A stretch of DNA of 51,952 nucleotides from the NCBI GenBank assembly GCA_048885925.1, contig JBHLLG010000018.1:1-51952 (forward strand). The letters are read 5' to 3'. Source of the DNA: Candidatus Hermodarchaeota archaeon. Lineage in GTDB: Archaea > Asgardarchaeota > Lokiarchaeia > Sigyniarchaeales > SOKP01. The notes under the pieces are model-generated. The model did not search any database. It saw only the letters and a list, made by a program, of their open reading frames with translations, and was not told the DNA's origin. This document shows positions 1 through 51,952 of this stretch, in pieces; positions within the stretch are counted from its first letter, which is position 1; each line of letters opens with the position of its first letter. Both the position numbers and the translations under genes were made by a program.

Positions 1-963
1 AGAGTTAACCCTAAAGTGGCAACAATTGCCTGTTATTTACTCATTCATGGAAAATTGACTCAGAAAGAATTAAAAAAACTAACTGGATTTTCAATGGGTA
101 CAATATCGACATATTTATCGGTCATGGCAGGTACAGGATACTTTTTGAAACAGCGTATTGAAGGTACTCATACATTTGTCTATTCTTTTTCGGGAGAACT
201 TGAAGTTCTTACTACTCAAGCGATTGAATTCGCTATTAAGAATATAGGTTCTTTAGAAAAGTTCTTGGAAAATAAGAAGCAAGAATTAAAAAAGTTGATT
301 GAACAATCAAAGGAAGGAGCGGCATTCCTTTCATTAAGAATTGAAGAATTATTAAACAGTTTTGAAATTTATAAAATCGTCTATCCTAATGATACGATTC
401 CTATTGAAGAAATACAAAAAAAGTACTCTCCAAAATCTTTTGAGAGATTAAAAAGTGAGGAGAAAGAATTAAGGGAGATAAAATACGATCCTGAGGTTTA
501 TATAATTGAAGATGATTTAATCAATGAGCTAATAAGTTCACCAATGTTTTCTACTCGCGATCCAATGTTCATTAAAATTTTAGGGTATTTTATGACAAGG
601 AAGTATCTCACTCAGAAGACACTTAAGAAGGTTACGGGGTTATCAGTAGGGAAAATTTCTGAAGAGGTGAATCAACTTTTAGAGAACGAACTTATCTATA
701 TTGCACATACTTCAGAAAAAGGTAAAATTACATATTGCGCGGATTCACTGATAATTCTTAGATTCTCAAGACATATTATCATTCGGATGACTAAATGGGT
801 TACACAATTAGAAAAGATAAAATTAGAATTAGAAAAAAAAAAACCTGAATTAGAACATTTAAATGGTTATGCACAGATTTATAAAATCTATAATTATATT
901 TTGAGCGCAATTTTAGTGTATAGTAAATACATTAATAGAATAGAAGCTGCAGTTGATTTATAA
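1..963 (+). CDS. Tandem winged-helix (GbsR/MarR-like) DNA-binding protein, probably 5'-truncated by the window
   Basis: Frame is open from base 1 (RVNPKVATIA...). Two similar HTH units, LTQKELKKLTGFSMGTISTYL and LTQKTLKKVTGLSVGKISEEV, each followed by a wing and a long helix. Confidence 0.7.
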   Translation, partial: RVNPKVATIACYLLIHGKLTQKELKKLTGFSMGTISTYLSVMAGTGYFLKQRIEGTHTFVYSFSGELEVLTTQAIEFAIKNIGSLEKFLENKKQELKKLIEQSKEGAAFLSLRIEELLNSFEIYKIVYPNDTIPIEEIQKKYSPKSFERLKSEEKELREIKYDPEVYIIEDDLINELISSPMFSTRDPMFIKILGYFMTRKYLTQKTLKKVTGLSVGKISEEVNQLLENELIYIAHTSEKGKITYCADSLIILRFSRHIIIRMTKWVTQLEKIKLELEKKKPELEHLNGYAQIYKIYNYILSAILVYSKYINRIEAAVDL

Positions 964-987
964 CAAAATCTAATTTAATTCCAATTT

Positions 988-1914
988 TCACATCCGAATC
1001 AAGTTTTTTCTTGGTAAATTTTGTATTTTTGGGTCATTAATGAATGAATCTAGCTTTTTTATGAACGTTTCTCTATCTTTTTGTATATTAGAAGTTTCGA
1101 TGGGGCAATAATTCGATATATGGTCATTAAAAACCTGAGAAGTAACATTATCCCCTAAGTTTGCGATGATATCCCGTTCTTCTTTTAAATTTTCTAATGG
1201 GCTTAACAATTCAAAATTTCCTTCCTTCCACTCATCCCATAACTCCGAAAAAGGAACAATGTTCAATGTTCGAAATCTGAATATGGTAGGATTTATTTCA
1301 GTTAACACTCTTGCTGTTTCTTTTACATGCTCTTCAGAATACTTTTTTCCTCCTAAACCCAAAATAACATATAAACTTAATTTAATTCCTGCTTTTAGGA
1401 TTTTTTTTCCTGCTTTAATCATGGCAGCCGCATTTGTACCCTTTCTCATTATTCTTAGTATCTTGCTGCTTCCGCTTTCTAATCCCATGTAAACAATACT
1501 TAATCCTGCATCTGCTAATTTTTTAAGTTCTTCATCAGATTTTCTCAAAATATCTAAAGCTTTCGCATAACAACTTATTCTTGCAACATTCTGAATTTTT
1601 AATCGAACATATTCAATTATCTCTACAAGAAAATCTGTAGGTGCTGATGTTGGATTACCACCAGCTAAAAATACTGGAAATCCATTCAAGAAGTTTTTCC
1701 CATAATAATCTATATCTTTTTTAACATCTTCCAAAGAACGGATAGCATAGTCTTGAATAAATCCATACATACCACTATAAGTTCCACAAAATCGACATCC
1801 GCCTGTTAGAGTATTCCAGCTGCATCCACCGGTAACTGGAATCAAAATAGACATAGATGTTCCTTCTACAGGAGGTCTTATTACTATTTGGCTTGGAGGT
1901 ATTTTTGGTAACAT
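988..1914 (-). CDS. Radical SAM protein with atypical CX8CX2C motif
   Basis: RPPVEGTS..IPVTGGCSWNTLTGGCRFC, FLAGGN, VYMGLESG, VILGLGG, NDHISNY; same family as 12552..13475. Confidence 0.85.
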   Translation of the reverse strand: MLPKIPPSQIVIRPPVEGTSMSILIPVTGGCSWNTLTGGCRFCGTYSGMYGFIQDYAIRSLEDVKKDIDYYGKNFLNGFPVFLAGGNPTSAPTDFLVEIIEYVRLKIQNVARISCYAKALDILRKSDEELKKLADAGLSIVYMGLESGSSKILRIMRKGTNAAAMIKAGKKILKAGIKLSLYVILGLGGKKYSEEHVKETARVLTEINPTIFRFRTLNIVPFSELWDEWKEGNFELLSPLENLKEERDIIANLGDNVTSQVFNDHISNYCPIETSNIQKDRETFIKKLDSFINDPKIQNLPRKNLIRM

Positions 1915-2316
1915 ATTTTTAAATTAATATTATATAATTTTTACAATTTAATTAAAACAGAATACATTTTTAGATATTTTTATTATAAAATAATAATTTG
2001 CTATTGAAGTGAATTTAATAAAATATTGATCTAAATTGTTAGTCTTCTTATCTCTCCTTAAGAATATTATATTAATATGTTTTTGATAAATCTGAAAATA
2101 GATATTTAGTGATTCTAATTAACTAAAAGATGATCAAACTATTGTTGCTTAATGAGAATTGATTTTAAAAGAAAATTTTATGTTTAAATGTTATATTGGT
2201 CAGTTTTTCCATCGCTTTTTATTACTTTAGTGTATAGAGAACAAATCTCAAACTATTTAAATGTTTGAATATTCAATCAATTAAATAAAGAAAATGTAAC
2301 ATTCCAATATCTAACG

Positions 2317-2330
2317 TAAAATTTTTATAA
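2317..2330 (+). promoter_or_regulatory. Candidate archaeal BRE/TATA box for the small GTPase gene
   Basis: A-rich stretch then TTTTTATAA about 36 bp upstream of ATG 2366; weak evidence given the AT-rich background. Confidence 0.3.
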
Positions 2331-2365
2331 GATAATTCCCCTAGTGTTTAAAAGGTTAACAAAAT

Positions 2366-2962
2366 ATGAGTTATGAACAAAAAAGTGTATTATTTAATTT
2401 TAAAACCGTAATTTGCGGTGCTAGTTCAGTAGGTAAAACTTCATTATTTAATCGATACTGTTTTAACTCATTCAATTTTGATACTTCTCCAACCATAGGT
2501 ATAAATTTTCATTCAGTTTATTTACAGATCGATTTTTCAATGGAAACAGATGATTTAAAAGAAAATTATGTAGTAAATTCTATATTTGACTTTGGAGGGC
2601 AAGAAAGATTTGCTCCTTTAATTCCTAAGTTTATAGATGGTGCTAATGGGGCATTATTAGTATTTGATTTAGTTAATTATCTTTCTTTTGAACAGTTGGA
2701 TTTTTGGTATGAGAATTTAAAACAAAAAGCAGTAAATTCTGAAATTCCAATAATTTTAGTTGGAAGTAAAGATGATTTAATTAAAGCATCTCCTAAATCT
2801 GAAATTATAGATGAAGATTTGATTTATCGTTATGTAAAAGATAAGAATTTAGATGGTTTTCATAGAACCTCAGCGTTAGAAAATCATAATGTATTGGAAG
2901 TATTTAAAAAATTAAATAATCTTATGTTAAAAAGATTACATAAACCGTATGTTGTAATATAA
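2366..2962 (+). CDS. Ras-superfamily (Rab-like) small GTPase
   Basis: G1 GASSVGKTS, G2 PTIG, G3 DFGGQERF, G4 variant GSKDD, G5 TSAL; no C-terminal cysteine. Confidence 0.9.
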   Translation: MSYEQKSVLFNFKTVICGASSVGKTSLFNRYCFNSFNFDTSPTIGINFHSVYLQIDFSMETDDLKENYVVNSIFDFGGQERFAPLIPKFIDGANGALLVFDLVNYLSFEQLDFWYENLKQKAVNSEIPIILVGSKDDLIKASPKSEIIDEDLIYRYVKDKNLDGFHRTSALENHNVLEVFKKLNNLMLKRLHKPYVVI

Positions 2963-2981
2963 TAAGATTTAGTAGATGATT

Positions 2982-4055
2982 CTAATAATCTCTTTGAAAT
3001 ACAAAATCTGAAAATTCATTGAAGAATTTTTTTTGTTCTCTATTTAAATCAGGATAAATATCTTTTAAGTAATTCTTAGCTTGTTCAAGTAAATTTTTCG
3101 CTAAATGTTCTGCAATTGTTAAAGCATTAGTTTTTATAAAAATATCTTCTATTTCATTAACATCATTTTTAGTTAAATTACTTTTATGAAATAACTCGTT
3201 TAATTGTTTGGATTGCTGTTCATCCGTATTTTGGACTGCTAAAATATATACAATTTTCTTTTTCTTTGTTTTAATATCATTTTTAAGATCAAGGAGATCA
3301 TCACGAATAGCATGAGCTTGGCCGATACTTAACATAGCATCACTTAGTGGTTTAATTTGATAATGAAGATTTCCTTTTCCCAAAATTGCTCCAATTTTTG
3401 TAGATTTTTCAAATATCCTGGCTCTTTGATATTCTGCTATATTTAAATATTGTTCTAATGTCATAGTAATATTGTTATAATTCATATATTCTTCTATTAA
3501 TTGACCTTTCATTAAATAATCCATGGCTTCAGTATATTCATTAATAGCAAGCAGTTTAATTTTTTCTGGAAACTTAGAAGACTTCAGGATGTCTAATCCT
3601 AGAAGATATCCTTGATTTCCAGCAATTATACTCATATCTCTACCATAATATATAATTAGTTCTTCTTTGTTTGGGATACTTAAATCTTTATAAACTGTAT
3701 TTATTTCATTTTCTAATTGAACATGAAAAGTGGGTTTACCTCTTCTTGTTTTATCATCATCTAAAAGATCATCATGTATTAAATGCCCACTATGTAATAA
3801 TTCAACCGATATAGATACCTCATGAATTTGTTCTATTTGATCCTCTAAGTACATAGGATTAGCAATACCTGCAAAAGCCGCATTTAACAAAATCGGGTGA
3901 ATTCTTTTCGCTTTTTCATTTAATATAAATTTTTCAAGTTGATAAATAAAGTCATTCAGAAATAGGTCTTTTTCTTTTTTATGAATATCTTCAAAATATT
4001 TTTTTAATTGCTCATCGACTATTGCTTTTTCAGTATTAAAGAATTCGTCAATCAT
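2982..4055 (-). CDS. trans-Polyprenyl diphosphate synthase family protein (divergent)
   Basis: FARM LIHDDLLDDDKTRRGKPT, GQ motif, SARM IRDDLLD. Confidence 0.85.
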   Translation of the reverse strand: MIDEFFNTEKAIVDEQLKKYFEDIHKKEKDLFLNDFIYQLEKFILNEKAKRIHPILLNAAFAGIANPMYLEDQIEQIHEVSISVELLHSGHLIHDDLLDDDKTRRGKPTFHVQLENEINTVYKDLSIPNKEELIIYYGRDMSIIAGNQGYLLGLDILKSSKFPEKIKLLAINEYTEAMDYLMKGQLIEEYMNYNNITMTLEQYLNIAEYQRARIFEKSTKIGAILGKGNLHYQIKPLSDAMLSIGQAHAIRDDLLDLKNDIKTKKKKIVYILAVQNTDEQQSKQLNELFHKSNLTKNDVNEIEDIFIKTNALTIAEHLAKNLLEQAKNYLKDIYPDLNREQKKFFNEFSDFVFQRDY

Positions 4056-4136
4056 AAAAGAATCACAATTTAGCTTTAGTAAAACTCATGCAATAATATT
4101 AATATAAAACATATTATAATTTAATTTTATTATGTA

Positions 4137-4154
4137 TAGAATTTAAAAATTCTA
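4137..4154. promoter_or_regulatory. Palindrome TAGAATT-N4-AATTCTA, copy 1 (candidate operator)
   Basis: TAGAATT TAAA AATTCTA in the divergent spacer between the prenyl synthase and the phosphoesterase. Confidence 0.4.
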
Positions 4155-4175
4155 AATTGAATAAGAGTGTTAAAT

Positions 4176-4688
4176 ATGAAAATTGCGGTAATGTCAGATT
4201 CACATGATCATAAAACCAATATTTTAAAATCAGTTTGTATTATAAATGAAAGAAATGTAGATGTTGTTATACATTGTGGAGATTATGTTGCACCTTTTGT
4301 TAAACGATGGTTTGATGATTTAAATGATTCTATAAAAAAGAATTTTTATGGGGTTTTTGGAAATAATGATGGAGAGCGAATATTTCTAAAAAAAAATTTA
4401 GGAAAAATATGTAAATTTGCTCAAAATGGTAATGAACTAATTTTAGAATTGGGAGGAAAAAAAATATTTGTTTCTCATATGCCAAAACAAGGAACGATAG
4501 AAGCATTAGCAAATTCAGGAGATTTTGACATAGTTTTGTCGGGTCATACTCATTCGTTATCTATTAAAAAGTTAAAAAATAAAGTATTAGTAATAAATCC
4601 TGGTGAAGTATGTGGTTATTTAACGGGAAAAGCAACTTTTGTGATTATTGATACAGAAAAATTGGAATCTGAAATAATTGAATTATAG
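4176..4688 (+). CDS. Metallophosphoesterase, YfcE/MJ0936 family
   Basis: SDSHD, HCGD, GNND, VSH, SGHTH, INPGE motifs; ATG 4176 preferred over GTG 4167. Confidence 0.9.
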   Translation: MKIAVMSDSHDHKTNILKSVCIINERNVDVVIHCGDYVAPFVKRWFDDLNDSIKKNFYGVFGNNDGERIFLKKNLGKICKFAQNGNELILELGGKKIFVSHMPKQGTIEALANSGDFDIVLSGHTHSLSIKKLKNKVLVINPGEVCGYLTGKATFVIIDTEKLESEIIEL

Positions 4689-4738
4689 AATTTTTTATTT
4701 TTAATAATCAATTTTAATTATCTTTTTTTTTTATTATT

Positions 4739-5953
4739 ATGTTAGCACCTTTAGAAGGAAAAACAATATTAGATCTATCAAGATTATTGCCTGGACCATA
4801 TTGTAGTATGATCCTTGCTGATCTTGGAGCAAACGTGATCAGAGTAGAAGATCCTTCGTATCCTTACAAACAACCTCCACCTTTCTTTCAAAAAGGAAGA
4901 TATCGTGAAAGCGCTTTTAACTCAATTATCAATAGGAATAAGAGATCTATTACTCTTAATTTAAAAAAAGAAGGAGCATTAGAAATTTTTTACAAATTAG
5001 TACTAAAAGCAGATGTTATTCTTGAAAGTTTTCGCCCAAAAGTTACAACTAAACTAAAGATTGATTATAATACCTTAGTTTCGATAAATCCTTCAATTAT
5101 TTATTGTTCTTTAACTGGTTATGGACAGCACGGTCCATATGAGCAAATAGCAGGTCATGATTTAAATTATGTGGGAATATGTGGAATTTTAGGATTAAAT
5201 AGAGAAAGAAAAATATATGGTAATGAATTTAGGGAAAAAAAGCCGATTAATCCTGGAATTCAAGTTGCTGATATAGGAGGAGGTTTGATTTCAACAATAG
5301 GAATTTTAGGTGCGATAATAGAAAGAGAAAACAATCCTGAAAGGAGAGGTCAATATATAGATATATCAATGACGGACAGTGTTTTTTCATTCATGCCCCT
5401 TGTAGCAGCATATCATTTTTCTAAGGATTTAAATGACGGTGTTGAAACACAAAATCCTTTACATGGAGATTTTCCTTTTTATAATGTTTATAAGACAAAA
5501 GATAATAAATTTCTATCAGTTGGAATTTTAGAAGTAAAATTCTGGCGGGTGTTATGTAAAGCTTTAGAACGAGATGACTTATTGTTAAAACAATTTGCCC
5601 AAGGAGCAGAAAGAGAAGAAGTTTTTAAAGAGTTACAAAAAGAATTTTTGAAAAAAACTCAAAAAGAGTGGATGGAAATTTTTCATAACTTAGATGCGTG
5701 TGTAATGCCAATAAATTCATTCGCGGAGGCTTGTGAAGATCAACAGATTAAAGCAAGAGATATGGTTATTGAAATGGAACATCCAAAATTTGGTAAAATT
5801 AAAAATGTAGCCTCACCAATAAAGTATTCGCGAACACCATTAAAGATTAAATTTTTGGCTCCTAAAATTGGACAACATACAAAGGAGATTCTTAAAAGTC
5901 TTGGATATTTAGATAATGATATTCAAAATTTTAGGAAAAAAGGAATAATTTAA
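4739..5953 (+). CDS. Family III CoA-transferase (CaiB/BaiF; alpha-methylacyl-CoA racemase-like)
   Basis: PLEGKTILDLSRLLPGPYCSMILADLGA, NRNKRSITLNLK, GHDLNY, ADIGGG (catalytic Asp), APKIGQHT. Confidence 0.92.
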   Translation: MLAPLEGKTILDLSRLLPGPYCSMILADLGANVIRVEDPSYPYKQPPPFFQKGRYRESAFNSIINRNKRSITLNLKKEGALEIFYKLVLKADVILESFRPKVTTKLKIDYNTLVSINPSIIYCSLTGYGQHGPYEQIAGHDLNYVGICGILGLNRERKIYGNEFREKKPINPGIQVADIGGGLISTIGILGAIIERENNPERRGQYIDISMTDSVFSFMPLVAAYHFSKDLNDGVETQNPLHGDFPFYNVYKTKDNKFLSVGILEVKFWRVLCKALERDDLLLKQFAQGAEREEVFKELQKEFLKKTQKEWMEIFHNLDACVMPINSFAEACEDQQIKARDMVIEMEHPKFGKIKNVASPIKYSRTPLKIKFLAPKIGQHTKEILKSLGYLDNDIQNFRKKGII

Positions 5954-6155
5954 ATTATAATATCTGTAATTCTATCAAAAATTTCAATGATGCGATTTAT
6001 TAAAATAGTATATATTGAAGGAATTATTTCAATAAAGATTTTATTCACCTTTCATTATTTGAGTGAATCAAGCCTAAAAAGTATGATATTTACTTAAATT
6101 TTCTATAAATAATTTTATATAAATTAAGATTTGAAATTATTTTATTATTTTATCA

Positions 6156-7412
6156 TTACGGTTTAGAAAATTCAAATAATACTTTAACAGCATGAGTTTT
6201 CGATTTATGATCTAATGTATCAAATGCATCCTTGTAGGCATCAAGTGGAAATTTATGAGTAATTAGTATTTGAGGATCGATTAATCCATCTGATAAGAAA
6301 TTTAAGTAATGCTGAAATGCATGTAAAGATTTATCACGAAAAAATTCTAAACCAAATCCATTTGATCCAATAACTTCGAGTTCTTTAAAGTAATGAAGAG
6401 TATTTTCAAACCTTTTTGGAGGGCTTACCCCCAAAAATACTAATTTACCTTGTGTGCAAAGGATTCTCTGTCCGATTTCAAAAGTTTCTGCTGAAGCAAT
6501 AGTATCAATTATACCATCTACACCATCTAAAGTCCATTTTAAACCCTTTTTAGGAGTATATAATTCAACATTATTGTATGCAGCTACTTCTTCAATTAAT
6601 GAATTACCTGAACTTAAAAAGACATAATCAGCTCCTAATTTAATTGCTAAATCTTTCTGAAATTGATATCGCCCAATCCCTATTATATGTTTTACTCCAA
6701 AAATGTTTTTTAAACAATGTATTGTTAGTAGCCCTATAATACCCAAACCATAAACTAAAATTTGAGAGTTGGGTTTAGGATTTAACATTGTTAAAGAATG
6801 AAAAGAAACAGAAAAGGGATCTGCTAAAACTGCTTGTTCAAATGAAATTTTTTCAGGTATCAAAAAACATTGTGATTCATGAACTGAAAAATATGGACTA
6901 AAGGCGCCATATCCGGTTGTAACACCTAAATGCATTCCTATTGGAATGTTTCCTTTCTGGAAATTTTGACAATGTTTAAAATCACCTATAGAACATCTTG
7001 AACATATCGGTAAGATTCCTCTGGGAACGCATGAAAACCATGGACTTATTGCTACTCTATCTCCTTTTTTAAGCTTTTTAACTTTAGGGCCAACACTTTC
7101 AATAATACCAACAGGTTCATGCCCCATTATTTGAGGAAAAGAAATAAAAGAGCGTATAGGATTATCAAGTGAACCCCTAAGTTTTAATTCAGTCATATCA
7201 CTACCGCAAATTCCACAAAAAACGGTTTTAACAATTACCCAGCCTTCTGCAATTATTTTGGGATATGGAATTTTTTTTAGGGTAATTGGCCCTCCCGATT
7301 TCCAGAATCTTTTAGGATTTATTTTTCCTTTGATAAATGATTTCAATAACCTAAATTTATTTAACTCAAACATTAATGCAGGGATATACCTCTTCTCTTC
7401 TTTTAAATTCAT
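6156..7412 (-). CDS. Zn-dependent medium-chain dehydrogenase (TDH/SDH-like), paralog 2
   Basis: CGICGSD, GHE, four-Cys structural Zn lobe, VYGLGIIG Rossmann motif. Confidence 0.88.
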   Translation of the reverse strand: MNLKEEKRYIPALMFELNKFRLLKSFIKGKINPKRFWKSGGPITLKKIPYPKIIAEGWVIVKTVFCGICGSDMTELKLRGSLDNPIRSFISFPQIMGHEPVGIIESVGPKVKKLKKGDRVAISPWFSCVPRGILPICSRCSIGDFKHCQNFQKGNIPIGMHLGVTTGYGAFSPYFSVHESQCFLIPEKISFEQAVLADPFSVSFHSLTMLNPKPNSQILVYGLGIIGLLTIHCLKNIFGVKHIIGIGRYQFQKDLAIKLGADYVFLSSGNSLIEEVAAYNNVELYTPKKGLKWTLDGVDGIIDTIASAETFEIGQRILCTQGKLVFLGVSPPKRFENTLHYFKELEVIGSNGFGLEFFRDKSLHAFQHYLNFLSDGLIDPQILITHKFPLDAYKDAFDTLDHKSKTHAVKVLFEFSKP

Positions 7413-7432
7413 TTGAATTTACACTCCATTAA

Positions 7433-8692
7433 TTAATCAAAATAAAATTCAACTTTAATAGATTTAAATTTCTCTTGATTTCTTGCAACTACAAACGCTT
7501 TTTTATAATCTCTTAAGGCAAATTTATGTGAAATTATTGGTGTTGGATCAATTCTTCCCTCTTCTAACAATCGAAAATAATGATAATATGCATGTTTTCT
7601 TGCACCTTCAAAATTTTCTATTGCAAAGGCATTGCTACCAATAATATTTATCTCTTTAAAATACCATGGCGTCCATTCAAATCTCTTAGGAACATGGACT
7701 CCTGTTAATACAATTACTCCGGATCTCTCCATATTATTCTTAAAATCTACTAATCTAGATTTTACAATACGTAAGCCTGTTTCTAGTGTTTCTGAAGATG
7801 CAACAGTATCAAATAAGAAATCAATACCCTCCAATAACCAAGGTTTATTTTTTTTTAAATAATAAATATCGCAATTTAAGTAATCTCCAAAACTTTCAAT
7901 GACTTTACTTGGAGGGGATGATTTGATTACTAAATCTGCACCAAATTTTTTCGCCATTTCTATTTGATGTGGAAATCTAGCAATAGCAATTACCTTTATA
8001 TCTTTATAAATACTCTTTAAGAATTGAATTGTTAGTAGTCCAAGATTTCCACACCCATAAACCCCACAAATCGATCCTTCTCTAAGATGTACTTTTAATA
8101 TAGAATGAAGTACTACTGCAAATGGATCTGATAAAGCAGCCTGCTCAAATGAAATTGAATCAGGAATTTTAATTGCCATGGTTTTATGTGCAGGAAAAAA
8201 TTCTGCAAATCCCCCTGTAGCATCTCTACTAGTACCTGAATGAATCCCAGGGGTGAGAATACCTTTTGTGAAATTTCTGCAAAGATATTTATTTCCCTCT
8301 TCACATGGTTTACAAATAGGTGTAATTTCTCTTGGTTCGCAACTTATCCATGGATTTAAAGCAACTCTATCACCTGGCTTTAAATTTGATGATTTTCCGA
8401 CTTTATTAACAGTCCCAACAGCTTCATGTCCTAAAGTTTGAGGCCATGAAAGTAAAGCCGTAATGGGATTATCATAATTTCCATCAAGAAAGATTTGTTT
8501 CTGATCAGAACCACATATCCCACAATATTTCGTCTTCACAATTAACCAATTATCAGATTTAAGTTTGGGAAAAGAAACTTCTTTCAAATGTAATGCTCCA
8601 AGCTTAGAAAGATATCCTTTTAGATAAAATGTTCCCAATATTTTAGATAATGCTAATCTGGAAAGTTTATAATTAAATACAAGTGCTTTCAT
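7433..8692 (-). CDS. Zn-dependent medium-chain dehydrogenase (TDH/SDH-like), paralog 1
   Basis: CGICGSD, LGHE, four-Cys lobe, VYGCGNLG; 20 bp upstream of paralog 2. Confidence 0.88.
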   Translation of the reverse strand: MKALVFNYKLSRLALSKILGTFYLKGYLSKLGALHLKEVSFPKLKSDNWLIVKTKYCGICGSDQKQIFLDGNYDNPITALLSWPQTLGHEAVGTVNKVGKSSNLKPGDRVALNPWISCEPREITPICKPCEEGNKYLCRNFTKGILTPGIHSGTSRDATGGFAEFFPAHKTMAIKIPDSISFEQAALSDPFAVVLHSILKVHLREGSICGVYGCGNLGLLTIQFLKSIYKDIKVIAIARFPHQIEMAKKFGADLVIKSSPPSKVIESFGDYLNCDIYYLKKNKPWLLEGIDFLFDTVASSETLETGLRIVKSRLVDFKNNMERSGVIVLTGVHVPKRFEWTPWYFKEINIIGSNAFAIENFEGARKHAYYHYFRLLEEGRIDPTPIISHKFALRDYKKAFVVARNQEKFKSIKVEFYFD

Positions 8693-8914
8693 AATCCATG
8701 TTCATTAAGTAGCTTATATTCAAATTAATTTCAAAAATTAAAGATGTTTAAATATAAATTGATATGAATCCCCTAAAAAATTATTAATTAATTACAACTA
8801 AGACAAACAACAATTATAATTTTATTCAATAGAACTATTATAATATTTTAGAGAATTTACAATTCAATTTTGAATATACTTGTGTAATAATATAGATCTA
8901 AAAACCTTGAAGCC

Positions 8915-9409
8915 ATGAATGTTGATATCGCATTATATGAAATGATTAAAAATTCTGAAATAGATTTAATTTTATCGCTGCCCTGCATTTTATTAGAAGG
9001 CCTTTTAGAAGTGATTGAGGAAAGAAACGAGATTCAGCATATACCAATAACACGTGAAGAAGAAGGGGTTGGAATTGCTGCGGGGGCTTACCTAGGTGGA
9101 AGAACCACAGCAATCTTAATGCAAAATTCTGGTTTAGGCAATTCGGTAAATGCTATAAAATCATTATTGCAATTATATGAAATTCCGGTTATATTTATAA
9201 TGAGCCATAGAGGTACTGAGGGAGAAAAAATAGCTGCTCAAATTCCAATGGGAAGGCTTACACCAGACCTATTAGATTTATTAAAAATTAAAAAATTCAT
9301 TATCAATTCAAACAATAAGCTAGAAAAAATAAAAACAGCAGTAAATCATAGTAGAAAGTCAAATAAATCAGTAGGTATCCTTTTAAAGAAAAGTTTATGG
9401 AGGAAATAG
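8915..9409 (+). CDS. comD: Sulfopyruvate decarboxylase alpha subunit
   Basis: SLPC, TREEEGVGIAAGAYLGG, LMQNSGLGNSVNA, SHRG..GEKIAAQIPMG. Confidence 0.85.
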   Translation: MNVDIALYEMIKNSEIDLILSLPCILLEGLLEVIEERNEIQHIPITREEEGVGIAAGAYLGGRTTAILMQNSGLGNSVNAIKSLLQLYEIPVIFIMSHRGTEGEKIAAQIPMGRLTPDLLDLLKIKKFIINSNNKLEKIKTAVNHSRKSNKSVGILLKKSLWRK

Positions 9410-9410
9410 A

Positions 9411-9968
9411 GTGAAAAGATACGATGCTATAAAAAGAATAGTAGAAGCATTAAGTGACGAATTAATTGTTTGTAACCTAGGAACCCCTTCGAGAGAATTA
9501 TATAGCATATCGGATCGAGATGAAAATTTCTATATGTTGGGATCGATGGGTCTTGTCAGTAGTATTGCATTTGGAATAGCAATCTCTCAACCTAATCATA
9601 CAGTCTGGTGTATTGATGGAGATGGTTCTTTGTTAATGAATCTTGGTAGTTTATGTACTATATCAAATAATAAACCTAATAATTTAGTACTAATAGTTAT
9701 TGATAATTGTTCTTATGGTTCGACTGGTAATCAAAAGACATATACCAGTAATAAAACTCGACTAGAAATTATCGCTAAAGGAGCTGGTTTTGAGTACATT
9801 ACCGTTATTGATAAAGAGGAAGATATTATCCCAACATTAAAAAATCTTAGCTTGGATTGTCATTTTGTACTTATTAAAGTTGAGCCAGGTAATGCTAAAG
9901 TACAAAATGTTCCATTGAATCCTATAGAAATAAAGAGGAGATTTATGAAAATGTTAAATAAAAAATAA
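9411..9968 (+). CDS. comE: Sulfopyruvate decarboxylase beta subunit (ThDP-binding)
   Basis: CNLGTPSREL, NFYMLGSMG, DGDGSLLMN...DN..YGSTGNQ ThDP motif; GTG start 1 bp after the comD stop, with GGAGG SD in the comD 3' end. Confidence 0.85.
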   Translation: MKRYDAIKRIVEALSDELIVCNLGTPSRELYSISDRDENFYMLGSMGLVSSIAFGIAISQPNHTVWCIDGDGSLLMNLGSLCTISNNKPNNLVLIVIDNCSYGSTGNQKTYTSNKTRLEIIAKGAGFEYITVIDKEEDIIPTLKNLSLDCHFVLIKVEPGNAKVQNVPLNPIEIKRRFMKMLNKK

Positions 9969-10086
9969 TTAATATGAAGCTTAAAAAATTGCTATTAACA
10001 GCTATTATAATCTGATTATACATAATTTTAATTAATTACATACTTATTATTCTTTTAGAACTAAATATAAAACTAGGAAAATTAAA

Positions 10087-11703
10087 ATGTCAGAGGATTT
10101 CAAACGTCAGAATGATCAAGATTCGAATAAAGAGAAACTAGAAAATAGTAAGGAACATGAAGAAATTAAAGAACAGGAACCATTAGAAAAAATAAGTAAA
10201 CCTGTTTTAATAAGGGCAGAAGCCTACAAGACTATAATTTTATACGCTAGTAGATATGCAAATAAATCAATACCTCCAGAAGAATGGAAAGAAATATATG
10301 GTATATTAATAGGTCGATCTGATGAAGAATTAGTGTATGTCGAAAGCGCGGAAGCCTTAACCTTTGGTCATGCTACAGACGTTCAATTGGATGAAAGACA
10401 TTATGGGTTTATTGAAGAAATTCAGGAAAAACTTGATAAAGAAGGAAGAGGATTTTACATGGTTGGATGGTTTCATAGTCATCCAGGGTTAAACCTATTC
10501 TTTTCTTATATAGATTTAATTAACCAACTAGGTTTTCAGCAAAATAATGATAATTTTTGCGGCTTAGTGTTTGATCATACTCTTCTAGGTACTAAAAAGG
10601 AAGAAATTATAAAAAGAGAAGATGGTTCCGAATATACTATGACAAAATACGATACTGGCTTTGAAATCTATAGAATAACTGATATAAACATGGATATTAA
10701 CGATCCGGAATATGATAATAATTATCATAAAGTTGATTATGTTGTTGATGGATTGAATAAATATTTTTTCGCAAATGTTTTATCAGAACTTTCTGCGTTA
10801 GTGACAGAAGGAAAACCATTACAATCCGCTTATAAAGAAGAATTTTCACGAGAAAAAGAACCTCATTTATCATCAGAATCAAAATCCATTGAAGAGTTAA
10901 AATCAGTTCATTATCCTTCCGAGCCAAATAACATTTCAAATAAAGAATTCTTAACTGAAATCCCCATGGTTGATAATATTGAATTTGGTGTTGATGATTT
11001 TTTTTATAGTGAAATAGATGTGAAAAAAAAACAGAAAGAGTTGAAACTAAAAAAGGAAGCTGAACAATTAATTTATGAGGGAAATAAAGCTTTTGAAAAT
11101 AAAGATTCATTTACAGGAGTTGAAAAATTCAAACAAGGAATTGAAAAATATAAAGAACTTAAAGAATTTGAAAGAATCTTAGACTTATTAAGAATTGTAT
11201 CGCAAAAGTGCATTTCAAATAATCATGTAAAATTTGCTGGAGAATTTGCTGATGATTTATATAAATTTGCTAAAAAGCAAAAACATCTTTTTTATTTAGG
11301 GGTGGCATATTATATTAAAGGGTATCTATTGTTAAAAACTGGAGAGAATGAGGTTTTAGAAGTTGCCTTAAATAAAATTCAGGATGCTGCTGTAAATTTT
11401 GAAAAAGAGGGTGATTTTGCAGGAGCAGGGATGTGTTTTAATAAAATTGGATCAATTTATCAATCAAGACTTAATAATATAGAAAATGCTTGTTTATTTT
11501 ACTCAGCCGCAGTTGAGAATTTTAATAAATCAATTCTAAAAATGCATCCTTTAAGAACGGATTTTTGGAATAAATCAGAACTTCTTATTCAGAAGATTGT
11601 AGAATTAAGAGATATCATCGAGGAACTATTACCAAATTTTGATAATCTTGAATTAAGGAATAAAATCCTTAAAGATCTCAAAAATTTACATTATAATTTT
11701 TAA
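10087..11703 (+). CDS. JAMM/MPN+ metalloprotease with C-terminal TPR/alpha-SNAP-like helical domain
   Basis: EIYGILIG ... VGWFHSHPGLNLFFSYID is a complete E..HxH-x7-S-x2-D motif; the C-terminal ~220 aa form helical repeats. Confidence 0.85.
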   Translation: MSEDFKRQNDQDSNKEKLENSKEHEEIKEQEPLEKISKPVLIRAEAYKTIILYASRYANKSIPPEEWKEIYGILIGRSDEELVYVESAEALTFGHATDVQLDERHYGFIEEIQEKLDKEGRGFYMVGWFHSHPGLNLFFSYIDLINQLGFQQNNDNFCGLVFDHTLLGTKKEEIIKREDGSEYTMTKYDTGFEIYRITDINMDINDPEYDNNYHKVDYVVDGLNKYFFANVLSELSALVTEGKPLQSAYKEEFSREKEPHLSSESKSIEELKSVHYPSEPNNISNKEFLTEIPMVDNIEFGVDDFFYSEIDVKKKQKELKLKKEAEQLIYEGNKAFENKDSFTGVEKFKQGIEKYKELKEFERILDLLRIVSQKCISNNHVKFAGEFADDLYKFAKKQKHLFYLGVAYYIKGYLLLKTGENEVLEVALNKIQDAAVNFEKEGDFAGAGMCFNKIGSIYQSRLNNIENACLFYSAAVENFNKSILKMHPLRTDFWNKSELLIQKIVELRDIIEELLPNFDNLELRNKILKDLKNLHYNF

Positions 11704-11704
11704 A

Positions 11705-11722
11705 TAGAATTCTAAAATTCTA
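11705..11722. promoter_or_regulatory. Palindrome TAGAATT-N4-AATTCTA, copy 2
   Basis: TAGAATT CTAA AATTCTA between the JAMM gene and the Zn-finger gene. Confidence 0.4.
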
Positions 11723-11805
11723 ATATATTTGATTTTCTTTTATTGCATTTCATAAAAATTAAATTTTAAGAATAATTATATTAATTACTCCTTTTGGTGA
11801 ATTTC

Positions 11806-12504
11806 ATGCCACGACGTAAACAAAAGATCAAATACTCAAGGAAAATAGTTTGTAAACACCTTGAACCTAAAGGTGATATTAGTAATTCGCTTCAATCACT
11901 ATGTTTTTGCCCTACAAGAGATTTAGTTTTAGGTAATCGAGCTTATGTTTGTCAAGTTTGTTCTTTATATGATGCCGCAAAAAATAATCGCCGATTTTCT
12001 GAATTATATGAAGAAAGTAAAAAATTGGCAGAAAAAAAAATTCAAGAGAAAAAAATAAAGTTAGAAGAATTTGAAATTGCAGAAATAAAGTCAGATGATG
12101 AAATCGACCTGTCTATTGATGAATTTGAAGAAGAAGACGAAGAAACACCATTGAAATTTGAAAAAAGAAAAGCAGGAAAAGCCGATCTTGAAGGTTCAGA
12201 TACATTTGAGACTACTAATGAATGCCCATTCTGTGGAGATTTTTTTGAAGATTTAGCATCGCATATTCAAACCTGTGAATTTGCTCCTGATGATGCTTCT
12301 CTCGATGATATTGTACCCTCCAGAAAGAAAAAATCGAAAAAAAAAAGAGCTAGTAGCGAATCAGATACAGAACGAAGTACAGATAAACAGAAATGCCCGT
12401 ATTGTAAAAAAGAATTTATTCGATTAGGACGTCATATAGCTTCTTGTCCCGAAAAACCTTCTGATGCAGATGATTCATTAGAGGATGAAGAGGATGAAGA
12501 ATGA
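11806..12504 (+). CDS. Multi-zinc-finger protein (N-terminal Cys/His cluster plus two C-x2-C-x9-H-x3-C fingers) with acidic and basic low-complexity linkers
   Basis: CPFCGDFFEDLASHIQTC and CPYCKKEFIRLGRHIASC; GGTGA SD at 11796-11800 favours ATG 11806 over TTG 11794. Confidence 0.75.
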   Translation: MPRRKQKIKYSRKIVCKHLEPKGDISNSLQSLCFCPTRDLVLGNRAYVCQVCSLYDAAKNNRRFSELYEESKKLAEKKIQEKKIKLEEFEIAEIKSDDEIDLSIDEFEEEDEETPLKFEKRKAGKADLEGSDTFETTNECPFCGDFFEDLASHIQTCEFAPDDASLDDIVPSRKKKSKKKRASSESDTERSTDKQKCPYCKKEFIRLGRHIASCPEKPSDADDSLEDEEDEE

Positions 12505-12551
12505 TTTATTATTAGGATAAACATTAATTATTATCAATTTTATAAGAAATA

Positions 12552-13475
12552 ATGTTTAAAAAGGAAGAAATCTACTACTGTAAACCTGTCTTTCGCCCTC
12601 CTAGCGAAGCATACTCGCTATTAATTCAAGTCACTGAAGGTTGTAGCTATAAATGCGACTTTTGCGTTTCGAATCTTGGAAAAAAGTTTCTAATAAGAAA
12701 AGTTGATGAAATTAAAAAAGATTTAGATACAGCTAACCGAATTTATGGCTCAAATGTGCAACGTATCTTTTTTTTAGATGGAAATGCTATGATTACTCCA
12801 ACAGAAAAGCTTCTTGAATTAACTGAGTATTCTATGAAAATTTTTCCAAAATTAGAAAGATGTGGAGTTTATGCCCATGCGAGAGATATTTTAAAAAAAT
12901 CTGATAATCAATTAAAAAAGTTATCAGAAGCAGGGTTGAAAATAGCTTATGTTGGATTCGAATCGGGCTATGATGAATTGCTGAAAGAAGTTAACAAGAA
13001 TGCAACGAAAAATGATTATATAGATGCATCAAGAAAACTATTTAACGCAGATATTACATTATCAGCAACATTTATTAATGGTTTAAGTGGTTCTATTAAT
13101 CCTGAAATAAGTGAAAAACATGCAATAGCATCTGCCGACTTAGTAAATAAAATTTGCCCTGCTGATGATAGAATTTGGTATATAGCATTCTTATCTCTAA
13201 TGATACCTTCTGGAACAGTAATTTTTAACAAGAGACTTAGAGGGGAATTTAAAGAAATGAATTCTTCTGAAATATTAAAAGAATTGGAATTCTTTGTAAT
13301 AAATGTAAAATTTGAAAATAAGAATGCTACATGTGTCTTTCGCTCGAACCATGCTTCAAATTATCTCCCAATTAAAGGTGTTCTTGAGAGAGATAAAGAA
13401 AAAATTTTGAAGATAATAGAATATGGACTTAATCATCAAGAAATATTGAGGCCAGAATTTTATAGAGGATTATAA
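12552..13475 (+). CDS. Radical SAM protein (CX3CX2C)
   Basis: FRPPSEAYSLLIQVTEGCSYKCDFC, FFLDGNA, YVGFESG, FRSNHASNYL. Confidence 0.9.
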   Translation: MFKKEEIYYCKPVFRPPSEAYSLLIQVTEGCSYKCDFCVSNLGKKFLIRKVDEIKKDLDTANRIYGSNVQRIFFLDGNAMITPTEKLLELTEYSMKIFPKLERCGVYAHARDILKKSDNQLKKLSEAGLKIAYVGFESGYDELLKEVNKNATKNDYIDASRKLFNADITLSATFINGLSGSINPEISEKHAIASADLVNKICPADDRIWYIAFLSLMIPSGTVIFNKRLRGEFKEMNSSEILKELEFFVINVKFENKNATCVFRSNHASNYLPIKGVLERDKEKILKIIEYGLNHQEILRPEFYRGL

Positions 13476-13517
13476 TATCTCTAGTATAATAAAATGATTT
13501 TTTACGTTCTTCATTCT

Positions 13518-14258
13518 TTATTTTTTAAAGATTATTTCCTGAGTACTAGATATATAATCTTGAATAGGACTCTTTGGGTTTGATTTAATTAGGTTAATAA
13601 AATCAATTAATTGATCTTGATTTATTGCCATATTTTTAGAAAGCGTAGAAATTGAAACTTTGTCAAATTCTCTGGAATATTGATATAACCTATTGCTTAT
13701 TAACTTTTGATAAATTAATGAAATTAGCATTTTAAGATTAGGAAAATTTTCAGTTTTAATTTCTCTTACAAATTCGAAAATTCTATCAGAAGCATCATGA
13801 TAATTTAACACCTTGTAGCAACTTAGAATTTCATATATTTTCTTTATAAATTTAAAATATTTAGTAATAGTAACACTAATATCATAAAGATTATATCTGT
13901 CAAGATTATGATCTACTTCATTTTTTAGTATTGCTAATAGTTTAGAAAAATTTTCTAAATTGGATTCATTTAATTTTTCTTTCAACATGTTATTGAAGCG
14001 CCTCTCATAAATTAATCTATGTTTTGATAATTCTGATTGAACTTTTTTGTGTAATTTATAAAAATCATGAAGTTCTTTTTCAATATTAAAACTTCCTTGA
14101 TGTTCTTCAATTAAAACCAATGCTGAATTTACTTTTTCCAAGGCGGAATTATAGTTTCCATTTTTTACCTTCTTTAATATGATAGATTTGTAATAATTCA
14201 ATTCTTCAATAAGTTCCCTTTTCTTTTTGAAATTTTCAAGATTCTTATTAAAGTCCAT
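13518..14258 (-). CDS. Helical-repeat protein with a C-terminal PCI-like winged helix
   Basis: C-terminus LYQYSREFDKVSISTLSKNMAINQDQLIDFI...YISSTQEIIF fits the PCI winged-helix pattern (Y/F-x-x-I-S-I-x-x-L-A/S ... terminal beta hairpin), preceded by TPR-like helices. Confidence 0.55.
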   Translation of the reverse strand: MDFNKNLENFKKKRELIEELNYYKSIILKKVKNGNYNSALEKVNSALVLIEEHQGSFNIEKELHDFYKLHKKVQSELSKHRLIYERRFNNMLKEKLNESNLENFSKLLAILKNEVDHNLDRYNLYDISVTITKYFKFIKKIYEILSCYKVLNYHDASDRIFEFVREIKTENFPNLKMLISLIYQKLISNRLYQYSREFDKVSISTLSKNMAINQDQLIDFINLIKSNPKSPIQDYISSTQEIIFKK

Positions 14259-14465
14259 AATCTTTCATCAATAATGTGAATACTATATATTCTTATTACT
14301 TCCTACTATATTATTTACATAATTTAAATTTAAGATTATTGTTTTAATAAAACAATTATATCAATATTAAGTAAACTTTAGGAAATGCTGTTATTGAAGA
14401 AAATATCCCTGTAACTAGTTTATAAAAAGATAAATAAAAAGAATTTTTAGGAAAAGACGAAATAC

Positions 14466-14545
14466 ATGAACAATGAAGGTTGATTGCTAACATTTTGGGT
14501 AAAAGAGTTGCTGAGCTACTCTTGAAATTAAAAAAGAAAATTTAA
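14466..14545 (+). pseudogene. Possible remnant of a flavodoxin-like/NADPH-dependent FMN reductase C-terminus
   Basis: 14483-14545 reads IANILGKRVAELLLKLKKKI*; MNNEG lies just upstream in another frame. Resembles the 'DEEG...A..LGKRVAEL' terminal helix of this family. Confidence 0.3.
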
Positions 14546-14564
14546 AATAAAAAAGAATTAAACC

Positions 14565-14963
14565 TTAATTTCTAGAACCACATAAAGGACATACATCAGC
14601 ATCTCCGATTGGATTACCACATTCTTTACAACGCCTTATACTATCTACTACATCTTCTTCAATTTTTTCAAATTTGTCCTCTAAATCTTCTATTTTATCT
14701 ATACCCTTTGAGAATATTGTTCCTTTAATATCACCTGGCCAAATGATATTAACAATAATCCCTGAAAGGACAAGAATCACGCATATAACAATGAATATAC
14801 TTAAGTCACTTGTAAAATTCTCTTTAAGAAAATCTATAACAATTGTGATCCAGCTAACCATAAACTCCCCAATTGGGGTTACGATTGGTTTTAAAAAAAG
14901 TAAGATAGCACCAATAATATCAGCAAGAGTTTGTAAAAAATTTTCTATTGTTTGAAATATCAT
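14565..14963 (-). CDS. Membrane protein with C-terminal zinc ribbon
   Basis: Hydrophobic segment IFIVICVILVLSGIIVNIIW; CKECGNPIGDADVCPLCG; GGTGA SD favours ATG 14963. Confidence 0.7.
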   Translation of the reverse strand: MIFQTIENFLQTLADIIGAILLFLKPIVTPIGEFMVSWITIVIDFLKENFTSDLSIFIVICVILVLSGIIVNIIWPGDIKGTIFSKGIDKIEDLEDKFEKIEEDVVDSIRRCKECGNPIGDADVCPLCGSRN

Positions 14964-14977
14964 TTTTTTCACCCTTT

Positions 14978-15457
14978 TTACGCTTTCATTCTATCCTCTC
15001 TAATTTGTTCTCGATTAATTGTAAAATCAATTATATCATATACTTTTAATACAATCGTAAGAAAATATATCCCCATATACATTAAAATCATCTGTTGTAT
15101 ATTTAAAGAAAAATATCCAACATCTACTATTACAAATTTTACTTCAGTTGCACCTGAGAATTTATAACTCCAAATATAAAGACAATTTACAAGAACTTGA
15201 ATTAAAGCAAAAACAGCTCTACGAATCGATTTTTTTGGAGAAGAATATGTGAAAAATGCGCATCCACTGATGATTAATCCAAAGGCAGTTATCCAGAATA
15301 TAACATTTTGATATTCCTGTTTTTCAAATTGTAATGGTAACCCTTGAACAGTCATCTCATAAAGAACGGAAAATAAATACAAAGGAATAATAATTGTACT
15401 AGCTACATAAATTCCAGCGAAAATAAAACCTCTTATCATATTTTTAACTGAACCCAT
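14978..15457 (-). CDS. Hypothetical integral membrane protein (about 4 TM)
   Basis: Four hydrophobic stretches; SD AGGTGA overlaps the upstream gene's TAG stop. Confidence 0.75.
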   Translation of the reverse strand: MGSVKNMIRGFIFAGIYVASTIIIPLYLFSVLYEMTVQGLPLQFEKQEYQNVIFWITAFGLIISGCAFFTYSSPKKSIRRAVFALIQVLVNCLYIWSYKFSGATEVKFVIVDVGYFSLNIQQMILMYMGIYFLTIVLKVYDIIDFTINREQIREDRMKA

Positions 15458-15469
15458 TTAAGACATCAC

Positions 15470-16048
15470 CTATGGATATGAAATCTCTCCTACAGATAAT
15501 TCTAATATACCGATTGTAATTGAATGCATTCCAATTGAATAATCTAAACTAATTGTTAAATTTGCAAAAAATTGAATAATAGGCGGACCTGCGTACCAAT
15601 CTATTTCTGAACCAGTTGGTAGATTTTCAAAATCAGCAAAAATTCCAGAAAAAACATAATTTCCCGTCATTCCTTTTGCTATATTTCCAAAAAGTTGGGT
15701 TTTTGAGAAAATAATTCTTACTCTTGTTTCATTGACACCTAATGAAGGATAATCTACCTCAGTATAATTCATAGCCATATCTATTTTAAGTCTTAGGTTT
15801 TCTAAATCAAAGTAACCTTCATTAGTGAGATTAAATGGTAAGGTAAAATTCATATTTTCAATATTGTATGTAACATTGTTAATTTGGATATTAAACTCTG
15901 CATTATCAGTATCTATTCCGAGATTATTTTGATTCGAAAGAATTCTAACAGCAGATAAAAGCCCAAGGGAAGCTACAATAGTAACAGATATTGATAGTAG
16001 AAAAATAAATATGCGAAATATTAATCGAAAAACTCTTGATGGTCTCAT
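15470..16048 (-). CDS. N-terminally anchored extracellular beta-rich protein (LEA-2/WHy-like?)
   Basis: Basic N-terminus plus one TM; sequons NVT, NFT, NLT, NYT, NET; alternating hydrophobic strands. Confidence 0.7.
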   Translation of the reverse strand: MRPSRVFRLIFRIFIFLLSISVTIVASLGLLSAVRILSNQNNLGIDTDNAEFNIQINNVTYNIENMNFTLPFNLTNEGYFDLENLRLKIDMAMNYTEVDYPSLGVNETRVRIIFSKTQLFGNIAKGMTGNYVFSGIFADFENLPTGSEIDWYAGPPIIQFFANLTISLDYSIGMHSITIGILELSVGEISYP

Positions 16049-16404
16049 GAGACAAATTGTTTAGTATAGTTATTAATTTTTTTTTATTTAGATAAATTAA
16101 CTTTTATTAGATTTATTATATTTATAAATTTTATATTTATAATTTTTCACAATTTATGTTCCTTTGAATTAGCAGAGTATTTTGAATTCAATTTCTTTGA
16201 TATTTATATAAGAAAATTAAATCAGTTCTTTTAATTCGAATAGCCTTTCTATTAGTTAAGGTTTAAGAGATTAATAGATTATTGTGATAAAATTCATATA
16301 TTAATATCTATAATTGAATTTAAATTTGTTAATTAAATAATTAGTTTATATAGGTTAATAAATTATTATTTTTTACAAAAAATCTAAAAAAAATTGAACT
16401 AATT

Positions 16405-19224
16405 ATGATAGATTTGAAAGAAGTATACGCGCATTCAATTGAATATGAAGAAGTCATTAAGAAATTGAATACATCTATAGAAAGTGGTCTAACTGAAAAT
16501 GAAGTTCAAATTAGGATTGAAAAGTATGGAAGAAATGAATTAATTAAAGAAAAAGGAAAAAAAGCTTGGCAAATTTTCATAAATCAATTCAAAGATTTTC
16601 TTATATATCTTTTAATGTTTGCTATTGTTATTTCGGTAATTATTGGATTATATGAATCAGCTAGACCTGGCGGAGAAGAATGGTCTTCAGAATATACAGA
16701 TGCTATCGTAATTGCAGCTATCTTAATCGTGAATGCAATATTAGGATTTTATCAGGAATATCAAGCGGAAAGAGCATTAGAAAGTTTAAAGAAATTAGCA
16801 CCACATTTTGCTAAAGTTAGAAGAGGAGGACGAGTTATGGAAATAGATATTGAGGAGGTTGTTCCTGGAGACATAGTTTTAATAGAAGAGGGGGATAAAT
16901 TTCCAGCAGATCTTAGATTATTTAAAGAATTCTCACTGTATGTTGATGAGGCGATCTTAACAGGTGAATCAAAACCAGTTAAGAAGCATATAAAACCAGT
17001 TGAAAAGAAAATGATCTTGGCAGACAGGACTAACCTTGGTTATATGAATACAATTATTACAAGAGGAAATGGAGAAGGTATTGTAATTGGTACTGGAATG
17101 AAAACTGAAATAGGAAAAATAGCAGAGAGTTTACAAGAAGAAGAAATGGAGCTTAGTCCTTTTCAACAAGAAGTAAATAAGTTTGGAAAACTTTTAGGAA
17201 TAATTATCTTGATTATATGTTTCACGGTTTTTGGTGTAGATCTTATTATATTATTATTAACAGAATTTAATTTTGAAGAACTTATTCAAGCATTTGAAAT
17301 CTCAATAAGTTTGGCCGTATCCGCGGTTCCTGAAGGTCTTATTGTAGTAATTACTGTTGTAATGAGCATAGGAATGAGGAAAATGGCAGAGAGAAATGCA
17401 TTAGTCAGAAATCTCACTGCTGTTGAGACATTAGGACGAGTAAATGTAATTTGTTCAGATAAAACAGGTACTTTGACAAAAAATGAAATGACCGTCGTAA
17501 AAGTTTTTTTAGGAGGTTTGGAGTACAATGTAGAAGGTGTAGGTTATGCGCTTGAAGGAAAAATTATAAATGAAAAGGGGAGAGTAGCCGAAATTGATGA
17601 TAATTTAAAAAGATTCTTAGAAGTTTGTATGTTTTGTAATAATGCTAATGTTACACCAAAAAACGATGGAACAAACGATACTGATGTAGTTGGAGACCCA
17701 ACAGAAATTTCCATGAAAGTTCTAGCAATGAAAATGGAACTTGGGACGAAAGCAGAAAAAGTGGATGAAATTCCTTTTAGTTCTGATAGGAAAATGATGT
17801 CAGTTGTTATGAGGATAGATAATAAACTATATTCATTTATAAAAGGAGCTCCAGATGTTCTTTTAAAAAATGCGAGTCACGGTGTTTATAATAGAACTAT
17901 AAAACCTATTAATGAAGTTAAAGATACAATCATAAATAAAAATGAAGAGTTCGCTAAAAGTGCTTTACGAGTTTTAGGAGTTGCCTATAAACCACTAAAT
18001 GAAGGATATAAAGAAGAAGAAATTGAAAAGGATTATATATATATTGGTTTAGCAGGAATAATTGATCCTGCCAGAGATGAAGTAAAAGATGCTATTGAAG
18101 AAGCTAGAATGGCAGGCATCAGGACAATAATGATTACAGGAGATCATAAAATTACAGCAATAGCAATTGCTCATGAAATTGGATTAACTGATTCCGATGA
18201 GGCTATAACAGGTGCAGATTTAGAAGATATGGATGATGAAGTACTTCGAGAAAAGGTAAAAACTGTAGATGTTTTTGCTAGGGTTACCTCTGAACATAAA
18301 TTAAGAATATTAAGAAGATTAAAAGAATTAGATTTAGTAGTAAGTATGACAGGTGATGGTGTTAATGATGCACCAGCTGTTAAGGGTGCTCATGTGGGTG
18401 TTGCTATGGGGATGAAAGGAACTGAAGTGACACAAGAAGCGTCAGATATAATCCTTATCGATGATAATTATGCCACAATTGTAAATGCTATAGAGGAAGG
18501 AAGGGGAATTTTTGAAACAACCAAAGGCTTCTTTCGATATATGTTAAGTACTAATTTTGATGAGATCTTTTTAATTCTTACAGCTTATATTGTTATGAAA
18601 TTATTACCTAATATCTTTCTGGCCCTTCCAGTCATCCCAATACAAATTCTCTGGCTTAATATAGCCACAGATGGTATACCAGCTATGGTTCTTGGTTTTA
18701 CTCCTACAGATCCGGATGTTATGAAAGAAGAACCACGAAAAGGGTTTACATTAATTCCGGAGATAAAGGGTCCTGTTTTATTACTTGGAATTTATACGAG
18801 TATTACAGATATAACGCTATATTTACTTTTATGGAGTGTATTACTTCCTGCTTGGTTTGATGCAGGATTCGATCCAAAATTAGTTGCTGAAGGTCTTAAT
18901 TCTACTTATGCTGCATCATTAGCTCAAACAATATTGTTTACAAATTTAGTAATTTGTGAGTTAATGTTTGTATATGCCTGTACATCCAATATTAAACCAT
19001 TCTATTTATTTCCAAATAAACATTTATTCTGGGCTACTGGTCTTTCTCTTGTATTACAATTATTGATTCTATTTACACCCATGGGGATAGCATTTCATGT
19101 TGTACCCTTGTATCACTGGGAATATTGGGTCGCCCTTTTCTTAGGAGCTTTTTCCGTATTTGTTGTAGATGAAATAAGAAAATGGAGAATTAGAATTAAG
19201 AAAGGAATGAAGATAAGAAAATAA
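16405..19224 (+). CDS. P-type ATPase, type IIA (Ca2+-transporting, SERCA/PMR1-like)
   Basis: LTGES, AVPEGL, CSDKTGTLT, KGAPD, MITGDH, MTGDGVNDAPA, QILWLNIATDG. Confidence 0.93.
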   Translation: MIDLKEVYAHSIEYEEVIKKLNTSIESGLTENEVQIRIEKYGRNELIKEKGKKAWQIFINQFKDFLIYLLMFAIVISVIIGLYESARPGGEEWSSEYTDAIVIAAILIVNAILGFYQEYQAERALESLKKLAPHFAKVRRGGRVMEIDIEEVVPGDIVLIEEGDKFPADLRLFKEFSLYVDEAILTGESKPVKKHIKPVEKKMILADRTNLGYMNTIITRGNGEGIVIGTGMKTEIGKIAESLQEEEMELSPFQQEVNKFGKLLGIIILIICFTVFGVDLIILLLTEFNFEELIQAFEISISLAVSAVPEGLIVVITVVMSIGMRKMAERNALVRNLTAVETLGRVNVICSDKTGTLTKNEMTVVKVFLGGLEYNVEGVGYALEGKIINEKGRVAEIDDNLKRFLEVCMFCNNANVTPKNDGTNDTDVVGDPTEISMKVLAMKMELGTKAEKVDEIPFSSDRKMMSVVMRIDNKLYSFIKGAPDVLLKNASHGVYNRTIKPINEVKDTIINKNEEFAKSALRVLGVAYKPLNEGYKEEEIEKDYIYIGLAGIIDPARDEVKDAIEEARMAGIRTIMITGDHKITAIAIAHEIGLTDSDEAITGADLEDMDDEVLREKVKTVDVFARVTSEHKLRILRRLKELDLVVSMTGDGVNDAPAVKGAHVGVAMGMKGTEVTQEASDIILIDDNYATIVNAIEEGRGIFETTKGFFRYMLSTNFDEIFLILTAYIVMKLLPNIFLALPVIPIQILWLNIATDGIPAMVLGFTPTDPDVMKEEPRKGFTLIPEIKGPVLLLGIYTSITDITLYLLLWSVLLPAWFDAGFDPKLVAEGLNSTYAASLAQTILFTNLVICELMFVYACTSNIKPFYLFPNKHLFWATGLSLVLQLLILFTPMGIAFHVVPLYHWEYWVALFLGAFSVFVVDEIRKWRIRIKKGMKIRK

Positions 19225-19232
19225 TTTTTATT

Positions 19233-19250
19233 TAAGAGTAGAAACTCTTA
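19233..19250 (+). terminator. Short hairpin just downstream of the ATPase stop, possibly a terminator
   Basis: TAAGAGT-AGAA-ACTCTTA perfect 7-bp stem followed by a T-rich tract. Confidence 0.3.
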
Positions 19251-19346
19251 TCTAACAATTTCTTTTAATTAATTTTAAATTTTTATTATAATTTTATTAA
19301 ATAATTTGAAATTAAGATTTCAATATTCTTAAGCGAGATAAAAAAT

Positions 19347-20033
19347 ATGAATATTGCTGAAGTTCTAAAAAATAAGATCAAATCAGATCAAACTGTTCTA
19401 ACTGAATTTGAATCAAAAGAGCTATTACGAGAAATTGGAATCCCAGTTCCAGCTCAAAAATTAACTGTTTCTAAAAATGATACCTTATCTGCAGCAGAAG
19501 AAATCGGTTTCCCCATAGTATTAAAACTAATAGCGGAAGATATTGTCCATAAATCTGATACTGGCGCTGTAAAGCTTGGTTTAAAAACAAAAGATGATGT
19601 AGAAAAAGCTTATGATGACCTAATGAAAATACCATCTCAAAAAGACAAAAAAATCTCGGTACAAAAAATGGCAGATACCCCTATAACAGAACTTATCATT
19701 GGTATGACCACTGATCCTCAGTTTGGACCTGCTTTAATGTTTGGAATTGGTGGCATTTTAGTAGAGCTTTTGGAAGATGTTAGCTTTCGAATAGCCCCAA
19801 TTACAGAATATGATGCCAATGAAATGATTCATGAAATTAAAGGATTCCCTATTCTTGATGGATATCGCGGTAAACCAAAAGCAGATATCCATGCAATTGT
19901 AGAAGTATTAATGAAAATATCAGATCTTGTTACCAAACATGAAGAAATCAATGAAATGGATTTAAATCCAGTATTTATTTATGATAAAGGCTTAATTTGT
20001 GTTGATGCAAGGATTATCTTAAAAAAAAATTAA
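19347..20033 (+). CDS. acdB: ADP-forming acetyl/acyl-CoA synthetase beta subunit (ATP-grasp)
   Basis: LTEFESKELL, IGFPIVLK, HKSDTGAV, DPQFGPALMFGIGGILVE, EMDLNP, VDAR. Confidence 0.88.
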   Translation: MNIAEVLKNKIKSDQTVLTEFESKELLREIGIPVPAQKLTVSKNDTLSAAEEIGFPIVLKLIAEDIVHKSDTGAVKLGLKTKDDVEKAYDDLMKIPSQKDKKISVQKMADTPITELIIGMTTDPQFGPALMFGIGGILVELLEDVSFRIAPITEYDANEMIHEIKGFPILDGYRGKPKADIHAIVEVLMKISDLVTKHEEINEMDLNPVFIYDKGLICVDARIILKKN

Positions 20034-20283
20034 ATTTCAACCTAAGAGATATTGTTAATTTATCATTCTCTATTATTATTTTTAAGCTTTTATTAATTGA
20101 ATTTTTACGTGAAAGTTGAAATAATTTCTCTTATTTTCATTAAATATATATTAAGAGATTTTTATTGATTTCTTAATTATATTTTAATTTAGAAAAATTA
20201 TTTAAGGTCAAATATACAAAATTATAATAAATATTACCTAATTCTATTTTAAAATTAAAAAACAATAAATTAAACTGATTTCT

Positions 20284-23200
20284 ATGAATAAATCTGAAAT
20301 AAAAAAGAAGATAAAGGCATTAGGCTTTCTGATCTTGATTTTAGGGTCATTTACAACATACTTTAATATAATATTAAAGAATATTCTCTCTAACGATTCT
20401 CAATTTGATGATGATGTGAATGAGAAATCTGAAAGTTTTGATTTCAGTTTTGGAAACCTTGAAGTAGCAGCATATTCCTCAACTTCTAGTGGTACTGGAG
20501 AGGAATTAAATATTTCTTTACAGCAATCAATAGTAAATGAAGGTTCTCCTTTATTTAGAATTACAAATGCTTCGGATCCAAATAATAATACTTTTAATAT
20601 TGATTGTCCTGATGATAATACTTTCAATACAACATTCTCACAAATTACTATGCAAGATATATACGCCCCAAATGCAAGTTTAATAATCGAAGACTACTCT
20701 TCACATAGTTTTAAAGAATTTGTAACATTACCAAGGTTAGCTTCTTTTACAGTTACTGGTAATGGGTATTTAGAAAATATATCAATAGAAATAATAGAAA
20801 CAGGTGCAATTTCTGATACAGGTAATGTTCGTCTAAGATTATATAACTCAACTTGGGATTCAACTAGAAGCAAACCAGGAGGAACTGTTAATGATTATAT
20901 TACAATAGGAGACATTCCTACCCCAGATAACCCAAATGGTTGGTATAATTTAACAAATGCTCATATATTCTTAAATAATTCTAAAACAGAAAATAATACA
21001 TGGTTTATTGGTTGCACCGACCAAGGCAGTAATATTGTTTTGAATTGGTGGTACACAAATGATGATGCAGGAGGAGTGAATGATGGAGATGATGAAACTG
21101 ATTGTTGGGAACACGATGGGAGTAACTGGGTATTTAGCACGGATGTTACATGGGGTTGTGGAATTGATTTTCATTTAAAAGTAGACTTAAGTCCTGAAGA
21201 TAACATCCCTCTTCCAACTGACATTAATCTTAAAGTAAATAATTCTATTGTGAATAATGCTGGATCAGGTTCAGGAATTTGGACTTATGAAAGAGTTTTT
21301 TCAAGTCTTCCCGATAAATTAGATTATATATTAACGGCTGACTGGTGGAATGTATCGTGCAATATTGTTAAAATTGAAGCGAATTATACAAAAACTGATT
21401 TAAAGGCAATTCCCAGTTTTGAAGTTTTAGGAAGTGGTCTAACTATACAATGGAATGCTTCTGCTGGTAATTTAAATTATTTCGATCCGGATTACCTATA
21501 TTATAAAATAAATTTTACTGTTCCTTCAACTTGGAGTAATTTAAAGGCATTTAATGATACAGTTGAGTTAACAGATAATACAACATTAGGAGAACCGCTA
21601 GGGGGATATATGGAATATCAAATTTATAATGCCAGTAATGGCCCCAATTGGTTTATTACAGCAGAATCTCAAAACTTACTTGACGATATTAATATGTTTG
21701 TTGATACTATTGAAACTACTATTACGAATTATGACAAGACTATCGATATTATAGGAAACTTTACTGAATCAATTAGTGATGGCAATGCTACAGTTGAAAT
21801 ATATAGCCCTGATTTCACAGGTAATTATTTGAACTTTACTAATTTTAACGATACAATTACAACAAATGATGAAGTTTCTCTTGGTTCTTGGACAATAAAA
21901 AACACAGCTAAAAATTATGGTCAATTTAGAGTTCAAGTATTTTGGAGTAATAATACAGCAGTAGGTTTTGTTGAAAAGAATTTAACAATATGGGCAATAA
22001 CAGATTTACTATTAATTGAACCTGCAATTGATGAAAGTTATTATAGTAATGATGTTTTCAATATTACTTTTTATTATAATGATACCGGTCAAAGTTTACC
22101 AATTGAAAATGCTCAATTTAATGATAATAGCTCAGTTCCATTAACATATTCTCCTAATGGGACAGCTGGATTCTATACAACAGAAATTATTGTTGATGAT
22201 TTTAATTGGGGTTGGAATTTTATCGAATTTAATGCTTCAAGAACTTATTATAATGAAGCTTCTGTTGTCTTCTCATTTCAAAAAATAATCAATACCACTA
22301 TTTCGCCATCGAACATTAAGAATTTTGGAGACATTATTAAAGGAGATACGGTGTCTTATGAATTTAATTATTCAGATATAAATGATGATTTTATTGAAGG
22401 AGCAGATATTCAGGAGGTTGATGTAGATTCCAGCTTTATTTGGTTTTGGACTCCAATAGGCCAAGGAAATTATTCTATTGAACTTAATACTACGAATGTA
22501 GATGCAACTCCGTTTAAATACATTTGCAATTTCAGTATTTCTGCTACTGGAAATGAAACACAAATTATTTCTTTACAACTCAGAGTAATCAACACTCAGA
22601 CTTTTATAGATATACAATCGTATAATTCAATGCTTATTAGAAAGGATCGCCTTAATCAAACAGTTGTTTTCTATTTTAATGATACTGATAACAATAAGGT
22701 TATCACGGGATTAACTACAAATGATATTATTGTAAAAGACAACCAAACAGGATCATCAAGATCTAAATGGCTATATCTGACTGGAACTCCAGGCCTTTAT
22801 GAGTTAAATATAAGTACATCTGGGTTAAATTCTGGCTGGATAAGGTTTGAGTTAAATGTATCACTCGAACCAAATTATAATTGGAGCTTAAACTTTATTA
22901 CTTTTTATCTGAGAGGAAATCTTACTGATATACCTAACATTTTTCTTTCAGACCCTGGAGGTGAAGGAACTTTAACTGCAATAGCGGGTAAATATCCTAT
23001 ATTTGAAGAACGCGATTTGTATGTAGATTTCAATATAACTGATACAGATTATAATAATAATTTGATTAAATCAGAAGTTAATTCCTACTTAATAGAATAT
23101 ATTGAAATAGGAAATCCTACAAATCAAGGAACTCTAACAGAAACTATAAGTTTTGATGCAAATACTAATTCATTCAAAGGATATATTTCAATTACGGATT

Positions 23201-25002
23201 TACCTTCAATAGGCAATTATGCATTAACAGTTAAAGTTAATAAAATTAATTACGAAGAAGCTAGTATTAATTTTAATATAACAATAAAAGCAAGATTTAA
23301 TGTAGAGTTACAAATAATCTCTAAACCTTCTGACGTAACTGCCGGTGATACATTTAGAATAGTATTTAGAGCACAATATAATAATGGTACTAATTGGCTA
23401 CCTTTAATTGGTTCTACTGTTATAATTACACCTACTTTCGATGGCATAACATCATCAGAAATTCTAACCAAATCTACTAATAGTAGCGGTGGGCTATTTT
23501 TTGATATAACTGTAGATGCTGATGTTCGCAATATCAGTTTATCAGTTAGATTAGAAGGTGAATATTATCATGTTGGGGAAATTTTAACCATTTCTGATAT
23601 TAACATTATTCCTTTACGTCGTGGATTGACTTTTGGGGACCTCGTACCAGGTTTAATAACCACTCTTATTGTTATTGCTGCTGCTGGAGCTTCAGTTTCA
23701 ATCTATCGAGGTGTGATTGTTCCCAAAAAACGTGAAAGAACTCGAATTCTTACCGAAGTAAAAACTATCTTTGACGATGCTATAAACTTAGAACATATTT
23801 TAGTACTTTATAAGGGTACGGGTACATGTATCTATTTCAAATCATTCGGTTCAGAACAGATTGATCCTGAATTAATTTCAGGCTTCATTTCTGCTATAAG
23901 CAGTTTTGGAAAAGATTTGGTAAGCCAAGAAGAACTTAATGAAATAACATATGGAGATAAAATGTTGTTGCTTTCAGATGGTGAATTTATCCGAGTGGCT
24001 TTAGTTCTTGGTAAAAAAGCTTCAATTATTTTAAGAAGAAACTTGATGGACTTTATACATGTTTTTGAAAGACATTACGACAAGGACCTTCCAAGTTGGA
24101 GGGGTCAATTAAATATCTTTAGAGATGCGGGAGTTATTGTTGATGATAAGTTGAATACTTCAATTATATTACCACATGAAATCACTTACGAATATTCTAC
24201 CATAAAGGTATTAAAAAAGTCTCAATCAAAAGAAGTGTTAAAAATCGCGAATACTTTAATGAAGGAATCAGAAAGAAATTTCTTCTTTATTGCAACCCTA
24301 TTAAAAGAAGCTGCAGAAAAAACAAGCAAAGATACACCAGAAATTTTTATGGGTATTAAAGAATTACGAGATACGAAAATACTAATGCCAATAGAGATAT
24401 CTACCATTGAAACCAAACCAATTTCTCAACAAGAATTAAACCTTATTAATCAAAAAGTTTCAGAATTAGTGAATTTAAGTCGCGAAGAACGCCAAAAACT
24501 AGTTAATGACCTTTCCCAGATGGGTCCTGCTGAAAGAGAAGCATATTTTGTAAGTTTAACTGAACGACATGAAATTGTTTCTGCTCCAATTGAATCAAAA
24601 ATTGGAGCTGCTGTAATTGAAACTCCAAAAGGAGCTAAAAAAGAAATTAAAAACTTAAAAAAGAATGCTTTAGCAGCAAAAAAAGAGAAGGATTACGAAA
24701 AGAGCATTAAAGTCTTTCAGAATGCTTCAAAAATCGCTTTAAATTGGGAATTAATAAAAGAATCCCAAGAAATCGATGATCTAGTGCGTTTGACTAAGAT
24801 TGAGGATCTTACAACTAAAATGAAAAATCTTGAAAAAGAAGCAAAATTAGCTGTTAAAAAAGAAAGCTATACTGAAGCAGCCCAAAAATACAAAATATCT
24901 TCAAAAATTGCATCAGAAATATTTAAATTGGGAGTAACTGATATGACAAAAGAAGTTAAGCGACTATCAAATAAATCGAAAGAATATGAAAAGCTAGTTT
25001 GA
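20284..25002 (+). CDS. 1572-aa receptor-like membrane protein: large beta-rich ectodomain, TM, cytoplasmic longin-like and helical domains
   Basis: N-terminal hydrophobic anchor (aa ~12-31); ~1080 aa Asn/Thr/Ser-rich region with many NxS/T; TM LVPGLITTLIVIAAAGASVSIY then KKRERTR; LEHILVLYKGTGTCIY..IDPELISGFISAISSF longin-like signature. Confidence 0.8.
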   Translation: MNKSEIKKKIKALGFLILILGSFTTYFNIILKNILSNDSQFDDDVNEKSESFDFSFGNLEVAAYSSTSSGTGEELNISLQQSIVNEGSPLFRITNASDPNNNTFNIDCPDDNTFNTTFSQITMQDIYAPNASLIIEDYSSHSFKEFVTLPRLASFTVTGNGYLENISIEIIETGAISDTGNVRLRLYNSTWDSTRSKPGGTVNDYITIGDIPTPDNPNGWYNLTNAHIFLNNSKTENNTWFIGCTDQGSNIVLNWWYTNDDAGGVNDGDDETDCWEHDGSNWVFSTDVTWGCGIDFHLKVDLSPEDNIPLPTDINLKVNNSIVNNAGSGSGIWTYERVFSSLPDKLDYILTADWWNVSCNIVKIEANYTKTDLKAIPSFEVLGSGLTIQWNASAGNLNYFDPDYLYYKINFTVPSTWSNLKAFNDTVELTDNTTLGEPLGGYMEYQIYNASNGPNWFITAESQNLLDDINMFVDTIETTITNYDKTIDIIGNFTESISDGNATVEIYSPDFTGNYLNFTNFNDTITTNDEVSLGSWTIKNTAKNYGQFRVQVFWSNNTAVGFVEKNLTIWAITDLLLIEPAIDESYYSNDVFNITFYYNDTGQSLPIENAQFNDNSSVPLTYSPNGTAGFYTTEIIVDDFNWGWNFIEFNASRTYYNEASVVFSFQKIINTTISPSNIKNFGDIIKGDTVSYEFNYSDINDDFIEGADIQEVDVDSSFIWFWTPIGQGNYSIELNTTNVDATPFKYICNFSISATGNETQIISLQLRVINTQTFIDIQSYNSMLIRKDRLNQTVVFYFNDTDNNKVITGLTTNDIIVKDNQTGSSRSKWLYLTGTPGLYELNISTSGLNSGWIRFELNVSLEPNYNWSLNFITFYLRGNLTDIPNIFLSDPGGEGTLTAIAGKYPIFEERDLYVDFNITDTDYNNNLIKSEVNSYLIEYIEIGNPTNQGTLTETISFDANTNSFKGYISITDLPSIGNYALTVKVNKINYEEASINFNITIKARFNVELQIISKPSDVTAGDTFRIVFRAQYNNGTNWLPLIGSTVIITPTFDGITSSEILTKSTNSSGGLFFDITVDADVRNISLSVRLEGEYYHVGEILTISDINIIPLRRGLTFGDLVPGLITTLIVIAAAGASVSIYRGVIVPKKRERTRILTEVKTIFDDAINLEHILVLYKGTGTCIYFKSFGSEQIDPELISGFISAISSFGKDLVSQEELNEITYGDKMLLLSDGEFIRVALVLGKKASIILRRNLMDFIHVFERHYDKDLPSWRGQLNIFRDAGVIVDDKLNTSIILPHEITYEYSTIKVLKKSQSKEVLKIANTLMKESERNFFFIATLLKEAAEKTSKDTPEIFMGIKELRDTKILMPIEISTIETKPISQQELNLINQKVSELVNLSREERQKLVNDLSQMGPAEREAYFVSLTERHEIVSAPIESKIGAAVIETPKGAKKEIKNLKKNALAAKKEKDYEKSIKVFQNASKIALNWELIKESQEIDDLVRLTKIEDLTTKMKNLEKEAKLAVKKESYTEAAQKYKISSKIASEIFKLGVTDMTKEVKRLSNKSKEYEKLV

Positions 25003-25160
25003 TTTTTATTTTTTTTTCTTTATTTTTTTTTGTTTTAATATAAATGATATTTTTTCCCTTTCATTAAGAGAATAAAATAACAAAATTCGATTGAAATTAA
25101 TTGAAATAGATATTAAAAGTAGTAAATACATTTTTATCTTAAAAAAATTAATAAATTTTA

Positions 25161-25178
25161 TAGAATTCCAAAATTTTA
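25161..25178. promoter_or_regulatory. Palindrome TAGAATT-N4-AATT(T)TA, copy 3 (one mismatch)
   Basis: TAGAATT CCAA AATTTTA about 60 bp upstream of ATG 25237. Confidence 0.3.
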
Positions 25179-25236
25179 ACTTTTAAAATATTACCAGCTT
25201 TTTATAAGAAGAAAAGTATGAAAAAAGAAAAAAAAT

Positions 25237-25707
25237 ATGAAGAATAAAGAAATTGAAAATGATGAATTTGAGAATTCAAATTTGATCAACCAAAATAGAG
25301 CTATTAATGATATAAAAGATAAAATTATACGCATTATAAATGATGATAAAAGCATTGCTGAACTTGAGGAAACCAAAGGTATACAAAAAGCAGTAAAAGT
25401 TAAAACAACCGTAATAGAACAAGATGAAAAGCAAGAATTAAAAATTTTATCTTTAATTTCAGAAAAAGATGAAAGTCTCAAGATTCCATTAAGTTTAAAG
25501 GAAGAAGTCGAGAGAATTATTTTAAAAATCCTTTATGATGAAAAATCAGTTAAATCATTAAAGCTTTTTATTGAAAAAGTCTTGGAGAGAGCAATGGAGA
25601 AAAAAATAACTATTTCTGAAAAATCTATAAGTTTAATAATTTATCAAATGGATAATGATAAAAAAATACAATTCACTCAGAGAGAAGGCTGGAAAATAAG
25701 AATATAG
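25237..25707 (+). CDS. Hypothetical protein with probable C-terminal winged helix
   Basis: ERIILKILY...ISEKSISLIIYQMDNDKKIQFTQREGWKI has a helix-helix-helix-beta-hairpin pattern. Confidence 0.6.
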   Translation: MKNKEIENDEFENSNLINQNRAINDIKDKIIRIINDDKSIAELEETKGIQKAVKVKTTVIEQDEKQELKILSLISEKDESLKIPLSLKEEVERIILKILYDEKSVKSLKLFIEKVLERAMEKKITISEKSISLIIYQMDNDKKIQFTQREGWKIRI

Positions 25708-25759
25708 GTTTTAATAGATTTTAACTCATCCTATTATTCAAAATTTACTTTAATATAAA

Positions 25760-27022
25760 TTAATCAGAAATTCCGTTTTCAGTTATAGAAAAAATAGCTT
25801 CTCCTTCAGGTAAATGGGGTGCATCGACAATTTTAGCAATTCTCTGTTCTCCTTTACCTTTTCTTAAATAAACTCTAATTGTTGAACCATGGGCTACTAC
25901 ATTTCCTCCAGTTGCTTGAAGAGGATTACCATAAAAGACATCAGGTTTAGCTTGAACTTGATTTGTTATAAGGATCGCTAAATCTGGATAAATATCACAT
26001 AATCTTAATAAATCATGTAAATGAGAATTTATAAGTTGTTGTCGATTTGCTAAAGTACCACGTCCTATATATTCACTTCTAAAATGACCAATTAAAGAAT
26101 CAACCACAATTATTTTAATATTTTTTTCTTTAACTAGATTTGCTGCTTCTTTAATAAGGAGAATTTGGTGATCGCTGTTATATGCACGCCCAAATATGAT
26201 ATTTTTCAATACTTCTTTATGATCCATATCTAATCCTTCAGCCATTTGGATAATCCTTTCTGGTCTAAATGTACCCTCAGTGTCAATGTATAAAGCTCTC
26301 CCATTAATTCCTCCCTTTTCTTCCGGCATTTGAACATTCACACATAACTGATGCATAATTTGTGTCTTTCCTGTTCTAAACTCCCCAAAAAACTCAATTA
26401 CACTACCTGTTTCAACACCACCCCCTAATAAATCATCCAATTCTTGACTACCTGTTGTAATTCGAGTAATATTTTTTCTATGTTCCCATACATCTTCGGC
26501 AGATTTGAATCCAATATTAAGTTTTTCCATTGAAGCCTTAATTAATTTAATTGTGGTTTTTTCACCAAGACCACTTTCTTCTTGAATAATACCCGGAGGT
26601 GTAAAGGCGATTGATTCTAAACTAGAAAATCCTGCTTTTATCAATTTATTTAAGGTGGCTTCCCCTACTCCAGGGAGTTTCTTTACAGCATCAACGCATT
26701 CATTTAACTCAATTTCATTATTAGGAATCTCATTAATATTATCATCTACGTCATCTTCAAATTCCTCATTATTTTCATAATTAATTCCTTCTTCCTCTAG
26801 TTCATCAAATGCATCAATAATTTCTATTTCATCATCATAATCTTCAGTATTTATATCTTCCCTACCATCATCTTTATTATTATTTTCGAATTTGGCAAAA
26901 TTTAGATGTTCCTTATAGACTTTCCCTTTTGTATGATTACGTTTACATTCTATACAATAATAGGGTTTACCCATTTCAAATTCATTATTATTGTTATCTT
27001 CTATTTGAGTTGCTTTAGCCAT
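25760..27022 (-). CDS. radA: DNA repair/recombination protein RadA with ~100-aa N-terminal extension
   Basis: HhH LPGVGEAT, polymerisation motif GFKSA, Walker [22 protein letters not shown], Walker [24 protein letters not shown]. Confidence 0.95.
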
Positions 27023-27266
27023 GAATATTCACTTTATAATAAAATTAGTGCTTTTTTTAAATGTACTTTTTATTATGAATATTTGTTAAGCTCTTTATTT
27101 TAAATAAAATAGAGTTCAAATTTTCAAATTTCTGTTAACTTGTAAAAGAAATAGAATCGACAATTTTCAATAAATAATCCTAAAAATTAATTAATAAAAT
27201 AATAAAAACAAGATTGAATTATATAAATGTATTAATCAATTTTCTAAAGGTTTAGGATAGAAACTC

Positions 27267-28502
27267 ATGAATTCAAATATTAAATTTGAATATTATCCCG
27301 TAGTAAACCAATCCATTATAAAAGACTCAATAAATACAATTGTTGCTAATAAAGATAATTGGGATGCTCCTTTTTTCATCGATACTAAGACTTATCTAAA
27401 TATTGATAAGATTCAAAAAACAGTAGATCAATATTTAACAGATAGGCTTAAAAACATTATTGTTTTAGGAACAGGAGGATCAATTCAAACTCTACTTGCC
27501 TTAAAACACTTAGCACAGAGAAAAATTTTTCCTGTGACTAGTTCAAGATCGGTAGAATTAAAAGGATGTTTAGATAAAACGTCTCCAGAAAATTCTATTG
27601 TAATACCAATTTCAAGAGGAGGAGAGACATTAGATATTAATTCAACAATTGGTGTTTTTTTAAAAAAGGAGTATAAATTTTTGGGTCTTTCTTCAATGGG
27701 AACTATGTATAATATTTTAAAAAAATTAGATTATCCTATTTTAGACGTACCAGATCTTTCTGGACGTTACGCTGGTTCTGTCACAAATGTGGGAATTGTT
27801 CCTGCTTATATGGCTGGTATTGATGTGAAAGAATTCTTAAAAGGATTGGATCAATCCTATCAAATATTTTCAAAATATGAACATCAATCTGCTATAGAAT
27901 TTGCATCTTATCTTTTCTCTTTATATAAAAAGGGATATAGAGTAGTTTTTTCAATGCCATATTCAAAAAATATTGAGGGAAGTGTTGGATTATGGGTGCA
28001 GGCTATATCTGAAAGCACTGGAAAAGATAATAAGGGAATGATGGGTACTTATCAGCCTGCTCCCGTTTGCCAACATTCTACTTTAGAATTCTTATTAGGG
28101 GGAACTAAAGGAATAGTTATCCCTGTTTTGTGGACAGTTAGTAATGAGAAACCTGGAATTATATTGAACTCTTCAATCGATTATATTGATGGAAAAGGTG
28201 CTCAAAACATTGTCAATTATCAAGCTAATGCTACATTTCAAGCATTAATTCAAGAAAGAATCCCAGCAGCTCAAATATCAATTCAGGATCCAACAGAAAT
28301 TAACATTGGATACACTATTGCATTTATACTATCATCAGTATATTATCTTTGTTTATTATTTAATGTAAATTGGGCAGCGAATCCAAAAGTCATTATTGGG
28401 AAAAAAATATGCAATGAAGCTCTATTAAAAAATATTTCCCCAGAACAAGGAGAGAATATCAGAAAAGAAATTGCTAAAGAGAAATTTAAAAATTTTTACT
28501 AA
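27267..28502 (+). CDS. pgi: Glucose-6-phosphate isomerase-like protein (PGI superfamily, divergent)
   Basis: LGTGGS, SRGGET, SGRY (Arg), QAISESTGK (Glu), QHS (His), IGKK (Lys). Confidence 0.7.
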   Translation: MNSNIKFEYYPVVNQSIIKDSINTIVANKDNWDAPFFIDTKTYLNIDKIQKTVDQYLTDRLKNIIVLGTGGSIQTLLALKHLAQRKIFPVTSSRSVELKGCLDKTSPENSIVIPISRGGETLDINSTIGVFLKKEYKFLGLSSMGTMYNILKKLDYPILDVPDLSGRYAGSVTNVGIVPAYMAGIDVKEFLKGLDQSYQIFSKYEHQSAIEFASYLFSLYKKGYRVVFSMPYSKNIEGSVGLWVQAISESTGKDNKGMMGTYQPAPVCQHSTLEFLLGGTKGIVIPVLWTVSNEKPGIILNSSIDYIDGKGAQNIVNYQANATFQALIQERIPAAQISIQDPTEINIGYTIAFILSSVYYLCLLFNVNWAANPKVIIGKKICNEALLKNISPEQGENIRKEIAKEKFKNFY

Positions 28503-28532
28503 TCTAATTTATTATTCTAAAAATTTTTTTTC

Positions 28533-29966
28533 TTATTGAATGAATGCATTATATAGTATATTAATTGCTTTTTTACAATTTTTTCTTTCGATTATAGCTG
28601 TAAAGTTTAACTCTGAAGATCCTTGAGCTATAGCTAAGATGTTTATATCATTGTCACCAAGTGTAGTAAATACTTTACCAGCGATTCCAGGAGTATGAAG
28701 CACACCTGCACCAATAACTGCTACTAGAGAAATCTCATTGTTTATTTTAATACGGAACCACTTTTTTCCAAAAAATTCTGAATTTCTTAGAAGAAAACTT
28801 ACTTTTTTTGAATCTTTAAAGTCTATACCAAAAGTTAAATTATTTTCTGAAGAACTTTGTGAAATGAAAACAATATTAATTTTATTATCTCCCAAAAGTG
28901 AAAAAAGCTTAGAGGCAGTTCCGGGTAAAGGAACCATTGTATCACTTTCGATTGTGACCATAGAGAGTTTATATATAGATGTTATTGCTTTTATTATTTT
29001 TCCGTTATTAATAATTTCTTTAGTTACAGATGTAAATTCGTTTGACATTGGATCATTAAAGTCTCTAATCTCTGATGCAATATTTCCTTTTTCACTTACA
29101 TCAAGGCATAGGGGATGTAATACTTTTGATCCAAAGAAAGCTAGTTCTTTTGCTTCTACATATGAAATAGATCTTAAAAGAGAAGTTTTTTCAGCAACTC
29201 TTGGATCCGCATCTAAAAATCCTTTAACATCTTTCCAATAAATTACTTTGCAATTAAAGGAAGATTGTAGGGAATATCCAAGTACAGCAGCAGTTAAATC
29301 ACTTCCCCCTCTGCCAAGAGTAGTTATTTTTTTATCGCTCTTTGTTGCTCCAAAGAAACCTGTAATACAAATAACTTGATTACTATTTCCTTTTATCAAT
29401 GGTATTAACTTTTCATTAATAGCAATTTTACAATCCTCTAATAATGGCATAGCATTTCCAAAATTATCATCAGTAATAATTAATTGGTGAGATAATATAA
29501 AATCAGCTTTAATACCAATCGAATTTAAATATTGAGTTAATATAAAGGTACTAAGTTTTTCTCCATAGGAAATAATTAGATCTTGGATATCGACACTGGG
29601 TCGAATTAATTGGATTACTTTTCCTAATTGTGTTAATTCCTCAAAATTTTTTCTCAAATAATCTAATGCTTTCCCATACTCCTCTTTATTTGAATTAAGT
29701 GTTTGATTAACTATTTTCTTATGAATCGTATTAATTTCTGAAAGAATCTGTTCGCAATTTTCGTTTTCACTACAAGATTTTTCATAAAATTCAAGAAGTT
29801 TATCAGTTATTCCTTTGATAGCAGAAATAACAACGATTATTTTTGATTTTTTTATGTAAAATTTTATAATTTTAGTTGTTTGTTCAAACATTTTGGCATC
29901 TTGAAGGCATGAGCCTCCAAACTTCATAATAACTAGATCTTTATTTTTTGGAATCAAATTAATCAA
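28533..29966 (-). CDS. lysC: Aspartate kinase with two ACT domains
   Basis: MKFGGS, SYGEKLS, TTLGRGGSD, ADPR, EAKELAFFGSKVLHP, SQSSSE and AQGSSE ACT motifs; exact start uncertain. Confidence 0.92.
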   Translation of the reverse strand: MINLIPKNKDLVIMKFGGSCLQDAKMFEQTTKIIKFYIKKSKIIVVISAIKGITDKLLEFYEKSCSENENCEQILSEINTIHKKIVNQTLNSNKEEYGKALDYLRKNFEELTQLGKVIQLIRPSVDIQDLIISYGEKLSTFILTQYLNSIGIKADFILSHQLIITDDNFGNAMPLLEDCKIAINEKLIPLIKGNSNQVICITGFFGATKSDKKITTLGRGGSDLTAAVLGYSLQSSFNCKVIYWKDVKGFLDADPRVAEKTSLLRSISYVEAKELAFFGSKVLHPLCLDVSEKGNIASEIRDFNDPMSNEFTSVTKEIINNGKIIKAITSIYKLSMVTIESDTMVPLPGTASKLFSLLGDNKINIVFISQSSSENNLTFGIDFKDSKKVSFLLRNSEFFGKKWFRIKINNEISLVAVIGAGVLHTPGIAGKVFTTLGDNDINILAIAQGSSELNFTAIIERKNCKKAINILYNAFIQ

Positions 29967-30177
29967 TGGATTGACTAAACAAGTTATTTGTTTTTTTAAA
30001 GAATTAGAAAGTATATTAACACTTAAATGTTAATTTTAAAAATTTAATAAATCAAATTATTATTATTTTTAGAGTTTGTTTATATATTATTTAGTGATAA
30101 AAAATACAATAAAAAGAAATATTCATTATGTTATGTTCATATAATTTCAAGTAAGAACTTGATCAAAGGTTTTTTAT

Positions 30178-31098
30178 GTGGAAAACGATAAGAAAAAAAA
30201 GATAATCGAATCAGTCCCAAACTACAGCGAAGGAACAGATAGTGAAAAACTTGAACAAATTGTTTCTAAAATTAGAAATACTCCAAATACCCGTATTGTA
30301 GATGTTCAATATGATTCTAACTACAATAGGGCGGTAGTTACTTTTGTTGGGACTCCTGAAGCTGTTTTAACTGCAAATATTGATGCCGCAAAAAAAGCTA
30401 TTGAATTAATTGATATGAATATACACAAAGGTCAACATCCTCGAATAGGAGCTGTTGATGTAGTCCCATTTGTTCCTGCCCAAAATGTAACCATAGAAGA
30501 GTGTATAGATCTATCAATAAAATTTTCGGAAGCAATGGCAAAAGAAGGGGTACCCATTTATCTCTATGAAGAGTCTGCTAGGAAAATGGAGCGAAAGAAT
30601 ATTGATAACATACGAAAAGGTGAATATGAAAAATTAAAAGAAAAGATTAAAACTGATCCTGAACGAAAACCTGATTATGGACCATCGGAATTCCATCCTA
30701 CTGCTGGTGCAATAATAACTGGAGCAAGATACCCATTAATTAGTTTTAATATCAATTTAGGTACAAACGATATTAGAATTGCTAAAAAAGTTGCGAAAGC
30801 TATACATTTAAAATCAGGTGGGCTCGTAAATATTAAAGCGATGGGAACAGAAATAAAGAATCAAGATTATGTACAAGTTGGGATTTCAAATATTAATTAT
30901 CAGAAAACTCCACTATACAGACAAATGGAACTAGTAAGGATTGAAGCTGCTCGTTTTGGTGTTTCTGTAATAGGGTCAGAATTAGTAGGAGTATTACCGC
31001 TAGATGCCGTTCTGAATTCATTAGAATATTATTTACAACTTGAAAAACCAGATAAACTAGAAGAAAAACATTTGCTAGAGTATTATTTCGATTTTTAA
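30178..31098 (+). CDS. ftcd: Glutamate formiminotransferase (FT domain only)
   Basis: IESVPNYSEG, NRAVVT, HKGQHPRIGAVDVVPFVP, IRKGEYE, PDYGP, GAR. Confidence 0.92.
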   Translation: MENDKKKKIIESVPNYSEGTDSEKLEQIVSKIRNTPNTRIVDVQYDSNYNRAVVTFVGTPEAVLTANIDAAKKAIELIDMNIHKGQHPRIGAVDVVPFVPAQNVTIEECIDLSIKFSEAMAKEGVPIYLYEESARKMERKNIDNIRKGEYEKLKEKIKTDPERKPDYGPSEFHPTAGAIITGARYPLISFNINLGTNDIRIAKKVAKAIHLKSGGLVNIKAMGTEIKNQDYVQVGISNINYQKTPLYRQMELVRIEAARFGVSVIGSELVGVLPLDAVLNSLEYYLQLEKPDKLEEKHLLEYYFDF

Positions 31099-31102
31099 GA
31101 AT

Positions 31103-32419
31103 TCAAGATGTTGAATCATGATTAACTACGATAATCCCATTTTTTATAACCTTTGAAACTAAATTTACTCCAAAATGATAAGGTAAGAATTCATGGTTTG
31201 GCACATTAAAAATTATTAAGTCAGCTTTTTTTCCAATTTCAAGACTTCCAATTTCATCTTGTTTTTGAATTGCACAAGCTCCATTGATTGTCGCAGCTGT
31301 GAGAGCTTCTGCTGGTGAGAGTTTCATATTATAACATGCTAATGTAATAATCATCTGCATTGATTCCGTCCAACAATTAGGATTTAGATCTGTTGCTAAA
31401 GCTATCGGTAATTCCATTTCAATCATTTTTCTTGCAGGAGCGTAATCTTTCAACATTAAGCAAAAAGGAGTTCCCGGTAAAAGAGTCGCTATAGTGCCAG
31501 ATTTTATCATAGCATTTAAACCTTTATCATTAGATTTTAGTAAATGACTAGCTTGAATTACTCTTAACTCTGAAGCTAATAAGGCACCATTAGTATCTTC
31601 AATTTCATCTATATGGATTTGAGGTTTTAAACCGTATCTAATTGCAGTTTTTAATATTTTGCGTGTTTGTTTAATTGTAAAGATTCCTTTTTCGCAGAAT
31701 ACATCGCAAAATTCAGCTAAACCTTCTTTCACAACTTTAGGAATCATATCCGAAATAATTAAGTCAACGTATTTATCTGGATTCTCTTGATATTCTGGGG
31801 GAATAGCATGTGCTCCTAAGAATGTTGGGATTAGATCTAATGGATGTTCTTCTTTTAAGATTTGTATTGCTTTTAATTGTTTAATTTCACTTTCCGTAGT
31901 TAAACCGTACCCAGATTTTATTTCGACGGTAGTGGTTCCATAAGACATCATCCTATCCAAGATATTCTTTCCATTTTCAACTAATTTTTCTAATGATGCT
32001 CTTCTAGTATAATTAACTGTCTTTAAAATTCCTCCTCCTGAATTTAAAATATCCATATATGTTTTTCCAGCAAGTTTCATTGAGAAATCGGTTTCACGTG
32101 TACCATCAAAAATAAGGTGAGTATGCGGATCAACGAATCCAGGTGTTACAAGTTTATTTGTGGCATCTAATTTGATTGGAATTTTTCCAAATTCAAATTT
32201 TGATATTAATTCTGCCGTAGTACCGATAAATACAATTCTATCCTCTTTAACTGCTATTGCCCCATCATTAATAATTGCTAACTCAGACATATTTTTACCA
32301 ATTCTTGGGGCTCCTAATTTAGTATTCATGGTAACTAATTCATTTATATGAAACACAACAAGATCAGGCTCAATATCAGAGAAAATTTCTTTTTTTAAAT
32401 ATGTTGATGCTACAAACAA
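31103..32419 (-). CDS. hutI: Imidazolonepropionase
   Basis: PGFVDPHTH, GGGIL, GTTTVEIKSGYGL, TFLGAHAIP, CDVFCEKG, ALATDLNP. Confidence 0.95.
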   Translation of the reverse strand: MFVASTYLKKEIFSDIEPDLVVFHINELVTMNTKLGAPRIGKNMSELAIINDGAIAVKEDRIVFIGTTAELISKFEFGKIPIKLDATNKLVTPGFVDPHTHLIFDGTRETDFSMKLAGKTYMDILNSGGGILKTVNYTRRASLEKLVENGKNILDRMMSYGTTTVEIKSGYGLTTESEIKQLKAIQILKEEHPLDLIPTFLGAHAIPPEYQENPDKYVDLIISDMIPKVVKEGLAEFCDVFCEKGIFTIKQTRKILKTAIRYGLKPQIHIDEIEDTNGALLASELRVIQASHLLKSNDKGLNAMIKSGTIATLLPGTPFCLMLKDYAPARKMIEMELPIALATDLNPNCWTESMQMIITLACYNMKLSPAEALTAATINGACAIQKQDEIGSLEIGKKADLIIFNVPNHEFLPYHFGVNLVSKVIKNGIIVVNHDSTS

Positions 32420-32425
32420 ATTAAT

Positions 32426-33946
32426 TTACCTCAAAAATTCTTGAGTGATATTTAATAATTTATTACTTCTTATAATTTCTATTGCTGAATCAATATATTC
32501 CGAAAGAATTGTATCTTCATTTATATGGGGAATCCTCTCCCGGATATATTTATAACATGCTTCTAACGTGTTGCTAGATTTTAGAGGTCTTCTATAATCA
32601 AATGCTTGTGTTGAGCATAAAAGTTCAATTGCTAAAATTTTTTCAAGGTTGCATATGATTTTAAGAGCTTTTCTAGCACTTATAGGACCCATACTTACAT
32701 GGTCTTCTTGTCCTCCACCTGTGGGTATACTATCTACACTTGCTGGAAAACAAAGAGATTTATTCTCACTAACTAAAGCAGCTGAAGTATACTGAGTCAT
32801 CATAAATCCTGAATTTAATCCTGCATTTTCAATTAGATATAATGGTAAACCCCATTTACCTTCTAATAATAAAAATATACGACGATCAGAAATATTTCCA
32901 AGTTCAGAAGCAGCCATGCTAACATAATCTATAGGTAAAGCTAACGGTTGACCATGAAAATTGCCACCGCTATAAGTTTCATTTTCATTAAAAACAATAG
33001 GATTATCAGTGACGGAATTTATTTCACAATCTACTTTTTTTTTTAAATGAGTTAGGGCATCTCGAGATGCACCATGAACTTGTGGAATACATCGAATAGA
33101 ATATGGATCTTGTACTCTTCCACAGTTTTTATGGGATTCTACTAATTGAGAATCTTCTAAAAACTTCCTCATTCTTTTAGCTACAATTACAGCACCTTCG
33201 TGGGGTCTTAAATTGATAAGTTTTTCTGCAAATGGTTGAGGAGATCCTAGATAACCTTCTAATGTTAAAGCTCCAATCAGATCAGCATGATCAAGACAAT
33301 TGGAAAAGTTTTCAATAATTTTTATAGCACAAGCAGCCATAAATTGTGTTCCATTAATTAATGCTACTCCCTCTTTTGCTTGTAAATTTAGTGGTTTCAA
33401 ATCGTGTTCTTCAAGAATTTTCTCTGTTGGAATGAATTCACTGCCATTTTTCGATAAAAATCCTAATCCAATCAAAGGAAGGAATAAATGAGCCAAAGGT
33501 GATAAATCTCCTGAAGCTCCTACTGAACCTTGCTCAGGAACTAATGGAATAATATCGTTATCAATATGCCAACATATTCGTTCTACTACGTTCAAAGATA
33601 CTCCAGAATTACCCATAGATAATGCTTGTACCTTCAAGATCATCATTAACTTAGCAATTTCAAGATCAACTGGAGAACCTACTCCAACACTATGACTCTT
33701 AAGAAGATTTTCTTGTAATTTTCCAGTTTCCTCTTTTGAAATTCTGGTAGTGCAAAGAGATGCAAATCCTGTATTTATACTATATACTAATTTTTCTCCT
33801 TTAGCTATTGATTGTACGATATTATAATTTTTAACAATTTGCTGTTTTACCTCATCATTTAAAACCGCTTTTAGATGACCTCTTGAGATTTTTAAAGCAA
33901 TATCTGGGGTCAAATGATCAATTCCATATTTAAATTTATCATTCAT
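32426..33946 (-). CDS. hutH: Histidine ammonia-lyase
   Basis: MIO-forming GSVGASGDL, KEGVALINGTQ, QDPYSIRCIPQVHGA, GGNFHGQP, QEDHVSMG; ATG 33946 preferred over TTG 33997. Confidence 0.95.
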   Translation of the reverse strand: MNDKFKYGIDHLTPDIALKISRGHLKAVLNDEVKQQIVKNYNIVQSIAKGEKLVYSINTGFASLCTTRISKEETGKLQENLLKSHSVGVGSPVDLEIAKLMMILKVQALSMGNSGVSLNVVERICWHIDNDIIPLVPEQGSVGASGDLSPLAHLFLPLIGLGFLSKNGSEFIPTEKILEEHDLKPLNLQAKEGVALINGTQFMAACAIKIIENFSNCLDHADLIGALTLEGYLGSPQPFAEKLINLRPHEGAVIVAKRMRKFLEDSQLVESHKNCGRVQDPYSIRCIPQVHGASRDALTHLKKKVDCEINSVTDNPIVFNENETYSGGNFHGQPLALPIDYVSMAASELGNISDRRIFLLLEGKWGLPLYLIENAGLNSGFMMTQYTSAALVSENKSLCFPASVDSIPTGGGQEDHVSMGPISARKALKIICNLEKILAIELLCSTQAFDYRRPLKSSNTLEACYKYIRERIPHINEDTILSEYIDSAIEIIRSNKLLNITQEFLR

Positions 33947-34035
33947 TTTAATTCTATATTTTATTATTAAATAGATCAAAATGTTGATATATTCCAAAAT
34001 TAAAATTTTTTAAATAATTTAAATCGATATGTTTT

Positions 34036-36057
34036 TCATGTGAGCTTTTTTAAGTATTTATCTACAATATCTTCTAAGAGTTTATCTTTTGCAATAAAGG
34101 GTAATGTTATATGACCTCTCTCTTCATTTTTGATATTCCAATTGTAAGCCGTCTCAAAAGCATTAGGATTTCTAGCCCAACTTCTTCTAGCTATACCTCC
34201 CATAACATCCCATTCAATTGCATTTTTGATAACATTATCAATCCTTTCAGATCCATCTAAAACTAATCCAAAACCCCCATTAAAACATTTTCCAATACCA
34301 ACACCACCTCCATTAGAAAGAACTACATATGTCATACCTCTAACAGCATTTCCAGTAAAACAATGAACCGCCATTTCTGCCATTACATTACTTCCGTCTC
34401 TAATATTGGATGTTTCTCTAAATGGTGAATCTGTTCCAGAAACATCATGGTGATCTCTTCCTAACATGATTGGTCCTATTTCTCCTTTTCTTACTAAAGC
34501 ATTAAATTTAAGAGCAATATTTTTGCGTTCTAAAGCATCGGCGTACAAAATTCTTGCTTTAGTTCCAACGACTAGTCTATTTTTTTTAGCATCTCGAATC
34601 CAATAATAATTATCCCTATCTTGAGCTCTTTTTTCAGGGTTAATATAACTCATTGCTGCTTGATCAGTTTTATCTAAATCTTCTTCTTTGCCTGAAAGGC
34701 ATACCCATCTAAATGGTCCATATCCATAATCAAAACAAATTGGACCCATTATATCTTCTACATAAGATGGAAAAATAAACCCTTCTGATGGATCTATTCC
34801 ATTTTTAGCAATATCTATAACACCAGCGTCAAATACAGCTTTCATAAAGGAATTCCCATAATCCCAAAAATGCATTCCTCTCTCTGCCATTATTTTAATA
34901 AACCTGAATTGGTCTTTTAAAGAATCATCAATAAGTTGTTTAAATCTCTCAATATTGGTATTAATTAAATCTCTACCTTCTTTAAAAGATATTTGGTAAG
35001 GTGTATATCCACCTTCATAAACAGCATGACAAGATGTTTGATCTGAAGCAAGTTCTACTTTAATATTTTTCTCAACAACATATTTCCATAAATTAACAAC
35101 ATTTCCATGATATGCAATTGATAAAGGTCTTAATGTTTTTCTTGCATCTTCAACCCATTCAAATATTTCATCTAAATCATCTGAGATCCGAGAAACCCAT
35201 CCTTGTTCATGTCGAGTCTTTATTCTAGATTCATCAACTTCTGCTATAACACCAATCCCTCCAGCTATTTCTATTGCTTTAGCTTGTGCTCCACTCATCC
35301 CGCCTAACCCAGATGATAAATACAATTTACCTCTTAAGTCTTTATCTTGATGTATATTTAAATATAACCTTCCTGCATTTAATAAAGTAATATAAGTACC
35401 ATGAACAATACCTTGAGGTCCAATATACATCCATCCGCCAGCTGTCATTTGACCGTAGTTAGCAACACCTAAAGCTGTAGCTAAAGAAAAATCATCAGGA
35501 TTATCAAACATTCCCACCATTAAACCGTTTGTAGAAATTACTCTTGGAGCATTAGAAGAAGTTGGAAAAAGTCCCACTGGGTGTCCAGAAGCGATAACAA
35601 GTGTCTGAGTTTCAGTTAACAGTTCAAGATATTTTTTCACAAGACGATATTGCATCCAATTTTGAAAAACTTGACCGCTTTCACCATATGTTGTTAATTC
35701 ATATGGATATAACGCCACATCAAAATCGAGATTGTTGTCGATCATAACTTGTAAAGCTTTTCCCTCAAGAGTATTTCCTTTATATTCATCTATGGGTTTT
35801 GCTTTAATATTCCCTTTAGGTCTATAACGATATCCATAAATTCTTCCTCTTTTAATTAGTTCATCCAAGAATTCTGCTACCAATTTTTCATGTAACTCTG
35901 AAGGAATATATCTAAGAGCATTTTTTAAAGCTAATTTTGTTTGAGTGGGATTTAGATTATATCCTCTAGATGGTGCTCGCCTTATACCCTCAATAAATCT
36001 AGGATGTATTGGTAGTTCATTAGATAATTTGATTCTCATTGCTTGTGAAATATCCAT
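34036..36057 (-). CDS. hutU: Urocanate hydratase, long (~670 aa) form
   Basis: GQMTAGGWMYIGPQGIVHGT, SGLGGMSGAQ, SDQTSCH, GRDHHDVSGTDSPFRET; GGAG SD favours ATG 36057. Confidence 0.95.
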   Translation of the reverse strand: MDISQAMRIKLSNELPIHPRFIEGIRRAPSRGYNLNPTQTKLALKNALRYIPSELHEKLVAEFLDELIKRGRIYGYRYRPKGNIKAKPIDEYKGNTLEGKALQVMIDNNLDFDVALYPYELTTYGESGQVFQNWMQYRLVKKYLELLTETQTLVIASGHPVGLFPTSSNAPRVISTNGLMVGMFDNPDDFSLATALGVANYGQMTAGGWMYIGPQGIVHGTYITLLNAGRLYLNIHQDKDLRGKLYLSSGLGGMSGAQAKAIEIAGGIGVIAEVDESRIKTRHEQGWVSRISDDLDEIFEWVEDARKTLRPLSIAYHGNVVNLWKYVVEKNIKVELASDQTSCHAVYEGGYTPYQISFKEGRDLINTNIERFKQLIDDSLKDQFRFIKIMAERGMHFWDYGNSFMKAVFDAGVIDIAKNGIDPSEGFIFPSYVEDIMGPICFDYGYGPFRWVCLSGKEEDLDKTDQAAMSYINPEKRAQDRDNYYWIRDAKKNRLVVGTKARILYADALERKNIALKFNALVRKGEIGPIMLGRDHHDVSGTDSPFRETSNIRDGSNVMAEMAVHCFTGNAVRGMTYVVLSNGGGVGIGKCFNGGFGLVLDGSERIDNVIKNAIEWDVMGGIARRSWARNPNAFETAYNWNIKNEERGHITLPFIAKDKLLEDIVDKYLKKLT

Positions 36058-36226
36058 ATTTTTAACTAACTCCAATTAATATTTAAGTTATATTATTTAT
36101 AGCGTATAAATAAATTATGTGAATAATATTTCAATTAAATTACTTTTTCAGAAAGAGAAGATTAGAAACTTATAACAAATTGTAAAAAAATATTTGAAAA
36201 ATTGAAATCATTTTTTGAGTTAAAAC

Positions 36227-37960
36227 TCATTTTAATATTTTTATGCCTCGAAGTTCAAGCTTATGTAAAAAATCTAGATAACCCTTTAAATTATTTTTTT
36301 CTATGTTTAGGTATTTAATAGATGGCAACGATTCGAGCGACTCTGGTAATTGGCTTAAATGATTTGTTCTTAAGAATAAAAATTTTAAAGATTTTAGGAA
36401 TCCTATTGATTCTGGGAGTGTAGATAACTTATTGTTTCCTAAATATAAATATTTTAATGATTGCAAGGATCCTATAGAATCTGGAATTTCTTTTAGTTCA
36501 TTATAATAGAGATATAAATGTTTAAGCGATGTTAAAGCACCAATTGATTCAGGAATACTTGATAAACGATTCTTACCTAGATCAAGAACTTCAAGACTTG
36601 TTAAAAATCCAATTGATTTAGGGATAGTCTCTAAACGATTAAATCCTAGTATTAATGTTTTTATTGAAGGAAGATTTCCTATCGACGTGGGAAGGCTTTT
36701 TAGTTGATTTGTAGATAAATCTAATTCAAGAAGTGATTCTAGTGAACCTAACGAATCTGGAATTTCTTGTAATTCGTTTTTACTCAAATCCAATATTTTG
36801 AGAGATCCGAGCTTCCCAATTGCATCTGGAAGCTTTTCTATTTTATTGTCATACAAATTCAATTCTTTTAAAGATTTTAAAAAACCAATAGATTCAGGGA
36901 TTTCCTCTAAATCATTATTTTCAAGATTTAATGTCTCAAGATTTTTAAGATTTCCTATAGAATCGGGAATTTCGGTTAATTCATTATTATCAGATTTTAA
37001 AATTTGAAGAGTCTTAAGATTTGCTATTGATGATGGAAGTAATTTTAATTTATTATTTGATAATTCTAATCGAAGTAATGACTTCAAAGAACCTATTGAA
37101 TCAGGAAGCTTTTGTAAATTATTAGATGAAAGATTCAAATTATTTAATGAAAATAGTGATCCGATTGAATCTGGGAGTTTTATTAATTTATTTGATATCA
37201 AGCCTAAATATATTAGATTTCCTAATTGTCCAATAGAGTCTGGTAATTTGCTTAAATTATTACCTTTTAAGAAAAGTGAGGTCAGAAAAGATAACTTACC
37301 AATAGTTTCTGGAAGTTCAGTTAGCATATTGTTTCTTAAATTCAATCTTTTCAATGATGATATATTACCTAATGATTCTGGAAGATTTATTAAGTTGTTA
37401 TTTCCTAAATATAGAATTTCTAAAGAAGGAAGGTCGCCTATTGAAATAGGTAATTTTTCAATATTATTTCCACTTAAATCTAGAGTTTTTAAATTTCTCA
37501 TCTTACCCAAAGTGGTAGGAATACTTTCTAACTCATTTCCGCTTATATCTAAAATTTCTAGAGATTCGAGAGATCCAAGGGATTGTGGTAAATTTTTTAA
37601 ATGGTTCGATTCTAAATGTAATTCTTTTAGTTGGGTAAGAAATCTAATCGAGTCAGGTAGTGTATTTAACTCATTTTCACTTAAATCTAAAATCTCAAGA
37701 GAATTAAGGGAAGTTAATTCTTCTGATATGTTCTCTACATTATTTCCTCTAAGATAAAGATGTTTAAGTGATGAAAATTCCTTTATTTCCTTTGGAATAT
37801 TTGATAATCTACAAGAAAATAAGCTCAAGCCAATTATGGTTTGATCTCGCATATTATATCCGAGAGAATATCGTTCTAAAGGATAACTTTCTGATATTGA
37901 CTCTCCAATATAATCTTCGATTATCTCTAGTGCTTTTTGTTCTTTATCTAAAAGATTCAT
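36227..37960 (-). CDS. Leucine-rich repeat protein (22 x 23-aa repeats)
   Basis: Consensus LxxLPxSIGxLxxLxxLxLxxNx repeated without gaps from about aa 52 to 557. Confidence 0.95.
   Translation of the reverse strand: MNLLDKEQKALEIIEDYIGESISESYPLERYSLGYNMRDQTIIGLSLFSCRLSNIPKEIKEFSSLKHLYLRGNNVENISEELTSLNSLEILDLSENELNTLPDSIRFLTQLKELHLESNHLKNLPQSLGSLESLEILDISGNELESIPTTLGKMRNLKTLDLSGNNIEKLPISIGDLPSLEILYLGNNNLINLPESLGNISSLKRLNLRNNMLTELPETIGKLSFLTSLFLKGNNLSKLPDSIGQLGNLIYLGLISNKLIKLPDSIGSLFSLNNLNLSSNNLQKLPDSIGSLKSLLRLELSNNKLKLLPSSIANLKTLQILKSDNNELTEIPDSIGNLKNLETLNLENNDLEEIPESIGFLKSLKELNLYDNKIEKLPDAIGKLGSLKILDLSKNELQEIPDSLGSLESLLELDLSTNQLKSLPTSIGNLPSIKTLILGFNRLETIPKSIGFLTSLEVLDLGKNRLSSIPESIGALTSLKHLYLYYNELKEIPDSIGSLQSLKYLYLGNNKLSTLPESIGFLKSLKFLFLRTNHLSQLPESLESLPSIKYLNIEKNNLKGYLDFLHKLELRGIKILK
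36290..37807 (-). repeat. 69-bp-period degenerate coding tandem repeat (LRR array)
   Basis: 22 consecutive 23-codon units counted in the translation; diverged at DNA level. Confidence 0.85.
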
Positions 37961-38135
37961 TTTTATATCAATTGATCTAATATTTTACAATAATTATTAT
38001 CAAATATAGTTTAAAAAATAATATAATCTGATAATATTTATGTTTGATATATTTGTAATAAAATTAGAATTACTAAGAATGTAAATATATAACTAGAAAA
38101 AAATAAAATTTAAAATAAAATATAGAGGTATAATA

Positions 38136-39335
38136 TCAGAAGTCAACATCTTTCCCTTCATATGCATAAGTGAATAATTTTTCAAATTCTGCTTTATTTG
38201 GAATTCTAGGTACTAATACGCTAGTAGCTTCTTGAAAACATAATGAAATTAGAGTTTTAAAATTCTCATCAAAATCTTTTTTAGATACACCTGTTTCTCT
38301 AAGGCTTAAAGGAAAATTAACTTCTTTTTGAAGTTCTTTAATCTTACCCACTACGCTATAAGCTGCTTTTTTATCATCCTCGTCCCATTTAGCCCAACCT
38401 AATTGTTTGGCTAACTTCCCATAGATTTTTATAGCCTCAGAAGTCACACTAGGATCATTTAAAATGTACTGTACTGCATAAGGAAGAGAAATTCCACAGG
38501 CTTCTCCGTGCGGTACATGAAAGAGTGACCCAAAAATATGACCTAAAGTATGTGCAAGCATAACTTGAGCATTTCCAAAAGCTAATCCTGAGATAGTTGC
38601 TGCTTGATGCATCATATCTCTTGCTTCCTTATTTTCTCCATCTTTATATGATAATGGTAAAAATTTAAATATAAGCTCTATAGCCTTTAATGCTAAAGCA
38701 TTACTGAATTCATTTCCCCAAAGAGAAACTAAACATTCAACCGAATGAGCTAAAGCATCAAATGCAGCGTATATTGTTAATTTAGGAGGCATACTTCTAG
38801 TAAATATAGGGTCAACAATTGCATAGGTAGGAACTAAGCCTTTATTCATGCAAAAGACTTTTTTCCAGATATTATCTTCATATCTAGATATAACTGCAAC
38901 ATTTGTTGTTTCTGCTCCTGTTCCAGAATTAGTAGGAATTGCAACTAAATTTGCTTTTTTACCCATTTCAAATAATTCATAATTATTAATTTGAATATTA
39001 TCTATATTGTAATCTGGAAATTCATATAAACACCAAATTGCTTTAGCAGTATCTATAACAGAACCTCCACCTAATGCAATAATTAAATCAGGGTTAAATT
39101 TAATACATTCTTCTTTACCTTTCATAACATCCTCTTCATGAGGATCTGGAACTATATCTTTAAATATTGCATAACTTCTTTGATATTTGTCTAGTTTATC
39201 AGTCAATATTCTTAATAGTCCAACCTCTTCAATACCTTTATCCGTAACAATAAAACATTTATTTCCCTTTATATTTTCCAAGAAGTCTAATGCATCTTCA
39301 CCAAATATAATGTTAGGACTGTAAAAGTACCACAT
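38136..39335 (-). CDS. Iron-containing alcohol dehydrogenase
   Basis: ALGGGSVIDTAK, AIPTNSGTGAE, FDALAHSVE, HTLGH, VPHG; AGGTGA SD. Confidence 0.92.
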   Translation of the reverse strand: MWYFYSPNIIFGEDALDFLENIKGNKCFIVTDKGIEEVGLLRILTDKLDKYQRSYAIFKDIVPDPHEEDVMKGKEECIKFNPDLIIALGGGSVIDTAKAIWCLYEFPDYNIDNIQINNYELFEMGKKANLVAIPTNSGTGAETTNVAVISRYEDNIWKKVFCMNKGLVPTYAIVDPIFTRSMPPKLTIYAAFDALAHSVECLVSLWGNEFSNALALKAIELIFKFLPLSYKDGENKEARDMMHQAATISGLAFGNAQVMLAHTLGHIFGSLFHVPHGEACGISLPYAVQYILNDPSVTSEAIKIYGKLAKQLGWAKWDEDDKKAAYSVVGKIKELQKEVNFPLSLRETGVSKKDFDENFKTLISLCFQEATSVLVPRIPNKAEFEKLFTYAYEGKDVDF

Positions 39336-39350
39336 TTATATTTTTCACCT

Positions 39351-39375
39351 TTAAATTTAGAATTTCTAGATTTAA
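39351..39375. promoter_or_regulatory. Near-perfect 25-bp palindrome in the Fe-ADH/SCP2 divergent spacer
   Basis: TTAAATTTAGAA-T-TTCTAGATTTAA, 11 of 12 complementary positions, directly upstream of the ADH SD. Confidence 0.35.
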
Positions 39376-39531
39376 TATAAAAAAAATATTGTTTTAAATT
39401 GTAAATAATATTTTTGTTAATAATATTATTAAATTTAACAATTTAATGAAAATTATATTAAATTATTGGTATTTAATTAAAAAGGAATAAAAGGGGATAT
39501 ATTTAAAATTAGATAATTTGGTTAGGTAAAA

Positions 39532-39939
39532 ATGAAAGAAGAAGAAATGGAAAATCTTTATATTACTTTTCAACAAACAATTGAAAGTATAATAAAGGAT
39601 AAACGAAAATATCCCAAAAATAAAAAATTGCTTGATAATTTTAAAGCAAAGATAAATTTAGGTCTTCAAATTGAAGAGGATTCTTATTTTTGGGTAAATC
39701 TGATTACAGGAGAAGGAAACTTTAACTTAAACAGGGGAAAATTAGAGGAGTATGATTTAGAAATTACATCAGCTCCAGAAGATTTATTATTCTTTGCAAA
39801 TGGAGAAAATTCAACCATTCATATGTTATTTAAAAAAAATAGATTTGGAAATAAGAAGTTAAAATTCTCAAAAGGTTCGAATGGAAAGCGTAATTTTGGA
39901 ATTTTATTAAAGCTTTCAAAAATCCTCGTTCTTGATTGA
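39532..39939 (+). CDS. SCP2 (sterol carrier protein-2)-like lipid-binding protein
   Basis: FWVNL..GNF..RGKLEEYDLEITS..EDLL..ANGE......F....KKLKF follows the SCP2 pattern, with an insertion. Confidence 0.55.
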   Translation: MKEEEMENLYITFQQTIESIIKDKRKYPKNKKLLDNFKAKINLGLQIEEDSYFWVNLITGEGNFNLNRGKLEEYDLEITSAPEDLLFFANGENSTIHMLFKKNRFGNKKLKFSKGSNGKRNFGILLKLSKILVLD

Positions 39940-40032
39940 ATAATAATCTAGAGATTTAATGTTTTTTTCTTAAAATTCGATATAATTAAAGCAAATAATG
40001 AAAATTTTTAATACAATAACTTCTTTTTTTTA

Positions 40033-40067
40033 AATATTAAGCTGAGGGTTTAACTTGGCTTAATATT
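40033..40067 (+). other. 14-bp stem-loop with two G-U pairs upstream of the methyltransferase
   Basis: AATATTAAGCTGAG-GGTTTAA-CTTGGCTTAATATT. Confidence 0.4.
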
Positions 40068-40090
40068 GAAACTTATTTCAATGATTATTA

Positions 40091-41038
40091 ATGAAATTGA
40101 TTAGTAATTGTCTAATTTGTAATTCAAATAAATTAATAGTTAAAAAACAATATAGTTTTTTACGATTTAAGAGAATTTTCACTGAAACTTTGAAATATAA
40201 AGAAAAAATTAGCTTTAATATTAATCTGTGTAAACAATGTGGATTTATTTTTCTTAATCCAAGATTTTCTGAAGAAGATTATAAGAAGATATATAAATAT
40301 GAAGAAAAAATCTTGTCTTTGGATTCAAGTGTTGTAGAAAACTATACCAAGAGAATAGAATATAACTACAATTTTATTAAAAAATTTTATAGAAATAATC
40401 TGAAAGACAAACCTAATATCTTAGATTATGGAGGAAATGCTGGTTATATGCTTTTACCTTTCTTAAAAGAATATAATTGTTATTTAATCGATTATTTTGA
40501 ATATGAATTACATGAAGGAATTCATTATTTGGGAAGAACTTCAGCTGACTTAAAAGATGATATTAAATTTAATATTATTTTTTCTGTTCAAGTATTAGAA
40601 CATGTGAATAATCCAAGAAATTTAATTGAAGTTCTGGGTCAAAAGTTAAGTGAGGATGGAATTCTTTATGTTCAGGTTCCTTTGGGTTGTTTAAAGGAAT
40701 GGAAATCATTAGATACTCCATTAAGACATATCAATTTTTTTTCAGGGCAAAGTCTATATAATTGTTTCAGATATGCTGGTTTAAAAATTATTTATTTAAA
40801 ATCATTTTTTCATTATGGGGGTAAAGTACCTTCAAGGTGGATGCTAAACATAATAGGTACAAAAAAAAATCGTGATCAAAAACAACCAAATATAAAATAT
40901 TTATCAACAAAACAACAATATGTATTAAGGTATTTCTATTTTATACCATATTTTCTTTTAAATAAAAAGTATAAACTAAAAACAATTAAAGAAGATTTGA
41001 AAAAAATATTAATAAAAATTAGAAGGATTTCTGCTTAA
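40091..41038 (+). CDS. Class I SAM-dependent methyltransferase with N-terminal CxxC...CxxC Zn site
   Basis: CLIC...CKQCGFIFLNPR, motif I ILDYGGNAG, VLEHV..P, GILYVQVP, HINFFS. Confidence 0.82.
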   Translation: MKLISNCLICNSNKLIVKKQYSFLRFKRIFTETLKYKEKISFNINLCKQCGFIFLNPRFSEEDYKKIYKYEEKILSLDSSVVENYTKRIEYNYNFIKKFYRNNLKDKPNILDYGGNAGYMLLPFLKEYNCYLIDYFEYELHEGIHYLGRTSADLKDDIKFNIIFSVQVLEHVNNPRNLIEVLGQKLSEDGILYVQVPLGCLKEWKSLDTPLRHINFFSGQSLYNCFRYAGLKIIYLKSFFHYGGKVPSRWMLNIIGTKKNRDQKQPNIKYLSTKQQYVLRYFYFIPYFLLNKKYKLKTIKEDLKKILIKIRRISA

Positions 41039-41090
41039 TAATAAGATTTGCTATTAATGTATATTTTTTTTGAATTTTCAAGTCTCTAAC

Positions 41091-41717
41091 TTATTTCTTA
41101 TGCAATGCATTTTCTTTAAAAATATAATAATATATTGTCTCTTTCATGGTTTCTATGTTCGTTTTTAGTTGTAGCAACTTAATATTAATTTCTTTCCTAT
41201 TTTCACTAAGATTGAGTATAATAAATGAAGGAATTCCACTTGCAAAAAAAGACCAGGCTCCAGTTACGCTTCCAGGATTCAATAATAAAATCCCCTTATC
41301 TGTAAGGAATACTTCCTCTTTGTGTGTATGACCAGATATTAAAATATTATAACTATTGTCAATTGCTAGTAATTCTAATTGCCTAAGATCACCTCTTGGT
41401 GTTATCTGGTGCCCATGAATTAACCCAATAGTAATTTTTTGAGTATCTAAAAAGGTAAAATCTAATTTTTGATAGACTGGTACATCATTAATACCATAAA
41501 AATAATCCATATTTCCCATAACTTTAAATAACACATTTCTTGTTTTCTGGTTAAGAAATTCTATTAATATTGGGAAATTAACAATGTCTCCAGTGAAAAA
41601 TGTGTAATCAAAAGGATCTGTTTCAGTTAATTGATTTATTTTATTGTAGATTTGATTAGGGAGATCTTGAGCTCGATTAGGTATGTGAGCATCTCCTATA
41701 CATAATATTCGAACCAT
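41091..41717 (-). CDS. Vps29-like metallophosphoesterase-fold protein
   Basis: IGDAHIPNRAQDLP, IGLIHGHQITPRGD, ILISGHTHK, LNPGSVTGAW, IPSF closely track eukaryotic Vps29 motifs. Confidence 0.82.
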   Translation of the reverse strand: MVRILCIGDAHIPNRAQDLPNQIYNKINQLTETDPFDYTFFTGDIVNFPILIEFLNQKTRNVLFKVMGNMDYFYGINDVPVYQKLDFTFLDTQKITIGLIHGHQITPRGDLRQLELLAIDNSYNILISGHTHKEEVFLTDKGILLLNPGSVTGAWSFFASGIPSFIILNLSENRKEINIKLLQLKTNIETMKETIYYYIFKENALHKK

Positions 41718-41722
41718 AATTC

Positions 41723-43207
41723 TTATATGTAATTTACAATCTTACTTTTACTTTTTGATTCTTGAACTAAGATTCTAAAATTCTTAACCATATCCTCTAA
41801 GCTTGGAAAATCTGGTATACTATGCTGGTTTAATAATTCAGAGACTCTTTGAACCTCTTTAACTTCACCAATTAACCAAAAAAATACTGGTTTTGAAGTA
41901 TGATTTATAATTTCTATTAGATTATCCCAATTATCCATGTTTCTAAAATGTCTTGAACAAAACATCATATTAAAGATTCCCTCAATTTGTGGCTCATTAA
42001 GTATAATTTTATATACTTTATCCAATACAATTGCAGGGTTGATTTTATTCATCATAGCTTTTTCCATTGTTGGCCAAATGTCCACAAGTGCAAATTGATT
42101 TGGTGGCATCCATTCAGGAAATAGTCCTTTAAGTGTTTTATATGCTTTATCTCCAAATAAAGGAAAATTTAATCCATGTTGCATAGTAAGATCGGCTGAT
42201 ATGGTACCAGCACCACCTGAACCTGCTATCATTGATACATTACCATGGATAGGCAAATTTTTCCCCGTTTTATATATCATAGAAAACGTTCTAGCAAATT
42301 GAAATAATTCATTAAAATCTTTTGCTTGAATTACACCAGATTGTTTAATTATTGCATTTATTAATTGTGTATTTTCAGCAAGTGCCCCTGTATGACTTAG
42401 TGAAGCTTTTTTCCCTTGAGAAGTCAGTCCTCCTTTAACTAAAATAATTGTTTTATTTGGTATACTTTTTACTTTTCTACACAACTCTATAAATTTTCTT
42501 GGATCTTTAAATGATTCAAGATACATAGCAAAAACATTTACAGTTGGATCTTCTATCAAATATTCAAGAAAATCTATTTCGCTCAAATCCATTTTATTTC
42601 CGACTGAACATGAATATCTGAAACCAATTTCAGGATATTTTTCCATTATATACATAAGATAACCTCCATTTAACATCCCTGATTGGCTAATTATAGCTAT
42701 ATTCCCGCGTTTGTAGTTAGTGAAAACACCAAAACTAGAAAAGAATCCACCTTTAGACTCACTATCACTATCTCCATCAATCCTAGTTAATCCCATGCAA
42801 TTTGGACCTACTATTCTGATTTTTGAGAAATTTTGTGTAATTTTTAGGATTTTATCTTTTAATTCTAACCCTTCCTCTCCAACTTCTTCAAAACCTGAGG
42901 CTTCTATTATTGCTCCTTTTACACCTTTTTTAATACATTCCTCTAAAAGGCTAGGAATTTTTCTATTTGAAACATAAAAAATTGCTAAGTCAATATTATT
43001 GTCTATATCTAAAATAGATTTTTTAAATTCTAAATCAAATATCTTACCATTGGAGTTGGGATTAATAGGGTAAATTTTTCCCTTAAAATTATTTTGTACA
43101 AGATTATTTACAATTCGATATCCTCCTTTTACTGGATTTATTGAAGCACCAATTACAGCTACAGATTTTGGATTTAAAAATAAATCAATTATATTATTTT
43201 TCGCCAA
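41723..43207 (-). CDS. acdA: ADP-forming acyl-CoA synthetase alpha subunit
   Basis: FLNPKSVAVIGAS, SGFEEVG, RIVGPNCMG, ISQSG, SVGNKMD, phospho-His SHTGALA, SGGAG. Confidence 0.88.
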   Translation of the reverse strand: MAKNNIIDLFLNPKSVAVIGASINPVKGGYRIVNNLVQNNFKGKIYPINPNSNGKIFDLEFKKSILDIDNNIDLAIFYVSNRKIPSLLEECIKKGVKGAIIEASGFEEVGEEGLELKDKILKITQNFSKIRIVGPNCMGLTRIDGDSDSESKGGFFSSFGVFTNYKRGNIAIISQSGMLNGGYLMYIMEKYPEIGFRYSCSVGNKMDLSEIDFLEYLIEDPTVNVFAMYLESFKDPRKFIELCRKVKSIPNKTIILVKGGLTSQGKKASLSHTGALAENTQLINAIIKQSGVIQAKDFNELFQFARTFSMIYKTGKNLPIHGNVSMIAGSGGAGTISADLTMQHGLNFPLFGDKAYKTLKGLFPEWMPPNQFALVDIWPTMEKAMMNKINPAIVLDKVYKIILNEPQIEGIFNMMFCSRHFRNMDNWDNLIEIINHTSKPVFFWLIGEVKEVQRVSELLNQHSIPDFPSLEDMVKNFRILVQESKSKSKIVNYI

Positions 43208-43236
43208 TATAATAACGCCTTCTTGTTGATTTGTAT

Positions 43237-44340
43237 CTAATTTCCTTTATATTTTTTATATTCTATCTGAACAAATTTATATAATTTCTTTGCACTTTCA
43301 TCTTTTTCAAAATGTTCCCTCACAGGAGCCAGAAATTGGTTGAGATATTTTATTACAGCAGGCTTTAAATCGGGAGGATTTAATTTACCCTCCAAATAAT
43401 CCTTTTCTAAATCCTCATAAGATTTATATTCGATATTCCCGCCAAATTTTTCTGGTCTATCAACCTTAAAGACGTCTATAAGTTCAAAAATGATGTACTT
43501 ACAATATTCTAAAACTGGATTTTCATTAACTTGCTTTGGAGGGCAATATGCTTTGTTTATTTTACGTTTAACCTCATTAGAAGAATCTAACATAAAGACA
43601 GCTGTATCAGGATCAGATTTTGACATTTTAAATTCAATAGCTCGGTCGAATCCAGTTAAATCTGTATCTGGAGGTTTTGTTAATCCCATTAACATATGAT
43701 GATGAATGGCAACAGGCTTAGGTCTGTCAATTTTCTTCGCAACTTCCCTTGCTAACACATTTACTTTTCTTTGATCCAAACCAAGTTGACAAATATCTGC
43801 GGGAAGATAAAAAATGTCGGCTGTTTGCATTAGGGGATATAATATTTGAGAAGCATACAATTTTTCAGATTCACTTCTCCCCATTATTTGAGTACATCTT
43901 TTAACTCTTTTTAAAGTTGTTTCTATACCAATTTTTAATACTAACTCCCAATATTTTGGATCTTTAACTAGATCTGAAGCATAAATAAACTCTATTTTAC
44001 TTAAGTCCATCCCACAAACCTTCCAGAGTTCTATGAAAAAATCTCCAACTTTCTTAATTACTTCCAAATTACCACCAAACTTTTTATTAGCAGCAGCATG
44101 CCAATCAGCAATTAGAAATTTAAATCGAATTCCTGCCTTAGTTATCTTATTTACATTAATAGTTCTTAAAAGCCCTTGAGCAATGTGAATATTTCCAGAA
44201 GGCTCAAAACCATCATAAGCGTAGACTTCTTGGTTATGTTCTATTTTCCATTGAATCATATCCCTTAATTCATCTAAAGTGATAATTTCTTCTCCAACTT
44301 CACTTAACAAAGCAATTTTTTCATCTAGACTTAATGACAT
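43237..44340 (-). CDS. tyrS: Tyrosyl-tRNA synthetase (archaeal/eukaryotic type)
   Basis: YDGFEPSGNIHIAQG (HIGH-like), YPLMQTAD, QLGLDQRKVN, KMSKS; start is ATG 44340 or GTG 44352. Confidence 0.96.
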   Translation of the reverse strand: MSLSLDEKIALLSEVGEEIITLDELRDMIQWKIEHNQEVYAYDGFEPSGNIHIAQGLLRTINVNKITKAGIRFKFLIADWHAAANKKFGGNLEVIKKVGDFFIELWKVCGMDLSKIEFIYASDLVKDPKYWELVLKIGIETTLKRVKRCTQIMGRSESEKLYASQILYPLMQTADIFYLPADICQLGLDQRKVNVLAREVAKKIDRPKPVAIHHHMLMGLTKPPDTDLTGFDRAIEFKMSKSDPDTAVFMLDSSNEVKRKINKAYCPPKQVNENPVLEYCKYIIFELIDVFKVDRPEKFGGNIEYKSYEDLEKDYLEGKLNPPDLKPAVIKYLNQFLAPVREHFEKDESAKKLYKFVQIEYKKYKGN

Positions 44341-44452
44341 ATCATTTTTCACTCAACACTATATAAAGTAGTAAATTGTTTGGTTGATAAAACTTTTACG
44401 TATATTAAGATTATAAAAGTAGACAATTGAGATAAAATTAGATAAATTTAAA

Positions 44453-47146
44453 TTACTCTTTTTTTCCTTCAATTGCAGCTTGAGCAGCAGCAATTCTCGC
44501 AACTGGAATTCTAAATGGAGAACAAGAAACATAATCCAAACCAATAGAATGGGCAAATGTGATAGATTGTGGTTCTCCTCCATGCTCGCCGCATATTCCT
44601 GTTTTTAAATCAGGTCGTGTTTTTTTGCCCAGCTCTAATGCCATTTTCATTAATTTTCCAACGCCATCTTGATCGAGAATTTCAAATGGATTATTTTCCA
44701 AAATTTCTTTATTAAGATAGATTGGTAAGAATTTGCCTTCAGCGTCATCACGAGAAAAACCAAAAGTCATCTGAGTTAAATCATTCGTCCCAAAACTAAA
44801 AAATTCTGCTTCTATAGCAATTTCATCAGCAGTTAAAGCTGCTCGGGGAATTTCTATCATTGTGCCAAATTTATATTCTAGATCGACATTATATTTTTGA
44901 ATTGTTTCCAACGCTACCTGCATTAATTGGGCTTTTACATACTGTAATTCAGAAATCATTCCTACTAAAGGAATCATAACTTCAGGTATTACATTAATAT
45001 CCTTCTTTTTAAGTTCACAGGCAGCTTGAAATATTGCTTTAACCTGCATCTCATTAATTTCGGGCCAAACAATACCCAATCGACAACCTCTAAGGCCCAT
45101 CATTGGATTTTCTTCCGATAAAGACCTAACCAAGGAAATTACTTGATTTTTTTCATCAATTTCATTGTCTAATGGACTTATATTTAATAATGATTTTGAT
45201 AATGCATTTGTCATTTTAAGCTCTTGATTTTCAAGCAACATGACAGATAATTCAGGTAAAAATTCATGTAAAGGTGGATCAAGCAATCTAATAGTAACTG
45301 GTTTTCCCTCCATAATTTTAAATATCTCAATGAAATCTCCTTTTTGCATTGGTAATATTTTGTCAAGAGCTTCCTGTCGTTCTTCTTTAGTTTTTGCCAT
45401 TATCATTTGCTGTACAATAGGCAATCGTTCTTGTGCCATGAACATATGTTCAGTTCTACATAATCCAATACCTTCTGCACCAAATTCTAATGCTTTTCGA
45501 GAATCGGTAGGTGTATCTGCATTTGCTCTAACTCCCAAAGTTTTAATTTTATCTGCTAGTTCCAATAATTCAAGAAATTCTCCCTTAATTTCAGGTTCAA
45601 CTAATGGGACTCTCCCTTCAATAATTCGTCCTGTTGTTCCGTCGATAGTAATCCAGTCACCCTCTCTTACAACCATTTCAGCAACCCTAAATTCTTTATG
45701 TTCTTCATCAATTTGCACATCTTGAGCACCAACAACTGCAGGTTTCCCCATTCCTCTCGCAACTACTGCTGCATGTGAAGTTTTTCCTCCAAATTGAGTT
45801 AAAACTCCACTTGATGCATAAAGTCCGTGAACATCTTCAGGTTTAGTTTGTGGGCGTACCAATATAATTTCTTCATGAGTTTGGTTTGCTAATTCTTCAG
45901 CTCTATCAGAATCAAATATAGCAATTCCTGACACTGCACCTGGAGATGCATTAATACCATGAGCTAATACGTGCACAATTGAATTCTCATCAATACTTTT
46001 AAATAATAATTTAGCAACTTTATTTGGATCGATACTCATTATTGCTTCTTCTTCTGTGATTAAACCTTCTTTAACCATGTCTACTGCTATTTTTACCGCA
46101 GCTGAGGGTGTTCTTTTCCCATTTCGCGTTTGTAAAATATTTAATTTTCCATCCTCGATTGTAAATTCAATATCTTGCATATCTCTATAGTGTTTTTCCA
46201 ATTTATCCATTGTTTTTAGCAAATCTTCATAAATTTCTGGAAACTCATCTTCCATTTCCTCTAACTTTTTTGGTGTTCTTATTCCAGCAACAACATCTTC
46301 GCCTTGTGCATTTGTTAAGTATTCCCCAAATTTGTTATTCTCTCCAGTAGAGGGATCTCTAGTAAATGCGACTCCAGTAGCAGATTTCCAACCTTTATTT
46401 CCGAATACCATTGTTTGAATATTGACAGCTGTCCCAAAATCAGGAATATTATTAATTCTTCTATATGTTATTGCTCTTCTATTGTTCCAAGATTTGAAAA
46501 CAGCTTCAATAGCCAGAAATAATTGCTTAAATGGATCTTGAGGAAATGGAGAACCAATCTCTTTCTCATACAACGCTTTATAGTCAGCTATCACTTTTTG
46601 TAAATCTGACACTTTTAAATCTGTATCTTGAGCGTCACGAGAGATTGATCTTTTATACTTATCAAGTAATCTCTCGAATTTTTCATCACCTAACCCCATT
46701 ACGACGTCTGAATACATTTGTAAAAATCTTCGATAACTGTCATAAGCAAAACGCGGATTATCTGTTTGTTCTGCCAATCCTTTAACAGATTCATCATTTA
46801 AACCTAAATTCAAAACAGTATCCATCATGCCAGGCATACTTTGCGGAGCTCCAGAACGAACACTAACAAGCAATGGATTTCTTTTATCACCAAATCTTTT
46901 TCCAGTTTTTTGTTCTAATCTTTTTAAAAATTCCTTTATTTTAGGTTTTAATTCTTCCATTATTTGAATTGGATTCCTAAAATATATTAAACATGCTTCA
47001 GTTGTTATTGTAAAACCAGGTGGAATACTAAGCCCTAGTTTAGTCATTTCTGCAAGATTTGCTCCCTTTCCACCTAGCAAATTTTTTAAGCTCTTATTCC
47101 CTTCATCAAAATCATAAACAAATTTCTTATTTTCAGAGAGTGTCAT
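44453..47146 (-). CDS. ppdK: Pyruvate, phosphate dikinase
   Basis: LLGGKGANLAEM, PLLVSVRSGA, GGKTSHAAVVARG (phospho-His), GIGLCRTEHMF, FSFGTNDLTQ, GICGEHGG. Confidence 0.97.
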   Translation of the reverse strand: MTLSENKKFVYDFDEGNKSLKNLLGGKGANLAEMTKLGLSIPPGFTITTEACLIYFRNPIQIMEELKPKIKEFLKRLEQKTGKRFGDKRNPLLVSVRSGAPQSMPGMMDTVLNLGLNDESVKGLAEQTDNPRFAYDSYRRFLQMYSDVVMGLGDEKFERLLDKYKRSISRDAQDTDLKVSDLQKVIADYKALYEKEIGSPFPQDPFKQLFLAIEAVFKSWNNRRAITYRRINNIPDFGTAVNIQTMVFGNKGWKSATGVAFTRDPSTGENNKFGEYLTNAQGEDVVAGIRTPKKLEEMEDEFPEIYEDLLKTMDKLEKHYRDMQDIEFTIEDGKLNILQTRNGKRTPSAAVKIAVDMVKEGLITEEEAIMSIDPNKVAKLLFKSIDENSIVHVLAHGINASPGAVSGIAIFDSDRAEELANQTHEEIILVRPQTKPEDVHGLYASSGVLTQFGGKTSHAAVVARGMGKPAVVGAQDVQIDEEHKEFRVAEMVVREGDWITIDGTTGRIIEGRVPLVEPEIKGEFLELLELADKIKTLGVRANADTPTDSRKALEFGAEGIGLCRTEHMFMAQERLPIVQQMIMAKTKEERQEALDKILPMQKGDFIEIFKIMEGKPVTIRLLDPPLHEFLPELSVMLLENQELKMTNALSKSLLNISPLDNEIDEKNQVISLVRSLSEENPMMGLRGCRLGIVWPEINEMQVKAIFQAACELKKKDINVIPEVMIPLVGMISELQYVKAQLMQVALETIQKYNVDLEYKFGTMIEIPRAALTADEIAIEAEFFSFGTNDLTQMTFGFSRDDAEGKFLPIYLNKEILENNPFEILDQDGVGKLMKMALELGKKTRPDLKTGICGEHGGEPQSITFAHSIGLDYVSCSPFRIPVARIAAAQAAIEGKKE

Positions 47147-47318
47147 TTTAATTAACCTAATTTACTTTAATCTAAACTTTTAACTAAGAATAAGACAATA
47201 AATTTACTTTTTAAATTTTTTGTAAATAGAAACTCTAGTAATTTAATTATTTTAATATCTATTAAGAAATAAAATTTACGAGAAGTAAAAAGACTAATTA
47301 TAGATATTTCTTTAATAC

Positions 47319-48122
47319 TTATTTAAATTCTTTTAAAAGGTCCCAGATTCCATTTATTATAAAATCTGGTTTATAATCACTTTCATTTATCATTTCCAAG
47401 GTCATTTCTCCGGATAATACACAACATGTAGTAACTTCGGCATTTATTCCCATTATAATATCAGTATATAACCGATCTCCGAACATTACAGCATCTTTGG
47501 GAGAAATATTTAAAGATTTCAACTTAAATAATAGCATTTCTTTATTAGGTTTACCAAAAACTTTAGGCATTCTTTCTGTTGCTTTGAATAAAAGAGCAGC
47601 AATCCCTCCCGCATCAGGAATATAACCGTTTTCCGTAGGGCATCTATTATCCAAATGAGTGGCAATATAAGGGAAATCTTTTCTTAGTAGTAATTTAGTT
47701 GCTTTAGCAAGTTTTTCATAGGTTAATTCTTTATCAAAAGCAAGTACTAAAATTTCAGGATCTTTATCTGTTAATTCAAAACCTTCTTTTTTGAACTCTT
47801 TTTTCAATGATGTTGTTCCAAGTAAAAAGATTTTTTTGAATTTATTTTCTTTTAAATAATCTATTGTTGGATGCTGTGATAATATAATATTATCACGATT
47901 AATGTTTAAATTAAAATTTTTTAATTTCTCAACATATTCACTTGTAGAAATACTTGAATTGTTAGAAAGAAAATAAAAATATTTTCTTTTTTTTCTCAAT
48001 AACTCAATTAATTCTTTTACTCCCTCAAATAGTCTATTTCCAAGATAAATTGTTCCATCTAAATCAAAGAAATAAACTTGCTTAGTTGTTAATTCAAATA
48101 AGTCTTTTTTTTGATAAGACAT
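47319..48122 (-). CDS. HAD-superfamily IIA hydrolase (NagD-like)
   Basis: FDLDGTIY, LSNNS, FGKP, MFGDRLYTDI; ATG 48122 preferred. Confidence 0.9.
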   Translation of the reverse strand: MSYQKKDLFELTTKQVYFFDLDGTIYLGNRLFEGVKELIELLRKKRKYFYFLSNNSSISTSEYVEKLKNFNLNINRDNIILSQHPTIDYLKENKFKKIFLLGTTSLKKEFKKEGFELTDKDPEILVLAFDKELTYEKLAKATKLLLRKDFPYIATHLDNRCPTENGYIPDAGGIAALLFKATERMPKVFGKPNKEMLLFKLKSLNISPKDAVMFGDRLYTDIIMGINAEVTTCCVLSGEMTLEMINESDYKPDFIINGIWDLLKEFK

Positions 48123-48188
48123 ATCAGTTTTTAAAAAATAGTTGAGATACAATAAAAAAGAAAAAAAAGTAAATAAATTTTCTTTATT

Positions 48189-48611
48189 TTAATAGAATTC
48201 AGTTTCTATGGTGGTTGTACTATTAACAAGTTCCATTGCTGCCCTTGTAGCTTTTAAAATTTTAGCCATATCGCCTTTGAGTCTAAACTTACCAGCGAGT
48301 AATCCTCGGATTGGATCTAATTCTTTCTTTAAAACCTGCAACCATGCATCATAGGGCCCTGCCCATTCATATGCAGCCTCCATTTCTTCTCCCTCTTTTA
48401 AAACTTTAGCATCTGTACACTCACCATGATATAAACCTACAAACATCCTTATTTTATGATCTAAATTACCAGCAGGCTCAACAATAAAAATAAAATCTCC
48501 TTCCCATCCAATAGGAGGAAAACCTTCGGGTCCTGCGGCATCTCGATAGTTTTCGTTTTCATTAACTGCTTTTTTATAGGCATCTGCCCATTCTTGAGTA
48601 CCAAATTTCAT
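48189..48611 (-). CDS. SCP2 sterol/lipid carrier-like protein
   Basis: FGTQEWA...VNENENYR, LYHGEC, GPYDAW..VL..ELDPIRGLLAGKFRLKGDM. Confidence 0.8.
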   Translation of the reverse strand: MKFGTQEWADAYKKAVNENENYRDAAGPEGFPPIGWEGDFIFIVEPAGNLDHKIRMFVGLYHGECTDAKVLKEGEEMEAAYEWAGPYDAWLQVLKKELDPIRGLLAGKFRLKGDMAKILKATRAAMELVNSTTTIETEFY

Positions 48612-48744
48612 TATATCCCCTAAATTGAGTTTATTTATATTATATTTGTTTATTAGTTTTTTATTTTGCTATTTTATTTAATTAAGATTTCAATAAATAT
48701 TCTAGTTTTTAAAAAAAAATATGTTAATTTATATTAAAAGGTTT

Positions 48745-50454
48745 TTAAATTTCTCCTCTTTCCTTCATCTTAGTGATTTCTTCATCTCTCAGTTTTCTCT
48801 TAAAAAGTTTCATGGCTAAAGTTAATGGTAGATCATCCTTAAATTCCACAAATTTAGGTACTGCATACGGTTTTACTTTGTCCTTTAAATAATTGATTAT
48901 GTCCTGTTCAGAAACCTTTCCTTCATATTCCTTATTTAAAGATACAAATGCTTTCACCCTTTCACTCCCAGGACGCTCTGGATCTGGAATTCCAATTACA
49001 CCAGCAACACTAATAGCTGGATGTTCATGTAAAATATCATCAATAACTCTTGAATATACTTTATTTCCAGATACATTAATCATGTCTTTGATACGGTCTT
49101 CAATATAAAAATAACCATCTTCATCCATTCTTCCAATGTCGCCCATCCTAAGCCAACCTTCTTTGGTTAAACCTTTACCTGGTTTAGGCCAATAGCCTCT
49201 CATAACTTGCGGACCACGGACCCATATTTCACCTGATTCACCAAATGGAACTTCTTGTTCTGTTTCTGGATTGACAATTTTAATTTCTGTATCAGGTAAT
49301 GGTACTCCTACACCTAATTTCTTTTTGAGCATAAATCCTGTAACTTTTGAAAGGGGAGAAAAATTAACAGTTACAACAGCATTAGTTTCTGTGGCACCAT
49401 AGCCTTCCCCCATAGGAATACCCGTTCTCTTTTCAAATTGATCTGCAACTTCGGGAGGCATTGCTGCAGCTCCAGATATATACACAATTGGAAATTTAGG
49501 TATATCTAATTGAAGAAATCGCATATAATGAGCAGGAACACCAGCAACTAAAAAGGGACGATGTTTTTTTATTATTTCTACCATTCTTTTCATGTCTCTT
49601 GGATCCATTAAATATCCCTTAAGACCCCAAGAAATACCAATATGGATGGAAAAATGACCATATGCATGGAAAACTGGCACACATATCAAAGCTGCAGCTT
49701 TTCCTATAATTCCCGCTTTTATAGGATCTGCCATCCAATGTAGGAATTGAATTACGTTAGTAGTGATATTATAATGCGTAAGCATAGTTCCCTTTGGAAG
49801 ACCAGTAGTTCCACCAGTAAAAGGTAATAAAGCAAGGTCTTCAATGGGGTTAATTTTTACTGTTTTTTCAAGAGGCTCATAATCATTTATCAAATCTTCT
49901 AAAAGGTAATAATGTTCTGTTGAGATTTTCTTCATTTCAGGTAAATCATAGTCTGGAAAGAGTCTTGTTGGAGTATAAATAATATGATTAATATCATACT
50001 CCTTTTTTACTTCATTAACGCGTTCAATACGTCTATAGGAGCAGACAATTGTTTTAGCCTCGCTTTCTTTAATCTCATGAGTTAAGTCATCTGTTTTATG
50101 TAAAATGCTTAAAGGAACATGGATTGCTCCTATTTTCATTGCAGCATAATCTACAATAATAAATTCTTGGCAAGAGGGTAGAACCGTAGCTACTTTATCT
50201 CCTTTTTTCACTCCTAAATCAATAAATGCATTTGCTAGCTTATCAACTTTTAATTTCAAATCTTTATAGGTAATTTCTTCATCTAAATAAACACTGGCTA
50301 TATTATCCGGATATTTTGAAGCACTATCTTCAAGAAACTCATAAACATTAATTTTAGGATATGGTTCCATTGAATGTTTAAGCTTCCAAGGTCCTAAAGA
50401 ATAGGATTTTAACCAGGGTTTATCTGCATAAGTCTTTTTTATTAGTTCACCCAT
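48745..50454 (-). CDS. fadD: Long-chain fatty-acid--CoA ligase (ANL family)
   Basis: PFTGGTTGLPKG, EGYGATET, GEIWVRGPQVMRGYW, MGDIGRMDEDGYFYIEDRIKDMI. Confidence 0.88.
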   Translation of the reverse strand: MGELIKKTYADKPWLKSYSLGPWKLKHSMEPYPKINVYEFLEDSASKYPDNIASVYLDEEITYKDLKLKVDKLANAFIDLGVKKGDKVATVLPSCQEFIIVDYAAMKIGAIHVPLSILHKTDDLTHEIKESEAKTIVCSYRRIERVNEVKKEYDINHIIYTPTRLFPDYDLPEMKKISTEHYYLLEDLINDYEPLEKTVKINPIEDLALLPFTGGTTGLPKGTMLTHYNITTNVIQFLHWMADPIKAGIIGKAAALICVPVFHAYGHFSIHIGISWGLKGYLMDPRDMKRMVEIIKKHRPFLVAGVPAHYMRFLQLDIPKFPIVYISGAAAMPPEVADQFEKRTGIPMGEGYGATETNAVVTVNFSPLSKVTGFMLKKKLGVGVPLPDTEIKIVNPETEQEVPFGESGEIWVRGPQVMRGYWPKPGKGLTKEGWLRMGDIGRMDEDGYFYIEDRIKDMINVSGNKVYSRVIDDILHEHPAISVAGVIGIPDPERPGSERVKAFVSLNKEYEGKVSEQDIINYLKDKVKPYAVPKFVEFKDDLPLTLAMKLFKRKLRDEEITKMKERGEI

Positions 50455-50494
50455 TATTTACACCTATAATTGAATTTGATTCAAGAGTCCTTTA

Positions 50495-51952
50495 TTAAAA
50501 AATTAGATCAATACACCAATCTAATCCGAGTTCTTTAAGTTTTTCTTTAGTGGGTATACCATTTTTATCCCAACCTCGAAATTCATAGTAAGCGTCTAAA
50601 AGTGGATCTAAGTTAACTACTTGTCCTTTAGCTGGTCCTTCTGGCATTGGTTCATTTAATAGTCGTTCTGGAAGAGTGTCATCTTTTCTAGTCATCCCTT
50701 CTCTAATGTTGTAAACTCTAGTAAGATTAAAGAGTCTCTCCCCAGTTTTTCTGAAATCAGCTGCGGAATATTCATAACCCAAAAGCTTAGAAATTAGAGA
50801 TGCCCAATCATCAGCAGACAGAACTATTCCCATGAATTTACAGCCTCCTATAGCATCAAATATGCCAAATCCATCCTCTAAATCTTTGAGGATAAAGGTT
50901 TTTTCTGGCGATTCTTGAAGTGGATCACCGACATCCGCATCCTCAATAAGCATAAAAGGCATTGATAAAAATGCTGGACCCTCAATCCAGGCAGCCATAT
51001 GATCCCCGCCTCGAGGAGCTGTGGCATATGCCAATCCTGTTATTTTAGCAGCTCTACTATCATATGCAGGGAGTTCTAATCCTTTAACCTGCATTGCAAA
51101 CTTAATTGAGTCCTTACCAAGTTTATATGCCATATTTCGTGTCCCTTCAGCCAATAAATCACCAATTCCTTCTCTATTTCCTATTTTAGGTACAAGATCA
51201 ACAATTAAATCAGGATCACCAAAATTAATAGCTAATCCACCAGTGTCTTTTTCAGTTAAGATCCCCTTTTCATAACATTCCATAGCAAAAGCAATAGTAT
51301 TACCCGTAGAAATTGAATCTAATCCATATTCATTACAAAGAAAATGAGCAAGAGTTATTGCTTCTAAATTATCAATCCCACACATAGTACCAAATGTTCC
51401 TATTGACTCATATTCTGGACCCTCCCCTTTACTTTTATACTTTCCTTCTTTGATTTCAACAACTCGTCCACAAGCTATAGGACATGCAAAACAAGGCTTT
51501 CTCTCAATAAGGATGGTTTCATTAATTGCTGTTCCATTTATTTTATCCATATTAGGGAAAACTCCTGTTTGCCAATTCCTTGTTGGTAAACCTCCTTTAA
51601 CACCAACTAGATCAACCATAGTAGGTGTACCAAATACTTCAAGAGTCATTTTTAATAGACTTTGGTTAACCCAATCATATCTTTGTTTAGCTTCTGCTTT
51701 ATATTCTTCTGGATTTGCTACTTCAATTTTTGCATTTCCTTTAGAAGCTATAGCTTTTAATTTTTTAGCACCCATTACAGTCCCCATTCCACACCTTCCA
51801 GCTGCTCGTCCCCGATTAGGTTCATCACAGTCATTCATTACTGCAGCGAATTTAACCAGATTTTCTCCACCTATGCCAATACAAGCTACATTAAACTTCT
51901 CACCAAGCTCTTCTCTAATTAATTTTGTGGTATCCGATGTGTTTTTACCCCA
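50495..51952 (-). CDS. aor: Aldehyde:ferredoxin oxidoreductase family protein (W-pterin), 5'-truncated by the window
   Basis: Frame is open to the window end (WGKNTSDT...ACIGIGGENLVKFAAVMND); RAAGRCGMGTVMGAKKLKA, CFACPIAC, EGPEYES, GLDSISTG, YYEFRGWD. Confidence 0.93.
   Translation of the reverse strand, partial: WGKNTSDTTKLIREELGEKFNVACIGIGGENLVKFAAVMNDCDEPNRGRAAGRCGMGTVMGAKKLKAIASKGNAKIEVANPEEYKAEAKQRYDWVNQSLLKMTLEVFGTPTMVDLVGVKGGLPTRNWQTGVFPNMDKINGTAINETILIERKPCFACPIACGRVVEIKEGKYKSKGEGPEYESIGTFGTMCGIDNLEAITLAHFLCNEYGLDSISTGNTIAFAMECYEKGILTEKDTGGLAINFGDPDLIVDLVPKIGNREGIGDLLAEGTRNMAYKLGKDSIKFAMQVKGLELPAYDSRAAKITGLAYATAPRGGDHMAAWIEGPAFLSMPFMLIEDADVGDPLQESPEKTFILKDLEDGFGIFDAIGGCKFMGIVLSADDWASLISKLLGYEYSAADFRKTGERLFNLTRVYNIREGMTRKDDTLPERLLNEPMPEGPAKGQVVNLDPLLDAYYEFRGWDKNGIPTKEKLKELGLDWCIDLIF

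Follow-up and report, generated by a model that had tools for sequence, protein, structure and literature searches.

A longin domain beneath the transmembrane helix of a predicted Asgard archaeal surface protein with a β-sandwich ectodomain

In eukaryotes, vesicle coats, SNAREs, and Rab and Rag GEF and GAP platforms are built around longin domains. Asgard archaea encode many soluble longin and roadblock proteins together with scores of small GTPases, and their cell surface is thought to mediate syntrophic contacts. Ig-repeat surface and S-layer glycoproteins such as Haloferax csg and SbsC end shortly after their anchor or are lipid-anchored, and no archaeal or bacterial protein of this kind is known to carry a folded cytoplasmic module of 426 amino acids. 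Here we describe such a module in a protein from a Lokiarchaeia-type Asgard archaeon.

Within the window, the 51,952-nucleotide stretch of DNA analysed here, positions 20284..25002 of the + strand encode 1,572 amino acids plus a stop codon with no internal stop (all features below are on the + strand). Scanning this protein against Pfam and NCBIfam returned 0 families, and its named relatives are all annotated as 'hypothetical protein'. An earlier note on this DNA had proposed a receptor with a glycosylated ectodomain, a transmembrane helix, and longin-like, winged-helix and MIT/TPR-like parts, and the ten motifs that it quoted are all found in the open reading frame at the places given.

A hydropathy scan identified two hydrophobic segments only, at aa 12–32 and aa 1114–1147. 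The first, together with a Lys-rich N-terminus, forms a signal peptide or signal anchor (aa 1–32; 20284..20379). The core of the second is a single transmembrane helix (aa 1120–1146; 23641..23721) followed by KKRERTR at aa 1148–1154, matching the helix at aa ~1120–1141 and the positive-inside motif read earlier. Of 53 N-X-S/T sequons in the whole protein, 49 lie N-terminal and 4 C-terminal to this helix; aa 41–1115 contain 47, against 21.7 ± 4.0 expected from 500 shuffles. The same asymmetry is seen in 21/21 full-length orthologues, with 35–59 sequons outside and 0–4 inside. The ectodomain lies outside the cell and the C-terminus inside, the orientation on which the earlier proposal depended. 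The ectodomain is probably N-glycosylated: PMC11284389 shows that one Asgard archaeon uses N-X-S/T, although, as a point against, few glycoproteins were detected in P. syntrophicum.

The ectodomain (aa 33–1119; 20380..23640) is all-β over ~1,087 aa in an AF2 model with a mean pLDDT of 82.9, and the whole protein has 7 Cys in 1,572 aa, so that the β-rich, sequon-dense, Cys-poor stretch of ~1,080 aa described earlier held up. The AF2 model and Foldseek identify its folds as Ig/FN3/macroglobulin-type sandwiches, with matches to titin (4e-18), A2ML1, C5, contactin, SbsC and Haloferax csg (7ptp); by strand pattern we estimate a string of roughly ten. An acidic loop, DDAGGVNDGDDETD (aa 260–273; 21061..21102), falls in a low-confidence stretch of the ectodomain model (ectodomain residues 230–237). 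The features of archaeal surface and S-layer-type proteins are therefore all present: export signal, β-sandwich ectodomain, sequon enrichment and C-terminal membrane anchor.

The 426-aa cytoplasmic tail, after the transmembrane helix and KKRERTR, was modelled separately with AF2 (model residue n is protein aa n+1146). A basic juxtamembrane helix containing KKRERTR (aa 1147–1168, model helix 2–22; 23722..23787) leads into a longin domain (aa 1169–1296, model residues 23–150; 23788..24171) that contains ILVLYKGTGTCIY (aa 1172–1184), IDPELISGFISAISSF (aa 1193–1208), EITYGDKMLLL (aa 1220–1230) and GEFIRVALVL (aa 1233–1242). With pLDDT mostly 79–93, this block is modelled as strands 23–30 and 36–41, helix 49–61, strands 72–77, 80–86 and 90–96, helix 102–118 and helices at 130–149, a five-stranded antiparallel sheet in the order β-β-α-β-β-β-α-α that extends the β-β-α-β-β-β-α order previously read from the letters. 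Structure searches align the entire domain with solved longin domains, so the region around aa 1165–1290 folds as the earlier note had predicted. Foldseek matches to longins have E values between 1e-3 and 2e-2, with none reaching 1e-3 or lower, and in the two VIA structure searches every α/β entry among the matches listed (50 per search) is a longin or longin-like protein.

The related Roadblock/LC7 fold would make the domain MglB-like, acting like MglB or LAMTOR, and Foldseek matches do include LAMTOR, MglB and a Streptomyces Roadblock protein (TMt 0.43–0.57), with a helix ahead of the sheet in the AF2 model. We consider this assignment very improbable. The N-terminal helix continues the transmembrane helix, and no Roadblock protein is among the matches listed in the two VIA searches (50 per search). 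The Sec22b and Ykt6 alignments, among the matches listed, extend to model residue 148–150 and therefore cover the two C-terminal helices by which longin topology is defined. Furthermore, the Pfam links of relatives and of a paralogue are to Fuz_longin_1, Longin, Sybindin and Intu_longin_1, with none to Robl_LC7.

At the level of sequence, 0/42 diverse family members match the longin family models, and searching the PDB with the tail alone gave chance-level matches only (E≥1.1). The protein does reach a 128-aa paralogue by phmmer (E 7e-5), and this paralogue passes Fuz_longin_1, scoring 30.1 bits where the cut-off is 26.1. Homology to eukaryotic longins thus rests on the fold and one indirect sequence link, as neither the protein nor the 42 members gave a family match. 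Two other candidates were rejected: a Pfam GSH-S_ATP match over a longin helix and strand (E 0.018; 14/48 relatives, best 0.0012), taken as spurious because it scored below the cut-off, and GATOR1 Nprl2/3-type Foldseek alignments over 293–391 columns, considered as a shared longin-plus-winged-helix architecture and superposing at an rmsd of 13–28 Å.

Downstream of the longin domain, aa 1297–1375 (24172..24408) include FFIATLLKEA (aa 1334–1343) and EIFMGIKELRDTKIL (aa 1353–1367), and are modelled by AF2 as strand 151–154, helix 167–183, strand 188–189, helices 190–201 and 205–217 and strand 221–223. These elements agree with the helix-turn-helix-like block proposed earlier, and their identity as a winged helix is weakly supported. 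Aligning the block by hhalign to the TrmB-family alignment of this genome gave P=0.001 over 28 columns at a probability of 21% (controls P 0.14–0.51), and a paralogue matches TrmB, IclR and MarR Pfam models, all below their cut-offs; the VIA fold searches hardly covered the block, and an ESM Atlas search with it returned no usable match. The block is followed by three helices conserved in orthologues (aa 1382–1427, model helices 236–247, 254–265 and 269–281; 24427..24564), and by a linker of lower model confidence (aa 1428–1447; 24565..24624).

The distal tail (aa 1448–1572; 24625..24999), which contains AKKEKDYEKSIKVFQNA (aa 1465–1481) and AVKKESYTEAAQKYKIS (aa 1523–1539), is modelled as five antiparallel helices (model residues 302–321, 325–341, 345–379, 383–402 and 408–425). 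The MIT/TPR-like character suggested earlier stands in so far as the tail is helical and resembles both, with MIT not separable from generic TPR or three-helix bundles. A family profile matched a consensus TPR (E 9.8e-6) and the PP5 TPR (0.005) in the PDB, and TPR_2 was matched in 10/48 relatives (best E 5.3e-6); this protein alone scores E 0.21–0.82 against Pfam TPR, below the cut-off. The tail superposes on MIT domains at 1.4–1.7 Å over 64–69 residues, and TPR arrays give equal or higher scores, among the matches listed in the VIA searches. In a whole-genome scan, Pfam MIT (PF04212) had no match on contig C18 at E≤0.1, with the Vps4 of the same genome scoring 57 bits; weak MIT matches occur in 4/48 relatives (best E 1.1e-4). 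Co-folding aa 1440–1572 with the last 73 residues of the ESCRT-III protein encoded next to Vps4, run without controls, scored 0.01 against a mark of 0.32 and counts neither for nor against binding.

The TM–longin–winged-helix-like cassette is a phylum-wide module found beneath many different, unrelated ectodomains. It was matched in 135/151 Asgard genomes, the transmembrane helix lying ~10 residues upstream of the module in 121/139 representatives. The paralogue count called for earlier gave 9 bitopic paralogues with the cassette in this genome. Beyond the cassette, the predicted TPR-like tail is a further element of this orthologue group, and phmmer with aa 1381–1572 found no paralogue of it in this genome. 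The longin domain is the best conserved part of the protein (70–96% identity among 21 orthologues), in contrast to the ectodomain, whose identity among orthologues drops to about 40%. This genome also encodes 7-TM-plus-longin proteins, longin and roadblock proteins that stand alone, and roughly 84 small GTPases.

Conservation and spread bear on whether the protein is purely structural, an Ig-repeat rod in a disordered surface coat whose cassette does no more than dimerise or oligomerise through longin–longin contacts, so that the protein is clustered and anchored without a heterologous partner. In favour, its ectodomain is similar to strings found in S-layer proteins and adhesins (SbsC 5ftx, Haloferax csg 7ptp); the title of 8yqg, the closest archaeal structure among the matches listed, names a dimeric longin domain; and PMC9834061 describes Lokiarchaeial envelopes with many surface proteins and no S-layer. 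Simple anchoring, however, does not need a 426-aa tail held at 70–96% identity beneath a drifting ectodomain, additional blocks of the winged-helix-like and TPR-like kinds usually serve to bind other molecules, and the cassette also occurs in soluble proteins, for example a CHAT–cassette fusion (P0091) and, in this genome, C11, C12 and C34. We therefore regard a purely structural role as quite unlikely.

We favour instead a bitopic (type I-like) surface glycoprotein whose conserved cassette is probably a shared cytoplasmic docking handle. Outside is a long, fast-diverging and probably N-glycosylated rod of Ig-like β-sandwiches; inside, the basic helix holds the longin domain about ten residues from the membrane, followed by the winged-helix-like block. 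Asgard archaea place this common handle under many different ectodomains, where it is probably a membrane-apposed docking platform through which a putative cytoplasmic partner could position, cluster or sort surface proteins, or sense their engagement. This partner might be a small GTPase, a further longin or roadblock protein, or some other factor that the TPR-like tail binds; the direction in which information would flow is likewise conjectural.

If the protein were a signalling receptor, ligand binding to the ectodomain would alter the longin platform, which would serve a small GTPase as GEF, GAP or adaptor, and ESCRT-III would be recruited by the MIT-like tail. This would imply non-kinase transmembrane signalling to membrane-remodelling machinery. 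The genomic neighbourhood did not bear out such wiring, which the earlier note had advanced: 7/41 module genes lie within 5 kb of a GTPase gene against a background of 14.9% (p=0.41), 0/41 within 1 kb and 11/41 within 10 kb against 23.2%, distances that are censored because many contigs are short. A first impression of proximity between GTPase genes and module genes was dropped after this background test. Conserved neighbours of the gene are housekeeping (ACD-beta, P-type ATPase, RadA). We judge the receptor unlikely; since many unrelated ectodomains share the cassette, a generic handle for docking or sorting is no less likely. No RNA data with this gene were present among 23 runs listed; its DNA was found in 20 entries from 7 metagenome studies of sediment or soil, one sample of which may be the source.

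A broader and still doubtful proposal treats the cassette as a pre-eukaryotic cargo-tail system of Asgard-wide extent, a handle on dozens of surface proteins per cell that small GTPases or ESCRT-type machinery would read for sorting into protrusions or vesicles or for reporting engagement. If so, it would be a prokaryotic forerunner of coat/adaptor–cargo or receptor–GTPase coupling with the longin on the cargo side, and the 7-TM-plus-longin proteins would be a second receptor class with the same output domain. More generally, this large, phylum-wide, unannotated family sets a longin platform at the inner membrane face beneath variable surface ectodomains. It offers a concrete, testable link from the Asgard cell surface to the GTPase and membrane-remodelling toolkit, and cryo-ET has shown 'complex surface proteins' for which its members are candidates. 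Our literature search found no published description of an ectodomain–TM–longin–winged-helix family, which the asCOG tables of a 2020 preprint could list.

The protein resembles Haloferax csg (7ptp) and SbsC (5ftx) in its β-sandwich string, in the export signal at its N-terminus, in its density of sequons and in its C-terminal membrane anchor. The array of five antiparallel helices at aa 1448–1572 resembles LGN, the PP5 TPR, the Vps4/CdvC MIT (2w2u) and the tandem MITs of LIP5 and calpain-7, but matches no Pfam TPR or MIT model at cut-off. Asgard longin and roadblock proteins such as the Lokiarchaeota Roadblock–Longin protein (PDB 8yqg) are soluble, whereas here the domain lies under a transmembrane helix and ectodomain. 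The available portion of PMC10933270 describes longins that are soluble or fused to a GTPase (as in P. syntrophicum), TRAPPC3 or two-component domains; the membrane-bound form is not described there, and the word 'transmembrane' occurs 0 times. Compared with eukaryotic longins (Sec22b, Ykt6 and VAMP7; σ-adaptins and ζ-COP; TRAPPC1/2/4; the first longin domain of Fuzzy/MON1/HPS1), the protein is matched by no Pfam longin model directly and lacks a SNARE motif, a DENN domain and an adaptor trunk. Finally, SNARE longins are N-terminal with the transmembrane helix at the far C-terminus, whereas here the longin follows the transmembrane helix, and a large ectodomain lies N-terminal to both.

The giant gene (window 20284–25002, + strand) is a single open frame encoding 1,572 amino acids, in which a hydropathy scan found only two hydrophobic segments: residues 12–32, preceded by a Lys-rich N terminus, and residues 1114–1147, with a core at 1120–1146 and the motif KKRERTR directly after it. 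All ten motifs quoted in the earlier note were present at the positions it gave. Searching Pfam and NCBIfam with the whole protein and with five pieces of it returned no family. The protein contains 7 cysteines and 53 N-X-S/T sequons, 49 upstream of the transmembrane (TM) helix and 4 downstream, and residues 41–1115 hold 47 sequons compared with 21.7 ± 4.0 expected from 500 composition-preserving shuffles. The same asymmetry was seen in 21 of 21 full-length orthologues (35–59 sequons outside, 0–4 inside), which supports an extracellular ectodomain and a cytoplasmic tail, in agreement with the C terminus that the earlier note placed within the cell. The accessible part of PMC11284389 describes N-X-S/T glycosylation in one cultured Asgard archaeon, yet with few glycoproteins detected.

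The AlphaFold2 (AF2) model of the ectodomain, built on an alignment of 31 relatives (mean pLDDT 82.9), is all-β and practically helix-free, with the acidic loop forming a low-confidence region. Foldseek matched it to strings of immunoglobulin (Ig), FN3 and macroglobulin-type sandwiches, including titin I65–I70 (4e-18), A2ML1, complement C5, Robo2, contactin and DSCAM, and found a likeness to the S-layer proteins SbsC and Haloferax csg (7ptp, 2.5e-12). The model thus shows a predicted rod of β-sandwiches outside the cell. The number of sandwiches varies, as orthologue open frames fall into length classes near 1,560, 1,630, 1,870–1,890 and 2,240–2,257 residues in the genus and span 1,768 to 3,033 residues in other families of the order. 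Relative to the giant protein, identity among the 21 full-length orthologues was 38–71% in the ectodomain, 70–96% in the longin block (most about 90%), 56–89% in the winged-helix-like block and 46–97% in the distal tail; by this measure, constraint is stronger inside the cell than outside.

To model the tail we used an alignment of 48 sequences, comprising orthologues of 22 genomes, 11 paralogues from the source genome and 14 database fragments. The resulting AF2 model (mean pLDDT 86.3, pTM 0.69; model residue 1 is residue 1147 of the protein) begins with a juxtamembrane helix at model residues 2–22, followed up to residue 149 by a β-β-α-β-β-β-α unit and then more helices. The best Foldseek matches were almost all longin or roadblock platforms, among them Sec22b (TMt 0.73, rmsd 3.2), AP-2 sigma (TMt 0.62, rmsd 2.8), zeta-COP, VAMP7, TRAPP, Fuzzy, MON1–CCZ1, LAMTOR and MglB, with E values of 1e-3 to 2e-2 and none ≤1e-3. 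An indirect sequence link came from standalone 128-residue proteins of the same genome that are found with the module, the longin domain plus winged-helix-like block (phmmer E 5e-5 to 7e-5): one passes Pfam Fuz_longin_1 (30.1 bits, cut-off 26.1), the family for longin domain 1 in FUZ, MON1 and HPS1, and others graze Longin and Sybindin. Given the structural matches and this link, the longin/roadblock fold proposed for residues 1165–1290 stands; between the two, the VIA fold searches did not favour roadblock. A spacing of roughly ten residues separates the longin platform from the inner leaflet.

The next unit of the model (residues 151–229; helices 167–183, 190–201 and 205–217, strands 188–189 and 221–223) has an order of secondary structure compatible with a winged helix. 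The equivalent block of a soluble paralogue matched TrmB, IclR, MarR and HTH_47 below cut-offs (E 2.5e-4 to 1.8e-3). In profile–profile comparison with the five TrmB-family domains of the genome, the block aligned over 28 columns covering the HTH helices (P = 0.001, probability 21%), whereas three other tail blocks and an unrelated alignment, used as controls, gave P of 0.14–0.51. Model residues ~150–295 were barely covered in both VIA fold searches, and an ESM Atlas query with the block gave no result. We term the block winged-helix-like; the winged helix of the earlier note is unproven.

Three helices (model residues 236–281), a linker and five long helices (302–425) complete the tail. The tail family profile matched consensus TPR proteins (E 9.8e-6) and the PP5 TPR (0.005) in the PDB, and among the 48 relatives Pfam gave TPR_2 in 10, TPR_12 in 7 and MIT in 4 (best MIT E 1.1e-4). 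A Pfam MIT scan of the whole genome recovered Vps4 at 57 bits, with the giant protein absent at E ≤ 0.1. Hence the distal tail can be described as TPR-like, while a MIT domain, as in the proposed MIT/TPR-like tail, is possible but not distinguished from it. A soluble 456-residue paralogue on contig C11 (2454–3824, − strand), which combines a Cys-rich N terminus with the longin–winged-helix cassette and likewise has a TPR/MIT-like tail (TPR_2 E 0.0028, MIT E 0.004), is a cytoplasmic counterpart of the giant protein's tail.

When the tail was searched exhaustively with HMMER, 1,067 cluster representatives reached E ≤ 1e-3, and 481 reached E ≤ 1e-10; every source-named protein among the 120 best longer relatives is a 'hypothetical protein'. 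Among the best 150 of the 1,067, 139 contain the module and 11 match the distal tail only. A hydrophobic helix lies ≤45 residues upstream of the module in 121 of the 139 (median gap 10), the part upstream of the module runs from 22 to 2,406 residues (median 848), and sequon density is 4.1 per 100 residues upstream versus 0.49 downstream. Of these 121, 59 stop ≤30 residues past the module and 54 carry >150 residues beyond it; in 15 of the 18 TM-less representatives, which are fragments or soluble proteins, the module stands at the very start. Three profile-search rounds found 41 proteins with the domain in the source genome. Nine are bitopic, built of ectodomain, TM and module (473 to 1,572 residues, TM-to-module gap 6–10). 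Two are neighbouring + strand genes on contig C97 (L072:5083–6183, 366 residues; L072:6396–7538, 380 residues) that place the longin-type domain directly after seven predicted hydrophobic helices, have no Pfam family and lie 2.4–3.8 kb from a GTPase gene; one, on contig C117, has it after eleven helices, and the rest are soluble. All 40 genomes searched from the order had a match to the module, as did 135 of 151 sampled over the phylum (72 of 73 high-quality genomes; 48 of 52 genera). In 42 diverse members Pfam detected neither the longin domain nor the winged-helix-like block, and 8 had weak Ig-like matches outside. One soluble representative (P0091, 604 residues) fuses a CHAT domain (residues 103–372, E 2.5e-15), a caspase-like protease domain, to the cassette (381–600). 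One cassette is thus found under many ectodomains.

The source genome (3.9 Mb, 181 contigs, ~29% GC), of which the window is contig C18, belongs to an Asgard archaeon of Lokiarchaeia type, and relatives of the giant protein carry the source labels Promethearchaeota, Lokiarchaeota and other Asgard lineages. It has 86 Ras family matches, two Snf7 genes and a cluster of ESCRT-III, Vps4 (MIT+AAA+Vps4_C) and ESCRT-II, which together with a Ras-family GTPase is compact (contig C1, 240473–244125); ESCRT-III of this order has a conserved C-terminal amphipathic helix. Using 84 called GTPase genes and a background of 3,129 genes, we found no enrichment near module genes (7 of 41 within 5 kb versus 14.9%, p = 0.41; 0 of 41 within 1 kb). 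The GTPase gene nearest the giant gene, one of the Ras/Roc family (window 2366–2962, + strand), is 17 kb away. This missing linkage is weak evidence, because P. syntrophicum small GTPase genes generally lie outside operons of longin/roadblock genes, according to the accessible part of PMC10933270. Nothing in our results ties the giant protein to either GTPases or ESCRT-III, to which the earlier note had wired it.

The neighbours of the giant gene are housekeeping genes, including a P-type Ca-ATPase, and nothing among them points to a functional operon with GTPase or ESCRT genes. Directly upstream on the same strand is the ATP-grasp β subunit of ADP-forming acetyl-CoA synthetase (19347–20033, +), which is kept there even in family-level relatives (L024–L026); the α-type subunit (CoA_binding, Succ_CoA_lig; 41723–43207, −) is distant. 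Downstream are RadA, kept throughout the genus, and glucose-6-phosphate isomerase, with a Lys/Glu-rich 156-residue frame without a Pfam family (25237–25707, +) before RadA that recurs in this position in 11 genus loci. The window also encodes a 538-residue protein (10087–11703, +) that starts with a JAB/MPN deubiquitinase-type domain (E 7e-12) and is otherwise unassigned, and a 577-residue protein that is almost all leucine-rich repeat (36227–37960, −; LRR_8 E 5e-85). The latter adjoins a histidine-utilisation cluster (30178–36075) of formiminotransferase, amidohydrolase, histidine ammonia-lyase-type lyase and urocanase.

We infer that the cassette is a generic cytoplasmic handle and not a ligand-specific signalling output, because it occurs with many ectodomains that are unrelated to one another and, in some proteins, with a polytopic membrane domain or a soluble enzyme instead. 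Longin domains are known to pair with a second longin or with a roadblock domain, and to dock small GTPases or short peptide motifs, as the accessible part of PMC10933270 also describes; by analogy, the cassette would most likely act as a docking site apposed to the membrane. A partner in the cytoplasm that binds there could determine where the surface protein lies, gather it into clusters or sort it, or could sense that the protein is engaged, and the TPR-like tail of the giant protein's orthologue group may add a second, peptide-binding surface. Such a docking site fits the Lokiarchaeial cell surface as depicted in the accessible part of PMC9834061, with a single membrane, many protruding surface proteins and no ordered S-layer.

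A full-text literature search found no publication on the ectodomain–TM–longin–winged-helix(–TPR) arrangement, and the accessible parts of PMC10933270, 10.1101/2020.10.19.343400, PMC11188069 and PMC13734099 held no description of it; the family may nevertheless be included, as generic Roadblock/longin, in that 2020 preprint's supplementary asCOG tables. The arrangement, relevant to Asgard cell biology and eukaryogenesis, is unproven in function and is composed of folds that are already known, and we class the giant protein among the longin-domain proteins.
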